From assembly GCF_037042905.1 (NCBI RefSeq), contig NC_087251.1, forward strand, positions 33,048,001-33,112,000: a stretch of DNA of 64,000 bases, in the 5' to 3' direction. Made by a program: the position numbers and the translations under genes. Under the pieces are notes generated by a model. That model ran no database searches. It was not told the origin of the DNA and worked only from the letters and a program-made list of their open reading frames with translations. Below, piece after piece: positions 1 to 64,000 of the stretch (its first letter is position 1; the number at the start of each line of letters is the position of its first letter). The DNA comes from Lytechinus pictus. Taxonomy: Eukaryota.

Positions 1-113
1 ACGAAATATGACCAGGGAAGGTAAATATACATGATGACCCACCTTTTCACAACAATGCACACAACAACCTGGAGACATGTGTCCATGCACATGATATTAG
101 CGTGTACACTTTA

Positions 114-683
114 TAAAGGGTACTCAGGGCTGAAAATATCCATTAATGACAATCAATGTACAATTTACAGAAATGCTGAAAATTTTGTCAAAATCTGACA
201 ACAACTAGCGTTATCGAATTTTAAAGTTTAGCAATACTGTGAAAACAGTGAAATGCGTATATCGTCATGAATATTCATTAGGTGGGCTGATGATGTCACA
301 TCCTCACTTTCCGTTTTCATTATGTTATTACATGAAATCATAATTGTTCCATTTTTTCATTCAATGAAAATAATGAATCTAATGCACTAAATCAATTGTC
401 ATTCCAACTTTTGGGGTTCTTGAAGGAAAAAATTTAAATAAACCTAATTTCATATGTAATACGATACAAAAGAACAAGTGGGGGATATTACATCATAAGT
501 TTGCTCATTGAATATTCATGAAGACATGCCTAGAACTGTTTCACCAGAATAATGCAAATCTTTAAAATGCCATAACTTTGCTTTTCCTTGTCCCAATTTC
601 GATCAAATTTTCAGTGTTTTGTTTGTCTAATTTTTCTTTATCTGTTCAAATCATATTATTTTCAGCCTGGAGTACCCCTTTAA
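114..683. mobile_element. Non-autonomous TIR element (MITE), Kolobok-like termini
   Basis: Ends AAAGGGTACTCAGGGCTGAAAAT ... ATTTTCAGCCTGGAGTACCCCTTTAA, in a (T)TAA context. Internal inverted arms are present. Same family as 16221-16808. Confidence 0.75.
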
Positions 684-915
684 CAATCAAATAAACTGGA
701 TGACTATTCATACAAAGTGGAATAGAACCTTGTTCTGAAGATAATTAGTCAAATAATCGGCAGACCAGTGAGAATTGTGTCTTGATTTATTTACGACTGA
801 CATTGTTATCATATCTTTATTCTCAATTACTTTAAAAAAAAAACAACCTTACAGTATTTCATCAAATGATGTATCATAGGCCTACTTACGGGAGATCGGG
901 ATTGATAGTAATTTT

Positions 916-1042
916 TAATTTTCTTTAACGCCTGTAAAATAAATTTATGCAATACTGCCCTCAATTTATTGCTATTAATAATACAACAGTAAATTGAGGG
1001 CAGTATTGCATAAATTTATTTTACAGGCGTTAAAGAAAATTA
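916..1042. repeat. Perfect DNA hairpin, ~52-bp arms with ~20-nt spacer
   Basis: TAATTTTCTTTAACGCCTGTAAAATAAATTTATGCAATACTGCCCTCAATTTA is followed by its reverse complement ending at 1042. Confidence 0.9.
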
Positions 1043-1225
1043 CAATGTTTCAACTTACCCCGCGTTCCAACAAACCCTGATCTCCCCTACACTGAATTGT
1101 ATCATAGGCTTACTTACACTGTTCTTGACTGTTGACCAATTTATCTTTCAAGAACAGTTTAAAATTGATACAAGAGATTAAAAAGGGGAAATACAAAATA
1201 ACAATGTTTTATCCTTGGGAATTTG

Positions 1226-1617
1226 GTGGATTCACCTTACAGTGCGCAACCAATCGGTTGCAGCGGACAGGCCGAAATTAGCAATGCCACATGGGAAAAA
1301 GTTGACATATCTGCTGAGCGCTTGTGCATATGCATGCGATTATGCGCTGACCGACGCGGCTCGGCCGGTTTGCATAAAATTATGCTGTTTACCAGGGTCT
1401 AGGAGGTAGGAGAGAAATTTGCTGCAGATGCCTTTGGGGAATTTAGACCGTTCTCAGTGAATTCTTCTTCTGGTTATCATATGGTTTTCATTTTTAAGCA
1501 TATTTACACCAGCACTATGCGCTGGCTGCGCATAGCCTGCACGTGATGTCGAACAACAGTTAGAAATTGGCCTGTCCGTTGCCACCCGATAGATGGCGCA
1601 CCGTATTGTGATTCCAC
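1226..1617. mobile_element. Degenerate MITE with ~55-bp imperfect TIRs
   Basis: GTGGATTCACCTTACAGTGCGCAACCAATCGGTTGCAGCGGACAGGCC matches the reverse complement of GGCCTGTCCGTTGCCACCCGATAGATGGCGCACCGTATTGTGATTCCAC. Confidence 0.6.
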
Positions 1618-2307
1618 TGAATTGTTGTTAGTGAGATTTAACTATGATCTTGTGAGCTGTGTATCAATGAAAACAACTCACACATAACTGCATTGGGATA
1701 AAGTTTCTAAACACAATTTGCAGGAATAGCAAATGACAAGCTCATAATAACATTTTAGGGATGGTACATTAATAATGCAATTACTGCATAAATGGTCCAT
1801 TGAGACAAACTATTGTTTTTTGGGGTTTTAAACAGAAAGCTATTTGTAAACTGTAATCTGACCGACTACATATCATAAAGATAAAAATTTATAATTTTTT
1901 TTTACTATCTTTCTGTAGTGCTTACCCATTAACTCTAATTTCTTTAATAAAAAGGAAGTACTTCAAGTTGTTAGAAGTGAAAATCTTAAGGCTGCAATAA
2001 CCAATCTTGGTTTTTTGATATATTGAGCTCTTTTGTAACAATCAGAAAACTGTCCTTATACAGTTTCAAGTTTTCAATACTTATTTTTTAACCATAAAAT
2101 ATGCTGTAAAATCAAGATGTAGAATCGATGTTGCTAAGACAACATTTAACATATTTCAAACTTTGAAGAAAATGACATTTTTGTTTTAATCACTCACTGA
2201 TATAGATTATATCAGCAGTCCTAATGTTCAGGAAGGACAATCTACTGTCTAACTTGCATCTCACATGTAGTGTGATATCTATGCCTAAGTGACCTCCAGA
2301 AAATCTA

Positions 2308-2897
2308 TTAAAGGGGAATGAAACCTTTGGAGCAAGAAGGCTTGTGTCGAAACAGAAAAATCAAAGAATAAGAACAAAGAAAGTTTTAGAAAAATCAGAC
2401 AAATAATAAGAAAGTTATGAGCATTTGAATATTGCAATCACTAATGCTATGGAGATCCTCCGTTGGCAATGCTACAAGGATGTGTGATGTCACATGTGAA
2501 CAACTTTCCCTTTGATGGACTATAAAATACCCCCAAAATGTCTCTTTTTGCTCTTTCTTATGGTGATACAAACTCTTTATCCATGATGTATTCTTTGAAA
2601 ATCTGTATTATATGCCCTCCTATAGAAGATTATATGCTCTACTGATAGATGTGAAAAAAGAGGCAGTTTAAGTGAAATATATGCTAAAGTAATGGGGAGA
2701 GTTGTTCACAAGTGACATCACACATCTTTGTCGCATTGCCAATGTTAGGATCTCCATGGCATTAGTAATCACAATATTCAAATGCTCATAACTTTCTCAT
2801 TATTTGTCCGATTTTTCTCAAACTTTCGTTGATCTGTTTCTTTGATTTTTCTGTTTTCACACAAGCTATCTTGTTCAAAGGTTTCATTCTCCTTTAA
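2308..2897. mobile_element. MITE with long (~190 bp) TIRs and TTAA flanks (Kolobok-like)
   Basis: TTAA-AGGGGAATGAAACCTTTGGAGCAAG ... CTTGTTCAAAGGTTTCATTCTCCT-TTAA. Arms stay complementary for about 190 bp. Confidence 0.8.
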
Positions 2898-3162
2898 GTA
2901 TGTTCCTATCCTCATTATGCAAGCTCTCTTTCTGGCAAAGAGCAGGCCACGCCATGAATTCAAATGAATGGTCATCTAAAAAATAAAAGAAGAACCCCTA
3001 AACCCTTTCAAAGGGATGACTACCCCATTAGATATCTAGTTTTACAGCAGTCAAAAGGAAGCCAAGTTTTCCCTTACACCAACCAGGGCGCATCTTGGAA
3101 AACATCTCAATGTAAATGTCTTGGAGTATTTTTTCTTTGAATTTGAGCTACAAAAAAAGGTT

Positions 3163-4267
3163 AACAAGTGGAATGCCTCTGGCCGTCTCACCTGCATCAC
3201 GCGATTCAATATAGCAGCAGTGCTGATTTTGAAAACTACTATAACTCGCACAAGATGTTCAGTGCTACTTGGTTACTCTTATTTCCACGTTTTATGAACT
3301 AGACCCATACACTTATAGAGATATGATGGTAATTCAACAAATACCCCCAACGTGGCCAAAGTTCATTGACCTTACATGACCTTTGACCTTGATCATGTGA
3401 CCTGAAACTCACACAGGATGTTCAGTGATACTTGATTACTCTTATGTCCAAGTTTCAAGAGAAAGATCCATCAACTTTCCAAGTTATGATGGTAATTCAA
3501 CAGATACCCCCATTATGGCCAAAGTTCATTGACCTTTGACCTTGGTCATGTGACCTAAAATGCGCAAAGGATGTTCAGTGATACTTGATTACTCTTATGT
3601 CCAAGTTTTATGAACTAGACCAACACACTTTCAAAGTTATGGCGGTAATTCAACAAATACCCCAATTTGACCAAAGTTCATTGACCCTAAATGACCTTTG
3701 ACCTTGATCATGTGACCTGAAACTTGCACAGGATGTTCAGTAATACTTGATTACTATTATGTCCAAGTTTCATGAATCAGATCCATAAACTTTTAAAGTT
3801 ATGATGGTAAATCTACAGATACCCCCAATTCGGCCAAAGTTCATTGACCCTAAATGACCATTGACCTTGGTCATGTGACGTGAAACTCATGCAGGATGTT
3901 CAGTGATACTTGATTAACCTTATGTATAAGTTTCATGAACTAGGTCCATATATTTTCTAAGTTATGATGACATTTCAAAAACTTAACCTTAGGTTAAGAT
4001 TTTGATGTTGATTCCCCCAACATGGTCTAAGTTCATTGACCCTAAATGACCATTGACCATGGTCATGTGACATGAAACTCAGGCAGGATGTTCAGTAATA
4101 CTTGATTAACCTTATGGCCAAGTTTCATGAACTAGGTCCATATACTTTCTAAGTTATGCTGTCATTTCAAAAACTTAACCTCAGGTTAAGATTTGGTGTT
4201 GACGCCGCCGCCGCCGTCGGAAAAGCGGCGCCTATAGTCTCACTCTGCTATGCAGGTGAGACAAAAA
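3163..4267 (-). mobile_element. Non-autonomous Helentron-type (DINE-1/Tsp-like) element with internal ~160-bp tandem repeats
   Basis: Subterminal inverted repeat GTCTCACCTGCA (~3184) / TGCAGGTGAGAC (4251-4262). Five to six units containing AAAGTTCATTGACC...GACCTTTGACCTTG(A/G)TCATGTGAC. (GCC)n microsatellite near 4204. A/T-run insertion site with no TSD. Confidence 0.75.
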
Positions 4268-4614
4268 TGGAGTATACAGTATCATGCTGGAAAATGAGAA
4301 ATCTTTAATAGGTAAGATTTGTGTAATTAAAGCTCTTGTGCTTCCACAAAAAAAGGAGTTTTACAACAGCCATGCTTTTTATTATGATGATTTATGAGGA
4401 TTTGTTATCCCAGGAGTAAAGTAGATCTTTGCCACATAAGGAAAAGACAAACAGCACCATTGCTCTTAAGAATTGTTAGTGATTGTTCAATGTAATTTTT
4501 TTGTTCAATCTTGCCAATAGCTATGATCTTGCCAATAAATTTCACCTGCCAAATATAATAATCATTAATGACATTCATTAAGAACTTTTAAAGATGAAAG
4601 AACTGACTTAATAC

Positions 4615-4698
4615 CTGAGACTGAGATTCCTGGTTGCAAGAGGTGTAACGATCCCACCGAACCTTGAGGTTCTGATGTAAACCTCGTTCTGTCTCCAT
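4615..4698 (-). CDS. Probable first coding exon of an unidentified minus-strand gene (exon 4754-4615; ATG at 4698; METERGLHQNLKVRWDRYTSCNQESQSQ)
   Basis: Minus-strand acceptor TTTTATGTCTTTGCAG and donor CAG|GTATT bracket a 140-nt segment richer in GC than its flanks. ATG context is AGGATGG, with 28 open codons to a phase-0 donor. No homology recognised. Confidence 0.4.
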
Positions 4699-5096
4699 CC
4701 TGGATGAGATATCAGTCTACATCCACATCACAGATTAGAATAAAAAAGGACATCCTGCAAAGACATAAAATAATATATTATTAAAATTAAAGAAAAATCA
4801 TTAGCACAACACTTTGAGAATTATGATACAGATTCTTCAAATGTGATCTGGTTGATCAGTTGGTTTTGTTGTTGAGGGCAAAGAAAGCATGACAACTTCA
4901 ATACAGGGACGGATAGCTGAACATCCCGTCCAAGGGACTAATGAGTTTATTCACACCGACTCAATCACCGGAATATCTGTAAATTTACGAGAACTTGTTC
5001 AGGCCTAAAAATACCTGATAATTGACCGCATCAATTTCCACCTGTTGCAGAGAGACTTAAGGGGTAGGTTCTTCAAGTTACAAGCATTCATAGTAC

Positions 5097-5336
5097 AGTC
5101 TGAGTAGCAGACAAGGTTTCCTCTCATTCACATTACAGGTTTTCTCTGATCGAGAAATTTTTCTCGTTCTGTAAAACCCCATCAGGAAATAACAGGTATT
5201 TGGGCATATGTGACAGGAACTTGTATCCCATCGATCACTGCTACATGAATAAGCGATTACGTTGGGCGCAGGCTCTTTGGGGCTGCTGAGATAACGATTT
5301 TGACTCATAATGTGCCTCATCTGCAACTCAGACTAC
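5097..5336. mobile_element. Short TIR element (AGTCTGAG...CTCAGACT)
   Basis: AGTCTGAGTAGCAGA ... TCTGCAACTCAGACTA inverted ends. Confidence 0.5.
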
Positions 5337-7608
5337 TTAGACTCATACAATGCATGTTCATAATTTCATAAACTTTCCTAAAAAGTCTCTGGTTTGGGTG
5401 GGTATGAATGCGATTTGATCAAATACCGACGCATACATGGTATGCAACGCGCATACGCAGTAGTAAGCGTCGTTTTCATAGTTGCTATGGCAAAAAGCAA
5501 AAAGCGCATGCGTGAGTCGCAGACAGAAGGGTAGTCGGATCGCAAGGTGTGCGGTGTCGAGGCTTATGACTACCTTGCGATTCATCTCCCCTCACTCAGT
5601 CGCAGACCAGTTGGGTTGTAAGGTGTGTGCGGTGGCCTTAAGTTTAACGATGATTTACCCTTCATATAGCTGACAAATGGAAAGACATAAGCTCCTTAAA
5701 ACGTTCATCCACGCTACTCTTACAAAACAGTCCTGTTGCCAAACAATTTTTAGCAAGTGGTCTGAGGTAACTTTGTCCAGCAGGCATACACATTAGAAGA
5801 AATCCAACTTTTGTCAGATCATTAAGATGACAGTGCTGAACCAAGGAGCTTCCTTGGCTGAACAAAGCACAGATCTGCCATACTATTCACAATATCCTAA
5901 GACAAGACCCCTGAACAAATCTGCTTAAGAAAGATAAAGTCATGCTAGCCAGAAAAAAAAAAGAACAAACTCATTTTTCCAGATATGCATGAATACGAAG
6001 AGAAGGGAGTTTGAAACTGTTTTAAGGACAGAAGTTATCAGAACAGAGGAAGGAAAGGGTGACCAAGCTGATAATGGAGCAAGTTCCTCAAGACGTTATA
6101 CCACTCGCTCACATCCTGAAAAACATGAATGATTGAAATACAAGCTGACAAACAAACATGCCTATTTTAATAAACAAGAAACGTCTTCATATGGTTGCCA
6201 GTTGGCCAATAGCTGTAGAGCCTGAAATTTGAGGGAACGTAATGTGGGCTCTGAATGTAAAGTTCTTTGGCGTCTTTTGGGGTACAAGAAAACCTTCAGA
6301 TATAGAAAAAGTCATAGACCCATCCCCCCCCCCCTCTTAATAATTTCCAATATTCACGCACTCACATATGCTTCCAGTTGTAATATAATCTTACATTGTA
6401 CCAAGAATATTCACACATGAAAACCTTTACAGAAATTATTGAACATATAATTACGTAATAAAATAAGGATAAATATAAAGATAAAATGATACTCACAGAA
6501 TTATGTCCAATAAAAAGATAATAATAATAATAGCACTACTTCCTCTGCTGAATATGACTATGCACTTATAATACACTAAATCATGTGTTGTAATAACTGA
6601 CAAGAGATTGAGATCAGTCTTCAAGTCACCTGACATACATTGTGTGTTTGTACTAACAATCCTATTTGAACAAGACAAGATGAGACCTTTCAGATATGGC
6701 TCCTCACAATGTTTGCATAACAAGGCAATCATCAATGGCAGTCATATACTGTATTGCTGGTCTGACAGACTTGTATAATCAATTTAAAATTGATCAGAGC
6801 ATATTTCATAAAATCTACAATAACAGTTTGAAAGCTACTGAAATCATTCAATTTGATTTGCTGATAGTGAACTTGTTATAGAAATTTGGCATTTGTTATT
6901 AAAACATGACTTAAAAAAAAAAAAGATACAAAGTTTATGACAACTTTTATGACATCCACCAGAATACCGATTCTGTCTTCTGTCGTATCTCTGAGACCAT
7001 GTTCAGAATACCGCCCATGGCTCATCCTGGATCCCAATAAGAACTCAGTAGGGCCTATAAAGCCGTCCACAATTCATCAACTCTATTATGGAATGCGAAT
7101 TGAGAACCAGGGCCCTTTATACATTACATTTTTATCATGTTACCTTTTGAAAAATAATTTTTACCTGATAAGTTGGACAATCAGTGTTGACTCTAAACAT
7201 GTCTATGGTCCCTCTTTTTCAACTGTCCATGATATAGATGTTGATCTTCCATTGCACAAAGTACTTTCAGTTTCAGTCATATCATAAAGAATGGTTATTT
7301 TCATTTCCATACATCCATCAAAAGAAGTACAAGTGCCTCCATTAACCTGTTTAACCTCCATTAACAGGTTAATTCCATTAACCTGTTATATATAACAGAC
7401 AAGTGAAGACTATATATGTATCTGCAGAGAGGAATCATCCTCAAAGGTGAAATGTCTGTAGCGTCTTGATGAGTTAAGAAATGATTCCAACTGAAACAAA
7501 GAGTATCAGTGTTGGGATAAGTGCTTCTTCATCCATCCATTGCTACTACCCAGAAATATAATTTCCTCTTGTATAGACAAGACTATAAACAGCTTCTGGG
7601 GAGTCATA

Positions 7609-8404
7609 GGCTGTGTTTATGCGACCTCAAGCCAGAATCATGATTTGAATCATGATTCAAAACACAAACATGAATCACAATATCACAGAATCAGCGTTTA
7701 GACGTCCTTCATTCCAATGCCGTTTCTCCTCAGATTAGGGCCAATCCAGTGCGCATCACTAGTGCGCAGTTTAATAGAGGAAGTTTTTCGCACGTGTGTT
7801 GGCTCTCGAAAAATCTTTTACTTTCATAATTCAGTCTATATACCTCATTTTGTTTACTTCTAGTTCTATCATAGGGTCCATGCTTCTACCCATCTTTTCG
7901 GTTTATGGAAAATGGTATTCGGAAGTGAATTTCAGCGTAGATCCAATTTAATATTGACACTGTTAACTTAACAACTGAGATCCTTGTCCAGTAATAGAAG
8001 TTGAAGTTGAAGACATGACCAAAAAATGATAAGTAGTGGACGATGTGATGACCAACACAGAATTTGAACATTACAAGAAACGCATGTATAGCACATAATT
8101 ATGAACATATACACTGAGCATATAGAGCGCCTTGAGCTTGGCAAGAGTCAAACCGTAAATACCCTGACACAATGACGTCATAGAATCATGATTGTAATCA
8201 CGATATCGTTTATTCGAACATTTTCGTACGTGATTCTGCAGAAACGTCTTTCCAAACGCCCCTTTTTTCGTGTTTCATGTTTGTGATTCTAATCATGATT
8301 ATATTCAATTTCGACTAAACGCAATCGTGATTCTGCAGAATCATAATTTGAATCATGATTCAGATCATGATTCTAGGGTAAAAAAGTGGCGGATAAACGC
8401 ACCC
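7609..8404. mobile_element. PIF/Harbinger-like MITE, copy 1
   Basis: GGCTGTGTTTAT ... ATAAACGCACCC termini with a 3-bp ATA duplication (7606-7608, 8405-8407). Repeated subterminal AATCATGATT motifs. Confidence 0.8.
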
Positions 8405-9927
8405 ATACACATCCAGCCAAAGACATAACTCAAGACCCTACCCCAAAAGACTTCATTCTAGACAGAATGATCGCTTCCCTCCAGTCTCCACATGTTATCA
8501 AAGTGCTATCACAGAAATTAAAGGTTGAAGTTGTTCCTAAAACGAGCCATCACACATCTGCAATATATACATTTAACACAAAAAGTAAAAAGTACCTGAT
8601 GTGCATTTTTATCAGCAATTTTGATGGTTCCAGAAGAGGGATTATAAGGTAATAACAATATTTTACTTTTATAAATTGCTTTTAATACAAATCAAAATGA
8701 CGTCACAAAGTGCTTTATAGATGTATCATTACCGTGTCATCCGATCCCGGCATGCCTGCACGCAATGAATGCACTTTCTCCACTCCCTGGGGAGCATTCC
8801 AAGAAAAGTTTCAAGACACACTTGCTAGGCACAGTGCACCGGCTTTCTGTATCTGAGAGATACTATACAACCATTGGATAGTTGGATAATTCAGAATTAT
8901 TCCAGAAGGTTTTGATATCTTTCAAGTGACTAATATCCAACAAGAGCACATCACAACCTTTCAAACAGTCTCATCAGAAAGCTATTTTCATCGAAAGACC
9001 CATTTTAATTAACTCTTCATGTCACATTCAGACTGTCACACCTGAGAGGTCAGTCTCATTAGACCTTGGCTAAGGACTTGCTGTCAACAAATCTTCAGTG
9101 GACCATGGACGATGATTAGCCAGCGAGGTCAACAATATTTCAGATAACTTGGTAATTGATTTCTGTTTTCTACTTGCAGAAAAGTGATGTGGGGTTATAA
9201 ATAAAAATGCCATAATAAATTTACAGCATATTATGACATTGTCTGAAATACATATATACAGGTACTGTAGGTAAAATAAGTAGGACAATTTTTATCCTTG
9301 AGACAAAGAAACGAGTTATCAATTTAACGAGTTATCAATTCTTGATGGCATGGTTAGTAAAATATGTATGTGTAAAAGAAAATAACCTGTTCTTCTTTAC
9401 AACTTTCTTCTTCCTATAGATCTTGGCATTTTAAGGATCAAGAAAAAGTGTAGCCTATCTGATATGCGCCGGGCTTGTGGGCAAGTTACTGATCGTGTGA
9501 AGGAAACTGACGGACTCAGGCTTCGCCCTCGCCCGGCAGTAGTTTGCCCACTAGCCCAACGCATATCAGATAGGCTAGAACGTAAAATCATTATCAAGCA
9601 AAAACAAATGATTTACTTTGAAATAAAGCAAGCATTGATAAAATTCTCAACTTTTGTCAATCAATATGCCTATCAACATATATTCTGTGAAATGATTTTA
9701 AAAGTGGCATCTTTTATTAAAAAAAGTGTGAACTTATACATGACCCAACGTACAAATCAATTTCAATTTTATATTTTTAAATTTGCTTTTTCTATTCTAC
9801 AGAAATCTGTTCGACGTAGGATAAATTTGGCTTTATACGTAGGCCTACATACATGTATTTTCAATTGATCTTGTCTGAAACAAATTGCTTTGATTTTTAA
9901 TAAGCAAATATCATATGTATATTTAAA

Positions 9928-10728
9928 GGGTGCGTTTATCCGCCAATTTTTTACCCTAGAATCATGATCTGAATCATGATTCAAATCATGATTCTGCAGA
10001 ATCACGATTGCGTTTAGTCGAAATTGAATATAATCATGATTAGAATCACAAACATGAAACACGAAAAAAGGGGCGTTTGGAAAGACGTTTCTGCAGAATC
10101 ACGTACGAAAATGTTCGAATAAATGATATCGTGATTACAATCATGATTCTATGACCTCACTGTTGTGTCGGGCTATTTTCGGTTTGCTCAAGGCGCTCTA
10201 TATGCTTATTGTATGTACATGATTATGTACTACGCATGCATTTCTTGTCATGTTTAAGTTATGTGTTGGTCATCGCATCGTCCACTACTTTTCATTTTTT
10301 GGTCATGTCTTCAACTTAAAGTTCTAGTAAATTAATTAACTGGACAGACAATGATCTCAGTTGTTGTTGAGTATACAGTATCAATATTAAATTGGATCTA
10401 CACCGAAATTCACTTCCGAACACCATTCTGGATAAACTAACAAGATGAATAGAAGCATATGGACCCTATATGAAAGAAGTAAACAAAATGAGGTATAGAC
10501 TGAATTCTGGAAGCAAAAGATTTTTCGAGAGCCGAAACACGTGCGAAGAAAAACTTTCTCTGTCAAACTGCGCACTAGTGATGCGCACTGGATTGGCCCG
10601 AATCTGAGGAGAAACAGCATTGGAATGAAGGTCGTCTAAACGCTGATTCTGTGATATTGTGATTCATGTTTGTGTTTTGAATCATGATTCAAATCATGAT
10701 TCTGGCTTGAGGTCGCATAAACGCAGCC
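9928..10728. mobile_element. PIF/Harbinger-like MITE, copy 2, inverted relative to copy 1
   Basis: Reverse complement of 7609-8404 over its full length. GGGTGCGTTTAT ... ATAAACGCAGCC termini with AAA/TAA flanks. Confidence 0.8.
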
Positions 10729-11676
10729 TAAGATAGTCAAACCTGTAGCAACAATCCGAATAACATATATTTTGCTCAAATCAATTTTAATAACAATTTA
10801 TGTCAGTCTAGACAATCCATTTATTGTTTTGTGCTATGTCCATCTTGACAATAGTAAACAAAATGTGCACTCTAGTGTTGAGAATGTGAGTATTAACAAT
10901 TATGTTCTGTTCGCTCATACCTAGAACCTTCAACTAACTATTCATTATCTGCATATTGCCACTCAATGTCAAGTCAACATGTTTAAGGAGGTGTGTGTGT
11001 GAATCCATGCTTTTTAGTGAATAAAACATTGTCAACATCCCTTTTTGTCCTGAATACCCTGAACTTTGTGACAAATCAACAACCAGTGTTTTCCCTTGAT
11101 AAGATAGCAAATCCTTGCACCATCAAAAAAATTGGGGCAGCCTCCAGGGCCTGTAAATTGTATAATATACAGCATTCTAAACCAAAGTTCTTAAACAAGA
11201 GATAACACTTAATTGATGTTTTGTTTGTAATAATCTCTCGTAATAATCTCCAATATCGTTTGTAACTTCTAAACTGTTGCCACCAGGCATTTTACCGAAA
11301 CGAAACTAAATGCCCCCCCCCCCCCCCCACCGGCCCATATCATTTGACTTTGGCCATAATGCTGTTTTGTTTTACAATCCTTGACTCCTTGCCTTTTGGA
11401 TGAGAACCACATCCAATTCTGCACACTGTCCATCCTAATATCTTTTTTCTCTTGACGAGTGGATACCATGCGCGACCATGGGGTCCCGAAAAGCACCCTA
11501 AACAAGTATTTTCCATATTCTAAAAATGCACCCTGGCCGGATGAGCTAAAAATTCATATTTTAAAATGTGCTGCGTGGCAAAATCGTCAATAATTGTATG
11601 ACCCGTGCGATAGTCCGGGGTTGAGGCATACATTTGTTTTAGTAATTGTAAATGGAAAAATTGTAATTGCAATTGA

Positions 11677-12259
11677 AACAAGTGGAGCGCCTCTGGCAGT
11701 CTCACCTGCATTATGGGAATACATAGCAGCAGTGCTGACTTTGAACACTACTATAAAATAATTATTATCAAAATACACCATTCATAAAATGATACATCAC
11801 TACGTTCATTGACTCGAAATGACATTTGACTTTGAAAGTTATGACAGCAATTACCTCCAACATGGCCAAAGTTCATTCACCTAGATGACCTTTGACCTTG
11901 GTCATGTGACCTGAAACTCCACAGGATGTTCAGTGACACTTGATTACTCTTATGTCCAAGTTTAATGAACTAAACCTATACAATATCAGAGTTATGATGG
12001 CAATTCAACAAATACCCCCAATTTGGCCACAGTTCATTGACCTTAAATAACCTTTGACCTAGGTCATGTGACCCGAAACTCGCACAGGATGTTCAGTGAT
12101 ACTTGATTACTCTTATGTCCAAGTTTTATGAATCAGATCCATAAACTATCTAAGTTAGCTGTCATTTCAAAAACTTAACCTTGATGTTGATGCCGCCGCC
12201 ACCGCCATCGGAAAAGTGGCGCCTTTAGGCTCACTCTGCTATGCAGGTGAGACAAAAAA
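11677..12259 (-). mobile_element. Second, shorter Helentron-type (DINE-1/Tsp-like) element
   Basis: Same termini as 3163-4267 (AACAAGTGG...GTCTCACCTGCA; TGCAGGTGAGACAAAAA) with about two internal repeat units. Confidence 0.75.
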
Positions 12260-12599
12260 TGTAATATAATTGAATACCAATTGTACATTTCAATTATGCA
12301 ATGAGCGCAGCTGAGCGAAGCCTCCAATGTTCAGAGCCGAAAGAGGTCAGTTTGGTAAGTAAATTGTCATTATTTACCAATTTCTATTTCAAAATTATTG
12401 ATAGTTATAATTAAAATCGGCATTGGCGCAGCTAAAATAAATTATTTTATCAACAATTAAGAATTAGTTTGGGGTCTAGAGTGCGATTTATATCACCGAA
12501 ATTGATTGCAACGCACAACTCTACACTTCCAATATTTGGAAACTGCATTTGATATTTGGCAAAAAACAAGCTTCTGCAATCAATAATAATAAACATTAA

Positions 12600-14010
12600 T
12601 TTTTATAGCCCAGCTTTTATATGGATAAAGTCAACTGCGCTTGTTGAGAGCTCTTTTTACTTATCTCTACACAGCATATTTTCTTAACTAAAGAGATATG
12701 TTTTCAATTTTGATTTGAAGAGAGTCAAGGATGGAGAGCTTCTTATATCAATTAGCAGGCTATTCCATAGTTTGGGGGCAACAAGTGCAAATGCACGATC
12801 ACCAAGTGTGACTTTTGTTTTATGAAATGGGATCTGAAACAATAATTAATATGTGGAACATCGCAGCCTTCGACTGTGTGATTGGGTTTTAAGTTTGAGT
12901 AATTCTGTAATGTAATGTGGGGCTTGACTGATTAATGATTTATATACAATTAACAGAATTTTGAATGAAATTCGTTGACGTACAGGCAACCAGTGGAGTT
13001 CTCTCAGAAGAGGTGAAGTGGATCTGAACTTTGGGACACAGTAGATAAATCTTGCACATGAATTTTGGACTCTTTGTAACTTACTTCACGCTTCCTCAAC
13101 TCTTTTGTTCCGCTCTCTATCCGCAAATACAATGAACTACACTAAAATAAGCCCATATCTTGTCACTTTGCCAGTCATCTGTACTTCATCAAATTTCACC
13201 TCTTCAACCAGTTAACATATCTTTAAGTGATAATACATGTAATATTATAATATAAAAATGTAACAATATAATGACTGAAATAATGACATCTATGGTGTGC
13301 ATAATGTATATTAATGTGCAGTATAATCAATAACAACTTTTTGATGCCGATCAGACATGTATGACTTGATCCAGTTGAGAGCAACACCATTGATACCGAA
13401 ACAATTATGCAAAATTTCCAAAAGTCTGGTGTGGTCTATAGTATCAAATGCGCTACTTAAGTCTAGTAATACTAGAAGAGTGACTTCCTGATTGTCCATT
13501 ACCATCAGAATATCACTCTTAATCCTAAGCAGCGCAGTTTCTGTACTATGATCTTGTCTATATGCAGATTGGTTGGATGGAAGAAGTGAATTGCTATTGA
13601 GAAACTGTAAGATTTGTTGAGTGGCTGCACCTTCAACCAATTTTGAAATGTATTGTAAGTTGCTTTAATACAGGTCTTAGATTACAGAATTCAGGATCTA
13701 GACCTGGCTTTTTCAACAGAGGTGAAACCAGGGCTACTTTCCATTCATTAGGACAATGACCTGTAGACAGGGAGACCTTGATCATAGATGTAAACACTAG
13801 TAGTATAACATCAATATGTTGCATAATAATATTTGTTGGAAGTGGATCAGCCGAGCAAGACTTCTCAGTGACATTCATCACGAGTTGCCTTACTTCTCTT
13901 TCTGATAAAAGTTTAAATTTATCAAAGGGTGCTGGAGATAAACAAGATGAATCAGTATCAATACCATCAATCAAATTTATATTGGATTGAATATCGCTGT
14001 GAACACTAAG
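12600..14010 (-). mobile_element. Decayed L2-clade LINE (RT fragments and C-terminus)
   Basis: ORFs 13633-14064 and 13311-13640 contain WKVALVSPLLKKPGLD, QSAYRQDHSTETALL and LLDLSSAFDTIDH. 12690-12810 on minus reads GDRAFALVAPKLWNSL...FKSKLKTYLF. Frameshifted and internally deleted. Confidence 0.88.
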
Positions 14011-16070
14011 AACTTTATCATGAAAGTATTTTCTGGTAGTAAGTAAATAATTTCCATTTACCATAATTTTTTCAATTCTATTTTTTTATGACATTAATAT
14101 TCAACATTTGAACTACGGAAATAAACATGATTTTCATTTGATTCAATGATTGTATTTTGTTTTGGTCCAATTATGCTTAAGTGTCCAATATGTGGGCACT
14201 TTACTCTATTTGTATCATAAAGACAAGAAAGTAAAAAAATCGATTGAGCCCTGTCGGGGGGATTTTGCATTGTTAACCCCCTAATGGCGGCTGCACAATC
14301 GTGAGCCGTCTGTGTAGGAGAATTTATTAAAAATGTTCAAAAACTCCTCGAAACAGACGGCTGCCAGCTGTCTCTAATAACCCCAGCCCACCCATGGGTT
14401 CATTACATACCGCGTGCGAAGGAATATCAAATGCACGCGACACATGCAACTCTTTCATGGGATTTTGCCCAATTAAAAGATACAAACACTAAAATAAAAA
14501 TGTTCACATTGTGCTATCAGCTATGACACCTACCAAATGATCTGAGGTAACTTTGCTGACTTCTCTGCGCATTTTGTTCCAAAGAAATTGTATTTTTCTC
14601 TTGATCTTCACGTAGATGCCTGTAGAAAAGCGACAAAATCAACTTTTTGCCTAAAGAGGGCGCGCAATTATCTTCAAATCAAAGATACTACATAGAAAAG
14701 ACTACGCACAAAAACTATTTTACATGTAAATTGATGCAAAGCATTACGTGAAGTCAGCAAAGTGTCCAATCTTTTTATTGTAAAGACTTTGGTGGAATGT
14801 TCGTTGACAAACGGTAGCACTGCTGGCTTTGCCCAAGGCATGTAGAATTTTCTACTTTTTTGTTTAATTTGTCATTGCTTTGAATGTTTTCCAAAAAGTA
14901 TTATCGTCAGCAAAAAATTATCTAAAGAGTATGTTTTTCATGTTATTGCATTTATTGATGTCTATATTTTATCAAACAATCATGGGAATTTTGCATACAA
15001 TGAATCTAGAATCTAAAGTTAGACTTTAGCTTTTTCTAGTTATAAAATACAGACGAGCAGAATTAAGGTTGTGCATTGTATTAGCGCCACCAACGACCTT
15101 CCTTTTATTTCCGTGGAAGAGACATGCGAAGTCACTTTCCTGGCCGAGGTAAGCGATTTTGCTCTTTTTTATGTGCTTTTTATATTTAAAAAAATATACA
15201 AATTGAAAATGGAAAGCCCGTCAGGCGTCATCTGAAAAAGCCCTGGTGAGTAGCGGAATGAGTTTCGCTACCATCATGACCATTATTCCCGTTATGAAGC
15301 GATGTTAACAGACTAAAATATCCACTGCACGCTGCGTACACACGTTTGTAGTGCAAGGTTAGTATAGTATACTAATCTCGCAATATGTGTGAGTGACCCC
15401 AGCCAAGCTTAGTTAGGCCCAGCGAATACTAAACCGACTTAGTCTTGAGGACTCCATGATGATGTCTTTTTAAAATCCTTTGACGTATACTTCTTCATCA
15501 TTGGAGTCTTGAACCCCGCCCATATATGTATAAGAGACCCAGGTAAACAAAGATGGATTCTTTTCATAAAAGAATCACGTAAAATAGGTTGATTTTATTA
15601 ATTTCTACACCTTCCTACGCCTAATGCGTAGGAAGGTTTTAAAAAATGGTCCCTAAAAATGTTTAAAAATTAAGGTTTCTTACCAGACTGATGTCGTGTA
15701 GATCCCTCGATCCACATGTACACAACGCAAATACAATAGTGTCGACCCTTGAACAGCTTATTATGACGAACATCCGATTAGCGATGCCGGTTTGAAGAAC
15801 AATTTAGGCCATGTAAAAAAAGATAGTAATTGATCGTTCGGGTTTTTTTAGAGCAGTGATGAGGGAGGTCCTTACTATTTGCTATCTTTAATACTATTTT
15901 TTTTAAAAACAAGGAGGCATTTTCTCTGCCCGTTTTTTGACATCAGTGATGAGGGAGGTCCTTACTATTTACTATTTTTTTGCTATTTTTTATTCAAATG
16001 ATTGTCAGGCCATGTCAAGCTTGAATTATGTGATCGATGCATGCTCAATATTAATAATAAATGAGTAGAA

Positions 16071-16107
16071 ATATATATATATAGATATATATATATATAT
16101 ATATATA
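16071..16107. repeat. (TA)n microsatellite
   Basis: ATATAT run with one G interruption. Confidence 0.95.
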
Positions 16108-16220
16108 CAATTGATTGGAAATCTATGGAAAATGTATTATGCGACAAAAATCTATTGATGTATTACTGATGTATACCGGTACTGTATTGTAAAACAAAAT
16201 GTTCATGTCAAGTGAATGAT

Positions 16221-16808
16221 TTAAACGGATGGTCCGGGCTGAAAATATTTATATCTTAATACATAGAGTAGAATTCACTGAGCAAAATGCCGAAAATTTC
16301 ATCAAAATCGGATAATGAATAATAAAGTTATTGAAGTTTAAAGTTTAGCAATATTTTGTGAAAACAGTCGTCATGAATATTCATTAGGTGGGCCGATGAT
16401 GTCACATCCCCAATTTCCGTTGTCTTATGTTATTAAATAAAATCATAATTTTGTCATTATTTCATACTTGTGTGAATAATGTCTCCCTTATAATGAAATA
16501 AGTTGCAGCAATAAATATCTAATGCACTAAATCAGTTGTCAATCCAATTTTTCTAGTTCTTGGAGGAAAAAATTTGAATAAACCCAATTTCATATAATAA
16601 AATACAAAAGAACAAGTGGAGATGTGACATCATCAGCCAACCTAATGAATATTTATGACGACTGTTTTCACAAAATATTGCTAAACTTTAAAATTCAATA
16701 ACTTTGTTATTTGTTATCCGATTTTGGTGAAATTTTCAGCATTTTGCTCAGTGAATTCTACTCTATTTATTAAGCTATAAATATTTTCAGCCTGGACCAT
16801 CCCTTTAA
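16221..16808. mobile_element. Kolobok-like MITE with long TIRs, same family as 114-683
   Basis: TTAA-ACGGATGGTCCGGGCTGAAAATATTT ... AAATATTTTCAGCCTGGACCATCCCT-TTAA, with ~185-bp complementary arms. Confidence 0.85.
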
Positions 16809-17936
16809 ACATTATTTTATATTAATATATATGTAAATAAGGGTAAAAAATGCATGGGGGGGTCATTTTTATTACCATGGAGCCATGTTCAGTTTTCCAG
16901 AGCCAATCTCTTTTCTAGCTCTGGGCATGGTTTCGCATCGCAGTTTCCAGCTGCTTGTATATTCGTTTACATAATGTTTAATACTGTTAAATTTTTATTC
17001 ATTTTTTAAACTGTTAATTGTTCACATGTTTATCATTTCAATATTTGTAACTGTTAAAGTGTTAGATCTATTTAATAACTAATTTTTACAATTGTCCATC
17101 AAATTGAATAGCTCAAGGAAGAATGAAGTTTATCAAATTTGAACAGAATTGGCACTTACTGGAATCCCATTAATGATTTTCAATCTTGATAATGAATAAC
17201 CCACTTGAAATTATTTTTTGAATATTCAATGCATTGCCTGCTGACGTTAGAAAACTCGCCAGAAAATTCAATTCATTTCACAAATTCACATGTCGCGCCA
17301 GCAGTCAATCACATCATCCCAGCACACATGCATTCATCAATCACCGTAGCACACATCGAAGTACAGGCGCTATCACTCACCAAAAAACCCCGCTGAAATA
17401 CAAATTACGTCATTAAAATTGATTTTATAATATCTGCGCCATATTTCCAAAGCACGCGACGGATTAGTTCAGATTCAGGAAACGGGGTCCCTGAAAATGC
17501 ACTAAAAATGAAGAAATCCGTGATCTTTTCCGAGTTTGCAAACTTCTTCTTCTTATGTTGGTTTGAGTGGCGATTAGTCATATTTGACTATTGTCGCCAT
17601 ACTTTATTTTCTGGCTAATTTATGATGGTATCTTCAAAATTCCAATAAAAAACCAAATCAGAATTTTTTTCTTTCTTGCAGTTACGGCGATATCGGACTT
17701 TGCAATTGTTTTTTAATTTTAGTATTTGTGAAATAATAATTTTTATCTATAAATTGTTCTTCAAAACGGCATCGCTAATCGGATGTACGTCATACATAAG
17801 CAGTTCAAGGGTCGACGCTATTGTATTTGCGTTGTGTACATGTGGATCGAGGGATCTACACGACATCAGTCTGGTAAGAAACCTTAATTTTCTAACATTT
17901 TTAGGGACCATTTTTTAACACCTTCCTACGCATTAG

Positions 17937-18745
17937 TAGGGACAGTGATTTTCCGCGATCGCGGAAAACGGACGGAATTCACGGAAAGGGCCTTTTGAAA
18001 CGGAAAGTGGCATTTCAAACGGAAAATCACGGAAAACGTATTTTCCCTCAAAATACACAGAATAGCAACAGAAATTACTCCAAAATCACAGCAAAATGAG
18101 AATATTAAATGGCCAAAAACCCCCAGAAAACACGATCTCACTTCGCTACTATCATGACAATTCACACATTGTGACTGCACTCGACATCAGCACACTCGTT
18201 TGTACCCCGCACCGTACCCGTACCCGGCCGGCCGGATTGGGCTTCACATGCACACATATCGTTCAACTACATGTACACGGTCGTGTGTTGCTGCCCTCTA
18301 CGTTTGAAGATGTAACAGCACGATATCGTGGTCTTAAAATCCAAGATGGCGGATTGGGGAAAAGCCGTTGACTGATGATAACGATGTCCAAAAACCCCCA
18401 AAATTATCGATGAAATATCATTTCACCGTGAAATAATGCTAATAATATGAAAGGTGAGGATGTATGCATGCAAAATGGGTGTGTAAAAATATTTTATGCA
18501 CCCGCATAGATCCGATTAGAACGGATTTTATTGTGTTGTTGGTACAGTAGCAGATACAAATTTTGACCAGTGCGAGTGTGCGTGTTGTGATTTTGCTATT
18601 CAATGTGTAAACGGAATTGTCACTTTTCCGTGTGTACAAAGTTTATGGGGAAACGGAATTTCCGTTTTCTGACATGCTGAAACGGAATTTGAGATTTTCT
18701 GAAACGGAAAAGGCAATTTTTTGAAACGGAAAATCACTGTCCCTA
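17937..18745. mobile_element. hAT-like MITE with 6-bp TSD
   Basis: Perfect 19-bp TIR TAGGGACAGTGATTTTCCG. CATTAG is duplicated at 17931-17936 and 18746-18751. Many subterminal ACGGAA motifs. Confidence 0.85.
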
Positions 18746-18760
18746 CATTAGGCATAGGAA

Positions 18761-20237
18761 TAGTCTTGAGGACGCAATGATGATGACTTTTAAAATCCTG
18801 TCATATACTTCTTCATCATTGACGTCTTGAACAGGCCTTCATAGACATGTAAGAGAACGAAGTAAACAAAGATGGATTTCCCTAGGAAATCCATCTTTTC
18901 ATAACAGAATCGCGTGAAATACGTTTATTTTATTAATTTCTACACCTTCCTACGCCTAATGCGTAGGAAGGTTTTAAAAAATGTTAGATAAAAATGTAAA
19001 AAAATAAAGGTTTCTTACCTAACTGATGCCGCGTAGACCCCTCAATCCACATGTAAACAACGGAAATACAATAGCGTTGACCCTTGAACCGCTTATGTAT
19101 GACGTACTTCCGGCTAGCAATGCCGATTTGAAGAACAATTTATAAATAAAAATTATTTTACAAATACTAAAATTTATTCGTAATTATAAATAATTTTCAG
19201 TATACCAATTATTTATAATTACGTAATAAATTTTATTATTTATAAAATAATTTTTATTTATAAATTGTTCTTCAAAACGGCATTGCTAGCCGGAAGTACG
19301 TCATACATAAGCGGTTCAAGGGTCAACGCTATTGTATTTCCGTTGTTTACATGTGGATCGAGGGGTCTACGCGGCATCAGTTAGGTAAGAAACCTTAATT
19401 TTTTTACATTTTTTCTAACATTTTTTAAATAAAATAAACGTATTTCACGCGATTCTGTTATGAAAAGATGGATTTCCTAGGGAAATCCATCTTTGTTTAC
19501 TTCCTTCTCTTACATGTATATGAAGGCCTTTTCAAGACTCCAATGATGAAGAAGTATGTCAATTTTTTTTTAAAAAGACATCATCATGGAGTCCTCTACC
19601 TCAGGCGATGTTCGTGCAGGCTCCACTCCACTTCACTACCGCTACACTACGCTCCACCTACCCGAACATCGGGACAGTGAACTCGATCGGATATTCCTAG
19701 TCACAAAGGTGGGATGGCAATCATGGTTATCGTAAAAATTAAAGAAAAAAAATATAACGAGGGATATGAATGACTTAATATCTTACTCTACACCCATATT
19801 TCACTCCGTGTCCATCCTCCGGTTATCCTCAAAATTGGTGATTTTGGGCCAGTATCTTTTTCCTTACACGTATTATTCACGGCCGATTTCAAAACATTGC
19901 ATGCGATTGGTCGCTGATCGATTGCGATGTTTTGAAATCGGCCGTGAATAATACGTGTGAGGAAAAAGATACTGGCCCAAAATCACCAATTTTGAGGATA
20001 ACCGGAAGATGGATATGGAGTGAAATACGGGTGTAGAATAAGATATTAAGCTATTTATCTGTCTCGTTATATTTTTTAGGGTAATTTTTACAATAAACCA
20101 TCATTTCATCCCACCTTTGTCACTCAGTATATCCGAAATGGATCACCGTCCCGAAATTCGGGTAGGTGGAGCGTAGTGTAGCGGTAGTGAAGTGGAGCCT
20201 GCACGAACATCGCCTGAGGTAGGAGTCCTCAAGACTA
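18761..20237. mobile_element. Foldback element B (second copy of family A), inserted into the right arm of A
   Basis: TAGTCTTGAGGAC ... GTCCTCAAGACTA. Arms of about 430 bp pair around an AT-rich centre at ~19200. The right end is interrupted by 19597-20221. Confidence 0.85.
19597..20221. mobile_element. Palindromic 625-bp element with 9-bp TSD
   Basis: TACCTCAGGCGATGTTCGTGCAGGCTCCACT ... AGTGGAGCCTGCACGAACATCGCCTGAGGTA. GGAGTCCTC occurs at 19588-19596 and 20222-20230. Arms pair to a centre near 19910. Confidence 0.88.
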
Positions 20238-21045
20238 GCGTAAGACTAAGTCTAAGAAGACCGTGTAGAAATTAATAAAATCAACCTATTTTACGCGATT
20301 CTTTTATGAAAAGATGGATTTCCTAGGGAAATTGGCATTATCGTGGTTTATGTCACCAGTCCATTCACTGCCGTTTATTTCGACAGCGGTGGTGACATCT
20401 TTCCACTCCCATCAGTAGAGGCGCACGGCCAATATTGGAGACTATCTCCAATGTGGGAGATTATCTCCAATATCAGAGACTTTTGTAAAGAATTTTGGTA
20501 TCCAATTTTAGAGACAGTCTCCAGTTTTGGAGTCCAATTTCCTTTGTTTACATTTGCTGCAAAAGGATTACCTTGGCGGCAAATAAAAATGTGATAAGCA
20601 GATTCCTCATTAAAAAGGCCAAATTCGCTATTGTGCCCAAGCGCCATTAAAACTGCTCAGCCCAGTGAAAATTCTTATCGCTAGACGTGCGTAAGAGCAT
20701 GTGCGACCGGTGTCACACATGACCGCACAATAACAAAGCTCAGTCAGCGGGATATCGGCGTTCAGTGAAGTGGCGTGTTAATGGGTATTTCAGCTGTGCG
20801 AGAGAGGGGCGGGGATTAGGGATTGGGGGGGGGGGGTGAAGGGGCACTAAAATATATGAAATCGGCGGGTTTTCAATAAAATACTATGTGCATCGTATTT
20901 TCGTTTTCTTTTTGTGTTTTCTGTATGATACATGGTGGGTGGATTTATTCCTCATTCATTCATTCCATCCAATTTATTCATCATACTGCACATTTCATTT
21001 CATATCATATTACATAACACTGTTTTACTAACCTTATTTTTTCTG

Positions 21046-21116
21046 TCCTTGATGGGAATCGAACTCGAACCTTTTGATCTGCAGTCCAGCATCGTAGTCA
21101 GCACGCCACATGAGAT
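21046..21116 (-). pseudogene. Degenerate tRNA-like sequence (CTGCAGA loop, Cys-like)
   Basis: Minus strand reads GTGGCGTGCTGACTACGATGCTGGACTGCAGATCAAAAGGTTCGAGTTCGATTCCCATC. A B-box-like GTTCGATTCC is present but the stems pair poorly. Confidence 0.45.
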
Positions 21117-21971
21117 GAGCTGACAGCCGAAACTGGTTTAGCGCTCAAGTCGTACGGAGGTTTCCCCGGCGGCAGTTAGCAGGCCAGGGAATCAACGATC
21201 CGTGATTTAATTAATTAGAAAATATATATATTTAAGGATCCAGGGGCTATAGATAATGGTACCAATAATTCCAAACAGGATTTTGTTATTTTTTTCACTT
21301 CGTTTATATTATCGCTATGTATTTTAACACGATGTGCGTTTACTATTGAGTATATTGAGTCACCTGAAATAACACCCGGAACTTTTCTCTGTTTAGGCAA
21401 CAGGGGGCCTAAACATGGAACAAAAAACTCACGCAACTAGTTTGCACTTGATGTTCGTAGTCGGCGTGTAGGCCTAAAACTTTATTTTAACATATATATA
21501 GCTTCCTTTTTTTCATTCTAAACTCCCAAGTTATCCCCTCTACAGCAAACATCATGTCGCTATCGGTCCGCCAATATACGATCTTCTCGGATATTTTAAA
21601 ATAAATGTGGCATTTTGGTAGGCACGGCAAAATTGAAAAAAAAAGTATGCACAAGAAATTGTAAATAATTTCATATACTCACTTTTGCGTTATCCTTCTT
21701 GGTTATATATAAATGCCCCGTTATATTGAATTTTAACCTCCTTCACTCCTTCCGCCAAATTATTCCAAGTCAACAAATTTCCTCATTTTTTTTTCGCCCG
21801 GCAAGCTCATCAATCATCTCTCTCATTAAACCTTTCTTTCTTCACTCTAATCCTCTCAAACAATCCTCACTCTAATCCTCTGCGAAAAGTTGCGCCCTCC
21901 ATGTCAATCGTGCCCCACTGACATCAAGATGTGTCTTGCCGCATCTCGCACATAATGCATAAACTTTTATG

Positions 21972-24900
21972 CATGATTTTATATATTCATGAACTTTCAC
22001 TTTATGCTGTATTTTTATGTTGTTTCTCAATTTTCCTCCTTCGCGTTATTGCTTTATTCCGTAATTGTTAAACTCTATATAGGGCATTTTATTATGTCCA
22101 ACATTTTTGCGTATCTTTTCTACTCTTCCATCGTCACCCTATCATAAATGGATTTTGTCAATGTTAGCTTATTTTTATTTTCCTCAAGAAAGAGCAAGAC
22201 GGACTATTAAAGATACAGATGTATATTCCAAAGGTGATTAGCTACAAATACGGAATAAAGGAAAAACATATGTTAAAACGCAATTTGATTTTTTTGTGGG
22301 GCAAATTGATTAAGGTGTTAGTATAGTGACAAACTTCACTAAATACGGGATAAAGCTTATAGAGAAAACGGAAAACTTGGTGAGCATAGGGACGAATCAA
22401 CCGAGATTCTAATAATTACTATTGACCGGAGGGCGGGAAAAGTGGTGTTCTGGGTTTGAAATGTCTGTCTGGGCGGGGGGTAGAGCGAAGGAAAAGTATA
22501 TAAGGCAACAAAAATGGGAGGCATATTCGGGTGAGAGTATAAAATCTTCAACAAAATACGTAAAAACCGATATAGTAAAGTTGAAACGCAATAATATATA
22601 TATATATTTTTTTTTTTTGGGGGGGGGGCATAATTATTTAGGTGCTAATAAAGAGTGACAATTAAGCTTCACCAAAACACGGAATAAAGTAATAAAGAAA
22701 AGTTTGTGGGCATAAAGTACTAATGAATGATCGAGCCAAGATTCTTAATTCTCTATTGCTTTAGTCCGTATCAATTTGATGCAGTATAGAGTGACTGCAT
22801 AAAAAATATACAGAATAAAGCAATACAGAAATGTTGGCATATTAAGGTGCTGGTATAAAGTGACAAACTTATCAAAATACGGAATAAAGCGATATAGAAA
22901 ATTTTGAACACAATTTAATTTTCTGTGGGTATATTAAGGTGCTAGTATAGAGTGACAAACTTCATAAATATACGGAATAAAGCAATATAGAAAAGTCGGT
23001 GGGCATCTTAAGTTGCTAGTATACAGGCCCAAATTTCTTGAAATATGGAATAAAGCAAGAGAGAAATGTTCTCATTTAATTGATTCCTCAAAAATTGAAT
23101 ATGTTATTTTTATACAATTGTTTTACTAGTGATGATTCTGATTTTAATGTTATTGATATCGAATTTATTCACTATTTGTATATAGAACCTAAGTTACACT
23201 TTTATCTTTTTGTATATATTGTTATTTCATTTTAACAGGACCATGTTTAAAAACAGTGAATCTGAGCTTGTTATCCTGTATAAAGATATTTAAATAAATA
23301 AATAAATTTGTTATATTTGTTTATAGTCTTCATTCTTTATGGTGTATATTGCTTTTATTACGTGTCTCTGTGTCTTTTTTTTTCTTTTTTTCATCTGTTC
23401 ATGATTTTATTTATTCATGAACTTTCACTTTATGCTGTATTTTTATGTTGTTTCTCAATTTTCCTCCTTCGCAATATTGCTTTATTCCGTAATTGTTAAA
23501 CTCTATATGGGGCACTTTATTATGTCCAACATTTTTGCGTATCTTTTCTACTCTTCCATCGTCACCCTATCATAAATGGATTTTGTCAATGTTAGCTTAT
23601 TTTTATTTTCCTCAAGAAAGAGCAAGACGAACTTTTAATGGTACAGATGTATATTTCAAAGGTGATTAGCTGCAAATATACGGAATAAAGGAAAAACACA
23701 TGTTAAAACGCAATTTGATTTTTTTGATGGGCAAATTGATTAAGGTGTTAGTATAGTGACAAACTTCACTAAATACGGGATAAAGCTTATAAAGAAAACT
23801 TGGTGAGCATAGGGACGAATCAACCGAGATTCTAATAATTACTATTGACCGGAGGGCGGGAAAAGTGGTGTTCTGGGTTTGAAATGTCTGGCTGGGCGGG
23901 GGGTAGAGCGAAGGAAAAGTATATAAGGCAACAAAAATGGGAGGCATATTCGGGTGTTAGTATAAAATCTTAAACAAAATACGTAAAAACCGATATAGTA
24001 AAGTTGAAACGCAATAATATATATATATTTTTTTTTTGGGGGGGGCATAATTATTTAGGTGCTAATAAAGAGTGACAATTAAGCTTCACCAAAATACGGA
24101 ATAAAGTAATAAAGAAAAGTTTGTGGGCATAAAGTACTAAGTGATGATCGAGCCAAGATTCTTAATTCTCTATTGCTTTAGTCCGTATCAATTTGATGCA
24201 GTATAGAGTGACTGCATAAAAAAAATGAAATAAAGCAATACAGAAATGTTGGCATATTAAGGTGCTGGTATAAACACAGTGACAAACTTATCAAAATACG
24301 GAATAAAGCGATATAGAAAATTTTGAACACAATTTAATATTCTGTGGGTATATTAAGGTGCTATAGTATAGAGTGATAAACTTCATAAATATACGGAATA
24401 AAGCAATATAGAAAAGTTGGGCATATTAAGTTGCTAGTATACATGCAGGCCCAAATTTCTTGAAATATGGAATAAAGCAAGAGAGAAATGTTCTCATTTC
24501 ATTGATTCCTCAAAAATTGAATATGTTACTTTTATACAATTGTTTTACTAGTGATGATTCTGATTTTAATGTTATTGATATCGAATTCATTCACTATTTG
24601 TATAGAACCTAAGTTACACTTTTATCTTTTTGTATATATTGTTATTCCATTTTAACAGGACCATGTTTAAAAACAGTGAATCTGAGCTTGTTATCCTGTA
24701 TAAAGTTATTTAAATAAATAAATAAATTTGTTACGTTTGTTTATAGTCTTCATTCTTTATGGTGTATATTGCTTTATTACGTGTCTCTGTGTTTTTTTTC
24801 TTCTTTTTTTCATCTGTTCATGATTTTATTTATTCATGAACTTTCACTTTATGCTGTATTTTTATGTTGTTTCTTAATTTTCCTCCTTCGCAATATTGCT

Positions 24901-25825
24901 TTATTCCGTTATTGTTAAACTCTATATAGGGCATCTTATTATGTCCGACATTTTTGCGTATCTTTTCTACTCTTCCATCGTCACTCTATCATAAATGGAT
25001 TTTGTCAATGTTAGCTTATTTTTATTTTCCTCAAGAAAGAGCAAGACGAACTTTTAATGGTACAGATGTATATTCCAAAGGTGATTAGCTACAAATACGG
25101 AATAAAGGAAAAACATATGTTAAAACGCAATTTGAATTTTTTGATGGGCAAATTGATTAAGGTGCTAGTATAGTGACAAACTTCACTAAATACGGGATAA
25201 AGCTTGTAGAGAAAACTTAGTGAGCATAAGGACGAATCAACCGAGATTCTAATAATTACTATTGACCGGAGGGCGGGAAAAGTGGTGTTCTGGGTTTGAA
25301 ATGTCTGGCTGGGCGGGGGGTAGAGCGAAGGAAAAGTAAGGCAACAAAAATGGGAGGCATATTAGGGTGTTAGTATAAAAACTTCAACAAAATACGTAAA
25401 AACCGATATAGTAAAGTTGAAACGCAATAATATATATATATATTTTTTTTTTTGGGGGGGGCATAATTATTAAGGTGCTAATAAAGAGTGACAAGCTTTA
25501 CCAAAATACGGAATAAAGAAAAGTTTGTGGGCATAAAGTACTAAGTGATGATCGAGCCAAGATTCTTAATTCTCTATTGCTTTAGTCCGTATTAATTTGA
25601 TGCAGTATAGAGTGAGTGCATACAAAATATACAGAATAAAGCAATACAGAAATGTTGGCATATTAAGGTGCTGGTATAAAGTGACAAACTTATCAAAATA
25701 CAGAATAAAGCGATATATAAAATTTTGAACACAATTTAATATTCTGTGGGTATATTAAGGTGCTAGTATAGAGTGACAAACTTCATAAATACACGGAATA
25801 AAGCAATATAGAAAAGTTGTTGGGC
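21972..25825. repeat. Tandem triplication of a ~1.42-kb unit (third copy partial)
   Basis: CATGATTTTAT(A/T)TATTCATGAACTTTCAC recurs at 21972, 23400 and 24819, each followed by colinear, highly similar sequence. Confidence 0.92.
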
Positions 25826-27560
25826 ATATTAAGGTGATAGTATAGAGTGACAAGCTTCATGAAAATACGGAATAAAGCAATATTGAAGAGTTGTTGGGCA
25901 TATTAAGGTGCTAGTATAGAGTGATGAACAAGCCAAGATTCTAATAATTCGTGTTGGCCCGGAGGGCGAGAAAAGGGGTTTTCTTTTGGGGGTATATAAG
26001 CAGCGGACAGGGGGATTGAAATGTCTGAGGGGGGATAGAGCGAAAAGAGAAAAGTAGGAAAGGCATATTTTATTCAAAATTCTTTTGGGCATATTAAGGT
26101 GCTAGTATAGAGTGACAAGCTTCATGAAAATACGGAATAAAGCAATATTGAAAAGTTGTTGGGCATATTAAGGTGCTAGTATAGAGTGATGAACAAGCCA
26201 AGATTCTAATAATTCGTGTTGGCCCGGAGGGCGAGAAAAGGGGTTTTCTTTTGGGGGTATATAAGCAGCGGACAGGGGGATTGAAATGTCTGAGGGGGGA
26301 TAGAGCGAAAGAGAAAAGTAGGAAAAGCAAATTTTATTCAAAATTCTTTTGGGCATATTAAGGTGCTAGTATAGAGTGACAAGCTTCATGAAAATACGGA
26401 ATAAAGCAATATTGAAAAGTTGTTGGGCATATTAAGGTGCTAGTATAGAGTGATGAACAAGCCAAGATTCTAATAATTCGTGTTGGCCCGGAGGGCGAGA
26501 AAAGGGGTTTTCTTTTGGGGGTATATAAGCAGCGGACAGGGGGATTGAAATGTCTGAGGGGGGATAGAGCGAAAAGAGAAAAGTAGGAAAAGCAAATTTT
26601 ATTCAAAATTCTTTTGGGCATATTAAGGTGCTAGTATAGAGTGACAAGCTTCATGAAAATACGGAATAAAGCAATATTGAAAAGTTGTTGGGCATATTAA
26701 GGTGCTAGTATAGAGTGATGAACAAGCCAAGATTCTCATAATTCGTGTTGGCCCGGAGGGCGAGAAAAGGGGTTTTCTTTTGGGGGTATATAAGCAGCGG
26801 ACAGGGGGATTGAAATGTCTGAGGGGGGATAGAGCGAAAAGAGAAAAGTAGGAAAGGCATATTTTATTCAAAATTCTTTTGGGCATATTAAGGTGCTAGT
26901 ATAGAGTGACAAGCTTCATGAAAATACGGAATAAAGCAATATTGAAAAGTTGTTGGGCATATTAAGGTGCTAGTATAGAGTGATGAACAAGCCAAGATTC
27001 TAATAATTCGTGTTGGCCCGGAGGGCGAGAAAAGGGGTTTTCTTTTGGGGGTATATAAGCAGCGGACAGGGGGATTGAAATGTCTGAGGGGGGATAGAGC
27101 GAAAAGAGAAAAGTAGGAAAAGCAAATTTTATTCAAAATTCTTTTGGGCATATTAAGGTGCTAGTATAGAGTGACAAGCTTCATGAAAATACGGAATAAA
27201 GCAATATTGAAAAGTTGTTGGGCATATTAAGGTGCTAGTATAGAGTGATGAACAAGCCAAGATTCTAATAATTCGTGTTGGCCCGGAGGGCGCGAAAAGG
27301 GGTTTTCTTTTGGGGGTATATAAGTAGCGGACAGGGGGATTGAAATGTCTGAGGGGGGATAGAGCGAAAAGAGAAAAGTAGGAAAGGCATATTTTATTCA
27401 AAATTCTTTTGGGCATATTAAGGTGCTAGTATAGAGTGACAAATTTCATGAAAATACGGAATAAAGCAATATATAAAAATTGTTGGGCATATTAAGGTGC
27501 TAGTATAGAGTGACAAATTTCCTGAAAATACGGATTTAAGCAATATAGAAAAGTTGTTGA
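25822..27560. repeat. 265-bp tandem array, six near-identical copies plus decaying ~71-bp subunits
   Basis: Period of 265 is visible in the repeated ORF starts (26358, 26623, 26888, 27153, 27418). Each unit has two GGGCATATTAAGGTGCTAGTATAGAGTGA motifs. Confidence 0.95.
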
Positions 27561-27780
27561 AGTTCATGAAATACGCAATAAAAACGATCGAATGTCGACC
27601 TTTAGAAATAGCACCGAAATACTTCACATCCCCGATCCCCTAAAAAAAAAAAAACCATGTTGAGGTTCGATCCACAAACGCTTAGATGCCTACGTATTAT
27701 GCACTGCGCCGCGCTCACCTATTCACTCGTCGTAGTGAAATTAAGATTTATATATACCGCGTAAAGCTTTACCAACAAAA

Positions 27781-27896
27781 AAAAATCCGGGACGGGCGCA
27801 AAACGCACACATATGAACACACGGGTACAGTGCTTCGCGAAGCGAAGCACTGTGTGTGTTCATATGTGTGCGTTTTGCGCCCGTCCCGGATTTTTT
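27781..27896. repeat. GC-rich hairpin capped by GCGAAGC
   Basis: AAAAAATCCGGGACGGGCGCAAAACGCACACATATGAACACAC ... ACAGTGCTTCGC-GAA-GCGAAGCACTGT ... reverse complement. Confidence 0.9.
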
Positions 27897-29485
27897 ACTT
27901 AGATGAGCGGTATTAATGGCGGCTGGGCATATTAGCTAATATGGCCATTAAAAATTACCCCTTTTCACCGTCTACTTAAAAAAAAAATTCACCGCCTACT
28001 TTTGTTTTGATAAGGATTTTTGTCGTCAATCACACACAAAACAAATGGGCTTCTGACCTCAGTGAGACAAAATTTTGGGTGGAAAAAATCATGCTTTTGT
28101 TGGTGTTGTTTCTTTTGTCCTTTTGCAAAGCAAGTCTCCAATGTGGGAGATTGTCTCCCCTATTGGAGAGAGTCTCCCATATTGCTCTACTGCCCATTGA
28201 CTTTGTACACAACGAGCGCACACACACGAGAAGAGAGGTGACAAATTTCACGATAAGGCCGGGAAATTCATCTTTGTTTACCTGGGTCTCTTATACATAT
28301 ATGGGCGGGGTTCAAGACTCCAATGATGAAGAAGTATACGTCAAAGGATTTAAAAAAGACATGATCATGGAGTCCTTAACTAAGAGTAAGACTAAAACCG
28401 GCTATGCCACAAAGCTCCGGGGGCGCGGCAGCGGAGCTCCCCGCCTAGGCTTGCAGCTGCAGCAGCTAGCGGCGACGCAAACCTGGTTTCCCCTTTCTCT
28501 AGCCTCATCTAATGTCAAAATAAGGCTTAGACCTTACATAAAAGCATTAATATGTTTTTAATATCGTAAGATAACACATAGGCCATATCACATTCTTTCA
28601 AAATACTCACACATTCATATTACACATGAAGTTTCGCAATTCTTTCTGGAAAGGAGAGGTCAGTAAGTCTCGAGCGAGCAGAGCTGAATTGAGATATTGT
28701 TATGATGTCGCCGAAGTTTCCAATTGCAGAACGAAAAAAAAAGTTGTTTTTGTTTTAGCTTATATTCAGCAGTGAATATTTGTGCCAAGAAAAGAAAAGA
28801 ATACTGATAATCGTGGTCTAATGAATTATGCGTCAATTTTGTATTTCAGTAACGGAAATTCCATTCCTTTTCACTCAAAGTGCAAATTTAAAAGTGTGTG
28901 AACCAAATGATAGATGCCTTCTTTTAGGTTCTAACAAGTTCCCTTTTAATAGAAAGTCCAATCCGATAAGGGCCCTTTAAGTTAGTCTGGTTTTAGCCCA
29001 GATCGGTCACAGAGGTGGCTATTTTCAATGGACCATTCCATCGCACTACTCTGTGGCACTACTCCGTCCTCCTAGTACCAAATCACAAGCTTGATAGTTT
29101 CTGAACAATACAAAAACACTTACATCCAGCAAAGGCTCCCCATGGCAATCAGAGGCGCGGAACCGGATGGGGGCTTCAGTCTCCTCTTTTTTTTAAATAA
29201 ACGTATTTAAAAACGTAAAAAAGGTTCATCTGATCTTATATTTGCATAGTAAGCCCCCAGGGGAAAAAATCAAAACCGTTCTGCAGCCCCATGGTGATGA
29301 ATATAGTATATGTCTTTCTTTTTTTTTATACTTTTTTTTATTATTTAGTTCCACTTTGTTTACATCAGATTTAGCATGGACCTACTCATGGTTTTAGCAT
29401 ATATGCAGTATTATTAGCATTCGCAGTATGCTCATAAAAAACCTCCTTGGTTAAATATATTTCTCTGAAATTTGGGCAGATGTTT

Positions 29486-29700
29486 GGCGCGATAGCTCAG
29501 TCGGTAGAGCGGGGGATTCGTATTCCGGTGACCCGGGTTCGATTCCCACTTGGTGCGCTAGTGCCCTTTGGTAAGGCATTAATCCTCATTACCAGGTCCT
29601 TCGGAGAGGACCTTAAGCCGTCGGCCCTCTGGTTGCTTGCTTACAAGCCTTCATGCTTTCTTAGCAATCAGGTAAAAAATCCCCACCAAACCACCACCAA
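29486..29700 (+). mobile_element. tRNA-derived SINE
   Basis: A box TAGCTCAGTCGG and B box GGTTCGATTCC, followed by a non-tRNA body GTGCCCTTTGGTAAGGCATT...GAGGACCTTAAGCCGTCGG. No terminator directly after the head. Confidence 0.8.
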
Positions 29701-30104
29701 ATTATTATCAACTGAATGATGATATCTGTTACATCTTCACCTGCTCATATTCAATAAATTTTTGTAATATAAACCCTAATTACGAGGAAAATGAGACAGA
29801 GATAGAAACCATGTACTTCAGACTCCGCGGTAGCGGGGGGGGGGGCACTTTTTTTTCCAAAACCGTGTACACGAAACTTAAAAATTACCATCTGATTGTG
29901 ATTTTTTTTTGCATGGTCAGTCCCCCCCCCCCACTTTCAAAACCGTTCCGCGGCCCCTGTACTGTTATAACTTTTAAGCGCGTATAGTTTGTGCATGGAC
30001 CTAGGTCCATGGTTTGTGTAATCAGTTGAAAATGGGAAAAGGATACTCCGGCCTAGTTCTATTCTAATTCCTTACGTTTAGAATTGCTTGCAAGAAATTC
30101 ACTA

Positions 30105-30342
30105 CACTGCAAAAACTCCGGTGTTGATTTAACACCAACCCGGAATCTAGCTCCACACCACAGAAGTGTTGAAACAACACCAGTTTGGAATCAAACCGAT
30201 GCTGTTTTGATACTAATTGGTGTTGTATAAACACCTATCTGATGTTAGACCAAAACGAAACTGGTGTTGTTTAACACTTCTCTGGTGTGGACATTTATAG
30301 ATTCCGGGCTGGTGTTAAATCAACACCTGAGTTTTTGCAGTG
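30105..30342. mobile_element. Palindromic MITE with CACTG...CAGTG ends and TA flanks (CMC/EnSpm-like)
   Basis: TA-CACTGCAAAAACTCCGGTGTTGATTTAACACCA ... TGGTGTTAAATCAACACCTGAGTTTTTGCAGTG-TA. Confidence 0.8.
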
Positions 30343-30942
30343 TACTATAGTCCTATAGCCGAGATGGGAAAGCGGGGTATAGAGGAAGAATGTGCGAAAC
30401 AAAGGGAAAGGCAATATTTTCACTAACCCATTGAACCGCGCGATATCTGTACAAAGTCTATATTTAATCACAGAATTTAATTGTCAACGGGTTAATTCAA
30501 GCTTAAAGCGCGACGGCAAAATAAATATTGAATATTATTAGAGAGAGAGAGGTGGAAAGAGGGGGAAGACTTCTCTTTTAGGTTTTATGTGATAAAAAAA
30601 TAAGGAAAATCCATCTTCCCCTTAATGCTCGCTTAGCTTTTCTTTTCTCCTCTTTCTTTCGACACCTATGGGGATGTTGTAGAATAAGCAGAAAATTGTT
30701 ATTTATTAAAAACAGGTCTTTGTTCAACATGTTCAAGTCCTTGAGATCATCAATTGAATATTTTTAATTGCAATGTAGTGAGCCAAGGGGCGGATCAGGC
30801 TTTTGCCAATTTAGAGAGGCCGGGGTTAATCCAACAGTTTCCCCGATTGCCATTTGAAAGAGCTAAAAGCTTGGGGCGCATGCTAGTCATAAAGACTAAA
30901 ATTTAAAGGGGTGATCTGAGTGACACTTTGTGTGGTCTATCA

Positions 30943-31252
30943 CACTGCAAAAACTCCGGTGTTGATTTAACACCAGCCCGGAATCTATATAATTATGTCC
31001 ACACCAGAGAAGTATTGAAACAACACCAGTTTGGAATCAAAACGATGCTGATTTAATACTAATTGGTGTTCAGTTGTATAAATACCCATTTCATTTTCAT
31101 TTCATTTATTTTTTCCATTTCCAACAATCATTTACAATCATTTACAATAAGTTTTGGTGTTAGACCAAAACGATACTGGTGTTGTTTAACACTTCTCTGG
31201 TGTGGACATATATAGATTCCGGGCTGGTGTTAAATCAAGAGTTTTTGCAGTG
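30943..31252. mobile_element. Second copy of the CACTG MITE with a ~65-bp low-complexity insertion
   Basis: Colinear with 30105-30342. Extra (TTTCA)n/CAATCATTTA segment at ~31087-31152. Confidence 0.8.
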
Positions 31253-32210
31253 TTAGTGTTGTAATTATCTAGTCTATATACATTTTGAGATATAACCATC
31301 AATATAATACAGAGAAAGAATTAGCTTATTCATACAGAGAAACAAAAACGTTCTTGAGAGGTAAGTTCCTGTTTTGCTAATTGTTAACATAATTAGAATT
31401 AGTGCGTTATCATTCAAGTTTGGCCTATATTTCAAGACTATACACTGCCCAGAATGTTGCTTTATTCTGGCCAGATGAGAGTATAGTTTGATAACGGGAG
31501 GTGGCGCTATTACGACTGCTAGTTCGTAAATCGCTTTAGGAAAAATTAATTTTTATTATTACAAACATGATAAGATAGCATCCTAAGGCCCTAGGCCCGT
31601 ATTCCAACGAGATATCATTAAGTAAAAAAAAATCTAAGCACTTTCTGTCTAAGACAAAATTCTTAGCCAATACGCATATTCCATGAAGAATTTGCTAAGA
31701 ATTTTGTCTTATAATTTGTTGAAGGTTTGATGAAATCTGGACAGAATATTTAAAGTGTGTACCCTACATATACTTAGATAATTCTGCCAGTGTACAGAGG
31801 TTTGGCTTGTATATACGTCCCAGTGAAGAACATAATTTTCCTATTTTCCTTTATATACCATCAAGCATCCCAGTGTTGTCATTCTTTATTAAAACGTTTT
31901 AAAATAATAAAAAACTAACCGAGCATTTCAACTCTATTAAGACATAATTATTTTCATCCATTGTAGTTCCTCCTTCACTTATTGGTTAACGTTTATTAAA
32001 AAAAAACTACTCAATGTTGGCACTCAAATAATGTATTTTGCTTAACACCCCCTATTAAGGCCATTGCCAATTACACTTTTTCTTTGCAACAAAGCACACA
32101 CGAGACATGCAAATTAACGAGTACATCATGTAAATGTTTTAAATGATTACAAGGAATAATCTAAAGCCTTCTTCCATTTAAATGATATCGTCTTACGGAA
32201 TGCATTTTGA

Positions 32211-32358
32211 GGTGCCGTGGCCGAATGGTTTAAGGCGTCTGACTATACATGGACTAAGTCCGTGGTTCGATCCTCGGCCGCGGCACCTATGCCCGTGAGC
32301 AAGGCTTTAAATCGGCAATGCTCTTTTATCCTGCATTCTAATAAATGAAACTGCTATA
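32211..32358 (+). mobile_element. tRNA-derived SINE (truncated)
   Basis: GGTGCCGTGGCCGAATGG (A box), GGTTCGATCC (B box) and GCGGCACC closing the stem, then SINE-type body TGCCCGTGAGCAAGGC. Confidence 0.72.
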
Positions 32359-32545
32359 CACTCTAAAAACAAATCAGTCAAAAATGACTAGTTAATAGGG
32401 TCAATTCTCGGGTTATTCTTGTCATATTTGACTATTTTGTAGTCGTATTTTACCATGTCAGGAATGTGACTATCAGTGATTGTCATATCAGTCTCACCCA
32501 GCTGACTACTGGTCTAGTCAATTTGACTGATTTGTTTTAAGAGTG
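32359..32545. mobile_element. Short CAC...GTG MITE
   Basis: CACTCTAAAAACAAATCAGTCAAAAATGACTAG ... CTAGTCAATTTGACTGATTTGTTTTAAGAGTG. Confidence 0.7.
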
Positions 32546-33059
32546 AACGCATACTTGGTTAGGTGTGCACGATCTTGTTTCAAAAAATTGAAAAGTAGCT
32601 ATCATTTTTCTTTTCGATTTAAAAGATACGTTTCATATTGATCTTAGACAAATCCCACTGCAGATGGGCTGAAATTCCTAATGTGTTTGTTTTTATGTTA
32701 CCCATCATAATGCACTCTCAATGTCATCTCACTGTTAATCTAACTATTTTCAAAGAAGGGTAATCATATTGCATGCAACTTGATCCCCAAATGTTAATGC
32801 AGAGCTGATCCAGGATTTTCCAGGGCGGAGGGGGGGGGGGGGCACAATTTGACAAGCAAAATTATAAAAAAAGGTCCTCACTTGTGTCAACATTTCTATT
32901 AAAAATATATGATGTGACTTTCAAGGGGGGGGGGCATGGGCCGGATGTGCCCCCCCCCCCCTGGATCCGCCACTGTGTGATGTTACACAAACACAAATGG
33001 ACCGTTTCAATAAGAATTACAGAGGTTACCAAACTCTGTCATTATTTCATCTACCATGG

Positions 33060-33420
33060 ACACCTAGATTTAAAAAAAGAACATGCTCTCTCCAAAATAA
33101 GATTATAGGCCTACGTATCATTTCGACAGCCAACAACATACCGTTAACTGACACTGAATCTTTATTTCATTCCCTGAAACTGCTGAGATTACATGACATT
33201 AATAAACTTCAGCAATGTAATTTTGTATATAAGTGTTTAAATTCTCAAATTCCTCCAAAATTTATTGACCTTTCTACGCACGTACCAAGTATACATAACT
33301 TTCAGACAAGATCATCTAATCAAATTATTCCTAAACACAGAAAATTATTGTTCAACATAATTTCCGGTATACATGACCTAAAATATGGAATGTTTTTTCT
33401 GATTATGTTAGAAACTCTTT
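33060..33420 (+). mobile_element. CR1-group LINE C-terminal remnant
   Basis: ORF 32997-33545 contains LQNK..LRII...TESLFHSLKLLRLHDINKLQQCNFVYK...H.F.TR, typical of the post-RT region of CR1/L2-group ORF2. Confidence 0.6.
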
Positions 33421-33757
33421 TCATTATATTACAAATAGGCCCTATAAGTTTACATGAATGTACCAGATCTAGAAATATTTTGACAATTAGCCTTGATTCA
33501 AGACTCTCTCATGAAAAAGAAAGTCTAGTTGTTTGCTGCAACTAGAATCTAGATCTCATGCCTTTTAACTTTAACCAGTTCTAAGTTAACCATGGCATTA
33601 TTCGGCAGCAGGCATATTAGACAAGTCCAGATTTGAGATAAAGTTAGTGCCATAGCCTAGCCTCGCACACAGCCTAGCATTTTGTCTTGTGATTAATGGC
33701 AATTTGATAAGTGTTTAGAATTGGAACTTTATTATAGAAGCCTATAATGCCTATAAG

Positions 33758-34560
33758 AGTAGGGGAAGGCGGGGTTAGTTGTGACACTTTTTGCATTTTG
33801 CATGTTATAATTGATATGATTAATAATCTTGTAGTAATAAGTACCTTTCCTTAAAATTTAATTCTTCTGAAATATTTTCACCTACATGTATATATATCTT
33901 TCTACCCCTCCAATGAAAGTCATTTTCACCTTTGAAAAAAGAGATGTCAAATGGCTCAACTTGCCCCATCTGTGGGGTAAGTTGAGCCACCTTCTGGGGT
34001 AAGTTGAGCCACAAAAACTATATACAAAATGTATGGGGGAAGAACCGGCATGTCAATTTTTTATTTAAAGCCTTTTCACTTGCCAATTCTCTATAAATAC
34101 TAACATCCTCTAAAAGGAAATGATCAGTTATGTAAATTTGCTCCTTCCTGCCTGCATATCAATGGCTTTTTAAGGTTTGTTTGTTTATATATATATTAGC
34201 ATAAGAAATACCATGGCTCAACTTGCCCCATGTTGTCTGGCTCAACTTACCCCATTCCGAACTTAATGCGATAATTTCGCATCCATACATATCTTATGCA
34301 TCCATTATGTAAAAGACAATGACGAGAATGAAGATCCATACCTGGACTAACAATGTTCTTATGTCTTTATTATATTTAAAGACGTGTGTGTAAAAAGCAC
34401 TTATCTATTTCACACCCTTTTCTACTTTTTTTGCTGAAATCTGTATTTTTCCCTCTAAAAATGTACTTTTTGTTTCAAAGTTGAAAACAATGTGGTGGGG
34501 TTAGGGGTCATGCAATGGGTCATCAATACATGACACCAATACAATGTCTGACTCATTTAT
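33758..34560. mobile_element. Degraded DNA-transposon derivative with repeated GGGGTAAGTTGAGCCA motifs
   Basis: The motif occurs in both orientations at ~33771, 33953, 33975, 33997, 34214 and 34239. Only one end is recognisable. Confidence 0.45.
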
Positions 34561-36224
34561 TATTGGCCTCGCGAAATGCGAGCTGACAATTTTTTATTAT
34601 AATAGGACCGGGACATTTTAAGGATATTTTGTCATCATGTCTGAGAAATGTTTTGTATAATTATATACTTAAAAACTTGATAATTTAAAGCAGATACGAA
34701 CCAATAGCACCATCTAGAGTCCTCAACTACTCATACCAGGCCAGTTTCCTGACCCATTGTGCTAGCGTAGTCTAGTAATATAGACCCACTTGAATGATAA
34801 CATGCTAATTAACTACTCAATACATTTAGACCGCAATAAACAAGTAGCAAAAATTACTTTTCCCCTCAAAACATTTTAATTTCTCTATACAAATACAATT
34901 ATAGGTCAATTTATTCTCTATAGTATTAGTAGATATCTGAAAACGTATATTTTAAGACTATGTATTAATATAACACACAGTCAATGAGAGACCACATACA
35001 GTTCACTCCCCCTTTAAACTCCATGTCAGCTTAGTGACCAAGACATGTACAGGACAGTGCGAGCACGAAGCGTGAGCGAAAATTTTATATAGTGACATAA
35101 TAAAATGTCTTCTAACCTTATTTTATTTACTCGTCTTCCTCGATCCTCTTATTTTTTATTTTCATTTTCTCCTCTGTTTTCCTTTCTTTTTCTTTCTTTC
35201 TTTCCTTCCTCCCCCCCCCCCTTATACAAGTAGTGGGGGGAGGGACATTTGATATTGTGTCCCCCCTTTCAAAACTAAAATGGGGGGACGTGTTCCCCCT
35301 GTGATTTCCGCCCATGCATGGTGATGCCAATTTGACAAGCAAAAGAAAAAAAGTTTCATTCCAAAATAAAGGTCATTTTCGTCCCAAGAAATTTGACAAA
35401 AAAGAAAGGGTTTCTATAAAAAAAAATGTAGGTAATTTTGGTTACATTTGTCCATTTTGTCACACCGTCCAGAATTCCTGGGGGTGCTGCCTATGGAAAA
35501 TAATACAAGCAGCACCCCCAAGGAAAATCTTGGGAGTGCTTCAGCACCCCCAGCACCCCCGCTTCCCAGGGCCATGATCTTTCCGTGCAGGGAACCGCGT
35601 AAACTGGGGCAGTACGCATGCCACCCCTATCATGTATATAACGGACATACTAAAGGTCCTTTCCAGTTAGGTTCACCTAAACAATATAAGACTTCAGCAC
35701 CAAATTCTGTTTATTTATGATATCTTTTCTAATTCTTTGCAATGGCGTACCATGCTATACCGATTCGGGATGCTGTATTTTATGGTAATTTCTAACTACA
35801 GGGCTTTAACAGAGGCAGCGGAACATCAAGCTCGGACAAAGGAAGTGGAGGGACACCTTTTCTCTGCCAAACAATAGGTGTCCCTCCACTATCATTGTAT
35901 GAGCCTGACGTTCCGCCTGACGGCGGGCCGCCTCTGCAAGGAGATATTGTATGCACATGAATGTTGCAGTGATCTGAAGTCGGATTACTATAAAGAGAAT
36001 AACCATTAATCATGTATTGCCTATGATGATCGGAACGATCATTAGCAAATTTCACGCCGTGAATCAACAAAGTATCTCGGAGTCAAGACTCTTAAGTTTT
36101 TGCAAAATTATTAGACTAGCGATCCTGAAGAACTCCAGTTCCGAGAACCTCGCATAAAGATTTTGGGGAATAAAAAACAACGCTGTAAGAAAAGAATTGC
36201 ACCTTGAAACTTGTCAGAAATGAG

Positions 36225-36420
36225 ATGGAAACCTGTTCGATTTTCAGGAATTCAAGCGCCCTTAAAACGGTCTTGGCTTTATTTCTTCAGACGTGTCATT
36301 TCTTAGGAACTGTGAAATGCATTGGGGTTTATCTACCGGACCTGAATCGGACATTAGGACTATCGTCAACTGATATTGGTCTTGCTATTGGATTATTCGA
36401 AGCACTTTCATTCGTTCCAG
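36225..36420 (+). CDS. Duplicate first coding exon (1A) of the SLC16/MCT-like gene; alternative first exon or truncated paralogue
   Basis: 196 nt from ATG to CAG|GTAAAC, with 7 substitutions and no indels relative to 55584-55779. Encodes METCSIFRNSS...GLFEALSFVP. Confidence 0.55.
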
Positions 36421-36711
36421 GTAAACAAATTACGAGTTTGGTGTAAAATGGAAAAAAAGGAATAGGATGATTATATGATAGAAAATCAGCAATTTTCACA
36501 ACATTTTCAACCTGCTATCCAAACTAACAAGGAATATAATTTGTATTTATTAGACATATAAACTAATAAAAATGTTAACCCATACCTACTCCTGACACCA
36601 CAACCATATTTCCCAGGTGGATTTTTAATGAACTACATCCATTTTTTCAGTAACCGCAGTCAATTTAGACTCCATTTTTAGAAGCCATCTTGGTTTTTTT
36701 TTACATAGGGA

Positions 36712-39700
36712 CCTTCTTCTTCTGTTGATTTCCTCCAGTCCTGGAGAACTGCGAGATCCAGTGGATACGCAGAAAAGTGGTTTGATAAATATGTATAGAG
36801 ACAAAAGAGCAAGGCTCAGAAGGAGGTTGGAATAAAGTGTATCACAACACTGTCTAGTTGTTGTTCACCAACAGAGAACGTTTGACATGAAGCTCATGCA
36901 AGAAATGAAAGGAGTAGTAATGAAGTTGGGGAGCTGAGGCAACAGGTATACTAGTTGCATTAGTGTCCAATTCAAGAAGTACAACATTAGTAACAGCTGC
37001 TGCGATTTGTGACGCAGGAGTTATGGCAAGATCATGTTGGAGATAGGGAGGAAGGTTGGCGAGGAACCTTTTCCTTTCATCCGCATAGAGGGTACATTCT
37101 CCTATAAGGTGGGTTACAGTCTCATCCTTGACATTGCAATAGCAGGTGCTATCATGACGCCTTCCAATCCTGGTGAGACGTGTGTTGGTAGCATAGACAC
37201 CACAAAGAAGTTGACTCTTCAGGGATAAGGCTTGGCGATGACTATGAGAGTTTAGCCTTGACGGGAGCAGAGTTGTCCTCTGGGTGCGGTCTAGGTGACT
37301 AAGTAGCTGAAGTGAGGATTTGGCTGCTAGAGCGGCTTCTGTTTCTTCCTCGCTATAGTCAAGAACACGGCTGTAGAGATGAGTCTCTTCCATTGCTTGT
37401 ACTGTATAGGGGAGTTGAGAAGATCATTGAAGGAAGGTAGGTCGTACTTGTTGAGGAAGGACTGGAACATTTGGACAGTCTTGGAGCTGGGGTGCTGGCA
37501 CATAACGTGAAGAAGAAGACGATACTCTAGCCTGCAAGGGTCAAGGTTCACCAGCTTCCCCAGAAGTCTAAGGCGTTGGATGGCTACGATATCAGATACA
37601 GCCGGGAGGCCAGTGAGGATGTGGACTGATTCGTTGGCAGTAGAACGAGGAAGACCTAGTAGGGTTTTAAATAGGGTTATTTGGGCCCTATCTAGGCGAT
37701 CTAGGGCTGCCTTGGTCAGGTGGATGACCTCTGAACCACACAGCATCCTAGGTATGCAATATCTCTCCCAGAATGATGCCATGACTGTGGGGGTGAGTCC
37801 CATATGGAATGCTCCCACACCTGTAAGAGCATAGAGTGTCTTGTTGCCGGTAAATATCATCTTGGAAGTAGCATCAAGTTTGTGTGAAGAACGGGTGATA
37901 CCCAGATGAGGGTGCTTGTCTACGAGAGGTATGGTCCTAGAACCAAATTGCCATGCCTCTGAGGTTTGGGGACCAGATCCAGTGATGGTGACGGCACTCT
38001 TAGACGGATTGATGGTATAGCGCCACCTGCAGGAATAGTCAAAGACAAGTTGAAGCATACTGTTCAGTTCTTTTGCGGAGGTAGCCACTAGTGCAACGTC
38101 ATCTGCGAGTACAAGAATGCCTGTGTATATGGATTGGGTGAAAGCTCCGAGGCCTGACGACTGCAGGCTGTTGATCAGACCATCGATGAAGGCCAAATAG
38201 AGTAGGGGGAAAGGATTCCTCCTTGTCTTACACCTTGCCTCACAGGAAAGCTTTCACTTATTCTGCCTTTCCACCACACATCAGAGCTAAGATCTTCTTA
38301 CAATTATCTCTTTACAATAAACCAGAGATTACCCCGAACACCAGCCTTGTATAGCTTGAGGAGAAGACCATTGTGCCAAACTGTATCGAAAGCATTGGCG
38401 GCGTCCAAATATGCAATGAATGTGTGCTTCTTATTGCTTTCGATGATGAGATTCAATGTAGCCGCTACCAGTAGACATGAGTGACCTTCCTGGAATCCAC
38501 TTTGAAGCTCATGAGGTATGTTTGACTTATGAAGAGCCTCTTCTAATTCTGGCTTAATGAGGAGTTCTAAGATCTTGCAGAACACAGTAGTGAGAGATAT
38601 ACCCCTGTAGTTCGAAGGATCAGTGGGAGATTTCCACTTTCCTTTATGAATTGGAAGGATTAAGCTGGTCTTGAAGTTGGACGGCATGTGACAGTGGAAT
38701 AGGATTGAGTTGTAAATCTGCACAAGAACAAGACGAGTGATTGGTCCGGAAAACTTTACATGTTTAGGGGAGATGTGGTCTACGCCTCCTGCTTTGCCGG
38801 ATTTTAGCTGGGCAATGGCGATGTTCAGCTGCGAAGATGTGACATGCAGTTGAGTACCTTCGAGTAAAACTTCTGCCTGAGTTACTTCCTCATCCACCTG
38901 GCAGGGAGGGCAGGGGTCAGGATTGGAAAGAGCACGGAAGTATTGCTCCCATCCTTCCAGGAGTTGTTGTCCTGTATGCTTCTTATCAGAGACAATAAGA
39001 GAGTCTGTGTCTGTCCTGATGTTGCTGGGGGATCTGTGCTGCTTGACAAGTTTGCTGAAGAGAAGAGGGTTGTCATGTTTGGAAGATTCCACTTCTTTTA
39101 TGATCTCGTTACGAGTTCGTTGCCTGCTTTGCCGGAGTGACCGTCTGAACATATTCTTGGATTTTTTGTAGGAAATCCAAGCCGTATTTTCCTTACTCCG
39201 AGGGCGACCCTGATCTTTCCAACTCTTCCAATTGACCTTCATTTTTACATACGACTTGTCGACATCTTTGTTCCATTCTGGTTTCCTGTTCCTTGGAGTA
39301 CTAGAGAAGGAGTGAGGTAGGTTTGAGGTAGACGTCTGAACCATGACACTACAAATTGTATCAAGGAGCCGTTCTGCAGTATCTGGCTGTAGAATTCTAG
39401 CTTTGTCTTTGTGCTGAGCCCAGATTTTCCTTCACTGAGCCTCCAGAGGTTGTGTGTAAAGTCTTTCGGTACTTGTAGAATCTAATTTATCCCAATTAAC
39501 TCTGAGTCTCGACTGTTTCTTGCCATAGGGCATTTCACTGGGCTCATGTCGAGGGGTTACTAAGCTGGGGTCGCTGCAAGTGTAAAAGTAGGTCACTCCA
39601 ACAGGGAGGTGATCTGATGTGTTCTTTTGTTCCTCGTTGCAGATGTGAAACTCTTTGAAACAGTGTTCACTAGGAGTTTTGACCAGGACAAGATCGAGGT

Positions 39701-39775
39701 TAGACTTCGTGCATCCATCATAACTGGAATAAGTGTAGACTCCTGGAATATGGAGCAGGCTAATTATTGTTTGTA
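36712..39775 (-). mobile_element. 5'-truncated non-LTR retrotransposon, probably RTE-X clade, frameshifted
   Basis: Endonuclease end (SNLDLVLV..TSDHLPV), W..GRPR motif, RT motifs (NYRGISL, QSGFQ, YLDAANAFDTVWH, LADDVAL) and C-terminal C-x-C-x8-H-x4-C across ORFs 39432-39782, 38304-39344, 37327-38196 and 36854-37393. (GAA)n tail at ~36712. Confidence 0.9.
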
Positions 39776-41423
39776 ACATCATGCATAATGAAAAAAAAAA
39801 GATTGACCACTGACTGTCCTTGTAACTTTTCCCAATGTATTATTTGACTCTTTATACCATGGTTAAGACACCAAAATCAAATCTGTCAGGCAGATATTGA
39901 ATGAAATGTACCAGCGGCCATTTAAGACTCCATTTTGGAAGCCATCTTGGATTTTTCGGCATAATGGACGTCTGCGTGTCATAATTAAGGTCCAAAAATA
40001 TTACTTAACCCTTGAAAACATAGTGTAGACACGATCATATAGGGGGCTTATACTAATCAGTCGGGTCGCGTACGAAATTACTCGGGTTTTGGATTTCGAT
40101 GCTTCTTCTTTGCGATTTTTTACTAATGGTGTCTTCAATGGGACAAACACGCTGGGAAAATAAAATGAAATTGAAATTCGAGTTTCATTTTAAGCCGGCG
40201 AGTGCCTTAAATAAAATGTACTGGATTACTGTTTTAAAATAACAAACAAAGCGAATTTTGACTACTGTTTTAACTTATTCACATTCCCCATATTTGACCT
40301 GATTTCTGTTGAATTTTGTGTACATCCCACATCGTTATCTCCCATTTACTCCAACATGTACTTCTCTCTCCGCACACTTGATTTTGATCGTGAGGTACTG
40401 AACTGAAGTTATTGGTCACAAACACACGAACTTCTAAGGTCTACGGTATCCTTAAAAAGATTCTTGTCCAAGTTGTGTTTACTTTTTTTGCCGTGCTTTT
40501 TACATTACATATATACGCTTCATTATAAATATACGTCGTACATGATTCCTTTTTAATTTCGTTTCATCTTTCTATCGTCGTTTCTTTTCTCTCGATTTAG
40601 CCTCTTGACACCTAACTTGAATTTCATATGAATTTCATGGTTCAGTTAAGCGATCACCCGTCAGCGCCGCCCAAACTCACAATTATCATAACGTTACGCC
40701 TATGGGAAAAATCGTGAATTAGTCGCTTACTATTGCGATAACATAATATCATGTATGAAAATCGCTTTGGCAGAACCAGATCTAAAATCCCCAACATTTT
40801 CTCATCCCCATAATATATTTTTAAATTAATTTTGAAATAACTAAATTTTGTCAATTTTAACATTTCTAAAGTAACATTTTGCTCTATTTCCCCCTTTTTG
40901 TGCGCGATATGTGTGAAATTCGCTTGTTTTTCTCACTTAGGGGGTTTTCATCTCAGTGTTACTTGAAAACGGTAGCAGACGAACCTTTGGTAGCACCGCC
41001 AAAATAAAGAGTCTTACTTCAGCTTTTTTCTGATATAAGGGTCATTTGGATTGGATAAAAGTTCATCCCGTAATTTTCACGTCTAATCAGATGTTCCCTT
41101 ATGCATTGTTCACACAGAGCCGAGTTGGGTGTACGAGTCTCTGCGAGCTTCCGCGAGTTCCAACTCGCGGAAGCTCGGGGGGGGGGGGGGGGAATGGTAC
41201 ATTTTCAGGAAAGTTTGACAGATTAACCAGAGCGCAGTACGAGTCACGAAGAGTTATCAACGAGTAGTACCGAGTACTGCTCGAGTTATTGCGATCTTTT
41301 CTCGAGTTTGGCAGAGTTTACTGAGAGTCTTTTAAGATCTTTATACGAGTAATTCAGCCTTTGATAGGTTGGAATTTTCGTGCATTCTGCTTTTTTCAAG
41401 ATGGATGACCAGATGAACCTCCT

Positions 41424-42428
41424 AGTCCATGCAAGAATAGGCATAACCCTTTTTCATATATACAATATTTTTTTATAGTTTCTTATCAATTTGAGGGTGC
41501 TGATTAGGAATGTGAATGATGCCACTCGTGTAACTTTGAGCATTTTCCGCAAATTGGAAAAATCCAATATGGCCGCCAAAATATGCAAATTACCCATGAA
41601 AATCACAAGATTGCCTTTCCTCTGCTAGGTTGGTGATAAGTACTGTATTTTGAAAGTCAAAATGGCCGCTACAGGCCCTACCGGTATTGAAAGGGACAAA
41701 TAATTCCAATAGAATTTGCCTTTTCTTGAGTAGATGGTGTTGTATGAGTAAATATTGTCTGAAAACATGATTTCTAATGAAATATATCATTTAGGTGATA
41801 AATCAAATTTTAAAATGGTCGCCCTTTGCCCATATGCGATGTATTTAGTTATAAATCGTGTTTAAGACAATATTTTACTTATACATCACAGTTATATGCA
41901 TTTTATGGTTCCGCTCATTCTTGTGAAAATTAGTTTCCCTACAGCATGTTACATAATTCAGTAAGGGTTTGTAGCGGCTATTTTGAATGTCAAAATGCAG
42001 TATTCATCACCTATATTGGTGATTGGTGATTCGTGGTGATTTTTTACCTGATATGGCAGAAGAAATGCTATATTTCATACAAATCATGTTTTCAAACAAC
42101 ACTTTATTCATAGAACAAAATTATGTGGATTTCATAGACAAGCAAATCCAATTTTTTTACAAAATTATCTGTTCTCCATTTACATCGTAGATAATTCTGT
42201 TAGGGCCTATAGGGGGCCATTGTGCTGGCAATTTTATGATTGTCATGGGTAATTTGTATATTTTGGCGGCCATAGGCCTATGTGCGGAAAATGATAAAGG
42301 TTACACGAGTGGCATCTTTCAGATTCATAATCAGCACCCTCGAATTGACAAGAATCCATCATAAAATATTGTATTTATGAAAAATAAACAAGGTTTAGTC
42401 CATTTGCTATGGGGCCTATCCTGGACTA
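41424..42428. mobile_element. Foldback element with ~150-300-bp degenerate inverted arms
   Basis: 41450-41600 pairs with 42240-42390 (GAGGGTGCTGATT..GATGCCACTCGTGTAAC / GTTACACGAGTGGCATC..AATCAGCACCCTC). Outer ends are TAGTCCA / TGGACTA. Confidence 0.65.
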
Positions 42429-42865
42429 ATGAGCAAGATTGATCCAAATACTCTCGTAGCTGAACTCATCGCCCTGCAGAATCTTGTGAATTGTGAGACT
42501 TTCTTTCTCAAAGACTTTTTAAAACCACTTTATCATGCTTATCCTCACATGTTTATCCTCAAGTAAAATTGGTTATTTTTGTACCACAGAAAAAAGAGTA
42601 AATGTTACTTTTTTATATTTGTTCAATTCATTTGAATAAAAACGTGTGCTTTTTTATTTTAAAGCTTGATAAATCTGTTTCTAAGTTTGCAGCAATTAAT
42701 AATTGAAACCAAGGCCATTATTGAGGGAAATAATTGCATCCAGAATCCTGTAAAGAACAAACAGTCAAAGGTAACACAAAAAGATGAACTGCCGTTTGCT
42801 ATATGATGAATGATATACTTGAAATTAAAACCAATGTCATGATATTCAACATAGTTGAGTTGTTA

Positions 42866-43920
42866 TGTAAGATGTTATCACTCATCATGTCACCTTTATT
42901 CTCAAGTAATATGAAATCATCACTCATCATGTCACCTTCATTCTCATGTAATATGTTATCATCACTCATCATGTCACCTTCATTCTCATGTAATATGTTA
43001 TCATCACTCATCATGTCACCTTCATTTTCATGTAAGATGTTATCATCACTCATCATGTCACCTTCATTCTCATGTAAGATGTTATCATCACTCATTGTGT
43101 CACCTTCATTTTCATGTAAGATGTTATCATCACTCATTGTGTCATCTTCATTTTCATGTATGATGTTATCATCACTCATCGTGTCACCTTCATTCTCATG
43201 TTAGATGTTATTATATCATGTCACCTTCACTTTCATGTAAGATGTTATCATCACTCATTGTGTCATCTTCATTTTCATGTAAGATGTTATCATCACTCAT
43301 CGTGTCACCTACGTTCTCATGTTAGATGTTATCATCACTCATTGTGTCACCTTCATTCTCATGTAAGATGTTATCATCACTCATCATGTCACCTTCATTC
43401 TCATGTAAGATGTTATCATCACTCATTGTGTCACCTTCATTTTCATGTAAGATGTTATCATCACTCATCATGTCACCTTCATTTTCATGTAAGATTTTAT
43501 CATAACTCATCGTGTCACCTTCATTCTCATGTGAGATGTTATCATCACTCATCATGTCACCTTCATTCTCAAGTAAGATGTTATCATCACTCATCGTGTC
43601 ACCTACGTTCTCATGTAATATGTTATCATCACTCATCATGTCACCTTCATTCTCATGTAATATGTTATCATCACTCATCATGTCACCTCCATTCTCATGT
43701 AATATGTTATCATCACTCATCATGTCACCTTCATTCTCATGTAAGATGTTATCATCACTCATCGTGTCACCTTCATTCTCATGTAATATGTTATCATCAC
43801 TCATTGTGTCACCTTCATTCTCATGTAAGATGTTATCATCACTCATCGTGTCATCTTCATTTTCATGTAAGATGTTATTATATCATGTCACCTTCACTTT
43901 CATGAAAGATGTTATCATAT
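42866..43920. repeat. 42-bp minisatellite, about 25 copies
   Basis: Unit GATGTTATCATCACTCATCATGTCACCTTCATTCTCATGTAA, giving 14-aa periodicity in the ORF track. Confidence 0.97.
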
Positions 43921-43959
43921 CATCTAAATTACAAAGAAATCTTAAGCAAAATTAAAACA

Positions 43960-45295
43960 CTCTTGAAGTTTTGGAAGCTAAGGGATATAAAGCTTATGGG
44001 GAAGATTCGACTATTGAAGGTGCATATCTATTCTAAAGTCATATATCGAGCGTCTCTATACTCTTGTTCCTAAATGGGCTTATGAATCATTGGATGAATT
44101 AACTTTTGATTTCTTATGGAAAGGAAAGAAAGACAATATTAATAGGAATACAATGTTTTTAGACTATAAGCAAGGGGGATTAAAGATGTTAAACTTCCCT
44201 GTGCAGGTAAAGGCACAGCGAATAATGTGGACTAAAAAACTTTTAAATAAAGATATGAAATGGAAACAGTACTTTAATTTTGTCACTAAACATTTGGATA
44301 GAGATGTGATATTTTCATGTGACTATATATCATGTTTATTGAAAGTAACAGCTTCCAAATTTTACATGGACTTATTAGAAGAGTGGGTAAATATAAGACA
44401 TATAAGAAGAACAGAGTTTGGAAAAGTGGGGGATTTTTAATAGTAAGCTTATTAGATTATAATAATAATACCAACATGCTTATATAGCGCATATCACTGC
44501 CAAATGCGTCTCTATGCGCTTAATTGGATATTATTACCCTGGATTTAGCCCGCAGCCTTTTACAGCGCGGTGGCATTTCAAGGAATAAATTCCTGCCAGG
44601 TACCCATTTACCTCACCTGGGTCGAGTGCAGCACAATGTGAATAAATTTCTTGCCGAAGAAAATTACGCCATGGCTGGGATTCGAACCCACGACCCTCTG
44701 TTTCAGAGTCCGAAGACTAATCCACTAGGCCACAACGCTCCACAATATAAAGATATAAAGGGAGTTGTATTCGATAAGATTCTATACGATAAAGAGGTTT
44801 ATAAATTGCATCATAATTCTTAAAATAATTGTAAACTAAAATGTGATAGAAATTTTCTTAATTTGAATTAAGAAGCAAATGATATTGAAAAGATCAAGCA
44901 TATTTATGCCTGTTAACCCGTTAGTTGGAAGAACGATATCGAAAAAAAAAACATAACTCTGGAATCGATTTCAATTTGGGTAAGAAAACAACTAATTTAA
45001 TATTTTTTAAATCAAAATAGAAATATACGCACAGCCGTTGTATAAAAATGAAATTAAACCCTCTATTTTTGACAGAATTAGAACGGATTATTATCTTACC
45101 AATATGGAAATAGAAAGACTATTTTTAAGACTAAGATATTGCACACTGAATAGTCGATTAAGGGAGTTTCAGTATAAACTCTTGCATAATAATATATATA
45201 CTAACCGCCACCTTTTCCTTTTTGGTCTTGTTTCGACCAATTTATGCTAATTTTGTGAAATGGAAGAAAAAATGTATGAACATCTATTTGTGACC
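43960..45295 (+). mobile_element. Decayed L1/Tx1-clade LINE, 3' part of ORF2
   Basis: FDFLWKGKKDNINR..L.YKQGGLKM (44090-44440) and LREFQYKLLHNNIYTN..L......C (45038-45250; zinc-binding C-terminus). Interrupted by a SINE. Confidence 0.8.
44458..44741 (-). mobile_element. Full-length tRNA-derived SINE inserted in the Tx1 remnant
   Basis: Minus strand has GGAGCGTTGTGGCCTAGTGG (A box) and GGTTCGAATCC (B box), core CCCAGGTGAGGTAAATGGGTACC, and 3' end GCGCTATATAAG followed by (TTA)n. Confidence 0.88.
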
Positions 45296-46530
45296 TACCA
45301 CCCCAAAACCACCAATAAGTCGCCATGTAAGGTTCTCTGTCAATAGCCAAAATAGTAATTTTAACAGGCATGAATGTGCTCGATCTTTTCAAAACTCCAG
45401 GGCTGAGTTTGTTGTTGGGATAGGAATTATCTGAGTGAAGAGGCCGAGGCGATGGGTTAAAAAAAAATGCTGATGGCTTCAATTTGTTTAGGTTTATTAA
45501 TGATTTATTCTTGTGTATTTGTAAAATCTCTTGTTATATGTTAATATTTGACAATCGGAAAAAAAATGAATTTGTTGAATTTATTGTAGAAGTTTATTCT
45601 TAATGCATGTTATTATCATCAATGATATGTATGACTATTTATTTGAAGATGTCTGATATTGTGTTTTATTTTAACACTTGAGGAAGAAAAAATAGTATTA
45701 AATTTTATGAGTTGTCAAGGTCTGTCAATGACAGAAAGAAAAAAAATGAGTTGTCACTGAAAAATTCAGGTGATTTTGATCCGTAAAAATTGGTTTGACA
45801 AGAAGAAAAGGGTTTTCACTAAAAATTGAAAGTGATTTGGGTTAAATTTATATTTTATTCAGCGCATACATACCTCCTTTCCAGAGGGGGCTGCCTATGA
45901 TGAATAAAACAAGCAGCCCCCCCGGACCATGCCCGCGAACCTCTATTTCAAAGTCCGGAGATAAATATATTGGGCCACAACACTCCACATGGAAGAAGGG
46001 AAGAATATGAATGAATAAACTGGTACCCAAGGGTAATGTCCTCTCGAACATGATGAGTAGTAGGCAGCAATAATGAGATGTGAATAAGGACGAGATTTGA
46101 AAAATACTGCATTTTTTTTACTGAAAGTGTACTTCGGCACAATATTGGAAACAAAAGGGTTCCTATGAATAATGATAAATTAAGTTATAAACCATCCCCA
46201 TCCCCGCGTGTAATCTCTGAGAAGGTCCTCCCAAGAGTACTGGAATGAAAAGTTATATAAGAGAAACCAAGGGGTTGGCATGAAATCGTCCTCATGGGAG
46301 GATGAAGAATGGGCTAAGAATTGTGTCTTTGGTGAAGGTTCAATGAAATCTGGACATACATTTAAAGTGTGTACCCAATCACAAGTTACTATTTGACTTA
46401 CAAGTTATATATTCACAAACGTAAGCCCAGAAAGGGTACCAATACCTAATTAATAGTGAGCTTTGTCAAAACCTAACAGTTTTTTTCATTGTTTACAGGT
46501 GCTCTGATATTTAGGATACTTAAAAAGAAA

Positions 46531-46632
46531 TGCTCGAGATGCTTAGTAGTTGGTCACCATGCATCCACCTGTATTAGTGAAGTAAAGTGCCTAAGGTGCT
46601 GCAAGGTTGGGCACATTAAATGTGCTTGCCCG
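46531..46632 (+). mobile_element. Isolated double CCHC zinc-knuckle fragment (gag/LINE ORF1-like)
   Basis: CSRCLVVGHHASTC and CLRCCKVGHIKCAC, both matching C-x2-C-x4-H-x4-C. Confidence 0.65.
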
Positions 46633-47256
46633 AGCAACGAAAGTGCTGGCCCTAGCAACGAAAGTGCTGATTTGTGAGACAAATAGCCATTCTGTGCTAC
46701 TTTTTTAGGTTCAGTTCAAACAGGGTTTTGTTTGTTTCAGTCTATTTTGTAAAGCCTCACATACTGTAGTTATGTAAAAAAATATCCATGCACCTATACA
46801 TAACTAATTGTAGAAAATGAATTGTAGTTTACGGGTTTAAAGAATAAAAGCAGTACATAGTGCAATATCTATACCCATACCCTTTTAGAGTGCCGTTAAC
46901 ATGTTTATGGGACAGGTTGTATATATTCCCCTGAATGAGACGTATTGCTCATTGTCTGGGCCCGGCCAAGTTGCTGGCGTTTGTATTAAAACATCCCAAT
47001 GTATAATGTGGCCATTGCAAAAAGAAATAGCCATGAATGTCTTCAACTGATTAAACCCATTTCGAGGTGACCCTTTGGGCCTTCTGTCTGGGCCCCCGTG
47101 CAGGATAAAGTTGCTGCCATAGGTAGTCCCTAGTATACTTAGTCCATTGCAAAAAGAATTATCCATGTATGTCTTCACCTGAATGAATCAGTAATTTGTG
47201 GGACATCTGGGCCATTTGGCCCTACTGTCTGGGCCCCCGTACAAGATAAAGTTGCT

Positions 47257-49845
47257 TACTTACTTTACTTTCTGCCCGCTATGCCTCCATTGGCATGTAG
47301 GGCAGCAACGAATGTCCTCCACTTCTGTCGGTCCTGTGCCAAGATCTGTATAGTTCTCCATGTGTGCCTTAGGTGTTTAAGTTCTCCCTCTACTTTTCTG
47401 CGCCATGTGATCTTGGGCCGCCCCCTCTTTCTTCTCCCTTCAGGGGTCCAGTGGAGAGCTACATGGGTGATGTTCTGGGCATCCATTCTAAGAATATGTC
47501 CAATCCATTTCCATCGTCTTCTGAGGATTATGGTTCCCATGTTATCTTGTTTACATCGCGTAAGTTGTTCTTCATTTTTTATTTTATTTGGCCAGAAAAT
47601 TTGAAGGATCTTTCTGAGGCTTTTTGTATGAAAAACTGACAGTTTATGGAGGTCATTCTCCAGCACTCAGATCCATATAGTAGGGTGGAGAGGACACAGC
47701 TTTGATACAGTCTCAGCTTTGTTCTTGTGCTATACTGCTGTGATCTCCAAATTTTGTTCAACATTCTAAATGATATATATGCTTTATTCAGACGGTTTCT
47801 GATGTCATTTTCTGCCCCACCATCACCTGTGACAACGCTACCAAAGGTACTTGAACTCATCTACTGTAGAAACATCTTTCCCATTCACTTGTATTGGTAA
47901 CGGATTTGTGTTATTCAATGTCATTATCTCTGTTTTGTTTTCGTTGATTTTAAGGCCAACTTGTTGGGCATATTCACTCAGCCGTGTCGTCTTTGTTTGC
48001 ATATGCTGGTGTGTATGTGAAAATAAGGCAAGATCATCGGGGATCATCGGCATAGTCGAGGTCTTCTAGGGTGGAAAATATGGACCATTTGATACCTCTC
48101 GGGTGATCTTCGGTAGTTCTTCTCATTACCCAGTCAATGGTGATTATGAAGAGGATTGCAGACATGACACATTCCTATCTAACTCCTGATTTTACTTCAA
48201 ATTTTATGTCACAATTTTCCACGTTGCATGTAAAGTTAGAGTAAAAGCTCTTCATAACTTGGACAATGTCCTTTGGTATCCTATACGAACGAAGTATTCG
48301 CCACAAGCTCTTTCTATGAATGCTGTCGAATGCCTTCTCAAAATCGACAAAGTTGATATACATTTGTCTCTGCCGTTCTGTGCACTGCTCTATGATGTTA
48401 CGCAGTGCAAATATTTGGTCTATGCATCATCTTCCTCTGCGGAACCATGCTTGCTCTTCTCTGAGATGCTGGTCTACTGCACTTGTTATACGGTTCACAA
48501 TTATCTTCGAAAAAATCTTACTAGGAATCGATAAGAGGGTAATTCAACGCCAGTTATTGCAGTTTATCAGGTTCCCTTTCTTTGGAATTTTGACAATAAT
48601 ACCTTCTGACCAGTCATCTGGAATTTGTTTTTTACTCCACACTGATTTAAATAGTGGTTCGAAAAATTCTGCTGTAGCCTCTGGGTGTGCTTTGAATAAT
48701 TCTGCATTTAAGTTGCCATGTCCAAGAGATTTACCATTTCTCAAAGATTTAACGGCAGATACTATTTCCCATTTAGATGGAGGGTTTATGTTCAGATCCT
48801 CTTCTGCCTCTTGGATGACTGCATCGGTTAATGGTGGTGGTCTATTCAGTACTTCACTGAAATGCTCTGCCCATCTAGCATCTCTTTCTGTTTCTGTTTT
48901 AAGAATATTTCCTTGTTTACTAAGAATTGGTGCATCTGTTGCTCCTTTGTTCCTTCCACTGATTATCTTGGTAAGTTTATACACTTTTCCTTGTTCTCCT
49001 TTCTTTGCTGCAGCTTCTGCTTCATCTGCGAGACTATCCAAGTACTTCCTTTTGTCAGTACTTGCTTTTTTCTTTACTTGCTTGTTAGCTTCCTGATACT
49101 GTCGGCTGTATCTCTGTTATAGCCTTTCAGACTTTGAGTTTATGACAAGTTTCTTTATTTCTTTTCGTTTCTTTATTGTTTCCCATGTGTCAGCCGATAT
49201 CCAATCCTTCTACTCCTTCAATCTGTACCCCAGACATGTTTTACTTGTCTCGCTGTATGCTGTCTTGGTTCTATCCCATATATCGTTTACTTCTAGTGTA
49301 ATCAAGATCAGCATGGGTCTGGAACCTGTTCTGTTGTTGGAGTATAAAGGAGTTTCTGACCTTGGGGTCTTTCAGTTTTTCAACATCAAACTGTCTCCTT
49401 CCTGACTTTTTGTTTCCTGATTTTCTTATAGTTTCACTTTAAACGATGCTATAACCAGATAGTGGTCATTGCTGACATCAGCCCCTCTCATCACCTTTAC
49501 ATCAAGGAGTGAACGTCTCCACGTGCCATTTATCATGATATGGTCAATCTGGTTTTTATCTCTGTTGTTAGGCGAAGTCCAAGTAAGTTTGCGAATGTCT
49601 TTATGTGGGAAAATTGTTCCTCCTATGACCAAGTCATTGGCCGCACAAAGGTCGATCAGCCTTTCACCGTTGCCATTCATACTTCCGCAGCCATGTTTTC
49701 CTATAACTTTTTCATGGCTTGTGTTATCATTCCCGACTTTTGCATTCAAGTCTCCCATTATAATTTTCATGTCATGTTCTGGGATTTTACTTAGTTCAGC
49801 TTGTACTCGCTCATAAAAATTATCTTCACCATCATTTGTTGGAGC
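47257..49845 (-). mobile_element. 5'-truncated RTE (BovB-like) LINE with 11-bp TSD, frameshifted
   Basis: APE endonuclease (YAPTN, GDLNAKVG, NGERL, TWTSP, NQIDHI, DHYLV), RT (KKGNL.NC.NWR, FVDFEKAFDSI, GVR) and C-terminal WKWIGHILR..GRRKRGRPK.TW. (TAAG)n tail. ATAAAGTTGCT at 47246-47256 and 49846-49856. Confidence 0.93.
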
Positions 49846-49915
49846 ATAAAGTTGCTAGCATTGGTATTTTTGTGAGCCCCAAAGTATGCAGATTCCATTT
49901 GATTAATTTAAGAAA

Positions 49916-51507
49916 GATTTTTTTTCAATTCAATTCAATTCAAAATTTATTTCAATCAATCAATTATAAAACTACAGGTATATACGAATTAGATAAAAAC
50001 ATGGGATTGGGAGCCCCTTGAAGTTTTCATTTAAAAACTTGTGGGTGGGGCACCACCATGAAACAATTTAATACAAATAAATATAAGACATACATAAAGA
50101 GTGAACAACAAATAACATTGAAATACAATTTAAAAAAAAAGAGAGAAAACGAAACAATGGGCTTATCTAGGGGAAATAAACAAACAAGCAAAGTAGAAGT
50201 ACTAATTATAAATTATAGTGACCTACAGTGTGCTATTGGCAATAGTTTCTATACTGAGAGAAAAATTCAACTTTCAAAAGTTTTTTGAACTTATTTAGGG
50301 TTTTACTTTGTTTAATATCATTATTTGAATCATTCCACAGCTTGATCATGTTGATTCCTCTACAACGTAGAGAATTTGGGGTAATTTTAATTTTTGGAAG
50401 ATATTGGTGAAGATCTGCTGAATGACGCGTAAAGTATGAATGGTAAGAGGCATTTGTGTTGAAGAGATTATTAAAAATATTTGGCAAGAGATTTGAATGG
50501 TAATTGTACATAAATATATAAGTATACATAAGAGCCAAGTCACAAATTTTCAATATTTTACAATAAAAAAATAACTTGTTTGTGTGACTATTGAAATGTG
50601 CATTACAAACTGTTCTTATTAACCTTTTTTGAATAAGAAATAATCTATGTAAATGTGTTTTGAATCCATTCCCCCATAGCGTACAGCAATAAGTGAGATG
50701 TGGGGTAAAACCAAAGTATTATAAAGTGAAATTAATACATGTCTGGGTAAAATAAACTTCAGTTTGCGGAGGACACCAGTACTTTTTGATAAACGAGTGC
50801 ATAAATCATCAATGTGAGGTTTCCAGGATAGAAATTCATTTATCTTGATACCTAAAAAATTGATATTTGATACCTGGGAAATAATCTTGCCCTCCATAAT
50901 AACTGGAAGAATGTCAGTACCATTTTTTTTTGTTTGTGTTTTAAATAGTACAAATTTAGTTTTTCAAGGTTCAGTGACAGTTTATTGCATTAAAGCCAGA
51001 CAACGGCTTTACGAAGTTCAATATTTATAGTGTTAATGAGAGGAATAATATTTTTGTGAGAAAGAGTAATACTGGTATCATCAGTAAAGAGTATGAAATT
51101 AAGAATTGAGGAACAATTTACAAGGTCATTGATATACAAAAGGAAAAGCAAGGGGCCGAGGACGGACCCTTGCTTGAACGCCGTGTGATACATGACTGAA
51201 AGTTGACTTGACACCGTTGACCACAACATACTGCATGCGATTCGATAAATAATTATCAAACCAATCAAGAGCGAGACCTCATATTCCATAATGTTTCATT
51301 TTTTAAAGAAGTATGTCATGAATTGAATAGAATTACGTGCAGACACTTAATTCCTATTTTTCTGACATTATGATAAGAAAAATGAATCCCTATACCAATT
51401 CTTGTAGGAGAGAGTCGCATGAACTGCTATTCACAAATGCCGTTTTTTAAGTACCCCATTGAAAATAGACTTTCTTGTATGTCTTTGCTTCTATTAAAGA
51501 TTTAAAG
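49916..51507 (-). mobile_element. 5'-truncated CR1-group LINE, decayed
   Basis: QGSVLGPLLFLLYINDL, FTDDT, FLGI.I...LSWKPHI and LWN...FKK.LK motifs. (TTGAA)n tail near 49925. Possible TSD ATTTAAGAAA at 49906-49915 and 51508-51517. Confidence 0.85.
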
Positions 51508-53053
51508 ATTTAAGAAATTAGCCGTGAACGTTTTCAGCTGAATAAACCCATTTTCGGGGGCCCTACGGGCCTATTGTCTGGGCCCCCGTACAGGATAAAG
51601 GTGCTGGCATTGATATTTTTAAAATCCCATTGTATACTGCCTCCTTTGCAAAAGGAATTATTGATGTACATTTTCAGCTGAATAAATTAGTAGTGGGACA
51701 TATGGGCACTTTGGCGCTACTGTCTGGGCCCCATACAGGGTAAAGTTGCTGGCATGGGTAGTTTTGGAAATCCCTATGTATACTGAGTCTATTGCAAAGA
51801 GAATTACTCATGTATGTTTTCACCAACGAACGTAGAGGGCAGCAACATACGACAGTTCGTTGGTTTTCACCTGAATGAATCAGTTGTGGGACATCTGGGC
51901 CCTTTGGGCCTACTGTCTGGGTCCCTGTACAGGGTAAAGTTGCTGGCATTGGTATTTCTGTGAGCCCCAAATCATGCAGATTCAATTTTAAAAAGAATTA
52001 GCCATGTACCTTTTCAGCTGAATAAACCCACTTTCGGGGCCCGCCTACTGTCTGGGCCCCCGTTAAGGATAAATGTGCTGGCATGGGTAGTTTGGGAAAT
52101 CCCAATGTATACTCGGTCCATTGCAAAAAGAATTAGCCATGTACCTTTTCAGCTGAATAAACCAATTTTGGGGGCCCTCTGGGCCTTCCGTACAGGATAT
52201 GGCCCGGCAGCAACACATTCCTTGATCACTGCCTTCATGCCAACATAATGGGACTATCAAACCTTTTGTACCCGATCAACTGAATAAACTCTCCCAGCCC
52301 CCGGTCTATACTGGTCTAGTCAATTTGACTGATTTGTTTTAAGAGAGCACGCATTCTTGGTAAGTAGGTGTGTACTTGTTAAAAAAAATGAAAAGCTACC
52401 CTATTTCTTTTCGATTAAAAAAAATACGTTTAATACTGATCTTTAGTTAAATCCCGCTGCAGATGAGATGAAATTCCGGATGTGCCCCCTCCCTGGATCC
52501 GCCACTGTGTTAATGTTACACAAACACTTACACAAACACAAAGGGACCGTTTCATAAAGAATTACAGATATGGCAACCAAACTTTTACATTATTTCATTT
52601 ACCATAATCTATCATAATCTTCGAGTTAATACATATATTTTCAAATCTATTTTCGATGAAATTAATTTTAGAATTGATATTAAAAAGTGTTTATTAAACA
52701 ATTATAATGTAAATTATTGAAAAGGGTGTTTTGAAATGGATATTAATGCAACCCTTGTAGGATTACAACTTCATTAACATCTGGTTTCATTCATTTCAGT
52801 CATGCCTTACTTTGGCGCAAATCAAAATTTACATCACTAAAAAGAATACCTTCTGCTCATCCAAGCGTTAACACATACTACATGAATATGGTATCAATTT
52901 TTTGGCAGAAGATACTCTTTCCAGTCATATATAATGATTATGCGTTCATGTGTCCACGACATATCTTATCCTTAAATTGGGGGTTTGTGAGGTATCAATT
53001 TTTTTTTACTCACATGGTATTGGAAAACCGTAATGAAACAGGTCCCACAAGTG

Positions 53054-55005
53054 CAATGGCGTAGCTAGGATTTTTTTCCTGGGGGGCACTGGGGGGTCTT
53101 TGCTTTTTCAGGGGGGGGGGGCAACATTTTGTTTCTGTGTCGGTGTATGTGTCACAAGGGCGGATCTGACTTTCGCCAATAGGGGATGGGGCCCAAAATT
53201 ATCTTCACCTATATTTTCCCCGATCAGTCACTTCTTAGCTTTATTCTTATGAAACAACATAATTATAAAATAATCTCATAAGCCCTATATAAAAAAGTTC
53301 GAGCGCGAAGCGCAAGCAAATTTTTTTATCTTTCATGTATTTTGTCCTGAAAATTGAACATTCTGGGCAATGTTTGTGATCCTTAACAAGATGTGTATGT
53401 AACTAGATAATTACTGCGAACGCCAAGCACGAGCAGAAATTTTTAATAAATGTTCTAGCATGATCGGAAAGGGACCTGTTAAGGACTGTTCACAGCTACC
53501 CACGAATGCGATACATATTTCAATAATGGAAGGGGGGAAGCGCGAAGCGCGAGCTAAAACTTTTTGATATTCCGACCTAAAAAATGGAAGTTCTAAGCAC
53601 TTTTTGTAATCATAATGGGATAGGTATGTAACTAAACGATTGATGCGAGCTCGAAGCGCGAACGAAGAAAATTGAGATTTTAGACCTAAAAGGGGGACAC
53701 TCTATTCATATTCTGTAAATCATGAATCGGATATGGTTAATCGGGTATCATTAATAATGCGAGCGTGAAGCGCGAACAGACAATTATTGATATTCTGATC
53801 TAAAACTGGATAATTCAAGCATATTTTGAATAAAGAACATGCAGGCTATCTCAATAAACATGCGTGCGCATGTTTTAGATTTAGCCCTAGAATCTGGGCA
53901 TTCTGAATACATTTTTTTAATCATGAAGATCAATAATGCAAGCGCGAGCTGAAAACGATTGATATTACGATCTGAAAAAGGTCAATTCAAACACTATTTC
54001 AAGTACTGTGAAGGAAAATTGTGAAGTGGATGTGGATCACACTTAATGAATGATGCGAGCGCGAGCTGATATTTTTTTATTTTTTACAAAGGACCGGGAC
54101 ATTCTAAGGACATTCTGTCATCATATGAAAATGATGACTATATCTTCTTATTATTTCTAATCTTGTCGATATTCCATTACGAAAAGACCTAATTTAGTTA
54201 TTAGGAATTCATTTAAATGTTATTTTCTTATTTGTTAATCTAATATGCGTAATGACAGTGTGGAAGTTGTTGTTTTTAAGGCTTGAAAACCAGAAATTTT
54301 AAGTCTTTTGTTATTATGAATACGCATTACAATGGTTTATACATTTTTAACAATTAATGCGAGCGCAAATCGCGAGCTGATTTTTTTTTTAGAAAATGTA
54401 ATAAAAAGGCCTGGGTTTTTTGTTTGCTTAAATAGAATTGATATAGAGTACTCACCAATCAAGATACGAGCGCGCAGCACTAACTTATAGGCCTACGTTT
54501 TGACAGTCACATCTGAAAATGGATATTTTGAGAACTTTATGGAATACACGACTCGAGGACAATATGAACTTTGCAAATCAAATAATGCGACCACGCAGCG
54601 TAAGCTTAAAATGTTGATATGTAGACCATATTAACGGACATTTTACAGAGTGCATTAAATTTGTAAATGGACAAAAATAATGAAAGCTCGATGTCCGAGC
54701 TGAAATATATTTTGTATATTGACTTCAAAACTTGATATTTTAAGCTCCATATCAGCCTATTGGGCAAGATATGAATCTCATCGAACAGGCAATTCGAGCG
54801 CGAAGCGCGAGCGAAAATTTTATTTAGTAACATGAATGATTTTTTTTTTGCAAGTCTCCCCCAACATTATTTTATTCAATCGTCTTCCTCCTCTTATTTT
54901 CCTCTTCTTTTTTTCATTCTGTCTTTCCCCTTCATTTTCTTTTGTTCTTTCTCCCTTTTTTTGAGGGGGGACACCAAATCTCAGGGCCTTGGGGGGGGGG
55001 GGGCA
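53054..55005. mobile_element. Interspersed element built of ~120-bp degenerate units carrying GCGAGCGCGAAGCGCGAGC
   Basis: Starts CAATGGCGTAGCTAGG with G-runs. The motif recurs at ~53300, 53540, 53645, 53758, 53938, 54055, 54358, 54467 and 54795. Confidence 0.65.
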
Positions 55006-55583
55006 AAAGGTTTTACAATCAAGTCATGAACTAACTAACCTTCCGGGCAGGGAACCGTGTAAGCTGGGGCCAGTATTCACCTCTGTACAGACCCCTGTAC
55101 TGGTATTCAAGTTTATACTGTGCTATAGGCCCTTTCCAGTTGGGTTCACCTTAACAATATAAAACTTCAACACCAAATTCTATTTATTCATATTTTGTCT
55201 ATTATATAGCCTACCATCACCGATTCGGTTCGGATGCTGTATTATATGGTAATTTCTAACTATAGGTTTTATAAGCATGAAAATATTGTATGCATGACAT
55301 AGAATCGCACATGTTGTGGTGATCTGAAGTCGGATTACTGCATAGAGAATGATCATTAATCTGGTTTTGCCTATGCGGATGATCGGAATGATCACTAGCA
55401 AAGTTTCCGCCGTGAAGCAACAAAGTATCTCGGAGTCAGACTCCTTTTAAGTTTTTGCAAGATTATTTAGACTAGCGATCCTGAAGAAATCCGGATACGA
55501 GAACCTCGCAGAAAGATTTTATTGGGGAATAAAAAACTACGCTGTAAGAACAAAATCGCACCTTGAAACTTGTCAGAAATGAG

Positions 55584-55779
55584 ATGGAAACCTGTATGAT
55601 TTTCAGGAATTCAAGCGCCCTTAAAACGGTCTTGGCTTTGTTTCTTCAGACGTGTCATTTCTTAGGAACTGTGAAATGCATTGGGGTTTATCTACCGGAC
55701 TTGAAGCGGGCATTAGGACTATCGTCAACTGATATTGGTCTTGCTATTGGATTATTCGAAGCATTTTCATTCGTTCCAG
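55584..55779 (+). CDS. SLC16/monocarboxylate-transporter-like MFS protein, coding exon 1
   Basis: ATG at 55584. Two hydrophobic segments with K.IGVYLPDL...LG.S (MCT TM1-TM2 pattern). Phase-1 donor CAG|GTAAAC. Confidence 0.82.
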
Positions 55780-56187
55780 GTAAACGAAATACGAGTTTGG
55801 TGTAAAATGAAAAAAAAAAGTAAAGGGTGATTCCATGATAGAAAAATCAGCAACTTTCACAACATTTTTCAACCTTATATAAAAAAAACAAGGATTTGCA
55901 CTTGTATTAATATTAAGACATATCAAGGGATAAACTAAAAAAATTAACCCGTACCTACTCTTGTCCGAACGTACTACTTGACTCTTTAAACCATGGCTTA
56001 GACACCAACATTATTTCTGTCAGGCATAATTGAATGAAATATGTCTATTTATAAGTACCAATGGCTTTTTAGACTCCATTTTTGGAAGCCATCTTGGATT
56101 TTTAGGCAAAATGGACAACTGCTTATCATAATTATGAGTCGAAAAATATTACTCGGCCCTTGAAAACATAGTGTAGACACCATCATA

Positions 56188-56840
56188 TAGGGTGGTGCAA
56201 CGAAAGATGACCAGGTGGGTGTATTTTCTACTTTAAGAGCAAATAATACTAAAAAATATCAATAAAATATACATTTTAGTTTAGAAATAACAAAACTTAT
56301 ATTTTCAGTTAAAATGAACTTACCTAGATCTACTGATGAACTGTTACTGCCACATTTCTCAATGGCCTTTAAACAACGACCCCTCCATCTTTCGAGGAGA
56401 TAAGGAAGAATTTCATGCCACCGGGCTTTAACATAGTCCCAGCCAGGAATCTTTTATGTTTTGGACAAAAATTTTCTTATTTGTTGCCAAAGATTTGCAA
56501 TAGACTTTTGAGTCCCTGATTGACCACAGGTTTTCAATTGTGTCTATTCGGGACTATTTCCTGACCAGAAGTTCTTGTCCAAATAGTCAAAAAATACCTG
56601 GGAAATTTAAACCTGGGCATTTAAATGTCATGCAGGAAGTGCTCCTGTACACCAAAATCACACACAAAAAAATCCACTGTTAAATCATAATTTGTTAAAA
56701 CCAAATTCGTTCATACTTTTTTACAAGGAGGCTGCCAATTTGTCTTCCAGAAATAAATATCGTCGAGGATGCCTCTATCTCAGGCTTTAGACTAGATTCT
56801 TAGGTGGTCAAGGGTGGTCATCTTTCGTTGCACCACCCTA
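56188..56840. mobile_element. Tc1/mariner-type MITE with TA TSD
   Basis: TA-TAGGGTGGTGCAACGAAAGATGACCA ... TGGTCATCTTTCGTTGCACCACCCTA-TA, a perfect 26-bp TIR. Confidence 0.85.
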
Positions 56841-57384
56841 TATCTTCCAGGTGTTTTTGTAAATGAATTATTTCATTTTTTCAGTAGCAGCAGTCAATTT
56901 AGACTCCATTTTTGGAAGCCATCATGTTTTTCTTTATATACTGGACCACTGACTGTCCTTTTAACTTGTCCCAATCTAATATTTCACGTTTTGAACTATG
57001 ATTTAGACACCAAAATCACATTTCCTAGGCGTGTATTAAATGAACAGTCGGTTGTTAAGTATCAGCGGCCATTGATTAATTCATACTCCATATTTTGAAG
57101 CCATCTTAAATTTTTGGACATTCTTGACCACTGACTGTCCTTGTAACTTGTCTGAACTACATGACTCTTAAAACAATTTCACATTTTTGGACGCCATCTC
57201 GGATTGTGGAAAATGCTCAAGGAGGAGGATTTATGAGGACTTTTAGTATGTTGTTCTAGACATGTTCCTGGACCTATCCTGAAAATAAAATCAGCTTGTT
57301 ACCAGACAAGTTCATGTTAAAACTGATGCTCTTGGCTTGTATAGGCCCTACAGCGTCCTAGCTTCTTGTGGCAAGAAGTAATTC

Positions 57385-57622
57385 CCTACTTTGCCACTCC
57401 CCACCGAGGTGCTAAATGGGTAACCAGTAGGATGTGTAAGTCATTGTAGCTTGTCCAGCACTGTATGTGCCTCGATGGCGACTGGCTGGAATACTCCCCG
57501 GGGCGTGGAGGATGTGCATACATTGTGTGCAGATATGACTGATGGGATTCGATGACCTGGGTAATAATAAGATATGAACAATGTATTATAAATAACCAGA
57601 TAATGATTGTTATTATCATTAT
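57385..57622 (+). mobile_element. SINE 3' portion (head missing)
   Basis: CTCCCCACCGAGGTGCTAAATGGGTAACC core resembling 44458-44741, GGAATACTCCCCGGGG, and a TATAAAT..(ATT)n-like tail. Confidence 0.6.
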
Positions 57623-59203
57623 ACGAGTTGCTCCAACTGGAATACAGATCTTGACTTTTAACAGTTTACTTTCAAGAAAAAGGGGGTCCGCGTGAGAAAG
57701 AAAAGCATGACTATGAATAATATGATTTTTTTTTCTTTTGTATGAGTGACAATTTAGCTTAAAGATAATGTTGAGTATTTGCTAGATAAAATTGATGTTC
57801 CATAATTCAATTAAAGTAAAATTGAAAAATGAATGAAACATGATTAACAGATTGTCTAATGATCTTCATGACAAAGAGCAACCAAGAAGCCTTGTCGAAA
57901 TGGGTGAATCGGAAAGGCAGTTTCGTACTGGATTCTGGACAAGACACAAGACACCTGGACAAGTTAGTCATATCTTTATCCACCACCCACGGAGTTAGTT
58001 CTAATCTTACTAAACCGGTTTCACGAAAGGTTTCCTAACTAGAATACCTTGATATCGATACTATCGGTAAAAAGGGCAGCCGAGACGTAACCTTAGTCAC
58101 AAAATAGCGTAATTTACAAAAAGAAAAATTATGACAAAATTGCAGATATTGTGATGAATTGGGAAATACATCTTTTCAAAATAATAGCACAGGTAAATTA
58201 TGCAACATACATACTTAGACCATGAAGACTGGAGCATTCAGTTGCTGAGAAAATTATATTATGAATAATTCATTTCGTGACTAAACAATCACATGTGGAC
58301 GTTGAGATGCGGACCCCCGGGTTTACGAAATTAAATTATAATGGTTTTCTTTGTAAAATGATGATAATTATACGGCTTTTTATGATTCCAAAAATCATCA
58401 TAGTTTAATATAAACTTTTAAAATCTTTGATACCGAAACATACGATTTGACAAATTCTATGCATAAATTAGAGATAGAATTTAGCAGAATGTAAATAGGG
58501 GTCTGAAAACAACAAATGCGAGTCCAGTTGTGGATGGCCTGACGTGGTAGAAGAATCTTTATCGATTAAATTATTTTACTATTTCAAAATGAATGGTTTT
58601 GTGGAGTTTTACCAACAGTTTTTTTTTTAGTTTCTTTGTATTACAATTATCATTGAATGCATTATCCCACTTGTTTTGTGATGCAATTTCAACCTCTATG
58701 ATTGATTAAGTAAGATTATAATTTTCAAATTTCTAGTAGTATCCCTAAATTAGACCCCAAAAGAGCCAATCTGGAATAAAATTATTGGAAATGGTTTTTC
58801 AACTGATTTGAGTAGGCATGGGTGTCAACATTTACCAAAAAAGTAAGGTGGAATACGGGGTGGGGAAAGTGTTTTTTCAAGGTCAAAGGTCAATTACATT
58901 TTTCATATATACTGTATAATGGTATCTCTGAGATGAAAAGGCGCAGGTTGGCGATCATGGTGTCAAAATGCACAGATTCTTACAAGATCAAATAAATAAA
59001 ATTAAGTACCTAGAATGCACATTCACCCATAAAATTCAAGTTCAAAGCCTTTCAAAGGTCAATGACCTTTTTACATTATATACAATACTGTATAACAGTA
59101 TCTCTGAGATGAAAAGGCGCAGATTGGTGATCTTGGTGTCAAAACGCACAGATTATCTAATTTTCATTTGTTTCGCTATATTATATATACATATTATATA
59201 TAT

Positions 59204-59305
59204 AAATGTGTGAAGTTATACATGTACAACAGCTTTGGCAACTCTTTTTATTTTTTAAATATTGTAGTTGCCAAAGCTGTTGTACATGTATAACTTCACA
59301 CATTT
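59204..59305. repeat. Perfect 40-bp-arm hairpin next to a TA-rich tract
   Basis: AAATGTGTGAAGTTATACATGTACAACAGCTTTGGCAACT, a 22-nt spacer, then the exact reverse complement. Confidence 0.92.
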
Positions 59306-59485
59306 GTATACTTTCTGCCATACGTGTACTGTATCAAAGCAATAGCTTTGATCCAGCTGAGGCATGGCGGCTTGTCATTGTTCAAAACCCACCTTCACCC
59401 GACAAAGGAAATTATAATTGGTATAGTGTCGAAAATCTGTCTATCTGACGGTCAATCGGATCGGGGTCGCCCTAGCCACTAACCC

Positions 59486-59557
59486 GTCTCTGTGGTCTAG
59501 TGGTTAAGGCACCGGCGTTCAAAGCTGGGGGCCCGGGTTCGATTCCCGGCAGATAAT
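59486..59557 (+). pseudogene. tRNA-like cloverleaf (Glu-like body, TCA in anticodon position) followed by T7
   Basis: D stem GTCT/AGGC, anticodon stem CCGGC/GCTGG with loop GTTCAAA, T stem CCGGG/CCCGG with loop TTCGATT. Acceptor stem pairs 5 of 7. TTTTTTT at 59557-59563. Confidence 0.55.
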
Positions 59558-59663
59558 TTTTTTCGGCATCACCAATTTTTCCAAAGGGTGGATAGCTCTA
59601 CCATTGTTCTCTTCATTCATTTTTTTACAATATATTCTATATATATATATTCGATTTCTACAG

Positions 59664-59813
59664 GTCCAGTACTTGCGTACTGCTATCGAAGAACCCACGG
59701 CGTGTTCCGGCGATGTCTTCTGGTGACAGGTGCAATATTTGCAGCAGGAGGACTCCTTCTGGTATCCATGGTAACCAATGGTAAAGAATTGGCTGTCTGC
59801 TTATCAGTTTCTG
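59664..59813 (+). CDS. SLC16/MCT-like protein, coding exon 2
   Basis: Acceptor TTTCTACAG|, 150 nt, phase 1-1, GPVLAYCY...RRCLLVTGAIFAAGGLLLVSM...LSVS, donor G|GTATGT. Confidence 0.85.
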
Positions 59814-60478
59814 GTATGTTAATTAACCTATTGACTATATTACATTCTCCAATTTCCATACAGGGGCAACCCGAATTCCAGTAAGCAATCGGTTAATGTC
59901 ATGTTGTATTGTATTGTATTTATTTTCCATTCATAAAAACATGCAAAATACAAGCAAAATACATCAGATATAATTACAAAATAAAATGAATACATATATG
60001 AATGGCTGGATTGCCCATTCAGAGTGGTAATTATTACCACTCTGTTCTGCCTAGGGGTCCAGAACATAATAAAATAGATCAAATTGTATTATAAACATCA
60101 TAAACAACAGAAAAGAACATTGTTAACCAAATATAAAGTAATGAAAACTAGACAATAGACATAAAACAAAATTTAAGTTATGAGTTCAAGCTACAAGCAA
60201 ATGCATCCCCCTCCCGGCAAAACAACGCGTTGCTCAGAGATCAATGTAATTTGAAATCTTAGAGCTCAAAGAAGTAATAAACGTTGTTAAGTTTTTGATA
60301 AATTTCATATATAAAGGTAAGTCGTTATATAGGCGTGAACCTCTCCAAATCGTTGATAGAAAAAGCAATCTAGATATCAGTAATGACACTGACTAATGAA
60401 GATGATGATGATCATCACAATTATAACAATGATGATAATTCTAAATAATGACGAAACACCCTTCTTCTCTCTGCGCAG

Positions 60479-61534
60479 GTCTTGGTTCCAGCATCCTGTC
60501 AATTTCATTGGTAATCATTCTGAGCGATCAGTCTGGAGAGGCCTTTGCAGTATTCTACGGAATTGGTAAATCAGGTTACGCCATCGGAGTGGCTCTAGTT
60601 CCCCCGATCGCAGACTACCTGATGAGGATTTATGGATGGAGAGGGTCCTTGATGATTATTGGAGGTATCGTGGCGCACCTTATACCTTTCGTCTTGATGG
60701 TTGATCTCGACGTAGAGGGCGTCGTACAGAACGATTTTGGGCCCTTCTACACCGACGATGAAGAAATTGAAGACCAATTTGATAGGTCCGTAAAAGAAGC
60801 GCTTATCTCCAGACCAAGTATCCAGGAAAAAACACACAATGACGGGGATAAATCACACGTTGGCGGTATTTACGCTGAAATAAAACCGGCAAATGATGAA
60901 ATCGGATCAGAAAATGAAAATGCAAAATTTAGTGACATCCAAGAGGTAACACCTGAAAAATCAGCTACTGGTAGAAGAATCGCTGGCGTGTCTAACATGC
61001 ATAATATGTTAGAAAAAGGATATAAGCAAAAACGTCGGATTGATTGTTCTAATTTTCATCGAATCTTCACAGACTCCATATACAATCAAGATCGCTGGAT
61101 GATTCTCCTTATGCTGGTCACGCTTGTATTGTATATGGTAGACGCTAGTTGGTTTGCATATCTCATCCCATGTGCGATTGCTCTTGATATTCCTACATCC
61201 CAGGTACTATGCCTTCCTTACTCTGCGGGAGCTGGAATATTCGTAGCCCGAATTTTAGGCGGGTTCCTCGAGAAATCTAAGCTTTTATCTGGCCAATCCT
61301 TGTTTCTTTTCTTTACCTTACTCAACATCTTATCACTTTTGTGGAATATCATCGCTCCAAGATTTGCTTTCATGATTGTGACTTCATTCATCTCGGCATT
61401 CACGATTTCCCAACGAAACCTTCTGTCGTTGGTCATATGTAAGGACAGGGTGCCTACGTCACAATTCCCGATGATTCTGGCTTCTTATGAAATTGTTTGT
61501 GGAATTGGTCTCTTTCTCGGATCCTTGTTATGTG
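60479..61534 (+). CDS. SLC16/MCT-like protein, coding exon 3
   Basis: Acceptor CTTCTCTCTGCGCAG|, 1056 nt open. PPIADYL...YGWRGSLMIIGG motif, a large hydrophilic central loop, then five hydrophobic helices. Donor G|GTAAGA. Confidence 0.92.
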
Positions 61535-62161
61535 GTAAGACCCGCTAAGTCCCAGTATTTTTTAAACAATATTATGCCTTAATAATATCTATCATCTTCA
61601 CCAACAGCGAAAATCATCAGAGGGCATATTGTTCTTGTAATAATTGTCATGATCATAGTGAAAATGATAACAGACCTTCTATCGATAATCATTATACGAA
61701 TAATCTTGTTATTAACGATATATATGATGTATCAATAATATAATTTGGTGATTATAATTATAATTATAATAATAATTGATGTTCGTAACAATATTCGGCA
61801 TCAAAATTATCATCACTAGTTTGACGATTGAGATTTTGTTTAGAACAGCCGAGAAATAAGTGAGGTTTGAAACGGCAACAATGCAATGAAGACAATTAAC
61901 GGAACCTTCCATCGAAGGTTTTTTTTATGTCATCAGTAGCATATTGATGGATATCTAGTGAATCATCACAGGTTTAACTTATTAGAAAAGTTGGGACTGT
62001 CTTCATTTTGGTCTAAAATTCAAATAATCCCAACTCTTTGTGAAACGTGTTCTCAGAAAAAAAAGATCTTGCACTGAACCTTTCCTAGATTCCGTCCGAT
62101 AAAGATGTAGCTTATAGGGACCCGTTTCCTTAAGACTCCCCTTTGCAGTGACTGTGCCATT

Positions 62162-63073
62162 GGGGAGTTTCGCACTGCGACGCAGAACGATTTCAAGAAC
62201 ATAGCGAATGCATTTTTAAATGCCCTTCATGACAAAAAGCAGCCACGAATTCTTTGTGGAAAGTTGTTGGATCAAAACAGCAGCTTCGCCCTGGACTCTG
62301 GACGAATGACATTATTTGCAAGTTTTCGTCAGCTCAGAAGTTAGGACGTAACTGCTGTTTCGTTTCACCAATTTTCGACAAAGACCTCTTAGCCGTTCAT
62401 CGTTATTTGGTGGGCATTTTTCAATACATAATACACCTGAGGCCAGAAGTTTGCATACACCCAGGAAATTCAAAGAAAAGTTGACACTTGCCAAACAACA
62501 TAAAATTTACTGTATCTTATAAAGCATTTTTGCTATCATGATGAATTTTATATCAAACAAAAAAATTAATGAGTATGTCATGACCCTTCATCACACTGCT
62601 TTGCCATCAGGAGCTGAAAAATATTTAGGTGTAATTTTTTTCCCAAAATATCTTCATATAAAAACGTTTCATATTTGTGCTAGTTACCAAATTTCTCAAC
62701 ACAAACATTTCAGATTACACTTTTTATAGAAAATGTAATACAAATCATAGATTTGATATTTATATATTTCTATGAAATGATGTATGAAAATATGATAAAC
62801 AATAGAATACATTTGGCACGAATATTACTTTTTTTTTCTTCAAAGAAAATTCCACCTGAAATATACGTTAATCCCAACGGCATCCCAATCATGTGTAAGA
62901 GCTTAATACGCTCTTTCATTTGATGCCAAATTTGTCATGTTAGTATTTATATTTCTGAAGATTTTTTACATGTTTGGAAAGCGAAAAAAATTCACTGAAT
63001 TCCATGGGTGTAAACTTTTGGCCTCAACTATACTATGTTCTTGAATCCATTCTGCGTCGCGGTGTAAAAACTT
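62162..63073. mobile_element. MITE with ~40-bp imperfect TIRs in intron 3
   Basis: CACTGCGACGCAGAACGATTTCAAGAACATAG ... CTATGTTCTTGAATCCATTCTGCGTCGCGGTG. Confidence 0.65.
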
Positions 63074-63223
63074 ATCAGGTGTATGGTAACTAAGTAACAG
63101 GGCTCAGCAAAACAAGGCTTCCATCATGTTCATGGTTCAAAGTTGCTAAATTGTAAGTCTTTACGAAACGGACAACTGGAAACTTTTGAAATTTAATATT
63201 GAATTCTTGATTGATTTGTGCAG

Positions 63224-63354
63224 GATATGTCGCAGATGTGACGGGCTCTTTCAACGCTTCATATATGTTCATCGCAGGGGTAGAAATCCTTGTATCCTGT
63301 CTCATGATTCCATCAATAATTGCCGAGAAGTTGAAGGAACGCACGGCGGACTAA
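63224..63354 (+). CDS. SLC16/MCT-like protein, final coding exon 4
   Basis: Acceptor TTTGTGCAG|, then (G)YVADVTGSFNASYMFIAG...ERTAD-stop (TAA 63352-63354). G..D.TGS is typical of the MCT TM11-12 loop. The four exons total 1533 nt (510 aa plus stop). Confidence 0.88.
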
Positions 63355-63509
63355 ACGAGAACCTCACAGATACTTCACAAATGTGTATACTGGGATATAC
63401 ATTTCAGGGTCATTAAAAAAAAGAAGAGGAAAGCCGGCTGGAAATTTCACCTGCATAAAACAATTGTGCATTTGTGCTGATGATGTGACATTGAAATAAC
63501 ATATGAGGA

Positions 63510-64000
63510 CAGAGGCGTCGATCATGGGGGGCAGGCAACCGCCCCACCAATGAAAATATTGGGGGGGGGGGGGCAAACATATCGTTTTGCCCCCCCCAAT
63601 AATTCCGCATGTGAAAAAAAATAAAATAAGATTGTAATGTTACACAGAAATCAGCAAGCGAGATCGAGATACACAACTCGTTCTTCATCTACAATCGTGC
63701 TCAAAATGTCCGGTTTTTAGATTAGAATATAAAAAAATTTCAGCTCGCGCTTCGCGCTCGCATCATTTCTGTAGCAAAAACCCATACTTTTCATGATTTA
63801 ATAGGTGAATAGAATGTCCCGTTTTCAGTTCTATACCTCAAAAGAACTCCCACTTCGATTTGCAATAATCTTTTGTTGGATATATTTCTTGTTCTTTATT
63901 AAAAACGTCAAAAACTTTTTTTTTTTAAGATCAAAATATCAAAATTTTCAGCTCGCGCTTCGCGCTCGCATCTATTATTTTTAATTTTTTTTAAAATTTA
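63510..64000. mobile_element. Repeat related to 53054-55005 in the opposite orientation, running off the window
   Basis: CAGAGGCGTCGATC start, G/C runs, and GCTCGCGCTTCGCGCTCGC at ~63743 and ~63951. Confidence 0.55.

Follow-up and report, generated by a model that had tools for sequence, protein, structure and literature searches.

The 64,000-nucleotide stretch of Lytechinus pictus DNA analysed here (the window) contains a 13-kb block that is a genuine pile of at least six gene-less mobile elements, one inside another (Table 1). The host, H, is a foldback element interrupted by elements C, B and E; B in turn contains D, E contains F, and A sits in the centre, X. An earlier note had described a nested stack, three levels deep and resolvable by target-site duplications (TSDs), and this was confirmed, the chains H-E-F and H-B-D giving a depth of at least three.

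Table 1. Features of the nested block, in window coordinates.
Feature	Position	Strand	Description
Left TSD of H	15431..15439	+	9 bp; 8/9 match to 28395-28403
H left arm	15440..15806	+	Holds hairpin 1 (15609-15637); 16-bp deletion across hairpin 2 tip
Centre X	15807..17714		1.9 kb, repetitive, non-coding, without TSD or TIR
Element A	16225..16804		580-bp TIR element inside X; TTAA TSD; Kolobok-like
H right arm, piece 1	17715..17936	+	Ends in left TSD of C (hairpin 1 loop)
Element C	17937..18745		809 bp; TAGGG...CCCTA ends; 19-bp perfect TIR; 6-bp TSD; 19-22-bp subterminal repeats
Right TSD of C and H right arm, piece 2	18746..18760	+	Piece 2 is 9 bp: left target copy of B, hairpin 1 stem
Element B	18761..20237		Complete foldback of H's family; 843 bp once D is removed; 87% identity to H
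Element D	19597..20221		625-bp palindromic TIR element; perfect 9-bp TSD; 7 bp from B right end
Damaged right TSD of B	20238..20262	+	5 nt of target and 20 nt of filler repeating B's terminal heptamer
H right arm, piece 3	20263..20333	+	Ends in left TSD of E; hairpin 2 stem and tip
Element E	20334..28260		589 bp when empty; GG...CC ends; 8-bp TSD; 19-bp subterminal repeats; Merlin-like
Element F	20617..27946		7.3 kb, in E; GG...CC ends; ~60-bp imperfect TIR (77%); 8-bp TSD
1.42-kb tandem units in F	21972..25830	+	~2.7 units, 96.6-97.7% alike
265-bp tandem unit in F	25820..27513	+	6.4 copies, 98% matches
Hairpin G	27780..27896		117 bp; adjoins F right TIR; no clear TSD
Right TSD of E and H right arm, piece 4	28261..28394	+	10-bp addition 7 bp from end
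Right TSD of H	28395..28403	+	9 bp; pairs with 15431-15439

Perfect TSDs were found for A (4 bp), C (6 bp), D (9 bp), E (8 bp) and F (8 bp), and TIRs are present inside every one of the TSD pairs. The duplications of D (GGAGTCCTC, 19588 and 20222), E (GGGAAATT, 20326 and 28261) and F (ATTAAAAA, 20609 and 27947) each occur exactly twice, at the borders of the element, and that of C is CATTAG, bordering the element at 17931 and 18746. CATTAG has one more, unrelated occurrence at 16382. The block is flanked by AAACCG(A/G)CT at 15431 and 28395, as had been reported. At the composition of the window, the chance of a matching second copy is 1e-2 for A, 3e-4 for C, 1e-6 for D, 2e-5 for E, 9e-5 for F and 2e-4 for the 8/9 match of H. 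The TSD of B is unclean: the left copy reads GCATAGGAA, and on the right GCGTA is followed, instead of by 5 nt, by 20 nt of filler, which may have arisen by repair. The earlier count of at least six insertions into a small host, with TSDs of 4, 6, 8 and 9 bp, held for the number and the lengths, but B has a damaged TSD and the target of F is E, a family unrelated to H and not foldback DNA. The inserts differ in TSD length and termini, which supports the view, also taken in that note, that several unrelated transposase types placed them one after another.

Excision of the inserts in silico rebuilt the right arm of H in the correct order, as the earlier note had described, from 17750-17936, 18752-18760, 20263-20333 and 28269-28394. 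The rebuilt arm matched the left arm of H at 353/366 aligned columns (96.5%), compared with 87% identity to the sister copy B. At the 45 diagnostic columns where the left arm of H and B differ, the right-arm pieces agree with the host at 39, with B at four and with neither at two; in the most distant piece, 28269-28394, 16 of 16 are host alleles.

The possibility was considered that the block is partly a misassembly joining repeat copies from different loci. The contigs of four runs were compared over 14100-21900, with the best 15 of 971 joints listed; runs X8-X14 and X19-X23, which held a small share of the sampled words or none, were left out. Within this scope no contig spans the junction of H with its flank or the whole stretch, and each listed run contains fewer than half of the sampled words. 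Copies of the 265-bp array are 98-100% identical, so their number could be wrong. However, six TSD pairs in the correct nesting order are not expected from chimeric joins, and neither are host-specific alleles at 16 of 16 columns in arm pieces 12.9 kb apart; the 1.42-kb units in F also differ by 2.3-3.4%. A misassembly is very improbable.

X was rejected as a seventh insertion on the joint absence of a TSD and a TIR. It either belongs to H as its interior or has taken the place of the 86-bp apex that B shows; its contig depth pattern across runs resembles that of the arms of H and B, a likeness that is no more than suggestive. If X is H's own interior, the empty host measures 2,119 bp, so that of the ~0.9-kb foldback host described earlier the foldback arms stand and the size may not. 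Hairpin G likewise either belongs to F or represents a fourth nesting level.

The block contains 64 stop-to-stop ORFs of at least 55 aa. A Pfam scan of 19 of these gave no match, neither to DDE_Tnp_IS1595 (the Merlin transposase) nor to any other transposase, and ARAGORN detected no tRNA in the block. Rfam returned 13 weak matches, all below the gathering score, and the miRNA-type ones were rejected because they reflect the palindromes in D and G. With TIRs, TSDs and no coding capacity in the ORFs scanned, H, B, A, C, D, E and F are non-autonomous TIR DNA transposons of the MITE/foldback kind. The summed contig depth of H, B, A, C, D and E exceeds that of the interior of F by a factor of hundreds to thousands, and although depth is not copy number, these six have many dispersed copies while the interior of F is low-copy. 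At the ends of A (16221 and 16808) there are hundreds of loose contig ends whose flanks differ from one another, among the best-supported 15 of 971 joints, and at the left edge of F (20617) a contig from run X16, 1,403 nt long, stops. A second copy of A lies at 124-683 of the window.

H, B and D combine 9-bp TSDs with long TIRs, as do Mutator/Foldback (MULE) elements (PMC3169594, in excerpt), and the window holds no MURA-type autonomous partner with the ends of H/B or D. The resemblance extends to Tm1 of Meloidogyne, with long TIRs, a 9-bp TSD and ~1-kb non-coding members, some carrying nested unrelated elements (excerpt of PMC3169594). However, the TIRs of Tm1 consist of 14-bp tandem repeats, whereas no FB/Tm1-type tandem array was found in 15440-15806 or 18761-19596, and the arms of H and B have two short hairpins instead. 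E and F show the GG...CC ends and perfect 8-bp TSDs of Merlin, for which 5'-GG termini and TSDs of 8-9 bp are known and internal tandem repeats as well as imperfect TIRs have been reported (PMC8101967). Kolobok elements have a TTAA TSD and 5'-RR...YY-3' termini (PMC9587614); A has the TTAA and a right end of AG on the minus strand (RR), with a left end of AC, one change off, and no transposase. For H/B and C an assignment to hATm (TAGGGTG termini, 8-9-bp TSD; PMC6004678) was rejected on the termini, H and B beginning with TAGTC and C with TAGGGAC and having a 6-bp TSD. No transposase is present in C to separate the two groups that its TSD fits alike. A TSD of 6 bp is a trait of both hAT6 and IS3EU. 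No paper confirming the rule for hAT6 was found, the available text of PMC5753468 and PMC8721813 holding no usable statement on a 6-bp TSD.

These features slightly favour a history in which gene-less DNA transposon copies built up through one cut-and-paste event after another, in repeat-derived DNA that probably took new insertions without harm. The enzymes would have been supplied in trans by at least four transposase types. H would have come first. B probably preceded C, since the TSD of B is decayed and that of C perfect, and E appears to be later than a C-to-T change that is common to both copies of its TSD; F would be later than E. Every insertion would have widened the target for the next ones, and the two short hairpins probably biased the positions of events within the arm. 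The left flank of H is repeat DNA too: in runs X1 and X6 the depth of all 25 bins across 14100-20624, the flank included, greatly exceeded that of F's low-copy interior.

The earlier note had concluded that the foldback family is a landing pad with insertions beyond chance, but the data do not demonstrate such an excess at the family level. DNA of the foldback family makes up 18-27% of the TIR-element DNA listed in the window and received five of the six direct insertions recognised there (P = 9e-4 or 7e-3), values inflated because H was chosen for being full of inserts. B, the only unselected family copy, has one insert against 0.1 expected (P about 0.10). A motif search for further copies of the family gave no match in metagenome contigs (two patterns), viral contigs or prokaryote genomes. 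Automated scanning of the window for TIRs and TSDs produced 109 candidates, mostly palindromic pseudo-TSDs inside long inverted repeats, and serves as a lead list only since H, A, B, E and F were not among them.

Two comparisons count against chance accumulation. The 15 other TIR elements and hairpins listed in the window (8,016 bp) contain one direct insertion, and at their rate four inserts in 0.87 kb have P = 5e-6; in another foldback, at 7604-10733, the 826-bp arms contain no gap longer than 12 bp. At assumed rates of 0.5-1 insertions per kb, however, the probability that a host of 0.87 kb acquires four inserts is 1e-3 to 1e-2; many such hosts are therefore expected among an assumed 1e5 copies. 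H is likely an extreme copy among very many genomic repeats, rather than proof of family-wide attraction. In rice, more than 10% of 6,600 MITEs are multimers (PMC5172404, in excerpt), and nested insertions in MULEs are on par with the genome average (excerpt of PMC3903597).

Alternatively, the chromosomal place and not the family may gain or keep insertions, through low recombination, open chromatin or local hopping near element ends. C lies only 9 bp from B, and D in B and the 10-bp addition in H share one common position near the right end. Galileo and GalileoN of Drosophila buzzatii, which like H are long-TIR foldback-like hosts of several nested class II elements with their own TSDs, are hotspots for secondary insertions at inversion breakpoints, for which the authors blame mainly reduced recombination (PMC2775673, in excerpt). 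Galileo, however, is a member of the P superfamily with a 7-bp TSD, whereas the TSD of H is 9 bp long and for H there is neither a known transposase nor evidence of a breakpoint. Most other TIR elements of the window are uninterrupted, so a broad regional effect fits poorly, and an effect of the locus is considered improbable.

The arm of H contains two perfect hairpins of 29-31 bp with stems of 12-14 bp, and among shuffled arms only 5/200 gave a stem of at least 10 bp. The TSD of C (arm positions 196-201) covers the loop of hairpin 1, the target of B (187-195) ends at this loop, and the TSD of E (115-122) has its end within the hairpin 2 loop. Of the four insertions into the arm, three are thus cuts at hairpin tips (P = 0.049 per event; combined P = 4e-4, or 0.013 counting two hits, for a pattern defined post hoc). 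Neutral accumulation does not predict this, and it counts against that reading. Furthermore, the same hairpins were removed from two other arms, by the 16-bp deletion in the left arm of H (hairpin 2) and by a 40-bp deletion in the right arm of B (hairpin 1), whose arms are 96% alike. It is possible, though rather unlikely, that the arm is a structure-directed landing pad, its hairpins extruding as cruciforms whose bent tips are caught by unrelated transposases at positions fixed across the family. RAG, a DDE transposase, placed 84% of its in-vitro insertions at cruciform tips in work cited in PMC1618415 (in excerpt). However, the pattern comes from a single locus, B and C are adjacent and may be non-independent, D inserted away from any hairpin, and of the eight hairpin copies that H and B carry, four are intact. 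In the RAG work, moreover, the cruciforms had 53-bp arms on supercoiled plasmids (excerpt of PMC1618415), whereas here stems of 12-14 bp would have to extrude in chromatin.

Nested transposon stacks as such are well known, and the block leaves knowledge of nesting unchanged. Targeting of MITE families by other elements is in print for rice Ditto, as are foldbacks with nested inserts for Galileo. Rice and maize have comparable nested MITE multimers, made of non-autonomous TIR elements that entered one another in independent events; B in H is a self-insertion as in Castaway and Gaijin, and as with Ditto one family is struck by many others (Jiang and Wessler 2001, cited in PMC5172404; all from an excerpt of the latter). 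Unlike Ditto, for which thousands of elements were counted, the present case is a single loaded copy in an animal genome with three cuts at hairpin tips. These cuts by C, B and E are the one unusual and new detail, seen at one locus. Cruciform-tip capture has been shown mainly in vitro, for RAG, which likewise inserts at the tip of an inverted repeat (excerpt of PMC1618415), but with one enzyme and longer cruciforms, whereas here there are in-vivo remnants of three different elements. It is doubtful that an abundant animal foldback family with two perfect hairpins per arm offers germ-line, structure-defined targets to at least three unrelated transposase types as well as deletion hotspots, so that in-vivo cruciform-tip capture shapes where cut-and-paste elements land. 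If the hairpin-tip pattern were true family-wide, it would provide a natural high-copy test of DNA structure versus sequence in steering several transposase superfamilies in vivo. The block is in any case a clean teaching case of transposon stratigraphy, with six TSD-bounded events whose order is largely readable. A further nest, in a different repeat family, lies at 55311-57177 of the window.

The block is a nest of elements bounded by target-site duplications (TSDs) of several classes in a repeat-rich context. All of the TSD motifs named in the earlier note were found, each bordering an inverted-repeat element, and chance matches are improbable, from 1e-2 (A) down to 1e-6 (D). The nest is at least three levels deep, as had been claimed, with F inside E inside the host foldback H, and D inside B inside H, B being a foldback of H's own family. 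The placement of all inserts in the foldback host failed for F, which landed in E. The observation of a nested stack is correct and neatly resolved. Nesting as a phenomenon is already known. In the available parts of the sources, rice MITEs form multimers and self-insert, with one family (Ditto) targeted by many others (PMC5172404), Galileo copies gather nested class II elements (PMC2775673), and nested insertions in coding MULEs are comparable to the genome average (PMC3903597).

Coordinates of the elements in the block and of other features in the window
Feature	Coordinates	TSD
Host H	15440-28394	9 bp, 8/9 bases matching
H left arm	15440-15806	
Centre X, between the arms of H	15807-17714	
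Element A	16225-16804	TTAA
59-bp segment in centre X	17542-17600	
Element C	17937-18745	6 bp
Foldback B	18761-20237	
Element D	19597-20221	9 bp
B right-end region	20222-20248	
Element E	20334-28260	8 bp
Element F	20617-27946	8 bp
tRNA-like stretch in F, minus strand	21043-21109	
H right-end region	28369-28394	
Second foldback	7604-10733	
Hairpin in second foldback	9451-9577	
Repeat with TIR element	55311-57177	
651-bp TIR element	56189-56839	
Other repeat family, copy 1	34578-40044	
Other repeat family, copy 2	54061-57177	
Reverse-transcriptase remnant	36854-39839	
MFS transporter ORF	60445-61548	
tRNA-Thr(CGT)	29487-29558	
tRNA, TCA anticodon	59486-59557	

In silico removal of C, B and E rebuilt the right arm of H as the earlier note had described, with 353 of 366 columns matching the left arm. 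The alignment showed H and its sister copy B to be 87-88% alike; at the 45 columns separating them, the right-arm pieces carried the H base at 39, the B base at 4 and another base at 2. Because the pieces match the left arm and carry mostly H bases, they are parts of one element. At a position where B has C, the two TSD copies of E both carry T, which is what a true duplication would give. H would have inserted first, then B, before C; E would have followed the C-to-T change, F would have followed E, and D probably arrived after or together with B. The elements may have been mobilised in trans, and the insertions tolerated because the DNA is repeat-derived, each event presumably enlarging the target.

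The possibility was considered that the block is a misassembly, which is very improbable. Four runs from four studies were aligned to 14100-21900, all as contigs. Runs X1 and X6 gave deep coverage throughout 14100-20624, including 1.3 kb of left flank; the interior of F was shallow. No contig crossed an H junction among those shown for this region. At the ends of A, loose contig ends number in the hundreds and their flanks are unlike, and one joint in run X6 omits most of A. Run X16 has a 1,403-nt contig that aligns to 20617-21900 with 8 differing letters and 7 gaps; it ends at the left end of F, which appears to have other flanks in that run. A repeat ending at 14373 has many unlike flanks and a short hairpin just before its end (14340-14373), which we take to resemble a Helitron 3' end. 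Four contigs of run X6 link this repeat end to the B-family start (14373 to 18761).

A clean TSD around B proved absent; the right side keeps 5 target bases, and after them come 20 nt of filler in which the terminal heptamer of B is repeated. The right ends of H and B both read as a doubled terminal heptamer, and near its right end H carries 10 added bp at the position that D occupies in B. This addition could have been left by the excision of a D-like element or inserted as filler during repair, or the family may have an asymmetric end. Neither TSD nor inverted ends were found for centre X, whose position in H is that of an 86-bp near-perfect palindrome apex in B. Relative to the F interior, run X1 depth was 166-679x in centre X and 403-431x in the H arm, a nearness that hints at the host's normal interior, depth being no copy number. 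Centre X depth fell together with H and B in 3/4 of its bins in run X6 and 2/4 in X16. If centre X is normal interior, the empty host would be 2,119 bp rather than the ~0.9 kb first proposed. Contigs of all four runs skip the 59-bp segment, and the joint is marked by a direct repeat of 4 bp; the segment is either a small insert at this place or a piece that most copies have lost.

It had also been proposed that the H/B family attracts unrelated transposases beyond chance. H and B hold five direct insertions. The comparison set of 15 other TIR elements and hairpins listed in the window (8,016 bp) holds one, F in E; inserts in unpaired interiors would escape. The share test gave P 9e-4 with a 0.87-kb host and 7e-3 with a 2.1-kb host, values that overstate the case because H was chosen for being loaded. 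In B, the only copy not selected in this way, one insert was seen where 0.1 would be expected (P 0.10). For a 0.87-kb host to receive four hits, P is 1e-3 to 1e-2 at an assumed 0.5-1 insert per kb and 5e-6 at the 0.12 per kb apparent in the window, so that the strength of the case depends on an insertion rate assumed rather than measured. A family-wide, hairpin-directed pad is a doubtful possibility. A locus effect is improbable; against a purely regional cause, the second foldback has clean 826-bp arms, 88% alike, with no arm gap above 12 bp. These arms are rich in a 10-bp palindrome, and a 127-bp hairpin lies mid-structure. The 651-bp TIR element is absent from the copy of its repeat family near 36595, which speaks for ordinary nesting. 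On balance, the probable explanation is that insertions accumulated in the ordinary way, with hairpins biasing their position locally. Of the two copies of the other repeat family, the second holds the 651-bp TIR element and the first adjoins the 3-kb reverse-transcriptase remnant.

Two perfect hairpins lie in every complete arm, one with a 14-bp stem and 3-nt loop and the other with a 12-bp stem and 5-nt loop; stems of at least 10 bp occurred in 5/200 shuffled arms. The TSD of C covers the 5-nt loop, that of B ends at the loop edge and that of E ends within the 3-nt loop, D being the one arm insertion away from the tips. At a chance of 0.049 per event, three of four arm insertions give P 4e-4, or 0.013 counting only two hits, for a pattern defined post hoc at a single locus. 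Deletions took away the same hairpins in two arms, 16 bp being lost from the left arm of H and 40 bp from the right arm of B, which suggests that the hairpins fold in vivo. Of eight hairpin copies, four are intact. Family-wide insertion directed to hairpin tips is a rather unlikely reading. The closest precedent for the pattern is in vitro RAG transposition into cruciform tips (PMC1618415), and nested plant LTR elements show a weak palindrome preference (PMC6911290), as far as the accessible text of each goes. No paper describing the H/B family, or nests at hairpin tips in MITEs of animals, turned up in a search that was poor in subscription journals and had Repbase outside its scope.

No coding sequence was found; the 19 ORFs scanned for transposase, of 64 ORFs of at least 55 aa in the block, gave 0 Pfam hits. 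By its 6-bp TSD, C may belong to hAT6 or IS3EU. By their GG ends and 8-bp TSD, E and F would fit Merlin. Merlin elements have GG ends and 8-9-bp TSDs, and some are reported with imperfect TIRs or with tandem repeats in the interior (PMC8101967, in part). From ends and TSD only, A would fit Kolobok save for one terminal base (PMC9587614, in part). H/B and D resemble Mutator/Foldback elements in their 9-bp TSD and long arms but, unlike those described in the available part of PMC3169594, have no tandem arm repeats. F is low-copy, 7.3 kb long, with two tandem-repeat tiers (1.42 kb and 265 bp) sharing a 74-bp subunit, and is possibly a proto-satellite carrier. Its tRNA-like stretch, decayed and SINE-head-like, was seen by eye and is found by neither ARAGORN nor Rfam.

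The window has a GC content of 28-49%. Its reverse-transcriptase remnants and a 367-aa MFS transporter ORF (MFS_1, E 4e-14, Pfam), the one clear part of a host gene that was seen, fit an animal genome, as expected. Either of the two tRNAs reported by ARAGORN may be a repeat-borne look-alike.

Follow-up and report, generated by a model that had tools for sequence, protein, structure and literature searches.

A non-coding transposon of Lytechinus pictus with three tiers of internal tandem repeats and a subunit probably related to its right end

The insertion and its surroundings

The window analysed here is a 64-kb stretch of Lytechinus pictus DNA, and at 20617-27946 it carries a TIR-bounded element of 7330 bp, non-coding as far as detected. 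GGCC is present at both ends, and the arms (left TIR, 20617-20674, plus strand; right TIR, 27889-27946, minus strand) are identical at 43 of the first 55 positions. The similarity stops at approximately 58 bp, and the arms are free of the subunit that forms the internal repeats. The element is flanked by a perfect 8-bp TSD, ATTAAAAA, with the left copy at 20609-20616 and the matching right copy at 27947-27954, both on the plus strand. The initial annotation of this DNA, which described GGCC-ended TIRs of about 55 bp and a perfect 8-bp TSD, is hence borne out, with the TIRs being imperfect. A 9-bp TSD, formed by adding the preceding C, is formally possible and is disfavoured, since the symmetry of the GGCC ends would be lost.

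The element was inserted into another, abundant small element, a nesting overlooked by the initial annotation. This host is approximately 440 bp long, has CAGTAG ends, and is split on the plus strand into a left half (20413-20616) and a right half (27955-28192), with its own 5-bp TSD, CCCAT, at 20408-20412 and 28193-28197. It has 19-bp subterminal repeats and very high contig depth in all four runs considered below, and its own empty site is seen as loose ends at 20412 in three of these four. The host is in turn surrounded by non-coding elements inserted into one another: at 15438-20330 and 28194-28400 another foldback-like family is present in several nested copies, and the arms of this family at 15445-15559 and 28265-28379 are 97% complementary.

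Elsewhere in the window we noted a 42-bp minisatellite at 42865-43918 (25 copies, several frames open) and an MFS/monocarboxylate-transporter-like gene at 59501-61548, whose exon 60445-61545 matches a protein of Lytechinus pictus with 100% identity. On the minus strand, LINE-like reverse transcriptase/endonuclease frames in a fragmented state were recognised by eye at 37327-39839 and 48544-49854. ARAGORN called tRNAs at 29487-29558 and 59486-59557 (Thr, SeC-like), which probably are heads of tRNA-derived repeats.

Contigs of four of the 13 runs (X1, X3, X8 and X11) were mapped on 20230-23399, an interval comprising the left flank, the left arm and the first 1.42-kb unit of the array; the small-share runs X2, X4-X7, X9, X10, X12 and X13 were left out. 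Run X3 is labelled as another organism (organism B), and uncovered bins in X1 and X3 were not counted as absence. At least 16 X3 contigs exit the window at 20616, and their consensus has 28 of 30 letters in common with the right flank, the TSD being present there in a single copy; at least one X1 contig links 20616 to the other (far) arm of the host element. These single-copy sites represent empty sites and most likely belong to other copies of the host; orthology to this locus is not implied. Conversely, record 26 of X8 (964 nt) starts to match at exactly 20617 after 468 non-fitting bases, with one of 496 letters differing, and record 11 of X11 ends at 20617, with eight differing letters and seven gaps over about 1400. 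As the empty site and the contig breaks fall at exactly 20616/20617 in independent runs, the left boundary of the element is fixed.

The foreign flank of X8 record 26, together with the contig end in X11, hints at copies at more than one locus, as seen at the left end. The X8 contig, a single one with a depth of 4.19 that again shows the left end only, suggests that the element occupies one or more further insertion sites and has moved recently, the alternatives being a chimera or another insertion at the boundary. Among the contigs listed for the four runs over 20230-23399, none bridges the window's own junction or represents a second complete copy. The empty site and the second flank support the identification of the element as a non-autonomous TIR transposon. 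The insertion is real, and the element is likely a cut-and-paste transposon of the Merlin or Mutator type, driven by a transposase made elsewhere.

Between the left TIR and the array lies a unique left arm of 1.35 kb (20675-21971), also overlooked by the initial annotation, with no detectable coding and no protein match. The longest stop-to-stop frame in the whole element is 96 aa, and 18 read-through frames, taken from the left arm, from the first 1.42-kb unit and from 27146-27946, contained no Pfam family, in agreement with the earlier description of the element as non-coding. A 73-aa frame of the left arm had no match among 24 candidates (longer proteins only), and one 258-residue read-through frame, which is one of six and covers part of the left arm, had none among 1.84 billion proteins. 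On the minus strand of the arm there are two GTGAGT donor-like sites (21682 and 21432) with acceptor-like pyrimidine runs, perhaps belonging to a decayed spliced transcript; by eye, they yield no consistent spliced frame. A decayed tRNA-like stretch was also seen by eye on the minus strand at approximately 21050-21110, where neither ARAGORN nor Rfam made a call. One X3 contig entry joins 20634 to 20745.

At the other side of the element, a near-perfect hairpin of 117 bp (27780-27896), missed by the initial annotation, overlaps the inner edge of the right TIR. Its 43-nt arms match at 100%, its fold has z = -18.65, matched by none of 200 shuffles, and no TSD of its own was seen. The GAA loop is closed by C-G, as in a DNA mini-hairpin type of unusual stability. 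Rfam gave 12 matches, mostly of the hairpin to miRNA models, all of them below the gathering score, and an assignment to an RNA family was rejected.

Architecture of the repeat array

The repeat array occupies 21972-27559, that is, 76% of the element, and has three layers: subunits of approximately 74 bp, 2.7 copies of a 1.42-kb unit, and 6.4 copies of a 265-bp unit. All of its parts are described on the plus strand. The first 1.42-kb unit (21972-23399, 1428 bp) consists of inverted subunit remnants, a unique centre, diverged 74-bp subunits, a GC-richer module B and a retroposon-like tail; the inverted remnants and the tail had escaped the initial annotation. The second unit (23400-24818, 1419 bp) is 97.2% identical to the first one over ungapped columns. 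The third (24819-25819, 1001 bp) is 96.2-96.8% identical to both and is partial, as it runs into the 265-bp array, so that of the three 1.42-kb units described earlier the repeat itself stands, with two full copies instead of three.

The 265-bp array (25820-27513) contains the six units noted before, at 6.4 copies by our count. Each unit is formed by one 74-bp subunit, a 34-bp subunit head and a module B of approximately 155 bp, which matches a part of the 1.42-kb unit at 73-83%. The copies are 98.5-100% identical; copies 2, 3 and 5 are the same, and there are copies with distinct variants. The array ends with the last two 74-bp subunits (27411-27559), delimited by the tandem-repeat period and the subunit HMM.

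The tandem and higher-order analysis that the initial annotation had called for gives tiers of 74 bp, 265 bp and 1.42 kb, and identity also falls in three tiers: the subunits are visibly diverged, the 1.42-kb units are at 96.2-97.2% (ungapped columns), and the 265-bp copies at 98.5-100%. Two details of the earlier description have to be changed. The period of the subunit, given as about 71 bp, is 74 bp as measured, and the units are not all built from a subunit beginning with GGGCATATTA: at E<=0.01 the subunit HMM accounts for 35-46% of each unit, rising to 42-49% at E<=10, and in the 1.42-kb units only one of eight near-matches to the shared motif is exact.

The tail of the 1.42-kb unit is a fragment of an interspersed repeat with an A-rich 3' end (23071-23307, plus strand, the 5' limit being approximate), likely a retroposon tail; its second copy is at 24493-24730. 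Depth is raised over the 3' part of the fragment (23198-23303) in all four runs, and the contigs have staggered loose ends on its 5' side, before 23213-23279, and A-rich ones on its 3' side, behind 23306-23313. These observations suggest a retroposon tail that was duplicated along with the block.

If the tandem junction of the 1.42-kb unit is present in the samples, contigs should either join its end to its start or break close to the latter. This is what was observed: one X3 contig has a joint 23346->21972 that spans the junction, and contigs of both X8 and X11 break at 21984-22013. The version of the left arm in X3 is more diverged (36 differing letters and 18 gaps in about 520 letters; 16 and 4, respectively, in 313). 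As this run, labelled as organism B, has both the arm and the unit junction, the arm and the array look long associated. BLAST of the element against the rest of the window found no part of it elsewhere, and likewise no subunit or 265-bp arrays independent of the element.

The subunit, the right end and the superfamily

The motif GGGCATATTA is present at 27925 and in 15 places within the arrays, with no other exact match in the window. Its presence in the right TIR at 27925-27934, reported earlier, is confirmed, and the exact match between the subunit and the TIR extends over 11 bases (27924-27934). Among 22 near-matches to this 11-mer in the array, all 14 from 25821 on are exact, compared with one of eight in the older 1.42-kb units. 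The right TIR terminates in an imperfect palindrome of 22 bp (20/22), to which the subunit head can be aligned with 19 of 21 bases identical and a single gap of 4 bases.

The outcome of the significance tests depended on how much of the TIRs was considered and on how matches were scored. An 11-mer shared with either whole TIR was found in 16 of 3000 shuffled subunits and in five of 758 genomic windows. With the test restricted to the terminal 25 bp, a restriction chosen after seeing the match, the respective numbers were three of 5000 and none of 758. Gap-tolerant scoring against the whole TIRs was not significant (247 of 3000 shuffles), and neither was the comparison of the subunit with the left TIR alone (583 of 2000 shuffles), where nine of the 11 motif bases are kept. 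On this comparison of sequences, a relationship between the subunit and the right end of the element is probable, and the link to the TIR would be larger than reported earlier.

The assignment to a superfamily is less straightforward. Merlin is defined by GG ends, a TSD of 8 or 9 bp and a DDE_Tnp_IS1595 transposase; imperfect TIRs are known in it, TIR length ranges from 24 to 462 bp, and internal tandem repeats are common (PMC8101967). The element has 5'-GG termini and a TSD of 8 bp, the latter determined at one site and of a length common to MULE and hAT. The Mutator-like element Muta1 of Aedes aegypti has a TSD of 8 or 9 bp and a GG-starting, imperfectly palindromic terminal motif (PMC5499845). 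The TIRs of MULEs usually exceed 100 bp and contain repeats of 12-15 bp (PMC5499845 and PMC3169594). Of the features of Mutator-like foldback elements, the TSD falls within the expected 8-10 bp, whereas the TIRs are approximately 58 bp long and their arms lack the subunit, instead of exceeding 100 bp and being built of short subterminal repeats.

Thus the earlier label "Merlin-like" describes the ends only: the GG ends and the 8-bp TSD do fit Merlin, and they fit Muta1 equally. DDE_Tnp_IS1595 is absent from the 18 frames, in which no Pfam family was detected; this is expected of a non-autonomous member and hence neither proves nor excludes Merlin. Exact-pattern scans for the TIR and the subunit in metagenome contigs, and for the subunit in viral contigs, gave no match, in collections that need not hold host DNA. 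There being no transposase in the element to settle between Merlin and Mutator, we give Merlin an even chance and the Mutator/foldback group about one in three, and leave a small remainder for any other superfamily.

Origin of the array

As a whole, we consider it fairly probable that the internal repeats grew in place from a subunit derived from the right end, within a non-autonomous transposon of the Merlin or Mutator type. In the proposed course, approximately 25 bp copied from the palindromic right end, and enlarged by an insertion of 4 bp, would have become the head of the ~74-bp subunit; the similarity is observed, and this direction of copying is the one we favour. The subunit would then have multiplied and diverged in both orientations and gained module B, all of which is recorded in the array itself. 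A retroposon tail probably came to lie among the subunits, and the 1.42-kb block including this tail would have been tandemly duplicated, as is directly visible for the block and its duplication. The 265-bp block would have been amplified very recently, to judge by the near-identity of its copies, likely by unequal exchange or slippage. Finally, the element would have been mobilised, presumably in trans by the transposase of a partner, and inserted into the abundant small element; the insertion is seen in the window, and the single X8 contig suggests that the mobilisation was recent. We propose that the array is a low-copy passenger. It is possible, on sequence similarity, that the subunits serve as extra putative transposase-binding sites.

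The latter possibility leads to the first alternative, in which the shared motif is a putative transposase-binding site, its amplification was selected for mobility, and the element spreads satellite DNA genome-wide. In its favour, the subunit head matches the right end significantly, the youngest array matches it best (see the exact 11-mers from 25821 on), and inverted subunits occur on the left side. In addition, a larger number of subterminal repeats in Muta1 resulted in more binding and excision (PMC5499845), and the same scenario has been proposed for Tetris (PMC4079207). Against it, the left TIR keeps only nine of 11 bases, the subunit head nearest to the right TIR motif is approximately 440 bp away from it, and the nearest inverted one is more than 1.3 kb from the left end, while in Muta1 the repeats are situated inside the 145-bp TIR. 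The summed contig depth in a subunit-rich bin, relative to the left arm, is about 20, 27, 50 and 32x in X1, X8, X11 and X3, respectively; this depth is not a copy number, and since the ratios are close to the 22 subunit heads per copy in the window, they weakly hint at a small family and no large free satellite. We regard this alternative as unlikely. An extended form of it, where the 74-bp subunit would be a decoy copied from the palindromic end, the rounds of amplification (74 bp, 1.42 kb, 265 bp) add putative landing sites and are selected for mobility, and the family is still active, seems improbable to the same degree.

A second alternative, which we hold to be rather less likely again, is that the array is an independent captured repeat, and its match to the right TIR arose by chance or by later gene conversion from the array to the TIR. 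Such an origin would agree with the match being confined to the right TIR, with the non-significant gapped test on the whole TIRs, and with the composition of the array, where the subunit makes up less than half of each unit and a foreign retroposon-like tail is already present. Nevertheless, the exact-word and terminal tests were significant, nothing else in the window matched the element by BLAST, and the presence of both the arm and the 1.42-kb junction in the more diverged organism-B run makes the association look old. An inflation of the repeat count by assembly error, or a coincidental TIR/TSD pair, is very improbable: the 265-bp copies 2, 3 and 5 are identical and no listed contig spans the element, but the copies bear distinct variants, and the left boundary is secured by the empty site together with contig breaks that fall at exactly 20616/20617 in independent runs.

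Growth in place from the right end, the reading we prefer, has published counterparts. One of them is Tetris, a foldback element of Drosophila virilis, which is also non-autonomous and has an internal tandem repeat related to the TIR: its TIR-220 has 37 bp in common with the outer TIR, from which it was proposed to derive, its copy number varies by unequal exchange, and extra, putative transposase sites were suggested (PMC4079207). The Tetris repeats are a part of long TIRs and have grown into kb-size satellite arrays, whereas here the TIRs are approximately 58 bp long, and the array is central, one-sided, three-tiered and known only inside the element.

Merlin members (Merlin-2_DR, Merlin-N5_DR, Sy.k_F1/F2; PMC8101967) share with our element the GG termini, the 8-bp TSD, a TIR length within range, the imperfect TIRs and the internal tandem repeats. 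The element differs from these members by the lack of a DDE_Tnp_IS1595 remnant and of an identified partner with these TIRs. The listed rows of the S1 Table in PMC8101967 include repeats of 79 bp x12.5 and x9.7 in Merlin-2_DR and 163 bp x3 or x4 in Sy.k_F2; compared with these rows, our element has more layers, with repeats of 74, 265 and 1420 bp nested in one another and a captured tail. Muta1 (PMC5499845) and Tm1 of Meloidogyne (PMC3169594) resemble the element in having repeats tied to the ends and unequal in number at the two ends. The 8/9-bp TSD is found in Mutator-like foldback elements of both papers, and the GG-starting palindromic terminal motif in Muta1; unlike MULE as described there, the element has short TIRs, and its 74-bp repeats lie well inside.

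Among the papers listed by a literature search on sea-urchin or Lytechinus DNA transposons and Merlin, with Repbase being outside its scope, none is evidently devoted to this element. The expansion of TIR-derived repeats inside a transposon, which may also seed satellites, is already in print, for Tetris of a fruit fly (PMC4079207) and for Merlin, as in Merlin-2_DR of the zebrafish (PMC8101967), the authors of the latter paper proposing that Merlin spreads proto-satellites. As the principle is published for both, what is added here is a further case, from a model sea urchin. The case is dateable, shows how tiers of repeats pile up within a mobile element, and has its three-level nesting confirmed by empty sites; it would matter more if the length of the array affected mobility or if free derived satellites existed. 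If the subunits were indeed decoy copies of the end, and an autonomous partner was found, the element would provide a live sea-urchin system for the transposase-driven birth of higher-order satellites.
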